NCBI GenBank assembly: GCA_021776275.1 | Contig: JAJFGH010000097.1 | Coordinates: 1-38,365 of the forward strand | Source: Alphaproteobacteria bacterium | GTDB taxonomy: Bacteria > Pseudomonadota > Alphaproteobacteria > GCA-2746255 | Direction: 5' to 3' | DNA: 38,365 nt | Shown: piece by piece, positions 1 through 38,365 of the stretch | How positions within the stretch are numbered: position 1 is the stretch's first letter | How the letters are laid out: every line of letters begins with the position of its first letter | Translations under genes and position numbers: made by a program | The notes under the pieces: generated by a model | The model's database searches: none | Seen by the model: only the letters and a program-made list of their open reading frames with translations | Told to the model about the DNA's origin: nothing

Positions 1-602
1 GCAAGCAACAGAAGGTTGTCCACATGGTAATCGCGAAGGACGAGGGTTTCCGCAACGTCGCCGGCAAGTTTCAACAGCGGCGGCCAAAGCGCGGCATAGG
101 CCGCGCGCGCAAGGGGCGGCACCGCCTGCCCCGTCACGGCAGGCAGGTACCAATCCGTTAGCAGCATGGCTTCTTCGAGAAAACGTTCCTCCGTATAGGA
201 CGGCAGCGCATCCGGCACGGCTTCGCGCAAAGGGCGGCGGTGAAGATCGATGAGAAGGTCGACCGCAAGCCGGTAGAGGGGTTCTTCTTCCTCCCCATTG
301 GCAAACAAATTGGTGTAGGTCGTGTCGCCCAAATCTTCGAGCAGCACAAACCCTTTTTCCCCATCGACGGCAAACACCTCCGGCGCGCTATAGCCGAGCC
401 CCTGCAGATGCGCCGCCAACGCGACGAAGGGGCCCACGTCTTCGCGGGCGGGCGGTGCGTCCATCAAAACGAACCGGCTTTTCGTATTGGCAATGCGGTA
501 ATAGCTGCGAAAGGATGCGTCGCCGGCAAGGGGCGTTGCCTTGGCGGCATCCAGACCCTGGGATTCGAGAAAGGCGCGTCGGAGCGCGCTGCGTTCAACC
601 AT
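1..602 (-). CDS. Aminoglycoside phosphotransferase family protein (AmgK-like MurNAc/GlcNAc kinase), runs off the window start
   Basis: Manual translation from ATG at 602: MVERSALRRAFLESQGLDAAKATPLAGDASFRSYYR...; the LAGDASFRxYxR loop, LLLEDLG and LVLRDYHVDNLL (Brenner motif) are present. Overlaps the tsaE stop, the usual tsaE-amgK synteny. Confidence 0.85.
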   Translation of the reverse strand, partial: MVERSALRRAFLESQGLDAAKATPLAGDASFRSYYRIANTKSRFVLMDAPPAREDVGPFVALAAHLQGLGYSAPEVFAVDGEKGFVLLEDLGDTTYTNLFANGEEEEPLYRLAVDLLIDLHRRPLREAVPDALPSYTEERFLEEAMLLTDWYLPAVTGQAVPPLARAAYAALWPPLLKLAGDVAETLVLRDYHVDNLLLL

Positions 603-1074
603 CCAAATCCGCCTCGGCATCCAGATCTTCCAAGCGTTGGGCCCAACTGCCGTGCCCCATCATCACGACATGGCGGGCGTCCGGATTCTTGCCCTGGGTC
701 AACAGGATGTCGAGCCGGTCTTTGGGCAGCCAGTGTCCCAGCCGGCCCGGCCACTCGATCAGGGAAACCCCTTCCGCAAAGGCCTCCTCGATGCCGAGCT
801 CCACGGCATCTTCCGCCTTTTGAAGCCGATAGAGATCGAAATGCCAGATGGCAAAGCCGGGAAGGTCGTAGATCTGCGCGAGGGTGAAGGTCGGCGACGG
901 CACGTCCTCCTTCAGCCCCCCGGCACGGGCATGGATGAAGGCGCGGGCGAAGGTCGTCTTGCCAGCGCCAAGGTCGCCGCCGAGGCCAATCACGTCGCCG
1001 CGGCGGACCCGCCCGGCAAGGATTTGGGCAAGCCTTTCCGTCGCCGCCTGATCGGCAAGGTCCCGTTTCACCAT
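595..1074 (-). CDS. tsaE: tRNA threonylcarbamoyladenosine biosynthesis ATPase TsaE
   Basis: GDLGAGKTTFAR Walker A, VPSPTFTL, HFDLYRL and LIEWP motifs. Start is 1074 or 1101. Confidence 0.95.
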   Translation of the reverse strand: MVKRDLADQAATERLAQILAGRVRRGDVIGLGGDLGAGKTTFARAFIHARAGGLKEDVPSPTFTLAQIYDLPGFAIWHFDLYRLQKAEDAVELGIEEAFAEGVSLIEWPGRLGHWLPKDRLDILLTQGKNPDARHVVMMGHGSWAQRLEDLDAEADLDG

Positions 1075-1153
1075 CCGGCTTGAAAGCCCGTTTTCGGCCA
1101 TGCTTTTGTTTGTAGACGCGCCGACGCCGCCCCGCAACGGCCTCGGTTCGCCG

Positions 1154-3676
1154 TCAGGCGCCGCCTTTGGCCGACCGCCCACCCGGCAAGGCATGGGCGC
1201 GCGCCGCCGGCCGGCCCCCATCGGCAGAGTACGGCAGGCAACAGCGCACGCGGGTGCCCTTGCCGGGCGTCGAATCCAGCACGATGCGCCCGCCATGGAG
1301 TTCAACGAATTTCTTCACCAGCGGCAAGCCAAGGCCCAGGCCGCCGCCCCTGCTTGTGCTGCCGCGCTCAAACCGTTCGAAGATGCGCTCCTGCTCCTCC
1401 GGCGGAATGCCGACGCCGCCATCCGACACGCTCAAAACCAGTTCCTCTTTTTCCTTGCGCGCCGAAAGCGAAATCTTCCCCCCCGGCGCACTAAAGTTAA
1501 TGGCGTTGTTCAAAAGCTTGAAGAGAGCCTGTTTCAAGCGCTGCTTGTCGGCCTGGATTGGCGGCAAATTCGACTCGGCATCCATCACGATCATCAGGTT
1601 TTTTTCGCTCGCCTTCTGTTGAACAAGCCTCTGCACATCTTCCAGCAGAGCCGGACCTGTCACCTCTTCCGGTTGCGCCGCCAACTGGCCGGCCTCGATC
1701 ACCGCAAGGTCGAGGATGTCGTTGATCAGCGAAAGCAGCACTTGCGAAGAATCGAGAATGCCGTCCACATAGCTTTCCTGCGCTTCCGTCAGTTCGCCAA
1801 AATAATGCTGCTCCAGCAATTGGGAAAACCCAATGATCGTATTCAAAGGGGTGCGAAACTCGTAGGAAACGTGGGCGACAAATTCCGACATCAATTTGTC
1901 CGCCGCTTCCAGCGCTTCGTTGCGTTCGCGCAACGCGCGCTCGACCCGGGTGCTGTCCGTCACGTCCACATACCGCCACAAGACGCCGCCATCTGGAAGC
2001 GGCAGGCTGGCGTAATCGATCGTTGTGCCACCCTGCCGGTCGAAGCGGCCACGCTTTGCCACGCGATCGCAGGTACCGCCGACGATTTTTTCGCGCAGCG
2101 CCGCCCAATCCGCCACGCTGGCGAAGCGTTCCGTCCGATCCGTCAGTTGCGCGACGTGGGGCTCACCTTCCAATTCGTCCTGAGAAAAACCCCAGATCCG
2201 CGCATAGGCCGGGTTGCTTAGCTTCAACCGCCCGTCGCTTCCAAAAACGGCGACCCCTTCGTAAAGATTGTCGAGGGATTGCTGCTGCACCTTGATCAAG
2301 GTGTTGTAGGAGCGTTCAAGGGCAAGCCGGTCCGTCACGTCCTCATAGGTGCAAAGTAGCCCGCCAAAGGGATGCGGCGAAACGGTCGAGCGCAGCGTCG
2401 TGCCGTCCGGAAGGTGCAAAAGCTCTTCGACCGGATCGATCAGCGAAGTAAAACGGGCAAGCTGTTCGTTCTTATAGGCGGGGAAATCGACCGTTTCCGG
2501 CAACCGCCTGCGCGCGCGCAGCGTCTCCAGCACTTCGCCCTGCATCGGCTCCATCTCCAGCCAGTTCTCATGCAAGCGCCAGAGATGGGCGAAGGCCCGG
2601 TTAAAAAATTTCAGCCGCATGTCCGGCCCGTAGATGGCGATCGCCGTTGCCAGCCCCTCCAGCACCTTCGCCTGGGCATCGATATGGCGGCCAAGCTCGT
2701 CCTGGACCCGTTCGATTTCCGTAAAGTCCTGGGAATAGCCGATCATGCCATCCTGATCGGGCTGGGGAATCTCGGTAATTTCAAGAAGGCGGCGAAAACC
2801 TTCGACAACGAAATGGTGGCTTTCCGATTGGGGCGAGCCGACGCGCTCGGCGCGTTTTGCCAAGGCTTGCCCCCGCTCGCCAATCACGCCCTCGGCAAAT
2901 TCCCGTTTGCGTTCAACCGCTTCCTCCGGCCGCATGCCGACAACGGCCGCATAAGCACGGTTGCAAAAAGAAAGCGCCAGATTTTTTCCGCGCTGCCACA
3001 CCGGAAAGGGCAGCCGGTCGAGAAGAAAGCGCAGTTGGTCCCGGTCTTTTAGGAGAACCGCGTTCCGTTCAAAAAGCGCGTCCGCATCGGCCTGGGCAAG
3101 CGTCACATCCTCCAGGCGAATGCCGTGGCCGAGAAGGATGCCGTCGGCGGCAACAATCTCGCTGCCATGGGCTTTCCATTTGCCCCCATCCGCCGCGACG
3201 AGGTTGAGAGTAAAATCCCCGCCCACGGCGCGAAGCTTTGCCGCCGCATCGCGAAGCTGCGCCTGGGCGGCACCATCGAAGCAGGCAAGCACGCTTTCAA
3301 AGCGCGGCGGCACATCGGCCGGCAATTTCAACAAGCCATGAAAGTCGCCGAAGCCGATCTCCGTTTCCGCGCCTGCGCGCCAGAAAAAGAAATCCCCCGG
3401 CGCGGCGCCAAGAAGGGCGCGCAATTCGCGCAATTCCTCTGCCGCGCGCCTTGCGGCCGCCAGCGCCGTTCGCTCGCGCCGCCGGGCCGGGCCCCCAAAG
3501 AGAAAAAGCCCAAGCACCAGCCCGGCGCCAAGCAGCGCCAAGCCTTGAAAAACAGGGTCGGAAAGAAAGGCCGCGCCTTCGGGCAGGCCAACAAACGGCA
3601 CCGCGGCGCCAAGCTTTCGCCCATGGCCGGTGACGAAGGCGGAGGAAGTTATCCCCGTTTTCCCCGTTTTCCACAT
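1154..3676 (-). CDS. divL: DivL-like multi-PAS sensor histidine (pseudo)kinase
   Basis: N-terminal TM helix, several PAS-like repeats, H-box VSYEFRTPL with Tyr at the His position, HATPase boxes (LLNNAINFS, DGGVGI, GLGLGL). Lies between ahcY and tsaE. Start uncertain; ATG 3676 chosen because the longer ORF overlaps ahcY. Confidence 0.8.
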   Translation of the reverse strand: MWKTGKTGITSSAFVTGHGRKLGAAVPFVGLPEGAAFLSDPVFQGLALLGAGLVLGLFLFGGPARRRERTALAAARRAAEELRELRALLGAAPGDFFFWRAGAETEIGFGDFHGLLKLPADVPPRFESVLACFDGAAQAQLRDAAAKLRAVGGDFTLNLVAADGGKWKAHGSEIVAADGILLGHGIRLEDVTLAQADADALFERNAVLLKDRDQLRFLLDRLPFPVWQRGKNLALSFCNRAYAAVVGMRPEEAVERKREFAEGVIGERGQALAKRAERVGSPQSESHHFVVEGFRRLLEITEIPQPDQDGMIGYSQDFTEIERVQDELGRHIDAQAKVLEGLATAIAIYGPDMRLKFFNRAFAHLWRLHENWLEMEPMQGEVLETLRARRRLPETVDFPAYKNEQLARFTSLIDPVEELLHLPDGTTLRSTVSPHPFGGLLCTYEDVTDRLALERSYNTLIKVQQQSLDNLYEGVAVFGSDGRLKLSNPAYARIWGFSQDELEGEPHVAQLTDRTERFASVADWAALREKIVGGTCDRVAKRGRFDRQGGTTIDYASLPLPDGGVLWRYVDVTDSTRVERALRERNEALEAADKLMSEFVAHVSYEFRTPLNTIIGFSQLLEQHYFGELTEAQESYVDGILDSSQVLLSLINDILDLAVIEAGQLAAQPEEVTGPALLEDVQRLVQQKASEKNLMIVMDAESNLPPIQADKQRLKQALFKLLNNAINFSAPGGKISLSARKEKEELVLSVSDGGVGIPPEEQERIFERFERGSTSRGGGLGLGLPLVKKFVELHGGRIVLDSTPGKGTRVRCCLPYSADGGRPAARAHALPGGRSAKGGA

Positions 3677-3738
3677 AGGCGCGAGTTTAGGCGCGAAGCC
3701 AGGCGTGAACAAGGCTGGGCGGGCTTGCGGCGGGACGG

Positions 3739-5037
3739 CTAGTAGCGGTAATAATCGGGCTTGAAGGGGCCTTCCGGCGTAACGCCGATGTATTTTGCCT
3801 GCGCCTCCGACAGCCGGGTCAGCTTTGCGCCAAGCTTCTCCAAATGCAGCGCCGCCACCTTCTCGTCGAGATGCTTCGGCAGCACATAGACTTCGCACCC
3901 ATAACTCGCATGGTTCTGCCAAAGCTCGATCTGGGCCAACACCTGATTCGAGAAAGACGCACTCATCACGAAGCTTGGATGCCCGGTCGCGCAGCCCAAA
4001 TTCACAAGCCGCCCCTTCGCCAACACGATCAGCCGCTTGCCATCCGGAAAGACCACCTCGTCGACCTGGGGTTTGACTTCTTCCCAGGTGTAATTCTTCA
4101 GCGAGTCGATTTGGATTTCGCTATCGAAATGGCCGATGTTGCAAACGATGGCGCGGTCCTTCATCGCCCGCATATGATCTTGCGTAATCACATCCAAATT
4201 TCCGGTCGCGGTGACAAAGATATCGCCGATCGGCGCCGCATCTTTCATCGTCGTGACTTCATAACCTTCCATCGCTGCTTGCAGCGCGCAGATGGGGTCG
4301 ACTTCCGTCACCATGACGCGCGCGCCCTGGCCCTGCAGCGATGCCGCGCAACCCTTGCCCACGTCGCCAAACCCGTTCACGACGGCGACCTTGCCCGCCA
4401 GCATCACGTCCGTGGCCCGCTTCACCCCGTCGATCAGGCTTTCGCGGCAGCCATAAAGATTGTCGAATTTCGATTTCGTCACCGAATCGTTCACATTGAA
4501 GGCAGGCGCCATCAGGCGGCCCGCTTCCTGCATTTCGCGCAGGCGCAACACGCCGGTCGTCGTTTCTTCGGAGATGCCCTTTACGCCCTTCATCCATTCT
4601 GGAAACTTTTCATGCATGACGCGGGTCAAATCGCCGCCATCGTCCAGAATCATGTTCGGCCGCCACCCATCCGGGCCTTCGATCGTCTGTTCAACACACC
4701 AGTCGTATTCTTCTTCCGTCTCGCCCTTCCAGGCAAAAACGGGAACTTGGCTGTCCTGCGCAACGGCGGCAGCGGCGTGGTCCTGGGTTGAAAAAATGTT
4801 GCACGAACTCCAGCGAATCTCGGCGCCCAGATCGCGAAGCGTTTCGATCAGCACCGCCGTCTGGATCGTCATATGCAGGCAGCCGGCGATGCGCGCGCCC
4901 TTGAGGGGCTGCGACTTGCCATATTCCTCACGCAGCGCCATGAGGCCTGGCATTTCCGTCTCGGCGATGGCGATCTCGCGACGCCCCCAGCCTGCCAGGG
5001 AAATGTCCTTGATCTTGTAATCGGTGAAGGATGCCAT
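3739..5037 (-). CDS. ahcY: Adenosylhomocysteinase
   Basis: [66 protein letters not shown]. Confidence 0.99.
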
Positions 5038-5165
5038 GAAACGTCTAACCCTTCTGCTGCTGCGTGACTGCGCCGGACGGGGCTGCCGACCGGGCGCTTG
5101 AAGATGGGCCTCGACATAGCAGCATTTTTAAGCGGCAATCAAGGGGGTGAACTCCTTCGCACGGG

Positions 5166-5459
5166 TCACGCTTCGTCGAACCCATCGCGGACAAGGCCAG
5201 ACAGCGCCGCGAGCGCCGCTTCCGCGTCTCGGCCCGTCGCCTCAATTTCGATCCGCGTGCCGCGGCTTGCCGCCAGGGTCAGCAACCCCATGATCGAAAG
5301 CCCGGACACGGCAATGCCGCGTCTTTGCACCATGATTTCCGCCTCGAAGCGCGCCGCGGTGCGCACAAATTTTGCCGCCGCCCTGGCATGCAGCCCGCGT
5401 TCGTTGCGAATCGTCAGGCGCGCCTTGAAGCCGCCTTCCGGCTTTTTCTCCTGCGCCAC
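5166..5459 (-). CDS. ptsH: Phosphocarrier protein HPr/NPr
   Basis: GLHARAAAKFV (phospho-His) and SIMGLLTLAA (regulatory Ser) motifs. Confidence 0.93.
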   Translation of the reverse strand: MAQEKKPEGGFKARLTIRNERGLHARAAAKFVRTAARFEAEIMVQRRGIAVSGLSIMGLLTLAASRGTRIEIEATGRDAEAALAALSGLVRDGFDEA

Positions 5460-5468
5460 GAAGCCTCG

Positions 5469-5879
5469 CTAGGCCTTTGCTTCTTCGGCAAGCAGATGCG
5501 AGGCGACGTTGATGTATTTGCGCCCGGCTTCCTGCGCCGCCGCCACCGCCGTCCCGATGCTGTCCTTTTCGCGAAGGCTCGCAAGCTTGATCAACATCGG
5601 CAAATTTAAACCGGCAATCACCTCGGTCTGCACGCGGTCCATGATGGAAATGGCCAGATTGGATGGCGTGCCGCCAAACATGTCCGTCAGCACAACGACG
5701 CCCTTGCCGGTATCGACCTCCGACACGCGCGCGAGAATTTCCTCGCGGCGCTTTTCCATATCGTCATCGGGATGGATGCAGACAGTTTGAAGTTGTTTTT
5801 GCGGACCAACAATATGCTCAAGCGCTTTGACGAATTCATCCGCCAAATGGCCATGGGTCACCAATACAAGTCCAATCAT
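5469..5879 (-). CDS. PTS EIIA component, mannose/fructose family
   Basis: LVLVTHG, LTDMFGGTPSN and GLNLPMLIKL motifs; position in the alphaproteobacterial PTS cluster. Confidence 0.95.
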   Translation of the reverse strand: MIGLVLVTHGHLADEFVKALEHIVGPQKQLQTVCIHPDDDMEKRREEILARVSEVDTGKGVVVLTDMFGGTPSNLAISIMDRVQTEVIAGLNLPMLIKLASLREKDSIGTAVAAAQEAGRKYINVASHLLAEEAKA

Positions 5880-5888
5880 GGAATCCTC

Positions 5889-6773
5889 TTACGAAGGCTG
5901 CTCCAACAAATTGCCAAGCTCGCGATGCCGAATGGAGGCATGCCGCCCTTCCTGGGACAACCATTCGCCGAGCTTTTCGGCGACAAAGACCGAACGGTGC
6001 CGCCCGCCCGTGCATCCAATAGCGATCGTCAGATACGTCTTTCCTTCTTCTTCATAGCGGGGAAGCAGCATGCTCAGCATGGCCGTCAAACCCTTGAAGA
6101 AAGAGTCGAAGCCCGGGTCTTTTACGATGTGCTCGCCGACCTCCCTATCACGCCCGCTAAGCAGCCGCAACGCCGGGACGTAATGCGGATTTGCCAAAAA
6201 GCGCACGTCGAAAACCAGATCCGCCTCCCGGGGAAGCCCGTTTGCATAGGCAAAAGACGTCACGAAAAGCCGAAGTTTCGGCACATCGCCGCCGCCGAAA
6301 ATTTCTTTCAATTGCTGGCGCAATTCCCAGGGCGAAAACCGCGTCGTATCCAAGACCATGTCGGCGCGCTCGCGAAGGGGCGCCAGCAACTGTCGCTCAT
6401 GGGCGATTTCGTCCAGCACCGGCCGGTCGCCTCCCATCGGATGGCGGCGGCGCGTTTCCGTGTACCGGCGCAGCAGCGCCTCGTCGTCGCAATCGAGGAA
6501 AAGAAGCTGCAGAGCGAGACCCTCGGATTCTCCCAGCGATTTGATTTCGTCCAGCAGGCTCTCCGCTTCGAAATCCCGCGTGCGAATGTCCACCCCGATC
6601 GCCAAGGGGCGCGCGAAACTATCCGGCGAAGAAAGAAGCCGCCGAAGAAGCGAGAGCGGCAAATTGTCGATTGCCTCGAAACCAAAATCTTCCAGCGCGC
6701 GCAAGCTCGTCGTATGGCCGGCGCCGGAAAGGCCCGTCACCAAAAGGACGCGTTGCTCGGAAGGGGCTGCCAT
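5889..6773 (-). CDS. rapZ: RNase adapter RapZ (YhbJ family P-loop protein)
   Basis: VTGLSGAG, IDNLP, RRYTETRRRHP, DVRFLANPHY, IAIGCTGGRHRSV. Confidence 0.95.
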   Translation of the reverse strand: MAAPSEQRVLLVTGLSGAGHTTSLRALEDFGFEAIDNLPLSLLRRLLSSPDSFARPLAIGVDIRTRDFEAESLLDEIKSLGESEGLALQLLFLDCDDEALLRRYTETRRRHPMGGDRPVLDEIAHERQLLAPLRERADMVLDTTRFSPWELRQQLKEIFGGGDVPKLRLFVTSFAYANGLPREADLVFDVRFLANPHYVPALRLLSGRDREVGEHIVKDPGFDSFFKGLTAMLSMLLPRYEEEGKTYLTIAIGCTGGRHRSVFVAEKLGEWLSQEGRHASIRHRELGNLLEQPS

Positions 6774-6788
6774 CTGCCGTCCGCGTCC

Positions 6789-7220
6789 TCAGGCTGCCCG
6801 GCCGTCGTTGCGGCTTGCCTCGATGGCGTAACGCAGCTTTGCCACGGCCGAGGCCTCGAAGGGGGCGATGGAAATGCGCGCCAGGGCAACGCCCAAATAG
6901 CTGCAATCCTCTTTTTCCGGCATGCGCGAGAGGGCCTCGGGCGAAACCAAATCCACGACCAGCTCAAGGGGCGTCGGCGGCGCGACCGGAACTTCGACAA
7001 GCCCCACGCCACGAATTTCCAACAGGCCGGAAATCGGCGGCGGCGGCGACGCGAGAAGCCGGCCATCCTGCAAGGCAAGCGCCGTCTGATCGTCGGCGAT
7101 GAGCTGCCCGCCCGCTTCGATCAGGCGCAGGGCCAAGTCGGACTTGCCGCTGCCGGAGGGCCCGCGCAGGAGAAGCGCCGCGCCCTTCCAAACGACGCTG
7201 GTACCATGAACTTGCAACAT
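6789..7220 (-). CDS. hprK: HPr kinase/phosphorylase, short alphaproteobacterial form
   Basis: VHGT, GPSGSGKSDLAL Walker A, IADD and GLLEIRGVG motifs; ATG at 7220. Confidence 0.9.
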   Translation of the reverse strand: MLQVHGTSVVWKGAALLLRGPSGSGKSDLALRLIEAGGQLIADDQTALALQDGRLLASPPPPISGLLEIRGVGLVEVPVAPPTPLELVVDLVSPEALSRMPEKEDCSYLGVALARISIAPFEASAVAKLRYAIEASRNDGRAA

Positions 7221-7320
7221 GCGGCGTTGGTCCTTGCCAATCTTGAAAGATTGTCCGACCGTGAAAGGATCGCAGGATTGCGGAACCGCCGCAAGCCCGG
7301 CCGGACGGCCCAAAGGGCGC

Positions 7321-7854
7321 CTAATGGCCGCCTTCTTCCCCATGTTCCATCGCCCGGGTATCCGTCGCGCCGGTATCCGTCGCGCCAGGGCGCATCGTTC
7401 CAGGGCCCTCGGCGCCAAGCGCCAAAATCGGCACGGCAATTTCCATCGCCGGCGCCTGGGCAAAACGCAGCCGCAGCGTCAGCGTCGCCCCCTCCTTCAA
7501 GGGCGCGCCAAGCCCCATCAGCATGATGTGGCGCCCCCCCGGTGCAAGGGAAATGGCCTCGCCGACGGGCAAGGCAAGGGCCTCGATTTTCCGCATCCGC
7601 ATGACGTCGCCATCCATTTGCATGCCGTGCAGCGCCGCCCGTTCCGCCTGGGGAGAGGCGACCCCCAAAAGCTGGTCCGCCGAGGGCCCGCCATTTTGCA
7701 AGGTCAGGTAAACGGCCCCCGTCCGCGCCCCGTCCGGGGTCGCCCGGGCCCAGGCATCGGATAGGGCAAGCCCGGCCCCGCCGCCCTCTTCACACGCCGA
7801 AAGGCCCAGCGCAAGCAGAAGGACCAGGAACCGTGTTTTGCGAAAAAGACTCAT
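7321..7854 (-). CDS. Copper chaperone PCu(A)C family lipoprotein
   Basis: Lipobox LSAC, AWARAT, GAVYLTL, copper motif H-x-M...M-x-M...PGGRHIMLMGL. Confidence 0.9.
   Translation of the reverse strand: MSLFRKTRFLVLLLALGLSACEEGGGAGLALSDAWARATPDGARTGAVYLTLQNGGPSADQLLGVASPQAERAALHGMQMDGDVMRMRKIEALALPVGEAISLAPGGRHIMLMGLGAPLKEGATLTLRLRFAQAPAMEIAVPILALGAEGPGTMRPGATDTGATDTRAMEHGEEGGH
7357..7386. repeat. 15 bp tandem duplication (ggtatccgtcgcgcc x2) encoding GATDT-GATDT
   Basis: Read directly; in-frame in the C-terminal tail of the copper chaperone. Confidence 0.8.
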
Positions 7855-8008
7855 GGAAACGCTTCTCCTGAACGGCGATGGGGGCAAATGGATGGCCATC
7901 TAGCCACGATTTGACAGCCCAAGGAAGCCCCCGCAGGGCCCGCAAAAAAAATCCGGAGCCATGGCCAAATCCCCTTGAAAAATAACGCTTTTTTGTAGGC
8001 GCACCCAT

Positions 8009-8037
8009 TTGATTCAAACGCTCGCTTCCGGCATGAT
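8009..8037 (+). promoter_or_regulatory. Possible sigma70 promoter of pckA
   Basis: TTGATT-N17-CATGAT about 80 bp upstream of the pckA start; pattern match only. Confidence 0.3.
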
Positions 8038-8115
8038 ACAGGCCGCTTTGGAGAAGGGTCGCAGCGATAACGGCCCCCAAAACTTACGCAACACCTGCCC
8101 AAAAGGGGGAAGACC

Positions 8116-9723
8116 TTGCAGCAAACTGGCCCCGTACAAAGTCACCATGGCCTAGACCACCACGGCATCCGGAACGTTTCCGCGGTCCATTGGAATTACG
8201 CGACCGCGTCCCTTTACGAAGAAGCCATCCGGCGCGGCGAAGGCAAATTGGCCCATGGCGGCGCCTTCATCGCCCATACCGGCGTGCATACGGGCCGATC
8301 GCCGAACGATAAATTCTTCGCCAAGGAACCCGGAAGCGAAGCCAACATCAACTGGGGCAACGTCAACCGGCCCATCGAGCAAGCCCAATGCGAAGGCCTT
8401 TACACGCGCATGCTTGCTTATTTCGAAGGCCGCGAACTTTTCGTTCAGGATTGCTACGCCGGCGCCGATCCGGCATTTCAGTTGCACGTGCGCGTCGTCA
8501 CCGAAACGGCGTGGCACAATTTATTCGCTCGCAACATGTTCATTCAGCCCGGGGGCGATGATCTTCGCAATTTCACGCCGCAATTCACCATCCTGCACGC
8601 GCCGAACTTTCAGGCCGTGCCCGAGATTGATGGCACGAATTCGGACGTCTTCATCATTGCTGATTTTTCGAAACGCCTGATTCTGATCGGCGGCTCAAGC
8701 TATGCCGGCGAGATCAAGAAATCCGTCTTTAGTATTCTGAATTACTTGCTGCCGGAACGCGGCGTCCTGCCAATGCACTGCTCGGCGAATATTGGGGCAG
8801 ACGGCAATACGGCCATCTTCTTCGGCCTTTCCGGAACCGGCAAGACGACCCTTTCCGCGGACGCAAAACGCACCCTGATCGGCGATGACGAGCATGGCTG
8901 GGGCGACAATGGCGTGTTCAATTTCGAGGGCGGCTGCTACGCGAAAGTTATTCGCCTGAGCCCAACGGCGGAGCCGGAAATTTTCGCCACCACGCGGCGT
9001 TTCGGCACGATCCTGGAAAACGTTGCCTTCAACGAGGGCAGCCGGATGCTGGATCTGGACGACGCGACGCTGACGGAGAACACGCGCGCCTCCTATCCCA
9101 TCGACTTCATTCCGAATGCCAGCGAGACGGGCACGGGCGGGCATCCACAAACGATCATCATGCTGACGGCGGATGCCTTTGGGGTGCTGCCTCCGATTAG
9201 CCACCTTTCGCCGGAACAGGCGATGTACCACTTCCTGTCCGGCTACACGGCGCGCGTCGCCGGCACCGAAAAAGGCGTCGGGGCCGAGCCCCAGGCCGCC
9301 TTCTCCACCTGCTTCGGCGCCCCCTTCATGCCGCGCCATCCGACGGTTTACGCGAAGCTGCTGCGGGACAAGATCGCCAAGAACAAGGTGAATTGCTGGC
9401 TCGTGAATACGGGCTGGAGCGGCGGCGGTTACGGCGTCGGCGAACGGATGAAGATCGGCTACACCCGGGCGATGGTCCATGCCGCCCTCGACGGCCGGCT
9501 GGCCCAGGCCTCCATGACGAAGGACCCGAATTTCGGTCTTCAGATTCCGGAAAGCTGCCCGAACGTGCCCGACGAAGTGTTGAACCCGCGGCACACCTGG
9601 GCCGACAAGCAAGCCTATGACACAACGGCCCGCGACCTTACCCAGCGTTTCGAGAAAAACTTCAAGCAGTTCGAAAGCCACGTGGACGACAAGGTAAAAG
9701 CCGTTTCGATCCGCGCCGCATAA
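8116..9723 (+). CDS. pckA: Phosphoenolpyruvate carboxykinase (ATP)
   Basis: TGRSPNDKF, YAGEIKKS, MHCSAN, GLSGTGKTTLS, LIGDDEHGW, NFEGGCYAK; TTG start after a GGGGGAAG RBS. Confidence 0.98.
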   Translation: MQQTGPVQSHHGLDHHGIRNVSAVHWNYATASLYEEAIRRGEGKLAHGGAFIAHTGVHTGRSPNDKFFAKEPGSEANINWGNVNRPIEQAQCEGLYTRMLAYFEGRELFVQDCYAGADPAFQLHVRVVTETAWHNLFARNMFIQPGGDDLRNFTPQFTILHAPNFQAVPEIDGTNSDVFIIADFSKRLILIGGSSYAGEIKKSVFSILNYLLPERGVLPMHCSANIGADGNTAIFFGLSGTGKTTLSADAKRTLIGDDEHGWGDNGVFNFEGGCYAKVIRLSPTAEPEIFATTRRFGTILENVAFNEGSRMLDLDDATLTENTRASYPIDFIPNASETGTGGHPQTIIMLTADAFGVLPPISHLSPEQAMYHFLSGYTARVAGTEKGVGAEPQAAFSTCFGAPFMPRHPTVYAKLLRDKIAKNKVNCWLVNTGWSGGGYGVGERMKIGYTRAMVHAALDGRLAQASMTKDPNFGLQIPESCPNVPDEVLNPRHTWADKQAYDTTARDLTQRFEKNFKQFESHVDDKVKAVSIRAA

Positions 9724-9763
9724 ACGAACGTCCTTCAGGTCTTCTGGGAGGAGACGTGAAATG

Positions 9764-9797
9764 AGAAGCCGGTCCCTTTGGGGCCGGCTTCTTTTTT
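9764..9797. terminator. Intrinsic terminator between convergent pckA and polA
   Basis: agaagccggtccc-tttg-gggccggcttct hairpin followed by a T-tract on +. Confidence 0.8.
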
Positions 9798-12543
9798 AAT
9801 GGGCGGCGGCCCAGTCCGAAGCCCAGTTCGTCTCGACGACAATCGGCACGGAAAGCGTCACGGCGGGCGCTGCCGCCTGCTCCATCACCTCGGCGGCAAG
9901 CTTCGCGGTGGCTTCGACTTCGGCATCTGGCGCCTCGAAAACAAGTTCGTCATGCACCTGCAGCAGCATCTTCGCGGCAAGCCCGGCCTTGGCCAACGCG
10001 TCCGGCATGCGGATCATCGCGCGCTTGATAATGTCGGCGGCGGAACCTTGAAGGGGCGCGTTGATGGCGGCGCGCTCGGAAAAATTCCGCCGCGCCGGGT
10101 TCTTGTCCTGGATTCCGGGAACGTAGCAGCGCCGCCCGAAAAGCGTCGTGACAAAACCCTGCTCGCGCGCCAGCGCCTTCGTCGCCTCCATGTAATCGCG
10201 GATGCCGGGATAGCGCTGGAAATACGCTTCGATATAAGCCGCCGCATCCCCTTGCGCGATCCCAAGCTGACGGGCGAGGCCGAAGGGGCTGATGCCGTAG
10301 ATGATCCCGAAATTGATGGCCTTCGCCTGGCGGCGCACCATCGGGTCCATGCCCTCGATCGGCACGCCGAACACCTGAGAGGCGGTCAGCGCATGAATGT
10401 CGACCCCATCCAGAAAGGCTTCGCGCAGGGTGACGATGCCCGCCACTTCCGCCAACAGGCGAAGTTCGATCTGCGAATAATCGGCGGAAAGAAGCTGCGA
10501 GCCTTTTTCCGGAACGAAGGCCTTGCGAATCTTGCGGCCCTCGGGCATGCGGATGGGAATGTTCTGCAAATTCGGATCCGAAGACGCCAGCCTTCCCGTC
10601 GAGGTGCCCGCCATGGCAAACGACGTGTGCACCCGGCCCGTTTCGGGATGCACCTGCTCCATCAGGCTATCCGTATAGGTGCTTTTAAGTTTGGCAATTT
10701 GCCGCCATTCCAAAACCAGGCCCGGCAGCGCATGCCCCCCGGTCGCAAGGTTCTCGAGCACGTCCGCCCCGGTGCCATAGGCGCCCGCCTTCCCCTTCTT
10801 GCCGCCCGCGAAGCCCAGCTCGTCAAACAGCACTTCCCCAAGCTGTTTCGGCGAAGCCACATTGAACGGATGACCGGCCGCCGCATGAATTTTTTCTTCC
10901 AGACCCACCATCCGCTTTGCAAAATCCGTACTTAATTTGCGCAGCTGCGCCTTGTCGACGCGAATGCCCACGCGCTCCATCGCAACCAAAACCGGCACCA
11001 GCGGGCGTTCGATCGTTTCGTAGACCGTTGCCATCCGTTCCTTTGCAAGCCTGGGCTTCAGCAATCGGTAGAGCTTGCCCGTCACGTCCGCATCTTCGGC
11101 CGCGTATTCGCACGCCCGTTCGAGCCCGACCTCGTCGAAACGAAGCTTGCCCCGGCCGCTGCCAACGACGTCTTTGTATTTGATTGTCTCGACCCCAAGA
11201 TGAAGGCGCGCAAGCTCGTCCATCCCATGGCCATGCCGACCGCCCTCGAGAACGTAGGAAATCAGCATCGTGTCGTCGAAAGGGGCAATGGCGATGGCGT
11301 GGCGCGCCATCACCACCATGTCGTATTTCAGGTTCTGACCGACTTTAAGGACGCCCGGATTTTCAAGAAGCGGCTTCAGCGCTTTCAAGGCCGCCTGAAA
11401 ATCGATTTGCGAAAGCGGCCCTTCCGCCTCCCCTTCCAACGCCAATGTCTCCGCCTCCGGCCGACGGTGGGCCAACGGCACGTAGCAGGCTTTGTCCGGG
11501 GCGATGGATAAAGAAAAACCGACCAGCTCGGCCTGCATCGCGTTCAGGCTGGTCGTTTCCGTATCGAAAGCCACCACCCCCGCCGCCACCGCCGCGTCCA
11601 CCCAGGCCTGCAAGCGCGGCACCGTCTGCACCAGCTCATAGGCGTGGGGACCGGATGGCGGGGGCGGCGCCGCGTCGTCGCCCGCCCGCGTCTCGCCCTC
11701 GACCCGCGCCGCCAGGGTCCGGAACCCCTGGGCCAACAGGAACGCCCGCAATTTCTCCGGGTTCAGCGCCTTGACCCGGAAACTATCGATGGCCGCCGGC
11801 ACCGGCACGTCGTCGCGAAGCTCGACCAGCCGCCGCGAGATGCGCGCCAGATCGGCGTTCTCCTGGAGCCGTTCGCGGCGCTTCGGCTGTTTGATCTCGT
11901 CCGCATGGGCGAGCAAATTTTCAAGGTCGCCATATTCCCGGATCAGCTCGGCCGCCGTCTTGACGCCGATGCCCGGAACCCCCGGCACGTTGTCGGTCGA
12001 ATCGCCCGCCAGCGCCTGCACGTCCACCACCCGGTCGGGCGCCACGCCGAATTTCTCTTCCACTTCTTTCGGTCCGATTGTGCGATTGCCCATCGCATCG
12101 AACATCGTGATCTTTTCATCGACAAGCTGCATCAGGTCCTTGTCGGAGGAGACGATCGTCACCTTCGCGCCCTCGCGCGCAGCGGCGCGGGCATAGGTTG
12201 CGATCAAATCGTCCGCCTCGAACCCTTTCAGCTCGATGGCGGGCAAATCGAACGCTTGCGTCGCCTCGCGAATAAGCGGGAATTGCGGGATCAGGTCTTC
12301 CGGCGTTTCCGTCCGGTTCGCCTTGTAATCGGGATAAATATCGTTGCGGAAATTGACCCGGGCCGCGTCGAAAATAATGGCGATGTGGTCGGCGTCCGTG
12401 TCGTCGATCAGTTTCATCAGCATCTGGGTGAAGCCATAGACGGCGCCGACCGGCGTGCCGTCCGGCCGCGTAAGCGGCGGCAGCGCATGATAGGCACGAA
12501 AAATGAATCCAGAGCCATCAACGAGAAAAACGTGCTTGGGCAC
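9796..12543 (-). CDS. polA: DNA polymerase I
   Basis: 5'-3' exonuclease (LVDGSGFIFRAYHA, GDSTDNVPGVPGIG), 3'-5' exonuclease (FDTETT), polymerase motifs DYSQIELR, KAINFGIIYG, QVHDEL. Start GTG 12543 or TTG 12552. Confidence 0.97.
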   Translation of the reverse strand: MPKHVFLVDGSGFIFRAYHALPPLTRPDGTPVGAVYGFTQMLMKLIDDTDADHIAIIFDAARVNFRNDIYPDYKANRTETPEDLIPQFPLIREATQAFDLPAIELKGFEADDLIATYARAAAREGAKVTIVSSDKDLMQLVDEKITMFDAMGNRTIGPKEVEEKFGVAPDRVVDVQALAGDSTDNVPGVPGIGVKTAAELIREYGDLENLLAHADEIKQPKRRERLQENADLARISRRLVELRDDVPVPAAIDSFRVKALNPEKLRAFLLAQGFRTLAARVEGETRAGDDAAPPPPSGPHAYELVQTVPRLQAWVDAAVAAGVVAFDTETTSLNAMQAELVGFSLSIAPDKACYVPLAHRRPEAETLALEGEAEGPLSQIDFQAALKALKPLLENPGVLKVGQNLKYDMVVMARHAIAIAPFDDTMLISYVLEGGRHGHGMDELARLHLGVETIKYKDVVGSGRGKLRFDEVGLERACEYAAEDADVTGKLYRLLKPRLAKERMATVYETIERPLVPVLVAMERVGIRVDKAQLRKLSTDFAKRMVGLEEKIHAAAGHPFNVASPKQLGEVLFDELGFAGGKKGKAGAYGTGADVLENLATGGHALPGLVLEWRQIAKLKSTYTDSLMEQVHPETGRVHTSFAMAGTSTGRLASSDPNLQNIPIRMPEGRKIRKAFVPEKGSQLLSADYSQIELRLLAEVAGIVTLREAFLDGVDIHALTASQVFGVPIEGMDPMVRRQAKAINFGIIYGISPFGLARQLGIAQGDAAAYIEAYFQRYPGIRDYMEATKALAREQGFVTTLFGRRCYVPGIQDKNPARRNFSERAAINAPLQGSAADIIKRAMIRMPDALAKAGLAAKMLLQVHDELVFEAPDAEVEATAKLAAEVMEQAAAPAVTLSVPIVVETNWASDWAAAH

Positions 12544-12562
12544 CGCGCTCAAAACGTCGCGC

Positions 12563-12721
12563 CTAACGGCTTTTCTTGTCCAGAACGAAACGCTGCGAGC
12601 AATAGGGGCAGACAATCTCTCCCTGGTCTTCCATGTCGAGAAAAACGCGGGGGTGCCCCGCCGCGCCGCCGCCATCGCATGCGACGATCGGCTTCTTCAC
12701 GGAAATCGTTTCGTTTTCCAT
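12563..12721 (-). CDS. Zinc-finger (zf-CHCC) domain protein
   Basis: 52 aa: VACDGGG..GHPRVFL...VCPYC, the C-H-CxxC pattern of NDUFS6-like alphaproteobacterial proteins. Confidence 0.88.
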   Translation of the reverse strand: MENETISVKKPIVACDGGGAAGHPRVFLDMEDQGEIVCPYCSQRFVLDKKSR

Positions 12722-12854
12722 CTGGCTCGTCTTTCCTGTCTGGCCTGTCTGGGCCCGAATCCAGGCCCATGGCCTTGATCGCTTCGGCGATTCGACGGAT
12801 GATAGCGATTGCAAGCGCACAATCAACTGTCCGCCCTCTTAAAGCCTGAACCGA

Positions 12855-13844
12855 ATGAACGCTTCCAGCGAAAACCCTGCGGCGACGCCGCCTTGCGAGA
12901 ACGCCATCGCAATCCGCGGCCTGGAAAAAACCTATGGCGGCGGCGTCCATGCCCTTGAGGCGTTCGACCTCACGATCCCGCGCGGCTCCTTCTTCGGCCT
13001 GCTGGGGCCGAACGGGGCCGGAAAATCGACCCTGATCAACGTGCTCGCCGGCCTCGCCATCAAGACGGCGGGCGATGTGAAAATCTGGGGGTTCGATCTC
13101 GACCGCGCCCCCAGGCACGCCCGCGCCGCCATCGGCGTCGTGCCCCAGGAATTGAACATCGACCCTTTTCTCACCCCGCGCGAGGCGCTGGAGGTGCAGG
13201 CCGGGTTTTACGGCGTGCCGAAGAAGGCGCGCCGCACGGACGAAATCCTGCGGGCGCTGCACCTTTCCGATAAGGCGGAGGCGTATGCCCGCGCGCTGTC
13301 GGGCGGCATGCAGCGCCGCCTGCTGATTGCCAAAGCCATGGTGCACAGCCCGCCCATTCTCGTTCTGGACGAGCCGACCGCCGGCGTTGACGTCGAACTT
13401 CGCCAGCAACTTTGGGAGTTGATCCGCGCCCTCAACGCAAAGGGCACGACGGTGCTGCTGACAACCCATTATCTGGAAGAAGCCGAACAGCTTTGCGACC
13501 GCATCGCCATCATCAATCAGGGCCAGCTTGTCGCCTGCGACCAGACGGAAACCTTGCTCCGCCGGATGGACAAACGGGAAATGCTGGTCACTCTCGCCGA
13601 AGATTTGAGCGAAGTGCCCGCCGCGCTAAAGCGCTTTCAGGCCAGCCTGCAGCCGCCACGGGTTCTGCATTTCAAATTCCGCACCAGCGAGACCGGCATC
13701 GGCGATATTTTAAACGCCGTGCATGAAACGGGCCTCACCGTGTCCGACCTGACGACGCGCGAAAGCGATTTGCAGGACCTTTTCCTGCAACTCACGCGAA
13801 GCGCGGCCATCGGGAAAAAGGCGGGACGCGTTGCGAAGGCATAG
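12855..13844 (+). CDS. ABC-2 type transporter ATP-binding protein (YadG-like)
   Basis: GPNGAGKST, LSGGMQRR, LVLDEPTAGVD, LTTHYLEEAE. Confidence 0.93.
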   Translation: MNASSENPAATPPCENAIAIRGLEKTYGGGVHALEAFDLTIPRGSFFGLLGPNGAGKSTLINVLAGLAIKTAGDVKIWGFDLDRAPRHARAAIGVVPQELNIDPFLTPREALEVQAGFYGVPKKARRTDEILRALHLSDKAEAYARALSGGMQRRLLIAKAMVHSPPILVLDEPTAGVDVELRQQLWELIRALNAKGTTVLLTTHYLEEAEQLCDRIAIINQGQLVACDQTETLLRRMDKREMLVTLAEDLSEVPAALKRFQASLQPPRVLHFKFRTSETGIGDILNAVHETGLTVSDLTTRESDLQDLFLQLTRSAAIGKKAGRVAKA

Positions 13845-13969
13845 CGTCTTCCTTTTCCTTTCCATTCTGCTGGCCGCCTGGATTGCCGACCGCAAAGCGG
13901 CGCTGCCTTCCGGCGCCGAAGCGGTGGCGGCCAGCCCCGCCGGGGAGAAAAAATTACGCGCCGGCCCGT

Positions 13970-13998
13970 TTGCGGCGACGCCGCCTTTGGAGTAGGTT
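13970..13998 (+). promoter_or_regulatory. Possible sigma70 promoter of tRNA-Arg
   Basis: TTGCGG-N17-TAGGTT 30 bp upstream of the tRNA; pattern match only. Confidence 0.3.
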
Positions 13999-14028
13999 TT
14001 CTCGCCGGGATTAAACGGTCCGGCATAT

Positions 14029-14087
<59 letters not shown>

Positions 14088-14105
<18 letters not shown>

Positions 14106-15159
14106 AATTTCGGCTGGGCGTCGACGATGTCGTCTTTCAGGCTCAGGACGAAGGCGGCGATGTGAGCATGATTGTTACGGCGGCTGCCGGCCCCCATTGT
14201 GGGCCGGTCGGCGAGCAGGACAGTTGCCTGTCCCGAGGTCTCCCAGAGCATCAAATGCATATTGAGTTAGGTACAGCTACCGCTACAACCAGCTTGGGTG
14301 TTCTTTACATTTCATCATCGTCCTGAACCTAAGCTTCATACGATTTGCAGAATGTGCATTGGCTTAATCGGCTGCCAGCCGCGCACCCATATGAGTGCAA
14401 GCTTGGAGGCGCTACCAATGTCGACAGACTTGGCCTAGTTTGAATCGTCCTTAGCATAAGCATCTGGAATCGAAATGCTCAAAAATATCATCCGATTACG
14501 AACATCGTCATCCGTCGGTTTTTCTGGCAGCGCGTCTGTCCTAAAACGCGCATAGTCAAAAAAGGCGGCTGCATGAAGAGAAAGATGGACAGCATCCCAA
14601 ATCGCTTGATCATATCTCCTTGGCAACTTGATGCGGGGAACACCGGTCGGCTCCACCACTACCTCACCCCCCGGCAAGCTATGCATCCTCGAATCATGCA
14701 CCTGAACCTCTGAAATCAGTTCGCGCAGGGCATGCCCGACTTCATCCTCATCGGCATATTCAATGACTTCCCGCAAAATGGGAACAACATCATCCGGAAG
14801 TTGCGGGAAAGCATCCGCATGCGTTCCATGCTTGGTGATATTCTTTTTGCCAATCAGAGAATAAGTTAGCGCGCGCTCGGCATAGTCAACCAGCCGGCTC
14901 AGAGCCAACGGCATCACCGCGCGGGCCGATTCAAACTTCTTTCTGCGCCGTTCGTTGTTATGACGATCCGATTTCTTAGTTGACCAAACCAATACCGCAA
15001 TAGTGAATATAGCCGCGACAAGTGCGGACAAGCCGGACGCCAGGGCTTCGTGCGCATAAGCCCAGGCCATAAGATCTGTTGCGTAGCAAGTCATGCCGCC
15101 GGCCCCAATTGTTCCGAAACAAACATCGCCTACTGCATCTCGCCGGGTGCGCCAAATTT
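14088..15159. mobile_element. tRNA-anchored genomic islet or remnant bounded by 23 bp direct repeats (attL 14088-14110, attR 15137-15159)
   Basis: atctcgccgggtgcgccaaattt occurs at the tRNA 3' end and again about 1.05 kb downstream. The interior looks more AT-rich than the flanks. No integrase inside. Confidence 0.8.
14435..15094 (-). CDS. Hypothetical protein with N-terminal TM helix (islet cargo)
   Basis: 219 aa ORF with hydrophobic ALASGLSALVAAIFTIAVLVW followed by a basic stretch; no family recognised. Confidence 0.7.
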   Translation of the reverse strand: MTCYATDLMAWAYAHEALASGLSALVAAIFTIAVLVWSTKKSDRHNNERRRKKFESARAVMPLALSRLVDYAERALTYSLIGKKNITKHGTHADAFPQLPDDVVPILREVIEYADEDEVGHALRELISEVQVHDSRMHSLPGGEVVVEPTGVPRIKLPRRYDQAIWDAVHLSLHAAAFFDYARFRTDALPEKPTDDDVRNRMIFLSISIPDAYAKDDSN

Positions 15160-15215
15160 TTCAGTGGGATCGTCGAAGCCACGGCCCCAGGATTAGGAAA
15201 CAGGCGATCGCCGTT

Positions 15216-15788
15216 TTATTTAAACCGCTTGCACTCGCGCGCGCCCTCGCCCCAGAAATCCGCACATTGGGCCTTCGTTATGTCGCCCTTCTCTTTGATC
15301 TTGGCGATGACATAGGCCGCCACCCGGGCAATGTCGGCGTCGCTTAGACGTTTCGCCGGCTTTGGCGGTTTGTCCTCGCCAAGCTCGGCCGCCGTCATGC
15401 CATAACAGTCGTAGCCCTTATAGGCCTTGCGATGAAAAGCGGGCATGCCGGTGCCGGGGCGGCCACAGGCAACCACTTCGACCAGATATTCTTCCGTCAA
15501 AATCGTCTCGCGCAGCGAAAGCGCCGCGCCGCCATACCCGCCGCCGCCGCCGCCATGCCATTTGTGGCAACCGACGCAATTTGCCTTTTTGTAAACCTGC
15601 TTGCCGCGATCCAGATCGGAACTGGCGCCGCCTTCGGCCAGGGCCTCGCCTGCCGCCGGCGCCGTTTCGGAAAGTTCCGCCGCCGTGGAAGCGCTTGGCT
15701 CCAGCTTTCCTCCAAACCAAAGCACGCTCAACATGCCGCAGGCCAACAACACGGCGACGAAAGAGGGAAGAAAAGTGCGAAAATTCAT
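15216..15788 (-). CDS. Monoheme c-type cytochrome, likely electron acceptor of the adjacent PQQ dehydrogenase
   Basis: Signal/TM N-terminus, CVGCH heme motif, GRPGTGMPAF distal Met, four further Cys in the mature domain. Confidence 0.88.
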   Translation of the reverse strand: MNFRTFLPSFVAVLLACGMLSVLWFGGKLEPSASTAAELSETAPAAGEALAEGGASSDLDRGKQVYKKANCVGCHKWHGGGGGGYGGAALSLRETILTEEYLVEVVACGRPGTGMPAFHRKAYKGYDCYGMTAAELGEDKPPKPAKRLSDADIARVAAYVIAKIKEKGDITKAQCADFWGEGARECKRFK

Positions 15789-15845
15789 GGCGGGCGTTTC
15801 CTTAAATCTTAATGGGCTTGCTATGGGTCAGTTTAACACGGCCCA

Positions 15846-15887
15846 AAATAAAAAGGGGTGCTCCGCCTTTTCGGCGAAGCACCCCTT
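15846..15887 (-). terminator. Intrinsic terminator downstream of the PQQ dehydrogenase
   Basis: aaggggtgct-ccgcc...ggcg-aagcacccctt inverted repeat with an A-tract on + (U-tract on -). Confidence 0.75.
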
Positions 15888-15909
15888 CCCCCCTGAACCG
15901 TTCAAGCCG

Positions 15910-17709
15910 CTACGGCAATGCGAAGATGAAAAGCATGCCGCCTGGCTTTATCTTTTCCAGCCCCTTGGTGCCATCGACGAACCATTTCGGCCAGGCGCCG
16001 CCCAGACCAACGGCCAGCGCCACATATTGCTTTCCGTCCACCTCATAGGTGACCGGAGGCGCGTTGATGCCGGCCCCGGTTTCGAAACGCCACAGCTCGT
16101 CGAGCGATTTCCCGTCCAGCGCCACCAGGGCCCCTTCCGGATAGCCGACAAAGACCAAATCGCCGGCCGTCGCCAGAACGCCGCCCAGCATCGGATAGAC
16201 GGTTTCCTGCTTGGCGGCGACCTTGCCGGTCGTCACGTCAACCGCCGTCACGCTGCCGGTAATCGGCTGAAACTGCTTCGGCCCGCCGCCGGTGAACCAT
16301 TCCCGATATTTATGGCTGCCCGGCTCGACCGGCTGGTTGTCGATCTGGTTGCAGCTTTCGATCACCGGAATGTAGACGAGCTTGCGCTCCGGGTTGTAGG
16401 CCATCGGCGGCCAGTTCTTGCCGCCCATATTGCCGGGGCAGGTGCGGCCCGTCTTGTCTTCGCGGGTCGGCGCCGTGCCGGGTTCGTATTTCTGAACATC
16501 CGCATTCGGATCGTAAGAGTTCGGCCGGCCCGTCTTGGGGTCCAGCCCCTTCGTCCAGGTTACCTTTTTGACGAACTGGGTCGCCCACTGGAATTTTCCG
16601 GACTGGCGGTCGAAGGCATAGAGATAGCCGTTGCGATTGGCATGGAGCGCAAGCTTTTTCGCGCCATCCCCTTCCTCAAGATCGACGAGGATATGCTCGG
16701 AAACCGAATCGTAATCATAGGGATCGTTCGGCGTGTATTGGAAATGCCATTTGATTTCGCCGGTCGTCGCATCCAGCGCCAGCACGCTGTTCGTATAAAG
16801 ATTGTCGCCGGGACGATAGGCGTTGTCCCAATCGGGGCTTGGATTGCCGACACCCCAATAGAGGAGGTTCAACTCGGCATCATAGGAACCCGTCACCCAG
16901 GTCGGCCCGCCGCCAGTTTTCCACGCTTCGTGGCTGTCCTTCCAGGTCTCGTGGCCGGGCTCGCCCGGCGCCGGCACCGTATAGGTGCGCCACATTTCCT
17001 TGCCGGTCATCAGGTCCGTCGCCGCCAGCCAGCCGCGAATTCCATATTCGCCCCCGGCAACCCCGGTGATGGCCATGTTCTTGACGATCAAAGGCGCCGC
17101 CGTAATCGTTTCGGATTTGTCGGGATCGGCAATCGTCCGCTCCCAGAGAAGTTCGCCGGTTTTCTTGTCGAGAACCAGCAGACGGCCATCGAGAACGTGG
17201 GAAACCACCTTGTCTTTCCAAAGGGCAACGCCGCGATTGTTCACCCCGCAACAGGTGACGTTGCCGGCCCAGTCGCGATCGATTTCCGGGTCGTATTGCC
17301 AAACGAGTTTCGGCTGGCCTTTGCGAACGTCGTATTTGTAGACGGTCCCCCAACCGTCGGGGATATACAAATAGCCGTCTTCGACGATGGGCGTCGCCTC
17401 ATGGCCGCCATGGGGCCAGATGCCGCCCGCCTCGACGCCGCCAAGGACTATCGTGCCGGTAACCTGCAATTTTTTAATGTTCTTGCGGTTGATGTCGTCC
17501 AGACGGGAGAAACGATGGGCGCCGTAATTGCCGTGATGGGTGATCCAGTTTTCCGGCTCCCGATAGGCGTTCATGAGCCGTTCGTTGGTTACCTGTGCGC
17601 TGGCATCGTTCCGCTGACCGCTCTCGACGAAGAGGGCGAGCGCCAAAAGAACGCCGCCGACGCCCACCAGAATCCAGGGCCATTTCTTTGCGCTTGTCTC
17701 CAATTTCAT
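15910..17709 (-). CDS. PQQ-dependent alcohol dehydrogenase family protein, probably lanthanide-dependent
   Basis: Signal peptide, vicinal CC (TCCGVNNRG), GGEYGIRG, WGVGNPSP, TPNDPYDYDSVSE, CPGNMGGKNW, Trp-docking propeller repeats, C-terminal GKQYVA. Confidence 0.93.
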   Translation of the reverse strand: MKLETSAKKWPWILVGVGGVLLALALFVESGQRNDASAQVTNERLMNAYREPENWITHHGNYGAHRFSRLDDINRKNIKKLQVTGTIVLGGVEAGGIWPHGGHEATPIVEDGYLYIPDGWGTVYKYDVRKGQPKLVWQYDPEIDRDWAGNVTCCGVNNRGVALWKDKVVSHVLDGRLLVLDKKTGELLWERTIADPDKSETITAAPLIVKNMAITGVAGGEYGIRGWLAATDLMTGKEMWRTYTVPAPGEPGHETWKDSHEAWKTGGGPTWVTGSYDAELNLLYWGVGNPSPDWDNAYRPGDNLYTNSVLALDATTGEIKWHFQYTPNDPYDYDSVSEHILVDLEEGDGAKKLALHANRNGYLYAFDRQSGKFQWATQFVKKVTWTKGLDPKTGRPNSYDPNADVQKYEPGTAPTREDKTGRTCPGNMGGKNWPPMAYNPERKLVYIPVIESCNQIDNQPVEPGSHKYREWFTGGGPKQFQPITGSVTAVDVTTGKVAAKQETVYPMLGGVLATAGDLVFVGYPEGALVALDGKSLDELWRFETGAGINAPPVTYEVDGKQYVALAVGLGGAWPKWFVDGTKGLEKIKPGGMLFIFALP

Positions 17710-17984
17710 GGAGGACCTCCCCATCCTAACTGTGTTTTTTTGCCCCCGGCCGGGCCGGTCTTTGTCTTTGGGTTCTCATGATGCCGCCTTCTCGATGAAC
17801 TGCCAAGCTCCTTTTCCGGGCTGGAAAATCGTTGCGTTTCCGCGATTTTTTTCAGACCTGGCCTGGCCCAAACGGCGCAATTTTCGGTTGATGCGGGAGG
17901 GGTGCTGCCCCACACTCCCCTGGCTTCGCCGGGCCTTTTAAGCCGCGCCAGGCAGAAAAAATAGACGTTCAAACGAGGAACCCC

Positions 17985-19787
17985 ATGAACCGACAGCAGC
18001 GCCGACAGCAGGCCCGCCAATCGCGGCAAAAGGAAAGCCAGCCCCAGGGCGGCGACGGCTTTTCGGACCAGCGCCTGGACGACGCGCTTCGCCTGCATCA
18101 GCGCGGCGAGTTGGAGCGGGCGGAGGCGATTTACCGAAACGTGCTGCGCCAGCAGCCGGATCATCCGGACGCGCTGCATCTTCTTGGCGTTCTCCGTCAC
18201 CAGCGCGGCGCCAGCGAGGAAGCCCTTGGCCATATCGAACGCTCCCTTGCGGCGAAACCGAAATCGCCGGACGCCACCTACAACCTTGCCGACGTCCTGC
18301 TTTCCCTGGGAAGAACGGCGGAAGCCATTCAGCATTTTCAGAGCGCCCTTTCGCTGCGCGCCGATTTTCCCGAAGCGCAGATCAGCCTGGGCGTTGCCTA
18401 CCGCGCCGCTGGCGACATGGAAAAGGCTCTCGACCAGCTTCGCGAAGCGGCGGCAAAACATCCGGATTATGCCGAAGCCCATTACAACCTTGGCGATACG
18501 CTGCGCATTCAGAACGATTTTACCGGTGCCAAGGCCGCCTTTGAAAAGGCACTGGAAGTTCGCGCCGATTTTTCCGAGGCCGAAAACAACCTCGCCACCA
18601 TCTTGCGAAACGAAGGCGACATCGAAGGCGCCGCCCGGCATATCGAAAACGCGCTTCGCATCAACCCCGACTTCGCCGAGGCCCACAACAACCTTGGCAA
18701 TATCCGAAAGTCGGAAGGCGCCATCGAGGACGCAATCCCGCATTTTGAACAAGCGGTTCGTTTGCGCCCCGATTTTACCGAAGCCCATTACAATCTGGGC
18801 AATGCCTATCTGGCGACGGGCCGGGTCGACGCGTCCGCCGATGCCTTCAAGAAGGCGCTTGTTCTAAACCCGGATCTTGAAAACGCGCGCGGCGGCCTTT
18901 CCGAGGCCCAGCAACGCCAGGTGCCGCGCTGGCATTTTGCCATGATGAACGACCGCGCCCGCAACGAGGCGTACGATCAGGCCATTCGGAAAAGCGTGAC
19001 GGAAAATGCCACCGTTCTAGACATCGGCGCGGGCGGCGGCCTGCTTTCGATGATGGCCGCGCGCGCCGGCGCAAAGCATGTCTATGGGTGCGAAACCGTA
19101 ACGCCGATCGCAGACATGGCCACCCGCATCGCCGCCGAAAACGGCCTGGCCGAGCGCATCACCATCCTGCCAAAACATTCCTACAGCCTGAAAATGGGCG
19201 AGGATTTGCCCGAGCCCGCCGATCTGCTGGTGACGGAATTGTTAAACGCCGGTTTTCTTGGCGAGGGAATCTTGCAGGTGATCCAGCATGCGCGTGCGAA
19301 TTTGTTGAAGCCCGACGCAAAGATCGTCCCGAGGGGCGGCACGGTTTATGCCATGTTGATCGAAAGCGCAGAATTGGTTGAAGAAGACCGGGTCAACGAC
19401 GCCGCCGGATTCAACGTGCGCCCCTTCAACGAATTCGCAAGCGCCGAATATCTGACAAAGCGCCTGAACGCCTACCCCCACAAAATTCTTTCCGACTCGG
19501 CGGAAGTCTTTTCCTTCGACTTTCTGGACGCCCGGCCAATGCCCGAAACGAAGGAAATTTTGGTCCCGGTCACCGCCGACGGGCTTTGCCACGGGGTGTT
19601 GTTATGGTTCCGGCTGAACCTGACGGACGAAATTTCCCTGGAAACGAAGCCGCGCGCCGAAGACACCCATTGGCACCAGGCAATTTATCTCGAAGAAACG
19701 CCAAGGCCGTTGCACAAAGGCGAGAACGCCCGCCTTTCGGCGAGCCATGACTGCCGTTACATCTCGTTGAAACTGGCATCTGACTAA
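17985..19787 (+). CDS. TPR-repeat protein fused to a PRMT-like (protein arginine methyltransferase) domain
   Basis: About 8 TPRs (AEAHYNLG repeats), then RWHFAMMNDRARNEAY, VLDIGAGGGLLSMMAARAGA, VYGCE, DLLVTELLNAGFLGE, LLKPDAKIVP, HGVLLWF, THWHQ. RBS GAGGA. Confidence 0.85.
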   Translation: MNRQQRRQQARQSRQKESQPQGGDGFSDQRLDDALRLHQRGELERAEAIYRNVLRQQPDHPDALHLLGVLRHQRGASEEALGHIERSLAAKPKSPDATYNLADVLLSLGRTAEAIQHFQSALSLRADFPEAQISLGVAYRAAGDMEKALDQLREAAAKHPDYAEAHYNLGDTLRIQNDFTGAKAAFEKALEVRADFSEAENNLATILRNEGDIEGAARHIENALRINPDFAEAHNNLGNIRKSEGAIEDAIPHFEQAVRLRPDFTEAHYNLGNAYLATGRVDASADAFKKALVLNPDLENARGGLSEAQQRQVPRWHFAMMNDRARNEAYDQAIRKSVTENATVLDIGAGGGLLSMMAARAGAKHVYGCETVTPIADMATRIAAENGLAERITILPKHSYSLKMGEDLPEPADLLVTELLNAGFLGEGILQVIQHARANLLKPDAKIVPRGGTVYAMLIESAELVEEDRVNDAAGFNVRPFNEFASAEYLTKRLNAYPHKILSDSAEVFSFDFLDARPMPETKEILVPVTADGLCHGVLLWFRLNLTDEISLETKPRAEDTHWHQAIYLEETPRPLHKGENARLSASHDCRYISLKLASD

Positions 19788-19805
19788 CGGCGGACCGCCG
19801 CCACC

Positions 19806-20636
19806 TCAGACAATGTCGCGCAAGCGCGCAAGCGCGTCTTCGCAAGTGGCATAGCGAAGGCGATAGCACGTGCCCGCTTTTGCGATCTGCAAAAGCCGGC
19901 TTACCTTTGCTTCCGCATCGATGCTTTGGGTAAAATTTCGCCGCATCAAATCGCGCAGCACGTCGCTTTTACCGATCGGCTCAAGGGAAGCAGCGCCGCG
20001 CTCGACGCGCTCGGGCAGCACGATTGCCGCAATCGGCGCCGTCGCGCCAAAACGGGCCATCTCGCCGGGCCGGAGCCCGACAAATTTTCCGTAACCATTG
20101 CCAAGCACGTCGCGATCATCGAGAAAGGCGCGAAAGCCCGCCGTCACATTCGCGGGCAATGGCAGGCGGAGTCTGGGCGCCACGCCCAAGGAAACACCAA
20201 GCCCCGCATCGTCTTGAATGGCCAGCACATCGTCGGTGAAAAGAAGCGCGCCCGCCGCCGCGCCATGAACCGCCAGGGTGCTTTTTCCCGCCTTGCCGCT
20301 GGCCGGAAAGACGAAAAGGCCGTCTCCCATTTTCAGCGCCGCCGCATGAATACAGAGCAGCTCGGGATTGGCGGCAATGAAGGCGGTGTAAAGCTCGGCG
20401 AAAAAACCCGCGATGGCCTCGTAGCGATCCACATAATCATGGGACGTAAAATGATGGACACGGGTTTCGACGCGGTACCCTGTCTGGGTCCGCGCAAGGG
20501 TCAGGACCGAATCCGGCGCTGCCGTCTCCAAAATTGCGTGGGGCCAGGTTGAAATTGGCGGGCACAGAAAGGGAAGAAGCGGATCGCACCCTAAAATGGA
20601 AACGGGCGCGGGCACCCCTTCAAAGCGAAACAGCAT
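19806..20636 (-). CDS. HPrK-related (HPr-rel) serine kinase
   Basis: CIHAAAL, Walker A ASGKAGKST, LFTDD di-aspartate: the HPrK/PEPCK fold signature. The flanking segments differ from canonical HprK. Confidence 0.8.
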   Translation of the reverse strand: MLFRFEGVPAPVSILGCDPLLPFLCPPISTWPHAILETAAPDSVLTLARTQTGYRVETRVHHFTSHDYVDRYEAIAGFFAELYTAFIAANPELLCIHAAALKMGDGLFVFPASGKAGKSTLAVHGAAAGALLFTDDVLAIQDDAGLGVSLGVAPRLRLPLPANVTAGFRAFLDDRDVLGNGYGKFVGLRPGEMARFGATAPIAAIVLPERVERGAASLEPIGKSDVLRDLMRRNFTQSIDAEAKVSRLLQIAKAGTCYRLRYATCEDALARLRDIV

Positions 20637-20677
20637 GATGGGTCAAAACCAGAGCGCGCCGACGATGGAAAACGCGA

Positions 20678-20959
20678 TCAGCTTGGCCGCGATGGCCTGC
20701 TTGGGCCGGAGGGCCCGCTTGGGCCACTCGGTCCACTCGGGCCGGAGGGCCCGCTTGGACGGGAGGGCCGCGTCGGCCCGCTTGGGCAGGGGCCGCCTTT
20801 GCCTTTGCCCTTGCCGCAGGGAGAAGGCTTGATCTTCGCCATGGCGCTGCCATCAAGATGCAGCAGCACCGGCGCCGTATATGCGATGGCCGCGCCAATT
20901 CCAAGACGGGTCAGCGCCTTGCGGCGGTTTACGATTTTTTCTTTCGAGATTTGGCCCAT
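20678..20959 (-). CDS. Small Tat-signal / RiPP-precursor-like peptide with a Pro-Ser triplet repeat tail
   Basis: NRRKAL twin-Arg, hydrophobic LGIGAAIAYTAPVLL, SAMA cleavage site, then KIKPSPCGKGKGKGGPCPSGPT(RPS)2(GPS)6(RPS)2-stop. RBS AAGGGA. Start ATG 20959 or TTG 20965. Confidence 0.8.
   Translation of the reverse strand: MGQISKEKIVNRRKALTRLGIGAAIAYTAPVLLHLDGSAMAKIKPSPCGKGKGKGGPCPSGPTRPSRPSGPSGPSGPSGPSGPSGPSRPSRPS
20681..20788 (-). repeat. Twelve 9 bp degenerate coding repeats (x-Pro-Ser/Thr)
   Basis: Codons read one by one; synonymous codons vary between units while the amino acid pattern is strict. Confidence 0.9.
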
Positions 20960-21120
20960 CTTCAATCTATCCCTTGTCCGAACCCGGCCTGCTTACGAAA
21001 GGTGGCGCCGGCCCGGCCTTTTTTCAAGGCCCCTAAAGCATAGGCCGTTTCGGGCATGAAGAAAAGTTTTGCCGCGAAATTTGGATTTTCCAACAGGAAT
21101 ATCAAATGGTTAAGTAGATA

Positions 21121-22245
21121 TTACGGCGCCGCCTTCACCAGCGCGTAGACCAGCTCGATGACCGGCGCGCCATATTCGCGCCGCAGTACCTCCTCCCCCG
21201 CCGCCGCGATCGAAAGACGATCCTGGATCACGCCGGGCAGGTAATCCGGATGGTGCGCGTACCGGCCGGACGCCTGCAAGGCAAAGCCGGGCGCCTGCCC
21301 CTTTTCAAGGCTTAGCAGAAAAAATCCGCCCGGCCGCAGCGCATCGGTCGCCGCCGCCATCACGGGCGCGAGGTCGCCTATATAGACGAGGGAATCGCAA
21401 GCGATCATAAGGTCGAAGCATCCGGCCGGCATGCCGGCCAGAAAGGCCGTCGCCTCGGCGAGGTGCAGTTGCTCATAAACGGCGAGCGCTTTTGCCTGCG
21501 CAAGCATTTTCGGCGAAAGGTCTACGCCCGCCAGGCTTTTGGCAAGCCCTCGAAATTTTTTTCCGGCCAGGCCCGTGCCGCAACCGATATCGAGAATGTC
21601 AAAACGGGTTTTCCGCTTGCCGATCGCACGCTTGGCATAATCGAAGAGAACGTCCGGCCCGCAATAATCCAGGTCTTTGCAAAGATGCGTGTCAAAGGTG
21701 CCGGCATAATTGTCGAAATAATGCTTCACATAGGCTTCCGGTGCGCGCGACGGGGCGTCGGCGCCGCCAAGGGCGGCGATCATGTAGCGCGCATCGCCGT
21801 CCCGCGGATCAAGCTCCAGACAGCGGCGGTAACAGCGCAGCACATCTTCCGGACGCTTTAGGTAACTGTAGCTTTCGCCAAGCCGCCAATGGGCCTTCCG
21901 GTAATCCGGCTGCAACGCGATCGCGCGCTCAAAGAAAGAGGCCGCGCGCCCATGCTCGCCCTCCGACGCCAGCGCCTTTCCAATCGCATAGGCGTTCTCC
22001 GCCTCCAGCGCCATCCGTTGACAATGGGTGGCGGACGCCCCTTCCCCGTCGCCTTCCGCCTCCAACAATGCTTCCAACCCCTCCAACGCGGCGAGGTGCT
22101 GGGGCATGGCCTGTAAAAGTTCGCGATAAAGGGCAATTGCCCGCTTCGGCCGGCCAGCTTTTCGGTGCTGTTCGGCAAGATGGTAGAGGCGCGTTGCCGC
22201 CGCGGTCGCCCCGCCCGCTTTTCCCGAGGTAGCCCTTGACGCCAT
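21121..22245 (-). CDS. TPR-repeat SAM-dependent methyltransferase (COG4976-like)
   Basis: N-terminal TPRs, then APEAYVKHYFDNYAGTFDTHL, LDIGCGTGLAG, GVDLSPKML, DSLVYIGDL, SGRYAH. RBS GAGGGG. Confidence 0.88.
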   Translation of the reverse strand: MASRATSGKAGGATAAATRLYHLAEQHRKAGRPKRAIALYRELLQAMPQHLAALEGLEALLEAEGDGEGASATHCQRMALEAENAYAIGKALASEGEHGRAASFFERAIALQPDYRKAHWRLGESYSYLKRPEDVLRCYRRCLELDPRDGDARYMIAALGGADAPSRAPEAYVKHYFDNYAGTFDTHLCKDLDYCGPDVLFDYAKRAIGKRKTRFDILDIGCGTGLAGKKFRGLAKSLAGVDLSPKMLAQAKALAVYEQLHLAEATAFLAGMPAGCFDLMIACDSLVYIGDLAPVMAAATDALRPGGFFLLSLEKGQAPGFALQASGRYAHHPDYLPGVIQDRLSIAAAGEEVLRREYGAPVIELVYALVKAAP

Positions 22246-22264
22246 CGGCGCCCCCTCGCTTTTC

Positions 22265-23740
22265 CTATTTCGCGATCCGGGTGATGGTGGCGCTGGTGCT
22301 CTGACCGGGAACAATTTCGGCCAACAGAATTTGGCCGCCATAGCTTTTCACAAAATCCCCGCCGACCACTTCGTCCTCCCGGTAATCCGCCCCCTTTACC
22401 AGCACGTCCGGGCGAAGCGCCTTCAAAAGGCGCACGGGCGTGTCCTCCGTAAAGATGACGACGAGATCCACGTCGGCGATCGAGGCCAGCACCGTCGCCC
22501 GGGCCATTTCCGCCTGCACCGGCCGTTCGGGCCCTTTCAGGCGCGCAACCGAGGCGTCGCTGTTCAGGCCGATGATCAGCCGGTCGCACGCCGCTTTTGC
22601 CTGACGCAGCAGCGCGACGTGGCCCGGATGCAGCAAATCGAAACAGCCATTCGTAAAGCCGATGCGAAAGCCCTGCCGCCGCCAGCGCGCGACGGCGTCG
22701 TTCGCCTGTTCCAGTGAAACGCAGGCATCGGCGCTTTCAAGCAAATCGCGCTCGTGCAGCCCCGCGACAAGATCGTCCGGATGGACGACGGCGGTGCCCA
22801 CTTTTCCGACAACGATGCCGGCGGCAACGTTCGCAAGATAGGCCGCGTCTGAAATGGAGGCGCCGCCAGCAAGGGCGGTGGCAAGGGTGGCCAGCACCGT
22901 GTCGCCGGCTCCGGAAACGTCGAAGACTTCGCGCGCCCGCGCCGACAGATGCAGCGCCTCTTTTCCTTTCGTCACCAGCGTCATGCCAGCAGCGCTTCGC
23001 GTAACCAGAATGGCGTTCACGCCGACGGCTTTCAGTAATTTTTCCGCCGCCGCGACGATCTCTTCATCCGTTGCAACCGGCAACAAGGTCGCCTCGTGCA
23101 ATTCGCGCAAATTTGGCGTCAGCAGCGTTGCCCCACGGTAGCGGTCGTAGTCGAAACCCTTCGGATCGATGACAACCGGCACCTTCGCTTTTTTGGCCAG
23201 GTCAAGGATACGCTTTGCCATGTCTCCGACCAGAAGCCCTTTGCCGTAATCGGAAAGCAGCAAAACATCCGCCGCCTGAAGCGCCTCTTCGATACCACCG
23301 AGAAGTTTTCCGCGCGCCAAATCGCCAAGGGAAACCAACGTCTCGTGATCGGCCCGCAGAAGCTGCTGGCTTGCCGCGACAAAACGGTTCTTGATCGTCG
23401 TCCGGCGGCCTTCCTCGATGACGACGCCGTCATTGGCGGAACCCGATGCGTGGACAAGTTCGCGCAGCTCGTTTCCGGCCGCGTCGTTGCCGACGACCGA
23501 AAAGAAACGCACCTCTGCCCCATATGCCAAGAGATTGCGGAGCACGTTCCCGGCACCGCCAAGAACCGTCGTTTCGCGGCACACATGCAGCACCGGGATG
23601 GGCGCTTCCGGCGAGACGCGCTCGACATCGCCATAAACGAAGCGATCAAGCATGACGTCGCCAACGCAGACCACGCGGGCACCGCGAAAAGATTCCACTT
23701 CGGCTGCGAAGGCAGGCGCGTCACCCGTTTCCTTGCTCAT
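22265..23740 (-). CDS. hldE: Bifunctional heptose-7-phosphate kinase / heptose-1-phosphate adenylyltransferase
   Basis: GDVMLDRF, RVSPEAPIPV, SDYGKG, DVSGAGDT (PfkB) plus FTNGCFDLLHPGH, LVKGADY, STSATI. Confidence 0.96.
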   Translation of the reverse strand: MSKETGDAPAFAAEVESFRGARVVCVGDVMLDRFVYGDVERVSPEAPIPVLHVCRETTVLGGAGNVLRNLLAYGAEVRFFSVVGNDAAGNELRELVHASGSANDGVVIEEGRRTTIKNRFVAASQQLLRADHETLVSLGDLARGKLLGGIEEALQAADVLLLSDYGKGLLVGDMAKRILDLAKKAKVPVVIDPKGFDYDRYRGATLLTPNLRELHEATLLPVATDEEIVAAAEKLLKAVGVNAILVTRSAAGMTLVTKGKEALHLSARAREVFDVSGAGDTVLATLATALAGGASISDAAYLANVAAGIVVGKVGTAVVHPDDLVAGLHERDLLESADACVSLEQANDAVARWRRQGFRIGFTNGCFDLLHPGHVALLRQAKAACDRLIIGLNSDASVARLKGPERPVQAEMARATVLASIADVDLVVIFTEDTPVRLLKALRPDVLVKGADYREDEVVGGDFVKSYGGQILLAEIVPGQSTSATITRIAK

Positions 23741-23744
23741 CTTC

Positions 23745-24338
23745 CTACTCCTCGACGAGGCCGAGTTCCTGCTCCAACGCTGCGCACAGCATATGGCCAA
23801 GCATAATATGCATTTCCTGAATGCGCGACGTACGGTCGCTTGGGACAAGCAACAAGGGATCGGCCAGCCCCTTCAATTTGCCCCCGCCCTTGCCGCCGAA
23901 CGCCGCCGCGACAAGGCCCATCTCCCTGGCTTGCTCCAGGCCGAGCAGGACGTTTTTGCTTTGGCCGGAGGTGCTGATCCCGATAGCGACGTCGCCCGGC
24001 TTGCCGAGCGCCTCCACCTGGCGCGCAAAAAGCGCATCGAAGCCAAGGTCGTTGCCGATCGCCGTCAGCGCCGAGCTGTCCGTCGTCAGCGCGATCGCGG
24101 CAATGGCCTTGCGATTTTTCGAAAAGCGGACGACCAATTCCGTCGCCAGATGCTGGGCATCAGAGGCGCTGCCGCCATTGCCGAAGAAGAGAAGCTTGCC
24201 ACCTTCGCGGATCGCTTGCGCCGAGCGTTCGAGCAGGCTGCAAAAGGCCGCAGAAAGGGCTTGTTCCGTCGCCGCGGCGGTCGCGGCATGCTCGGCGAAT
24301 TCCGCCGCATAGAAGGCGTTTAAATCGAGTTTTATCAT
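23745..24338 (-). CDS. gmhA: D-sedoheptulose-7-phosphate isomerase
   Basis: GNGGSASDAQH, LTAIGND, FARQVEAL, ISTSGQS, RIQEMHI; ATGA overlap with the upstream gene. Confidence 0.95.
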   Translation of the reverse strand: MIKLDLNAFYAAEFAEHAATAAATEQALSAAFCSLLERSAQAIREGGKLLFFGNGGSASDAQHLATELVVRFSKNRKAIAAIALTTDSSALTAIGNDLGFDALFARQVEALGKPGDVAIGISTSGQSKNVLLGLEQAREMGLVAAAFGGKGGGKLKGLADPLLLVPSDRTSRIQEMHIMLGHMLCAALEQELGLVEE

Positions 24339-25099
24339 GAGCTGAAACGTCCACTCCCCGGTCCCGTTTTGGAAAAAAGAGTGTACCAGATAAAGAGGCT
24401 GTTCGTGACCAGATAGCGCTTCCAAAGGCGCCCCGGCTCCGCGCACAACCGAAACAGCCATTCCAGGCCGGCCGCCTGCATCCAGTGCGGGGCGCGGCGG
24501 ACCGTGCCGGCGAGAAAATCAAAGGCGGCGCCGACGCCCACCAGGACGCCCGTGAGATGGGGCGCGTAGGCCGCCATCCAATATTCCTGCTTCGGACAGC
24601 CAAGGCCGACAAAGACCAGACCGGCGCCCGTGGCGTTGATGCGGGCAACCGTCTCGGCGTCTACCGCCGGCTCAAGGGGCAGCGCCGGCGGCGCCTCGAT
24701 ACCGGCAATCCGGAGCGTGGGAAAATGCATTTCCAACACCTGGCGCAACGCCGCCGCCGTCGCGGCATTGCCGCCGAAAAAATAAACCGGCACCGCCGCC
24801 GCCGCGGCTTTTGCCAACAGGCGCGCCGTCAAATCGGGTCCGGCGACGCGGCCCGCCTCGCCATAGCCTTGGCGCCGCAAGGCCCAGACCAGGGGCATGC
24901 CGTCGCTGGTTACCCAAAACGCGCCCTCCATGGCGGCCCGCAGGCGGCTGTCCTTTCTTGCCGTCGTCACCATGTGCACATTGGCGACGCAGACATAGCC
25001 GCCTTTCCCCGCCTTGGCCGCCTCCAGAATCGTTTCCGTGGCACCGGCAAGGTTCCCCACCGTCACCGGCGCCCCGACGACGTTTCCCCTAGGCTTCAA
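24335..25099 (-). CDS. WecB/TagA/CpsF family glycosyltransferase
   Basis: ANVHM, DGMPLVW, RVAGPDL, VGLGCPKQE, GVGAAFDF, GLEWLFRL..EPGRLWKRY; TTG start with a GGAGG RBS. Confidence 0.93.
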   Translation of the reverse strand: MKPRGNVVGAPVTVGNLAGATETILEAAKAGKGGYVCVANVHMVTTARKDSRLRAAMEGAFWVTSDGMPLVWALRRQGYGEAGRVAGPDLTARLLAKAAAAAVPVYFFGGNAATAAALRQVLEMHFPTLRIAGIEAPPALPLEPAVDAETVARINATGAGLVFVGLGCPKQEYWMAAYAPHLTGVLVGVGAAFDFLAGTVRRAPHWMQAAGLEWLFRLCAEPGRLWKRYLVTNSLFIWYTLFSKTGPGSGRFSS

Positions 25100-26078
25100 C
25101 GCCGCCCTCCCGGTATTTCCGCTCCCAGTTGAACGCCGTCTCGACGATGAAACGCAAATTGTCGTGTTTTGGCTGCCAGCCAAGGGCCGCCCGGATGCGC
25201 GACGCGTCGGCCACCAGCGCCGGCGGGTCGCCCGCCCGCCTTGGCCCTTCCGCAACGGTGAAATCGATACCGGATACCTGCTTCACCATCGCGACGACCT
25301 CGCGCACGCTGGCCCCATGGCCATAGCCGCAATTGAGAACGAGGCCCTCGCCGCCCGCCGCCAAATGGTCGAGGGCGGCGCGATGGGCCGCCGCCAGATC
25401 CGACACATGAATGTAATCGCGCACACAGGTGCCATCCGGCGTCGCATGGTCGGTGCCGAAAAGTTCAATTTTCGGGCGAACGCCGAGGGCCGCCTGCAAG
25501 GCGAGCGGAACAAGATGGGATTCCGGATCGTGGGCTTCGCCAATCCTGGCCTCCGGGTCCGCCCCGGCGGCATTGAAATAGCGCAGGATGACGCAACGCA
25601 AATCAGATGCGCGGGCCGCGTCCTGCAAAATCCGTTCGCTCATCATCTTGGAAGCGCCGTAAGGATTGATGGGAAGCAGGGCTGCATCTTCGGAAACTTT
25701 TTCCCCCTCCGGCAGGCCATAGACCGCCGCCGTCGAAGAGAAGACAAAATGTTTGACGCCGAAACGGACGCAGCGCGCAACCAGGGCCAGCGTGTTTTGC
25801 GTATTGTTCCGGTAATATTTCAACGGATCGGTAATGGATTCGGCAACTTCGATATGGGCAGCGAAATGCACGACCCCATCGAACGCGTTTTCCTGAAAAA
25901 GCGCGTCCATCGCCGCGTCGTCCGCCAGGTCGGCGACCACCAACCTGCCGGCAAGCACCGCCCAAGGGTGGCCCGCCGAAAGATTGTCGACGACAACCAG
26001 ATCGTGGCCGGCCGCGGCCAGCTCCAAAACCGTATGGCTGCCGATATAGCCCGCGCCGCCCGTTACCAATAGCCGCAT
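25089..26078 (-). CDS. galE: UDP-glucose 4-epimerase
   Basis: VTGGAGYIGSH, FSSTAAVYG, PYGASK, LRYFNAAGA, DGTCVRDYIHV. Confidence 0.95.
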   Translation of the reverse strand: MRLLVTGGAGYIGSHTVLELAAAGHDLVVVDNLSAGHPWAVLAGRLVVADLADDAAMDALFQENAFDGVVHFAAHIEVAESITDPLKYYRNNTQNTLALVARCVRFGVKHFVFSSTAAVYGLPEGEKVSEDAALLPINPYGASKMMSERILQDAARASDLRCVILRYFNAAGADPEARIGEAHDPESHLVPLALQAALGVRPKIELFGTDHATPDGTCVRDYIHVSDLAAAHRAALDHLAAGGEGLVLNCGYGHGASVREVVAMVKQVSGIDFTVAEGPRRAGDPPALVADASRIRAALGWQPKHDNLRFIVETAFNWERKYREGGVEA

Positions 26079-26088
26079 GCTGCTCCCC

Positions 26089-27279
26089 CTACACGCGCGC
26101 CGCGCGGCTCCCCTTACACGCGCGCCGCGCGGCCTCGTAAATTTCCATCAGGCGCACATAGTTTACGTCCGCCGTGTAGTTTTTCGCATACGCCTCTCGG
26201 GCATGGGCGCCCATGGCCGCCATGCGTTGCGGGTTGGCCGCCGCGAAGCGCACTTTCTCGGCCAGATCCGACGCGTCCCCCGGTGTGAAATGCAGGCCCG
26301 TTTTTCCGTCTTCCACGATTTCCGCCATTGCCCCCAATTTCGATGCGATCACCGGCAGCCCGGCCCGAAAGGCTTCCAGCAACACCATTGGGAAACCTTC
26401 GTACCATTCCGAGGGCAGCACAAGAAAGGTGGCACGGCCCATTTCGCCGGCGATCGCCGCCCCAGGCAGCGCGCCGGCGGCATCGATCCAATCGCCCTTG
26501 CGGCGGCGAACCGTTGCCAAAAGCGGCCCTTCGCCGACCAGCCGCAGCGGCACGTCCAAGCTCTCCCAGGCGTCGAGCAGGGTGCCAAGCCCCTTCTCCG
26601 GGCTTAGCCGCCCGACGAAAAGGCCGCCGCGACGACCCGCGGCATGCTCGACCGCCGCGCGATCATCGGGAAGAAAGTTTGGCTTTACCTGAATGTGCGC
26701 CGCCGGCAAACCGCCCTCGACGAATTTTTGCTTGGCAAATTGCGTCAGCGCAATGAAACGGTCTGGCCGCGTTGCCCAGGTGTCCCGTTTCCGGTGATAG
26801 GAAACCATGCGCGCGACGGCAAAAGACCCCGGTTGCGAGCCGCGATAGCAGCCATGCAGAACGGCCCGGTAGGGCGAACGGTGAACGCATTCCTCGCAAA
26901 TTTGGCCGTCGCGATAAAGCGTCGCCGCCGGACAGATGAGCCGGTAATTGTGCAGCGTCATCACCGAAGCAATGCGCGCGTCCCGGCAGGCATCGAAAAT
27001 GGACGGCGTCAGAAGCGGAAAGAAATTATGCACATGCACAAGGTCCGGCGCATGTTCCGCCAGCGCCTTCGCCATCTGCCCCCGGGCCCTCGCCGAATAG
27101 GGCGCGGCCAGCGCCGTTTGCAAGGCCCCAAGCGGGCCCTGAATGGCGGCGTTGGCAATCGTAAATTCCCGAACCTCCTGCCCGTTGCCTTCCAGCAACG
27201 CCCGCTCATTGGCGAACACGGCGTCTTCGCCGCCGGCTTGCCGGTAAAAATTATGAACGAGCAGAACGCGCATGGGCAT
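26089..27279 (-). CDS. Glycosyltransferase family 4
   Basis: HNFYRQAGGE, HVHNFFP, FVGRLSPEKG, WYEGFPMVLLEA. Confidence 0.93.
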   Translation of the reverse strand: MPMRVLLVHNFYRQAGGEDAVFANERALLEGNGQEVREFTIANAAIQGPLGALQTALAAPYSARARGQMAKALAEHAPDLVHVHNFFPLLTPSIFDACRDARIASVMTLHNYRLICPAATLYRDGQICEECVHRSPYRAVLHGCYRGSQPGSFAVARMVSYHRKRDTWATRPDRFIALTQFAKQKFVEGGLPAAHIQVKPNFLPDDRAAVEHAAGRRGGLFVGRLSPEKGLGTLLDAWESLDVPLRLVGEGPLLATVRRRKGDWIDAAGALPGAAIAGEMGRATFLVLPSEWYEGFPMVLLEAFRAGLPVIASKLGAMAEIVEDGKTGLHFTPGDASDLAEKVRFAAANPQRMAAMGAHAREAYAKNYTADVNYVRLMEIYEAARRACKGSRAARV

Positions 27280-27437
27280 TGCCCCGAAAGAGGTCGCGAA
27301 GCGGCCGTCTGGCCACGAAGGGGGCCTTCAACTTCGCCCGAAAATGCAAGGAATAATGCAAAACGATGCCCCTGAAGACGGGAATTATCCCCCCCAATGA
27401 AGCTCCTGCCTAGCCCCGATATGGCCTAAATCCACCG

Positions 27438-28172
27438 TTGCGCACCGGCGGCGCTAGCGTCTATCGTCGCCGGGTGGATAAGGCAAAATTCCTACCAAAA
27501 GCCAGGGTCGTCGATCGCTGCCGCACCGTCGCCGAATTCGCACGCGGGAAGGACGTTCTCCATATCGGCATGGGCGGCTACCTCGAAAACGACAGCGGGA
27601 CACAATCCTATCTGGCATCCGATCTTTCCAAATCGATGCATGGCTACCTTTCCCGCACGGCTTCTCGCTTGACCGGCCTGGACCCCAACCCTCAGGCGGT
27701 CGAGACCATGCGCCAGATCATCCCAGGCGAATACGTCGTAGGCGACATCACCGACCCGCAGGCGACAGCGCCGCTCAAACATCGCTTCGATGCCGTCCTC
27801 TTGCTCGATGTCATCGAACATCTCGACAATTTCCGGTCCACCCTGCAGAACATCCGTCCGCTACTTAATGAGGATGGGAGGCTGGTTATCACAACTGCCA
27901 ATGCCTATTGCTTCGAGTCCATGCTGAAAATGTTGTTGCGCTACGAAGCCGTCCACGAAGAGCATACTTGCTATTTCAGCTACCTCACGATGAAACGTTT
28001 GCTTGCCATGAACGGGTTTGAGATCGACACGTTTTGCTTCTACAGCGAGGGCGAACGCCGCCCGGTCGGAGCCTTTGGATGGCTCGGCTATCTTTCCCTT
28101 AAGCTGGTCACGCTTTTTTTCCCGCAATATGCCGAGGGGATATTCGTGGTGGCGAAACCAAGTTCCGCCTAA
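27438..28172 (+). CDS. Class I SAM-dependent methyltransferase
   Basis: DVLHIGMGG, TGLD, GDI, FDAVLLLDVIEHL, GRLVITTAN, H..YFS; start uncertain. Confidence 0.8.
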   Translation: MRTGGASVYRRRVDKAKFLPKARVVDRCRTVAEFARGKDVLHIGMGGYLENDSGTQSYLASDLSKSMHGYLSRTASRLTGLDPNPQAVETMRQIIPGEYVVGDITDPQATAPLKHRFDAVLLLDVIEHLDNFRSTLQNIRPLLNEDGRLVITTANAYCFESMLKMLLRYEAVHEEHTCYFSYLTMKRLLAMNGFEIDTFCFYSEGERRPVGAFGWLGYLSLKLVTLFFPQYAEGIFVVAKPSSA

Positions 28173-28243
28173 CGGGCGGCAAGGAACGCCGCTATTTGTT
28201 ATAGGCTTAGCGCCGGGCCCTTTGGACTCAAGGACATTCCTTG

Positions 28244-29410
28244 ATGCGAATCATACAAGTCATCACCGCGTTTTGGCTGGGGGGCGCCGAGGAAGTCGCC
28301 ATCAACCTAGCCCTTGGCTTAAGACAGCGCGGCCATGACTCGTGCGTGGTGGCGGTGAACACGCCAAAGGCCGCCGATAGGGTGGGCGAAGACCAAAAAA
28401 AACGCCTTTCCGAGGGGGGCGTAGAATTCCTGGAAATTGGCGGGCCGCATTTTCGTCTAAACAGTTTGATCGCCCCCTTCCGGCTGGCGTCTTTCTGCCG
28501 CGCGTGGAAACCGGATGTCGTACATTCCCACACGGATATACCGGATTTCACCCTCTCTCTGGCGCGGCGCATCACCAACATTGCCCTCGCGAGAACCATT
28601 CACAACACCACGCTGTGGCCGACACACCATCTAATGGGATGGGTCAGCGAGCAGCGCTTTCGCGACGATTTGATTGTCCACATCTCCGATGGCGCAAAGG
28701 CTGCCTACAGAAAGCTCCGGCAGAAATATGCGCTCCCGGAATCCCGGACACAGGTGACCATCCCAAATGGCGTTCGCAAAGCATCCGAGAAGGAACGCTT
28801 CGACCGCACCGCACTGGTTCGCGAATGTGGCGCAAACGCCGAGAAGATTCTTTTTTGTTTCGCTGGGCGGTTTACGTCTCAAAAGGGTTTCGACATCCTT
28901 CTTGACGCATTTGAACGCTTGCCGGAAGGGGTGTTGAACAAGCTACAGCTGCATGCTTTTGGCGAGGGTGAAGAAAAGGGCCGATATTTTAATCGGGTGG
29001 CCGAACAGCAATTGCCCATTTTTTTTCACTCGCCGATTCCCGAAATCCGCCGCCTTTTTCCTGCCTTCGACGCCGTTGTTATGCCTTCTCGTTTTGAAGG
29101 GCTTCCTCTTGTCGCCCTCGAGAGTCTCGCCGCCGGTGTCCCCGTCATTGGCACATCCGCTCCGGGCCTGGGAGAAACGCTCCCGCCTGAATGGCCGCTG
29201 AAAGTGCCGGTTGAGAATGCTACCGCGCTTGGAAAGCTGATCGCGGATTTCGTGGGCGGCGCTTTCAATACGGAACAGCTTCGCGAGAGGGCGGCGCGCT
29301 GGGGGGATCGTTTTACAGTAGACAAGATGGTCGAAGCCTATGACACGGCGTACCGAGATTATCTTTCCCTCAAAAAAGGGCCTCACGAAGAGAAAGGGAT
29401 CGCCCACTAA
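28244..29410 (+). CDS. Glycosyltransferase family 4
   Basis: LGGAE, DVVHSH, IPNGV, AGRFTSQKGFD, PSRFEGLPLVALE. Confidence 0.92.
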   Translation: MRIIQVITAFWLGGAEEVAINLALGLRQRGHDSCVVAVNTPKAADRVGEDQKKRLSEGGVEFLEIGGPHFRLNSLIAPFRLASFCRAWKPDVVHSHTDIPDFTLSLARRITNIALARTIHNTTLWPTHHLMGWVSEQRFRDDLIVHISDGAKAAYRKLRQKYALPESRTQVTIPNGVRKASEKERFDRTALVRECGANAEKILFCFAGRFTSQKGFDILLDAFERLPEGVLNKLQLHAFGEGEEKGRYFNRVAEQQLPIFFHSPIPEIRRLFPAFDAVVMPSRFEGLPLVALESLAAGVPVIGTSAPGLGETLPPEWPLKVPVENATALGKLIADFVGGAFNTEQLRERAARWGDRFTVDKMVEAYDTAYRDYLSLKKGPHEEKGIAH

Positions 29411-29461
29411 CACTTGTTCGCTCGCGAACACAGCATCCTTGCCCCCACCTGTTGGCAAAAA

Positions 29462-30829
29462 TCATGGAGAAGAAGAACGCGCATGCGCCTGCCCCCGGAG
29501 GAGGCTGCGAAGCGGCCGGCGGCGGCGAAACGGCACCGATAGCCTTGCCCGAAGGTTAAGCGAATAATGGACGATAATCCCCCAAAAGAAGTAATAGAGA
29601 ATCGTGTTAAAGGGCTTCTCGAAGGCATCTTCGCCGATCGCAAAAATCCAGATCAGAAGGAAAAATACGAAAAGGACCATGAGCCGCTCTTGCCCGACAC
29701 GGTATTTTGCCCGACGGCACAATTGCATGGCACGGCTCCACAACAGTACCAGCGCAATATGCATCCAAATAAAGGCAAAGAGACCGACCACGCCGAGGCG
29801 CGCGAAAATCGAAATATAAGAATTATGCGGTTCGCGAACGACCGAACCTGACAGGTTGACGAAATCGACCAGCGGTTCGCCATAGCCGAGACCAAAGAGC
29901 AAATTGTCCAAGCTGGACGTCACCTGTCTCCAGATATCAATCCACCATCCGAGACGAAGGCCCACGCCTCCGGCCGCCCCCGCCAATTCGCCGCTGCCCC
30001 CGCCTCCTACGATTGTCCCAAAATGGGCGATCATGAATTCGAGCGAGATGGTGCCTCCGATACGGCCGGTGATCTGAATGCCCAGCGCGGAAACAACGAG
30101 AAGGGCGCACATCCCAAAAATCAGAGAGGACGACATTTTCACGAAGGAGCTGCGGTACTGCCAGGCAAACAACAGCAACATCGCGATCACCTGAAGGTAA
30201 ACCGTCCGTGCCTGGAAGAAGGCGACGACATAAGCCAGCAAAATCGGCGCCAACAGCATCGGCCCGAAAAGGATCGTTTTTGGCCGAACGATCATGAGAT
30301 ACGCCGCCGCCATCAACATAATGACGGACGTGTTTATGTACTGGAAGAAAATCGTGACCTTGTTCCCGGCGGCGGAAATAATCGAGGGCGAAAGGCTTTG
30401 GAAAAAATCGCCGATGGGAAAAGTCAGGCCGTAAACAACGCCTATGGCAAGCAACTTCGGAAGCCACCGAAAAAAACGCTCGATATTTGCTTCCTTAGTC
30501 GCAAAAACAAAGCCGACCCAAAGGAAAAGGGATTCAAGGATATGGGTCGCATCGCGAAACGCCCACATTCCATGTTGTGGAATATTGATGATAAGCTGTA
30601 CGAATCCGACCCCCCACCAAAGAAGAAAAGGCAAAAGAAAGATCGCGTGTGAAAAGCGCGGTAAAAACCGGACGTCCGTAAGCCACAGAAGGTAGCACAA
30701 CAACAGCAACTCGCCGAAGGGGGCGCCGATGCCTGGCGGCACGCGCAGGATCATGAAGCCATAGTTTAGGATCAGATAACAGGCGAGGATGAAAAGAGTC
30801 AGCCGGTCTCGAACGTTCGTCAGAGTCAA
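29462..30829 (-). CDS. O-antigen ligase / Wzy polymerase family membrane protein
   Basis: About 11-12 TM segments, R..WW..., LFGLGYG, PHNSYISIFARLGVVG (Wzy_C motif). Confidence 0.85.
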   Translation of the reverse strand: MTLTNVRDRLTLFILACYLILNYGFMILRVPPGIGAPFGELLLLCYLLWLTDVRFLPRFSHAIFLLPFLLWWGVGFVQLIINIPQHGMWAFRDATHILESLFLWVGFVFATKEANIERFFRWLPKLLAIGVVYGLTFPIGDFFQSLSPSIISAAGNKVTIFFQYINTSVIMLMAAAYLMIVRPKTILFGPMLLAPILLAYVVAFFQARTVYLQVIAMLLLFAWQYRSSFVKMSSSLIFGMCALLVVSALGIQITGRIGGTISLEFMIAHFGTIVGGGGSGELAGAAGGVGLRLGWWIDIWRQVTSSLDNLLFGLGYGEPLVDFVNLSGSVVREPHNSYISIFARLGVVGLFAFIWMHIALVLLWSRAMQLCRRAKYRVGQERLMVLFVFFLLIWIFAIGEDAFEKPFNTILYYFFWGIIVHYSLNLRARLSVPFRRRRPLRSLLRGQAHARSSSP

Positions 30830-30921
30830 AACGATCTCTTTCCAAAAAGCGTCCGGAAGCTTTTCATAAACCTGAAGAGCCCATATTCCCTACCCGGACA
30901 CCTCAAGAAACCTCCACAACA

Positions 30922-31653
30922 CTACTTCACACATTCAACGTATAAAGATTCTGGCTTATATTCATTGCCTTCTTCATCCACCTCAAGGCCGAACGATTTC
31001 CAATCCGGAATATCGCTTTCGTTGAAATGCCGGACGGTGATGTCGCGAAACCCTGCTTGCTTCAGGGCAAGCCTTAGATTGCATTCATCATACATCCATT
31101 GATGCGTTTCTCCACGCTTACGCGCGTCTCCCAATATCCTGTTTTCCAGGCACCGCCGCACGGGCGGCTGCTGTTGCGTTCCAAAGGATTCCCTTCGAAC
31201 GCACTGCTCGATCATATCCGCGATGCAAGCATCGTGCTTGTCAAGCGCGGCCGCATCTTCCCTGCAACGCTCCAGGCTGGACAAATAATTTCGTGCAAGG
31301 CTTTCCAGATCGGGCACGCATATTCGTTGAATGCCGCCCGGCTTCAATGCACGATAAATTTCCCCTAAATAGGCGGGAACATCCCCGCGATCGATATGTT
31401 CAAGAATATGCGAATGATAAACGGCGTCGACACTTTCATCCGGAAACGGGATGCCTTTTCTCAGATCCCAAGCCAGTACATTGCTGGAAAGAGAAAGCAA
31501 ACGACGGCGCCGTTCCTTATTTAGAAAGGGCACAACCAATAAACGAAGAAACCGGTTTCTCTTTATGCGAAGGTAGATTGACCAATCGATGTTGATGCAT
31601 CGAGCCGAGGTCTTCGTGCCACATCCAAGATTTAGTACACGCATAGAATACAC
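30922..31653 (-). CDS. SAM-dependent methyltransferase (type 11-like)
   Basis: LNLGCG, DLRKGIPFPDESVDAVYHSHILEH, RALKPGG..RICVPDL, HQWMYD, SLYVEC. Confidence 0.88.
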   Translation of the reverse strand: MYSMRVLNLGCGTKTSARCINIDWSIYLRIKRNRFLRLLVVPFLNKERRRRLLSLSSNVLAWDLRKGIPFPDESVDAVYHSHILEHIDRGDVPAYLGEIYRALKPGGIQRICVPDLESLARNYLSSLERCREDAAALDKHDACIADMIEQCVRRESFGTQQQPPVRRCLENRILGDARKRGETHQWMYDECNLRLALKQAGFRDITVRHFNESDIPDWKSFGLEVDEEGNEYKPESLYVECVK

Positions 31654-31826
31654 GATCTCCGGCGGATAATTCCCCTTATTGAACCACCGAATTTACAATT
31701 CGCAAGGAAAAATACGGCGCGCCTAAATTTGGATGGGGATACCCTGTCATTGTGTCCCCCCCTCAAATTGGATACGGTTGCACCCAATCCAGAGGTCGTC
31801 TGGACGAACCTTGGATAGGCGTAACT

Positions 31827-32315
31827 GTGGCACTCAACAAACAGCCGGCCGCCCAGCATAAAACGGTCCTTACCTACGGGACATACGATCTGTTTCATGT
31901 TGGGCACCTTCGATTGTTTAAGCGGTTGAAAGCGCTTGGTGATAAATTGATCGTCGGCGTTTCCACAGACGAATTCAATTCCATAAAAGGGAAGCGAACG
32001 ATTATACCCTTTTCCCAAAGGGCCGAAATTATCGAGTCCATAGTTTGCGTCGACCTTGTCATTCCGGAAAAGAGCTGGTCGCAAAAAGTCGACGACATCA
32101 AAACCCATGGCGTCGATATTTTTGCCATGGGCGATGACTGGCACGGGAAATTTGATGATCTAAAGGCATATTGCGAGGTCCACTATCTTCCGAGAACTGC
32201 CTGCATATCCTCGACCGAAATAAAGCACGCGCTGGAAACCATCTATGAATTGAGCCCCAAAGAACTGGCTATTCAATATGAAGTGCTGCACCAGCTCCTT
32301 GCCGATTTAAAATAG
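31827..32315 (+). CDS. tagD: Glycerol-3-phosphate cytidylyltransferase (TagD-like)
   Basis: TYGTYDLFHVGH, VGVSTDEFN..KGK, MGDDWHGKFD, RT..ISSTEIK; GTG start assumed. Confidence 0.9.
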   Translation: MALNKQPAAQHKTVLTYGTYDLFHVGHLRLFKRLKALGDKLIVGVSTDEFNSIKGKRTIIPFSQRAEIIESIVCVDLVIPEKSWSQKVDDIKTHGVDIFAMGDDWHGKFDDLKAYCEVHYLPRTACISSTEIKHALETIYELSPKELAIQYEVLHQLLADLK

Positions 32316-32325
32316 CGGTCTTGCG

Positions 32326-33501
32326 ATGCTCAATATTGGTACCTCATGCCCAAGAGAAATCTTTCGGGCACTGAATTGGCTGGTGCCCAAGCGGGCAAAT
32401 CAGATTTGCATTCATTCCTTCCCCGATTATGAGGATATGACAAGAGGCCTGTTAGACGGGCTTTCAAAAAGCGCTATTGAATTTCAGATCGTCATCCTGA
32501 CGGACAAGCGGGGACAAAAACCTAAATGGATCAAGAAAAACCACACCCACCTGCGACAATATAAAAAACGTTCCGTATGCGGCATTTGGGCGTATTGGCG
32601 ATCGAAATACGTTTTCTTTACCCATGTGTGTTTTTCCTCGATTCGGCCGGTTCAAACGCAAATCACCGTAAACGTCTGGCACGGCATGCCGATAAAAACA
32701 CTCGGCCGCTATCTTGAAAGAAACAAAGCCGTGCCTTTCTCGACCTATATAATTTCAACAGCGCCCTTCTTTTCAAAAATCCTTTCCACCGCCTTCGCCA
32801 TGCCAATCGAGAGGGTTCTGGAGGTTGGGCTGCCCCGAAACGACCTTCTGTTGAAAGCGCAAAACAGGGCTTTAAAAAAGCAGCTCTGCGGCGATCAAAA
32901 ATTGATCGTATGGTTGCCGACCTGGCGACACACGATCCTGGGAGAGGGAAGACTGGATGGCAGGCAAGCCGAGAATATCTTTAATCTAGCGGATTTGGAT
33001 ATCGGTGCGTTGGACGGCGCCTTCAAAAAGCTAGGGCTTAGCGTTCTTATCAAGCCGCACCCGATGGCCACCAGGCTGGAGGCAGATTTTGATCCGGAAA
33101 GCCTTTCAAACATTCGCCTGATCGACGAAGAATGGCTGAAGCAATCTGGAACGACGTTGTACGAACTGCTTTCCATCTCGGACATGCTGATTACGGACAT
33201 CTCGTCCGTTTTGGTTGATTACCTTCTCTTGGATAGGCCAATCCTGTGCCATTTTCCCGACATGGAAGCTTACAAAAAGAACCGCGGACTGATCTGGGAT
33301 TTTAACCCAACGGAATATGGCATTCCCCTCGTTGCCCATCAAAAAGAACTGATTGAAGCAGTAAAAACGAGCATGGAGCGTGCCGGGGAGAACAATCTAT
33401 ACCCCGCGCTTCGCAAGCTCATGCACGCCGATCATAAAAATAGTTCTCGCAAATTGATGGATGCGCTAGGCGTGGAAAACCAGACCGCTCCCACGCCTTA
33501 A
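32326..33501 (+). CDS. CDP-glycerol glycerophosphotransferase family protein (TagB/TagF-like)
   Basis: WHGMPIK, GLPRND, WLPTWR, IKPHP, LITDISSVLVDYLLLDRPI: the five family motifs. Confidence 0.92.
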   Translation: MLNIGTSCPREIFRALNWLVPKRANQICIHSFPDYEDMTRGLLDGLSKSAIEFQIVILTDKRGQKPKWIKKNHTHLRQYKKRSVCGIWAYWRSKYVFFTHVCFSSIRPVQTQITVNVWHGMPIKTLGRYLERNKAVPFSTYIISTAPFFSKILSTAFAMPIERVLEVGLPRNDLLLKAQNRALKKQLCGDQKLIVWLPTWRHTILGEGRLDGRQAENIFNLADLDIGALDGAFKKLGLSVLIKPHPMATRLEADFDPESLSNIRLIDEEWLKQSGTTLYELLSISDMLITDISSVLVDYLLLDRPILCHFPDMEAYKKNRGLIWDFNPTEYGIPLVAHQKELIEAVKTSMERAGENNLYPALRKLMHADHKNSSRKLMDALGVENQTAPTP

Positions 33502-33516
33502 AAATCGACGCTTAAT

Positions 33517-34782
33517 CTATGTTCGACTGCCTGCCAGTTCCGCTCTCACCGCCCTCAGCAGGACAACCAAAAGAATGAGCGCTACGCCAAGGTTTCCTAT
33601 CATTGCCCCCGTCAACTCGAAGTTTTTCAACAATGGGTACACGGAAAGCAGGGTAAACAGCGTGGCGTAAGCATCGCTTTGAAAGATGGGCCGTGTCCGC
33701 TCCAACGCACGCAACCCGGCGCGAAGCGGAAGCGCTAGCCCCACAAGCACATAGACGCCCGCATACCAGTAAAGCAGGTGCCCGTAGGCCGCGAAAGATT
33801 CTCCGAAAACAAGCTGTAGCCAGAAGGAAGGCGCCGCAGCGGCAACGATGCCAAGCACCGCTGCCGTCAGGCCCATCGCCCAGGCAACCCGCCGCAGATA
33901 GGCGGCAAGCGCACGCTTCCCCCCGCCTACCAGACTCGCCGCGGCATGCAACGGCACAACGTTTTCAAGCGCCTGAAAGAAGATACGGTTGACCCCCATC
34001 AGCGTTTGCGCGGCACGAAGCGCGCCGACGGCGGCCACGCCAAGCATGGCGCCCGCTGCGATAAAGATAAAGTTAGCCGAGGCCCATTGCAGCAGGGCCG
34101 AAGCGCCCATCCATTTCGCGAAATACCAGTGCCGCCTGCAAACGCCGGTAAAGGTGCTCACCCGCCACGAAAGACGTTCCAGAAAAAGCGTTCCCGTTAG
34201 AACCGCGGCGGCAGAGGCGCCACCAATGAACCAAAGAACGTCCGCGCTATCGAAACGAAAGCGCGGAAGCAACAGAAACAACAAAAGAAGAAGGCCAAGA
34301 TAGCCGATGGCGTCGCCCGCAAAGGCAATGGCGGGACGTTTGCGCGTGAAAAAATAACGCCGAAAAAAATCGCGCAGTTGAAAAAGAACCGCCGTTACCG
34401 CCAAAGGAACCGCCAGAACGCGCAAATCCCACTGGGGCCGGATCTGGGCTGCAAGATGCACGCCCGCAAGAATAAGAAGAAAGGTAAGCGTTACGAAGAT
34501 CAGCAGTTGCAGGAAAAGCGCGCCAAAATAAGCGGGCGCGTCTTCCGGCCGCTGCTTCGGGCCAATGCTCATCATGGGTGAGATAACCACCGCCATCTGC
34601 AGGCTTGTCGTAAAAAGGACAACCAGCCAGGCGAGGGTGAAACGTCCAAACTCTTCGATGCCCAAATGGCGCGCAATCAAAATGGTCGTGAGAAAATTCG
34701 CGGCACTCACCATTCCCTGGTCCAAAAGCGCCCAGTTCACGTGGTGGTGGCGCTTGGCCATTGCGAAGATTCGGTCGAACAT
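33517..34782 (-). CDS. Polysaccharide flippase (Wzx-like)
   Basis: Polytopic membrane protein with DQGMVSAANF..ARHLGIEEFGRF and VGALRAAQTL, located within a glycan locus. Confidence 0.82.
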   Translation of the reverse strand: MFDRIFAMAKRHHHVNWALLDQGMVSAANFLTTILIARHLGIEEFGRFTLAWLVVLFTTSLQMAVVISPMMSIGPKQRPEDAPAYFGALFLQLLIFVTLTFLLILAGVHLAAQIRPQWDLRVLAVPLAVTAVLFQLRDFFRRYFFTRKRPAIAFAGDAIGYLGLLLLLFLLLPRFRFDSADVLWFIGGASAAAVLTGTLFLERLSWRVSTFTGVCRRHWYFAKWMGASALLQWASANFIFIAAGAMLGVAAVGALRAAQTLMGVNRIFFQALENVVPLHAAASLVGGGKRALAAYLRRVAWAMGLTAAVLGIVAAAAPSFWLQLVFGESFAAYGHLLYWYAGVYVLVGLALPLRAGLRALERTRPIFQSDAYATLFTLLSVYPLLKNFELTGAMIGNLGVALILLVVLLRAVRAELAGSRT

Positions 34783-34846
34783 TTTCCGCTTTCCGGACCG
34801 GATGGCTTAATCACCCAGTCTAGCATCGTAGGCAGCAGGCGTCCCC

Positions 34847-35914
34847 TTATCCGGGGGGCAAACCGCCATAGGGACGAACCAGACCACGCAGCCGGCGCCA
34901 ATTGCGATAGAGGCCAACGCGCAAATCCGTCGCCAGAAGAAGCTCGCGGCGCAACGTGCGCAAATGCCCGGGCCCGGTCGGGAAAAGGGTTTCGTAATCG
35001 CGGACCAGGCGCGCAAATTCGCACGCCGGAAGCCCGCGAAAAGGCCGCAGCAGGCCCACAGGCGCGGGCCCGAGCCTGCCGCCAAGCCGTTCCAGCAATT
35101 GGAGAAAGCTTCTCGCCGCCCGGCAAAGCCGCCCCTGGGTCACCAGCGCCTCGAGCCGCTCCCAATCCAGCTCCTCCGTGCGTTCCAACATGCGAATCGC
35201 ATCGACGCTCTTGCGCACGCTTGCCGGCCCGAAGGCGCCCTTCGCCGCGTTCGTCAAACTAAGAAAAAAGTGATGCTCCGGAGAAGGCACGCGCAGGCGC
35301 AAGCCGTCGATTTCCAGCCGGCGCGATTCGGAAAAAACGGCCTCCGTCGAAAGTGAAAGCGTGGCCGGGTAGGCATCGGGCGCGATGTGCAAATCGAGAT
35401 TGGCGCTGGCATCTTCGGAAACGAAGGGCAGAAAGCTGACATCGGAAATAAACCCCCAGGGCGAACGCGCCTCGCCGCGAAAGCGAAAACCGTGGCCGGA
35501 GAGAAAATGAATAAGCGCGTCCAGATCCTTCGCACGAAGCAGCAGATCCAGATCGCCAATCGTGCGCGCGTCCGGATCGTCATAAAGGCTGTGCGCGCTG
35601 GCAAATCCCTTTATGTAAACGACATCGAACCCCGCCTCGCCGATCTTGCGCACCCAGTGCAATTGGCTATGCCGCAGAAACCGGTTGTACAGAAGCCCCT
35701 TATCGGCCAGCTCCGGATCGATCCATTCGCGCTTCAGCTTGGCCGCGGCCGGACGCAACAATTCGCGCGCAAGGGCTGGCGAAAGAAGGTCCGCAAACCG
35801 CCGCAGCATGGCGGGCGTCGCTGCCGAAACGTGCCGCTCCGCCGCCTCCGGGCATGTGACAAGCGTCCAGAACTTGGCTGCCACGTTGCTTGTACTTTCT
35901 TGCGATTGCGACAA
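34847..35914 (-). CDS. Nucleotidyltransferase family protein (NTP_transf_5-like)
   Basis: YIKG...LYDDPDARTIGDLDLLL (KG...R..GDxD), then LDLH and LRVPSPE. Confidence 0.8.
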   Translation of the reverse strand: MSQSQESTSNVAAKFWTLVTCPEAAERHVSAATPAMLRRFADLLSPALARELLRPAAAKLKREWIDPELADKGLLYNRFLRHSQLHWVRKIGEAGFDVVYIKGFASAHSLYDDPDARTIGDLDLLLRAKDLDALIHFLSGHGFRFRGEARSPWGFISDVSFLPFVSEDASANLDLHIAPDAYPATLSLSTEAVFSESRRLEIDGLRLRVPSPEHHFFLSLTNAAKGAFGPASVRKSVDAIRMLERTEELDWERLEALVTQGRLCRAARSFLQLLERLGGRLGPAPVGLLRPFRGLPACEFARLVRDYETLFPTGPGHLRTLRRELLLATDLRVGLYRNWRRLRGLVRPYGGLPPG

Positions 35915-35923
35915 AGAAACCCG

Positions 35924-36694
35924 TTATCCGGTTTGCAAGACCCGCCGCTCACTCCCCTCCAGAACAAGGGCCGTTAGCTGCCCGCTTGCATAGGCGCCGG
36001 TATCGATGCCGATTCTGTTCGGAAGAAATTCCGGCTTCGGCGTGATCGTATGGCCGTGCACAACAACCTTGCCAAAGTCCTCTGCGGAAAAAAGAAAGGC
36101 GTCTCGAATCCAAAGCAAATCCTCTTCCGTTTGCTCATGAAGGGAACGGCCGGGACGAACCCCGGCATGGGCAAAGTAATAATCGCCTTCTTCATGAAAC
36201 GAACGCAAACCGCGCAAAAAATCGAGATGACGGCCGGAAATCTTTTCCGCAAATTCCACCTGCATGGCGGCAAGCTTTTCCGGCGTCAGGGGTGGGCGCG
36301 GCACCGAAACGCCATAACTATAAAGCGTGGCATCGCCGCCATAGGCCAACCAGCTGGGGCCGATGTCGGCATCCTCCAGAAATTTGAGCATGGCGTCTTC
36401 GTGATTGCCTTTTAGATAGACATGCACAAACCCAAAAAGCGGCGCTTCGAGTAGGCAGTCGATGACCTCCCGGGATTGCAGCTCACGATCAACGTAATCG
36501 CCTAAATAAACAACGACGTTGCGCGCCGATTTGCTCGCGCGCGCGTCCCCTTTGATCTGCCCATGCAAATCGGTCAACAAATCCAGACGGCCGTGAATGT
36601 CGCCAACGGCATAGACGCGCGTTCCCTCCGGGACCACAGCCGCGCCATCCGTTGGCTCCGATTGCCGAAAAGGGCTGGAAAAATTATCCTGCAT
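35924..36694 (-). CDS. Metallophosphoesterase, PPP-family Ser/Thr protein phosphatase (PphA/PrpA-like)
   Basis: GDIHG, GDYVDR, KGNHE, HAGVRPG, LLWIR, VHGHT, IDTGA. Confidence 0.92.
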   Translation of the reverse strand: MQDNFSSPFRQSEPTDGAAVVPEGTRVYAVGDIHGRLDLLTDLHGQIKGDARASKSARNVVVYLGDYVDRELQSREVIDCLLEAPLFGFVHVYLKGNHEDAMLKFLEDADIGPSWLAYGGDATLYSYGVSVPRPPLTPEKLAAMQVEFAEKISGRHLDFLRGLRSFHEEGDYYFAHAGVRPGRSLHEQTEEDLLWIRDAFLFSAEDFGKVVVHGHTITPKPEFLPNRIGIDTGAYASGQLTALVLEGSERRVLQTG

Positions 36695-36861
36695 GCTGAA
36701 TTGCCGCCTCCAATGCTACGATAGCGCCATAAGAAAGCGGGCCGCAACCGAACCGCCGGACCCGGCTCGCCAGCGGAAATAACCCGAAAAGGGAAAAATG
36801 GGCCATTTTGAAGCGCCTTTTCTTCCCCTTGATCGGGCCGAAGAGTGACGTATCCTTAAGC

Positions 36862-38307
36862 GTGCAAACAAATCATACCACCTTCTCCCGAAGGGCTTCG
36901 ACCGACCTGCAGACATTCCTGATGGGCTTTCTGCGCGCCGGCGATATAGCCATGGTGGTTTTTGCCGGAATCCTCGCCTACCGGATTCGTGAGCAGAACT
37001 TTGATCTTTCCGCTGCCTACCAAATCGCCTTGGCCCTTGGGACACTGCTGACGCTCAACTATTTTCATTTTGCCCGTCTCTACCGCGATCTTAGCTTTAC
37101 CTCGACCCTCGAACCCCTGGGACGCCTGGCCCTGTCATGGATCCTCGTGGTCGTGACATTGATTTTCATCGCCTATTTCACAAAGACCTCGGAAGACTAC
37201 TCCCGCATATGGGTTGCCATATGGTTTTCCCTAAGCTTTGCAGGCTTCCTTCTTCTTCGCTTCCTTGCCATGCTTTTGGTGCGCCGCTGGCGCAAGACCG
37301 GGCAGCTCACCCTGAACGTCGCCATTATCGGAGCAGACGGCCTTGCCCGGTTGCTTGCCGATCGCCTGACGGAAAACCACCGCACCGGCATCCATCTGGT
37401 GGGTTTCTTCGACGATGGAAAGGCGGCGCTACCGGAAAAAATCGGCGAGCATGCCGTCCTCGGCACGGTTGATGACCTGCTGGATTACAGCAGGGATCAT
37501 AAAATCGACGAGGTCATTCTCGCCATTCCCTGGTCGGAAAGCGAAAAACTATTGGGTGTTTTGAAAAAATTGCACACCCTTCCCAGCAGCATCTATTTGT
37601 GCCCGGAAATCGTCGGCGCACCCATTCCAATCCACAAATTCGACCAAATTGCCGGATGGCCGATGCTGGCCGTTCAGGAGCGCCCCCTAAGCGGCTGGGA
37701 CCTTCTTGCAAAAACGGTCGAGGATTACGTTCTCGGAAGCTTTCTTCTTCTTCTTGCCACGCCACTGATGCTGGCCATTGCCATCGCCATCAAATGCGAC
37801 AGCCCTGGCCCAATTTTTTTTCGCCAAAAGCGCTATGGCTTCAACAACCGAATGATCGATATCTATAAATTTCGTTCCATGCGCCACACGAAGGAGAGCG
37901 AGGCAGCCTCCGCCGCCGAGGAGGAATTGGCGCAAGCAACCCAGGACGATCCAAGAGTGACGCGCGTCGGGCGTTTTTTACGCCGCACAAGCCTCGACGA
38001 ATTGCCGCAGCTCATCAACGTGATGCAACGCCGCATGTCCCTGATAGGGCCAAGGCCCCATGCCGTCATTCACAACGAACAATACGCCGCCATCATCGAC
38101 AATTACCTCAGCCGCCACCGCATGAAACCAGGCATCACCGGATGGGCGCAGGTGAACGGATTCCGCGGCGAAACGGATACCTATGAAAAGATGCAAAGAA
38201 GGGTTCAATACGATCTCTACTATGTCGACAATTGGTCCCTTTTCTTCGATTTAAAGATCTTGTTTCTGACGTTCTTCGTTCCCTTTATGCAGGAAAATGC
38301 CTATTGA
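36862..38307 (+). CDS. wcaJ: Undecaprenyl-phosphate glucose phosphotransferase (WcaJ-like priming glycosyltransferase)
   Basis: Four N-terminal TMs, CoA-binding-like domain, KFRSM, DPRVTRVGRFLRRTSLDELPQL, GPRPHA, KPGITGWAQVNG, DLYYVDNWS. Start GTG 36862 or TTG 36808. Confidence 0.92.
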   Translation: MQTNHTTFSRRASTDLQTFLMGFLRAGDIAMVVFAGILAYRIREQNFDLSAAYQIALALGTLLTLNYFHFARLYRDLSFTSTLEPLGRLALSWILVVVTLIFIAYFTKTSEDYSRIWVAIWFSLSFAGFLLLRFLAMLLVRRWRKTGQLTLNVAIIGADGLARLLADRLTENHRTGIHLVGFFDDGKAALPEKIGEHAVLGTVDDLLDYSRDHKIDEVILAIPWSESEKLLGVLKKLHTLPSSIYLCPEIVGAPIPIHKFDQIAGWPMLAVQERPLSGWDLLAKTVEDYVLGSFLLLLATPLMLAIAIAIKCDSPGPIFFRQKRYGFNNRMIDIYKFRSMRHTKESEAASAAEEELAQATQDDPRVTRVGRFLRRTSLDELPQLINVMQRRMSLIGPRPHAVIHNEQYAAIIDNYLSRHRMKPGITGWAQVNGFRGETDTYEKMQRRVQYDLYYVDNWSLFFDLKILFLTFFVPFMQENAY

Positions 38308-38365
38308 ACCCGCGCGCCTTCATCTTTTGGCCGTTGCTTGCGGTCGTCACCCTTGCGCCGCTACC
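38304..38365 (+). CDS. 5' end of a membrane protein, possibly O-antigen ligase family (partial)
   Basis: TTG overlapping the wcaJ stop (TTGA); MNPRAFIFWPLLAVVTLAPL is hydrophobic. Only 20 codons visible. Confidence 0.4.
   Translation, partial: MNPRAFIFWPLLAVVTLAPL

Follow-up and report, generated by a model that had tools for sequence, protein, structure and literature searches.

We predict that a small open reading frame (ORF) in the window (the whole 38,365-nucleotide stretch of alphaproteobacterial DNA that we analyzed) encodes the precursor of a ribosomally made, modified, and exported peptide, and that the neighboring gene codes for an HPrK-like kinase acting on this peptide. We put the probability of this at about 0.62. 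In the proposed mechanism, a PqqD-type RiPP recognition element (RRE) would bind the Y-x-x-P-x-L stretch of the peptide's leader. This element is part of the kinase in most relatives and, in the genome of the window (G000), would be a separate protein encoded on contig C72 beside an ABC-2 exporter. The kinase would then phosphorylate a serine or threonine of the core, with Ser46, in a conserved P-[ST]-P-C motif, as the best candidate. The leader would do double duty: its twin-arginine, hydrophobic, and AxA part would direct both export (through Tat or else the associated ABC-2 transporter) and leader cleavage by signal peptidase. A TPR-methyltransferase and a more distant nucleotidyltransferase, NTP_transf_5, are probable accessory tailoring enzymes.

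The precursor gene is on the minus strand at 20678..20959 and encodes 93 amino acids from the ATG at 20959, or 95 amino acids from a TTG at 20965 (ORF 20678-20965). Its stop codon is at 20678-20680, and an AAGGGA-type purine stretch lies ~10 nt 5' of the ATG. The kinase gene (276 amino acids; 19806..20636, minus) is downstream, with 41 nt between the peptide's stop and the kinase's ATG. On the plus strand, a gene for a 600-amino-acid TPR protein resembling the methyltransferases PRMT9 and PRMT7 (17985..19787; Pfam PRMT_C and PrmA) converges on the kinase, and the two stops are 18 nt apart. A TPR protein with a class I SAM methyltransferase domain (406 amino acids; 21121..22341, minus; Pfam Methyltransf_11 at 2e-14 plus TPR) is encoded upstream of the peptide. 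The original prediction had placed these four genes and both gaps correctly, as we confirmed from the sequence.

In the leader (residues 1-41, numbered from the ATG; 20837..20959, minus), a twin arginine (R12-R13) is followed by a hydrophobic stretch with Y27-x-x-P30-x-L32 and then by an AxA site (A39-M-A41). R12, R13, G20, Y27, P30, and A41 are invariant in an alignment of 15 diverse homologs, as are R4, G12, Y19, and P22 of a 34-column leader alignment of 51 sequences; the Y and P of Y-x-x-P are invariant in both. The 34-column profile matches 870 representative proteins at E ≤ 1e-3. Even with a threshold of E ≤ 10, the peptide was not matched by the curated models for Tat signals in Pfam and NCBIfam. 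G000 has TatC.

The predicted core (residues 42-93; 20681..20836, minus), by direct reading, has K42-I-K-P45-S46-P47-C48, a G/K loop, C58, and 12 x-P-S/T triplets, including four RPS units (the run spans residues 58-93; 20681-20788, minus). Cores with this "two-Cys" pattern, [IV]-x-P-[ST]-P-C-x(6-13)-C, are also encoded in G042, G312, G044, G108, G289, and two metagenome contigs (L145 and L154). No hydroxyl residue other than the S/T of P-[ST]-P-C is common to all two-Cys cores seen, and Ser46 is our best candidate for the acceptor, rather than the repeats or the C-terminal Ser. In paeninodin-type lasso peptides, the phosphate acceptor is a C-terminal Ser, and the original prediction had proposed the same here. 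But C-terminal Ser is not conserved: it is the last residue in just 8 of 79 predicted cores, and the genus orthologs end otherwise. Nor do the x-P-S repeats seem to be an essential target, as had been suggested, since the kinase-adjacent copy in another species of the genus (G002) has no repeats. Repeat number and type vary among the genus orthologs. In relatives, the predicted cores have a median of 80 and up to 206 residues and are of low complexity (24% G and 21% S). Such long, low-complexity cores are unlike most RiPPs.

For the kinase, structural modeling confirmed the original assignment to the HPrK/PEPCK fold, and both the P-loop and the DD motif are intact. Foldseek searches with the AF2 model (pLDDT 88.3, pTM 0.87) found PEP carboxykinases (TMq about 0.5) and the HprK/P chains 1kkl_B and 3tqf_A (TMt 0.47-0.50), and the GKS(T) and DD motifs align with those of Hpr(Ser) kinase 3tqf. 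H97, G117-K-S-T120 (the P-loop), and D135-D136 are invariant among homologs. A Pfam search gave no match. The best curated-model matches for the kinase and its relatives are TIGR04352 (HprK-related kinase A; 8e-12 and 44.8 bits for the window's kinase, with a cut-off of 200) and TIGR04355 (HprK-related kinase B). At 27-47 bits, far under the 200-bit cut-offs, the kinase family lies outside these models.

The link between the peptide and the kinase is strongly supported by gene neighborhoods and genome content. (Related genomes are non-independent samples in these counts.) First, among 80 kinase loci from other species, 74 have at least 400 bp of upstream sequence; a co-oriented leader ORF lies at most 1.5 kb upstream of the kinase in 64 of these 74, which is a detection count and not an independent test because the leader profile was built from kinase-adjacent ORFs. 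At five further loci, the leader ORF is divergent or 1.9 kb away. Both strands of 1.52 Mb of kinase flanks contain 23 further leader matches, which are extra precursors or S8 peptidases with the same leader. All 23 are in the neighborhood of the kinase: 21 are within about 2 kb, and the others are at 2.9 kb (L085) and 4.4 kb (L066).

Second, across 401 genomes of the class, we found the leader in 31 and the kinase in 47. By hand intersection of the lists, a kinase match is present in 28 of the 31 leader-positive genomes, versus 19 of 370 leader-negative genomes, and the two genes are adjacent in 14 of the 28. The exceptions are three leader-positive genomes with no kinase match (G146, G185, and G254) and four strong kinase matches with no leader match (G089, G173, G248, and G378). 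Third, the leader profile matches just 1-3 ORFs each in G042, G312, G132, and G400, and these ORFs adjoin the kinase or the TPR-methyltransferase, or sit at a contig edge (G400). The pairing extends across many genera, and the original prediction rightly ranked this link above those to the methyltransferases.

In 66 of the 80 loci, a PqqD segment is directly 3' of the kinase and fused to it (Pfam PqqD at 4.2e-7 in one example). The window's kinase does not have this C-terminal domain. G000 has a discrete PqqD (Pfam, 5.8e-9), which shares 55% identity with the copy in the G022 cluster and 43-46% with the copies beside the G042 and G312 kinases. This candidate RRE is on a different contig than the window. 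The ABC-2 exporter travels with the kinase or PqqD in G022, G042, G312, and G173, so export may be by a route other than Tat. The predicted complex of PqqD with leader residues 1-52 weakly supports binding: it scored 0.40, versus 0.01 for the best of three controls, with at least 60% contact agreement between runs and a partner pLDDT of at least 49, but RRE-leader complexes have already been solved, so this pass may come from the predictor's memory of such structures. (Of 80 solved complexes, 58 reached the mark, as did 2 of 110 mismatched pairs; just 7 of the 80 reached it with a score of 0.60 or less, and so did both passing mismatches.) A report on the linear polyphosphorylated peptides (LPPs) that Bacillota make (Popov et al., Nat Commun 2026; PMC13381572) gives [Y/W]xxPx[L/V/I/F/A] as the motif to which the RREs of lasso and LPP systems bind.

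Alternatively, the peptide could be an ordinary exported low-complexity protein of the envelope or matrix; the kinase would have a different substrate (for example, another protein, a sugar, or a lipid-linked intermediate), and their adjacency would reflect co-regulation and block inheritance. We consider this unlikely, although the genomic context gives it some appeal. By annotation and synteny, the peptide-kinase system is in a conserved, EPS-type exopolysaccharide/heptose island (Wzz/GNVR, Wzy_C, Bac_transf, glycosyltransferases, GmhA, and HldE), and inheritance of the island as a block means that some adjacency is shared ancestry and not function. HldE (22265-23848, minus; Pfam PfkB and CTP_transf_like) and GmhA (23745-24461, minus; Pfam SIS_2), both of the ADP-heptose pathway, travel with the two-Cys peptide. 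HldE is single-copy in G000. In G312, G289, G108, G044, and L154, about 3 kb or less separates it from the leader peptide. Two other conserved members of the shared island, identified with Pfam, are a metallophosphoesterase (35924-36694, minus) and a Bac_transf initiating sugar transferase (36808-38307, plus), whose orthologs in the G312 island and in the corresponding islands of G042, G108, and G044 are 48-53% identical. The NTP_transf_5 protein (34847..35914, minus; PF14907 at 1.7e-24) is syntenic in these same four islands. Its homologs adjoin the kinase in G022, G132, and G400 (48-52% identical in G022 and 38% identical in the other two), but it is found at 0 of the 80 kinase loci and only in the two-Cys/island subtype. 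As originally expected for a RiPP-like system, both PqqD and NTP_transf_5 are in the genome, yet PqqD is unlinked and NTP_transf_5 is 14 kb from the peptide locus.

Also, a single contig holds both the kinase and the peptide in 8 genomes, but with 25-215 kb between them, and PEP carboxykinase, which is a small-molecule kinase, has the HprK fold too. But most of these kinases are fused to a peptide-binding domain, and the leader keeps the RRE-binding Y-x-x-P invariant. Furthermore, the minimal conserved unit at most of the 80 loci is just the peptide and the kinase-PqqD, and polysaccharide genes are not among the recurrent neighbors. Finally, the characterized HprK-like kinases of this branch phosphorylate peptides, as stated in the LPP report (PMC13381572).

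The original prediction was broader than ours: the kinase, the PRMT-like enzyme, and the TPR-methyltransferase would all modify one peptide before Tat export (by phosphorylating Ser and by methylating Arg in the RPS units and Lys in GKGKGK). This now seems quite unlikely. All three genes do flank the peptide in the window, G004, G005, and G002, and the inter-Cys loop is rich in K, R, and G in the window, G042, and G312. Also, the PRMT-like gene is in 45 of the 401 genomes, with 11 of 31 leader-positive versus 34 of 370 others by hand count, but the genus itself accounts for 4 of the 11. Its identity was correctly called (PRMT_C at 1.1e-13), and its closest solved structures are eukaryotic PRMT9 (5e-55 and 1.1e-53) and PRMT7, with a further value of 1.2e-47. 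PRMT9 also has N-terminal TPRs followed by a PRMT module; unlike PRMT9 and PRMT7, the window's protein is bacterial and has a single PRMT module. Outside the genus, however, this gene is never next to the kinase, and neither the leader peptide nor the kinase is at any of 10 PRMT-like loci from other genera, which leaves its membership in the system unsupported. It is on another contig or megabases away in G042, G044, G312, and G369. In G001, the peptide and kinase persist although the TPR-methyltransferase is missing and an extra 446-amino-acid ORF lies between the kinase and the PRMT-like gene. Most two-Cys cores have no RPS units, and neither does the copy beside the kinase in G002.

The link to the TPR-methyltransferase is moderately supported by its neighborhoods. 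It adjoins two-Cys peptides in G022, G042, G312, G289, and two metagenome contigs (L145 and L154), and leader peptides within the genus (G004, G005, and G002); its five best matches outside the genus are all in kinase-positive genomes. But it is missing from G001, G108, and G044, and the family is broad (84 of 401 genomes, mostly without the peptide system). It is a probable accessory enzyme of the two-Cys subtype.

Tat proofreading chaperones of the TorD/DmsD/NapD type are cytoplasmic proteins that stay bound to a twin-arginine signal peptide until its cargo has been completed. By analogy, the kinase-PqqD might hold the precursor or regulate its export, with the P-loop as an ATP-dependent switch and no modification of the core, but we consider this very unlikely. 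The PqqD partner would indeed bind within a signal-peptide-like leader. At 12 of the 80 loci, an S8 peptidase bears the same leader, so the leader could be a general sorting signal for several cargoes and not a RiPP leader, and ECF sigma factors are near the system at 10 loci by tblastn or 16 by clustering. The folds are unrelated to those of the chaperones. Here, a PqqD/RRE would do the binding, and maturation would consist of phosphorylation. However, the catalytic P-loop and DD motif are invariant, and the cores are strongly enriched in Ser (median 22%), with Ser among the first six residues in 64 of 79. Also, the kinase's relatives are proven peptide kinases (PMC13381572).

On sequence evidence, the small ORF is a real gene, because its leader codons change mostly synonymously (36 codons across five species of the genus; 15 synonymous versus 4 non-synonymous changes between the window and G005) and because it is the sole match to the leader profile in six frames of the 1.70-Mb genome (E = 8e-14, with no second match at E ≤ 10). 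Although the local G+C of about 0.62 gives many spurious ORFs and the tail is a simple repeat (whose codons vary at synonymous positions), a chance open frame is effectively refuted by this divergence, by the ORF's conservation in position and orientation at all four intact loci of the genus (kinase-adjacent in G001, G002, G004, and G005), and by the 870 proteins sharing the leader.

Finally, we compared the proposed system to known ones. Phosphorylated lasso peptides of the paeninodin type share the HprK-like kinase, RRE, NTP transferase, and [Y/W]xxP leader motif, as described in PMC13381572 and PMC8498205. We found no macrolactam cyclase or B2 peptidase among the annotated ORFs of the window at 15.2-38.3 kb or among the recurrent neighbors of the 80 kinase loci.

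As described in the LPP report (PMC13381572), LppK is an HprK-like kinase of Bacillota that adds phosphates to Ser3 of a linear core. Its gene cluster, located in capsule loci, also encodes an RRE, a leader peptidase of the signal-peptidase type, and an NTP transferase. On that description, the two systems share an HprK-like kinase with a PqqD-type RRE, an NTP_transf-type enzyme, signal-peptidase-type leader removal (predicted for the proteobacterial peptide), and polysaccharide loci. In both, the precursor is linear (one to three genes per cluster), its N-terminal leader is conserved and includes Y-x-x-P-x-[VL], and its C-terminus is hypervariable. They differ in host phylum (LPPs are said there to be restricted to Bacillota), and the proteobacterial leader resembles a twin-arginine signal peptide with an AxA site. 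We saw no dedicated SipW-like peptidase or MsbA-like pump in the proteobacterial system; its RRE is mostly fused to the kinase's C-terminus, its predicted cores consist of repeats rich in Ser, Gly, Arg, and Pro and reach about 200 residues, and NTP_transf_5 is confined to the two-Cys/island subtype. The original prediction had called the system undescribed. That holds for the proteobacterial form, on which our literature search found no paper, but not for the related family in Bacillota. The closest known system, by these comparisons, is LPP of Bacillota, and the proteobacterial form would be a widespread and apparently undescribed relative with a signal-peptide-like leader and a kinase-RRE fusion.

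The window spans all of contig C180, which belongs to an alphaproteobacterial MAG of 1.70 Mb with a completeness of 89%. The precursor peptide, of 93 amino acids, is encoded on the minus strand at 20678-20959 (ATG at 20959). The gene for the HPrK-like kinase (276 amino acids; no Pfam match and a weak NCBIfam match) lies at 19806-20636 on the same strand. A 600-residue protein with TPRs and a PRMT-like C-terminal half is encoded on the plus strand at 17985-19787, and a 406-residue protein that combines TPRs with a class I methyltransferase is encoded on the minus strand at 21121-22341 (both from ORF calls and Pfam). The gaps of 41 nt between peptide and kinase and of 18 nt between kinase and PRMT-like gene are both as originally stated. 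Counting from the ATG at 20959, the leader has the pair R12-R13, a hydrophobic stretch with Y27-x-x-P30-x-L32, and A39-M-A41. The core begins with K-I-K-P-S46-P-C48 and continues with a Gly/Lys loop and C58. The tail consists of twelve x-P-S/T triplets and ends at the C-terminus.

The small ORF is a real gene. In each of the four genus members whose locus is intact (G001, G002, G004, and G005), a peptide orthologue immediately precedes the kinase gene on the same strand. Within the genus, third-position changes dominate in the leader codons (for example, 15 synonymous versus 4 non-synonymous changes in 36 codons), while the tail repeats vary freely in type and number. When the leader profile was compared to all six frames of the window's own genome (G000), the peptide ORF was the sole match (8e-14), with no others at E ≤ 10, so the leader is not a generic signal peptide. 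The peptide has no family name from Pfam, NCBIfam, or a protein search (13 matches at E ≤ 0.01). A promoter and terminator scan of 17700-22600 found sites to be no more numerous than in shuffled sequences, and a look-up of RNA data sets that contain 19700-21200 listed none. G002 has two more peptide copies, located between the TPR-methyltransferase and the copy next to the kinase (locus L023, 10150-10960, minus strand). One of these has no in-frame ATG, GTG, or TTG ahead of the AxA site, and in the other the leader and the core are in different frames. These extra copies may be pseudogenes or assembly errors in repeats.

The original prediction linked the peptide to the kinase and to both methyltransferases, and the link to the kinase holds up well in other genomes. 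We scanned for kinase loci with one genome per species, using the smaller kinase alignment A2 (A1 was too diverse), and found 216 relatives, of which the best 80 were fetched (L030-L109). Six of these 80 have less than 400 bp of upstream sequence and are outside the count. A leader-bearing ORF lies at most 1.5 kb upstream of the kinase, and co-oriented, in 64 of the other 74 loci; since the leader profile derives from the same loci, this is a detection count. Four more loci (L032, L033, L034, and L072) have a divergent leader ORF just upstream of the kinase, and L035 has one 1.9 kb upstream. Among the assessable loci, five (L044, L046, L052, L083, and L093) have no leader ORF. The remaining 23 leader matches are also near the kinase (21 within about 2 kb, L085 at 2.9 kb, and L066 at 4.4 kb) and belong either to a second precursor or to an S8 peptidase that shares the leader.

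For a more independent test, we used 401 genomes sampled evenly across the class, of which 31 have the leader and 47 have the kinase (including G244, a genome flagged as unpublished). The kinase was matched in 28 of the 31 leader-positive genomes versus 19 of the 370 leader-negative ones, counts in which related genomes are non-independent samples. Most of those 19 kinase matches are weak (1e-9 to 1e-13). Three leader-positive genomes (G146, G185, and G254) have no kinase match.

The leader defines a large family. A 34-column leader profile has 870 matches at E ≤ 1e-3 among 1.84 billion representative proteins, and of the best 150 of these, 148 are at most 200 amino acids long and carry the leader N-terminally. 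Family members come from Proteobacteria and from some MAGs labelled Desulfobacterales. The R, G, Y, and P of the leader are invariant in 51 sequences, and Y27 and P30 are invariant among the aligned homologues, while the cores are hypervariable. The cores are low-complexity repeats of several kinds (x-P-S, S-Y-S-R-P, S-F-S-R-R, G-G-S-G-G, or K-S-G-K-S). In 79 parsed cores, the median length is 80 and the composition is 24% Gly, 21% Ser, 10% Arg, and 7% Pro. A Ser is among the first six core residues in 64 of the 79, given a crude cleavage-site call that could be off by a few residues. The C-terminal Ser had been proposed as a phosphate acceptor, and we reject this, as Ser ends only 8 of the 79 cores. 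The x-P-S repeats had also been proposed as the target. They are not an essential target in the two-Cys subtype (peptides that have [IV]-x-P-[ST]-P-C-x(6-13)-C after the AxA site), as the kinase-adjacent copy in G002 has zero x-P-S repeats.

Other features recur in parts of the family. An S8 peptidase with the same leader is a neighbor in 12 of the 80 loci (L055, L060, L063, L065, L070, L074, L076, L082, L086, L087, L094, and L097). This subtilase is about 430-440 amino acids long (Peptidase_S8, 2.5e-28 for L094), has a short Ser/Arg-rich linker after the leader, and stands upstream of a small precursor and a kinase-PqqD gene. An ECF sigma factor is another recurrent neighbor (10 of 80 loci by tblastn, 16 of 80 by clustering). 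In Rhodobacterales (such as L069, L071, L073, L078, and L089), a conserved C-terminal module of about 25 residues, with two Cys, is found on many x-P-S cores. Cores from Halomonas and Vreelandella end in a conserved hydrophobic tail with R-W.

The kinase is related to HprK, as was predicted. It matches NCBIfam's HprK-related kinase A (TIGR04352) at 8e-12, with 44.8 bits relative to a cut-off of 200. In a sequence profile search of the PDB, its P-loop and the DD after it align with Hpr(Ser) kinase (3tqf). A confident AF2 model built from ten homologues (pLDDT 88.3, pTM 0.87) matched both PEP carboxykinases and HprK/P in Foldseek. H97, G117-K-S-T120, D135-D136, and R157 are invariant among homologues down to 28% identity. 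NCBIfam reported no HprK/P equivalog for the window's kinase, and a kinase paralogue from G022 scored 42.6 bits against TIGR00679 (cut-off 240). Among the family's proteins that were searched (the window's kinase and relatives), none reached a curated NCBIfam cut-off. Most homologues of the kinase are about 400 amino acids long and include Pfam's PqqD, which the alignment places at the C-terminus.

PqqD-type recognition elements (RREs) and NTP_transf_5 had been suggested as markers of the neighborhood, and the results for the two differ. A PqqD segment directly follows the kinase in 66 of the 80 loci, but NTP_transf_5 is near the kinase in none of the 80, although its homologues adjoin kinases in G022, G132, and G400. 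The window itself has NTP_transf_5 (PF14907) at 34847-35914. We found no RRE within the window, and G000 holds two PqqD genes elsewhere. One is in the pqqBCDE operon, on contig C155. (A PQQ-dependent alcohol dehydrogenase (PF01011, 1.5e-67) is encoded in the window at 15216-17724, on the minus strand, with an adjoining cytochrome c; this pair is syntenic with the peptide-kinase locus in all four genus relatives.) The other is a discrete PqqD of 105 amino acids on contig C72 (Pfam, 5.8e-9), which adjoins an ABC ATPase/ABC-2 permease and a HlyD-type protein. Its identity is 55% with the PqqD located between the kinase genes of G022, and 43-46% with the kinase-adjacent PqqDs in G042 and G312, and the same ABC ATPase (57-64% identity) is alongside PqqD in all three genomes. 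A predicted complex of the C72 PqqD with leader residues 1-52 scored 0.40, while the highest of its three controls scored 0.01. The runs share at least 60% of their contacts, with a pLDDT of 49 or more for the partner. Of 80 solved complexes, 58 attain the mark for this score, as do 2 of 110 mismatched pairs, but only 7 of the 80 attain it with a score of 0.60 or less, and both of the mismatches that pass lie in that range. Since similar complexes are solved, the pass may reflect structures memorized by the predictor. This prediction lends weak support to binding.

The closest parallel that we found is with the linear polyphosphorylated peptides (LPP) of Bacillota. Phosphorylation by HprK-like kinases was known from lasso peptides before linear ones were described in 2026, in a report that gives both LPP and paeninodins as restricted to Bacillota (PMC13381572). 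In LPP, the HprK-like kinase LppK puts several phosphates on Ser3 of the core; the other parts are a discrete RRE, a SipW-like leader peptidase, an MsbA-like pump, and an NTP transferase, and the clusters are often within capsule loci. The leader of LPP precursors is conserved (YxxPxVLxHQ...), their C-termini vary, and the motif for binding the RRE is [Y/W]xxPx[L/V/I/F/A] (PMC13381572). The proteobacterial family is similar in its HprK-like kinase, RRE, leader motif, variable core, and polysaccharide context. In the window, the precursor has Y-x-x-P-x-[VL] in its leader and a variable core, and PF14907 is the NTP transferase; the C72 PqqD is the candidate RRE. There are also differences: the proteobacterial leader is shaped like a twin-arginine signal peptide and has an AxA site; kinase and RRE are mostly a single fused protein, whereas the RRE of LPP is discrete; the NTP transferase is absent from the 80 loci of the wider family; and there is no dedicated peptidase or MsbA pump among annotated ORFs or recurrent neighbors. 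Specifically, neither a SipW-like signal peptidase I nor an MsbA-like exporter is among the annotated ORFs at 15.2-38.3 kb, or among neighbor clusters present in at least 7 of the 80 loci (as judged from representatives, partly checked with Pfam). The window's annotated ORFs and the recurrent neighbors also include no lasso macrolactam synthetase (C) or B2 leader peptidase. The likeness to LppK, LppB, and paeninodin proteins is by description rather than by sequence comparison. We found no description of the proteobacterial family in the literature searched, whose scope leaves out most subscription journals.

We propose that the RRE binds Y-x-x-P-x-L in the leader, as the motif, the kinase-PqqD fusion, and the weak model suggest. 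The kinase would phosphorylate a Ser or Thr of the core, which is consistent with its fold, its intact catalytic residues, and the precedent. The best candidate for the acceptor is Ser46, because, among hydroxyl residues, only the S/T of P-[ST]-P-C is shared by every two-Cys core seen. (The core from G289 has a single Thr and the core from G108 has a single Ser.) Export and removal of the leader would then proceed via its signal-like part. We consider this mechanism as a whole to be the most likely one, with a probability of about 0.6.

For the export step, direct reading of the peptide found the features of a Tat substrate: an RR motif, a moderately hydrophobic h-region, and an AxA site. In the leader alignment of 51 sequences (A5), every row has the first Arg (R4) and at least 90% have the second (R5); A41 is invariant in a 15-row alignment (A4). 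TatC is present in G000. However, no Pfam or NCBIfam family, including the curated models of Tat signals, matched the peptide or five family members at E ≤ 10. The exporter associated with the system is of the ABC-2 type, and it would be an alternative route to Tat.

The upstream TPR-methyltransferase was also predicted to act on the peptide, and this link stands in part. The enzyme belongs to a broad family that is present in 84 of the 401 class genomes, and 69 of the 84 have no kinase match. It is beside the kinase in only 2 of the 80 loci, both from the same genus. But the five best matches outside the genus (G022, G132, G042, G400, and G312) are all in kinase-positive genomes, while the next eight are not. 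In G042, the genome's only leader peptide is directly upstream of the TPR-methyltransferase, with the kinase, PqqD, and ABC genes 36 kb away. The gene order in G312 is GmhA, HldE, three leader peptides, and the methyltransferase, with the kinase 37 kb away; in G289 it is HldE, peptide, and methyltransferase. Contig C10 of G022 has the methyltransferase, a peptide, a TPR-2OG oxygenase, the kinase, a bactofilin, a second methyltransferase, and NTP_transf_5. Among 80 metagenome loci of the methyltransferase family, two (L145 and L154) have a peptide and then the methyltransferase. The peptides adjacent to the methyltransferase are all of the two-Cys subtype, with [IV]-x-P-[ST]-P-C-x(6-13)-C after the AxA. 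On the other hand, the methyltransferase is not beside the peptide in G001, G108, or G044. We regard it as a putative accessory enzyme that often accompanies the two-Cys subtype but can be dispensed with. The oxygenase from G022 (L025, 1602-2765, plus strand) has TPRs fused to a 2OG-Fe(II) oxygenase domain (PF13640, 1.5e-16) and its gene has a Pro-rich two-Cys leader peptide on one side and the kinase, followed by the bactofilin gene, on the other. It is a candidate peptide hydroxylase and a third kind of TPR-fused enzyme in these clusters.

The system's setting is polysaccharide biosynthesis. In the window, 22265-38307 encodes HldE, GmhA, a WecG-type glycosyltransferase, an epimerase, two GT4 glycosyltransferases, two methyltransferases, Wzy_C, a TagD-like cytidylyltransferase, a TagF-like CDP-glycerol glycerophosphotransferase, a 421-residue membrane protein with no Pfam match, NTP_transf_5, Metallophos, and Bac_transf. 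HldE, which is single-copy in G000, is probably a housekeeping enzyme. Between 30 and 33 kb the G+C content is lower, at 0.48-0.51, a hint that a glycerol-phosphate module was acquired there. Comparing ORF by ORF, the window shares an exopolysaccharide-type island of 30-40 kb with G312, G042, G108, and G044. The island includes the kinase (with PqqD and ABC genes), Wzz/GNVR, Wzy_C, Bac_transf, a BTLCP peptidase, a PAS-HD protein, a metallophosphoesterase, NTP_transf_5, an epimerase, GT4 and GT2 glycosyltransferases, GmhA, HldE, and one or more leader peptides, with or without the TPR-methyltransferase. In G312, G042, G108, and G044 the island has the kinase at one end and the peptide at the other, whereas in the window's genus they are side by side and the PqqD and ABC genes are on another contig. 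Inheritance of the island as a block therefore explains part of the synteny. The BTLCP (Peptidase_C93) and PAS-HD_5 proteins in G312 (L223, 5243-8188) have counterparts in G108, G044, and G042; we take this pair, as in LapG-type systems, to point to surface regulation linked to cyclic-di-GMP.

The Bacillota clusters likewise lie in capsule loci, a striking resemblance. In another reading, the peptide is a ribosomally made primer or anchor rather than an end product. Its conserved Ser or Thr, once phosphorylated by the kinase, would be extended into a peptide-linked glycopolymer, a bacterial "proteoglycan," that is exported via the leader. The extending enzymes would be NTP_transf_5, HldE/GmhA, the TagD/TagF-like genes, glycosyltransferases, and Wzy/Wzz. 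If true, this would explain why this system and the LPP and paeninodin clusters of Bacillota are found in polysaccharide loci. We consider it improbable.

The 17985-19787 gene is, by its sequence relatives, a genuine bacterial relative of PRMT9 and PRMT7 with a single PRMT module that has both the catalytic and the oligomerization subdomain, as predicted: it matches PRMT_C at 1.1e-13, and PRMT9 and PRMT7 are its best solved relatives (5e-55 to 1e-47, over domain residues 3-285). The combination of TPRs and PRMT mirrors the architecture of PRMT9. Co-localization does not back the further claim that it acts on the neighboring peptide: none of 10 PRMT-like loci outside the genus have the kinase or a leader peptide nearby, and we reject that link. 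The PRMT-like gene is present in 45 of the 401 alphaproteobacterial genomes (including G045, flagged as unpublished), mostly as ORFs of 500-600 amino acids. The only hint of a link is its enrichment at the genome level, in 11 of 31 leader-positive genomes versus 34 of 370 others, with the genus itself contributing 4 of the 11. In G001, an extra ORF of 446 amino acids lies between the kinase and the PRMT-like gene (L024, 9973-11310, minus strand), and the TPR-methyltransferase is gone. Heptosylation of the peptide by a GT9 enzyme was also rejected: the sole GT9 match in G000 is on contig C126, and the single HldE copy probably has a housekeeping role.

Alongside LPP, the Proteobacteria have a large family, probably a sister one, in which the leader occurs in at least 870 clusters at 50% identity. 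The RiPP leader and the secretion signal appear to be one sequence, and kinase and recognition element are most often fused into a single polypeptide, which gives a minimal two-gene system. If confirmed, this would widen genome mining for RiPPs to leaders that resemble signal peptides, which are now discarded as ordinary secreted proteins. It would also be a new coupling of cytoplasmic modification to export, and it would tie peptide phosphorylation to exopolysaccharide biology in two phyla.
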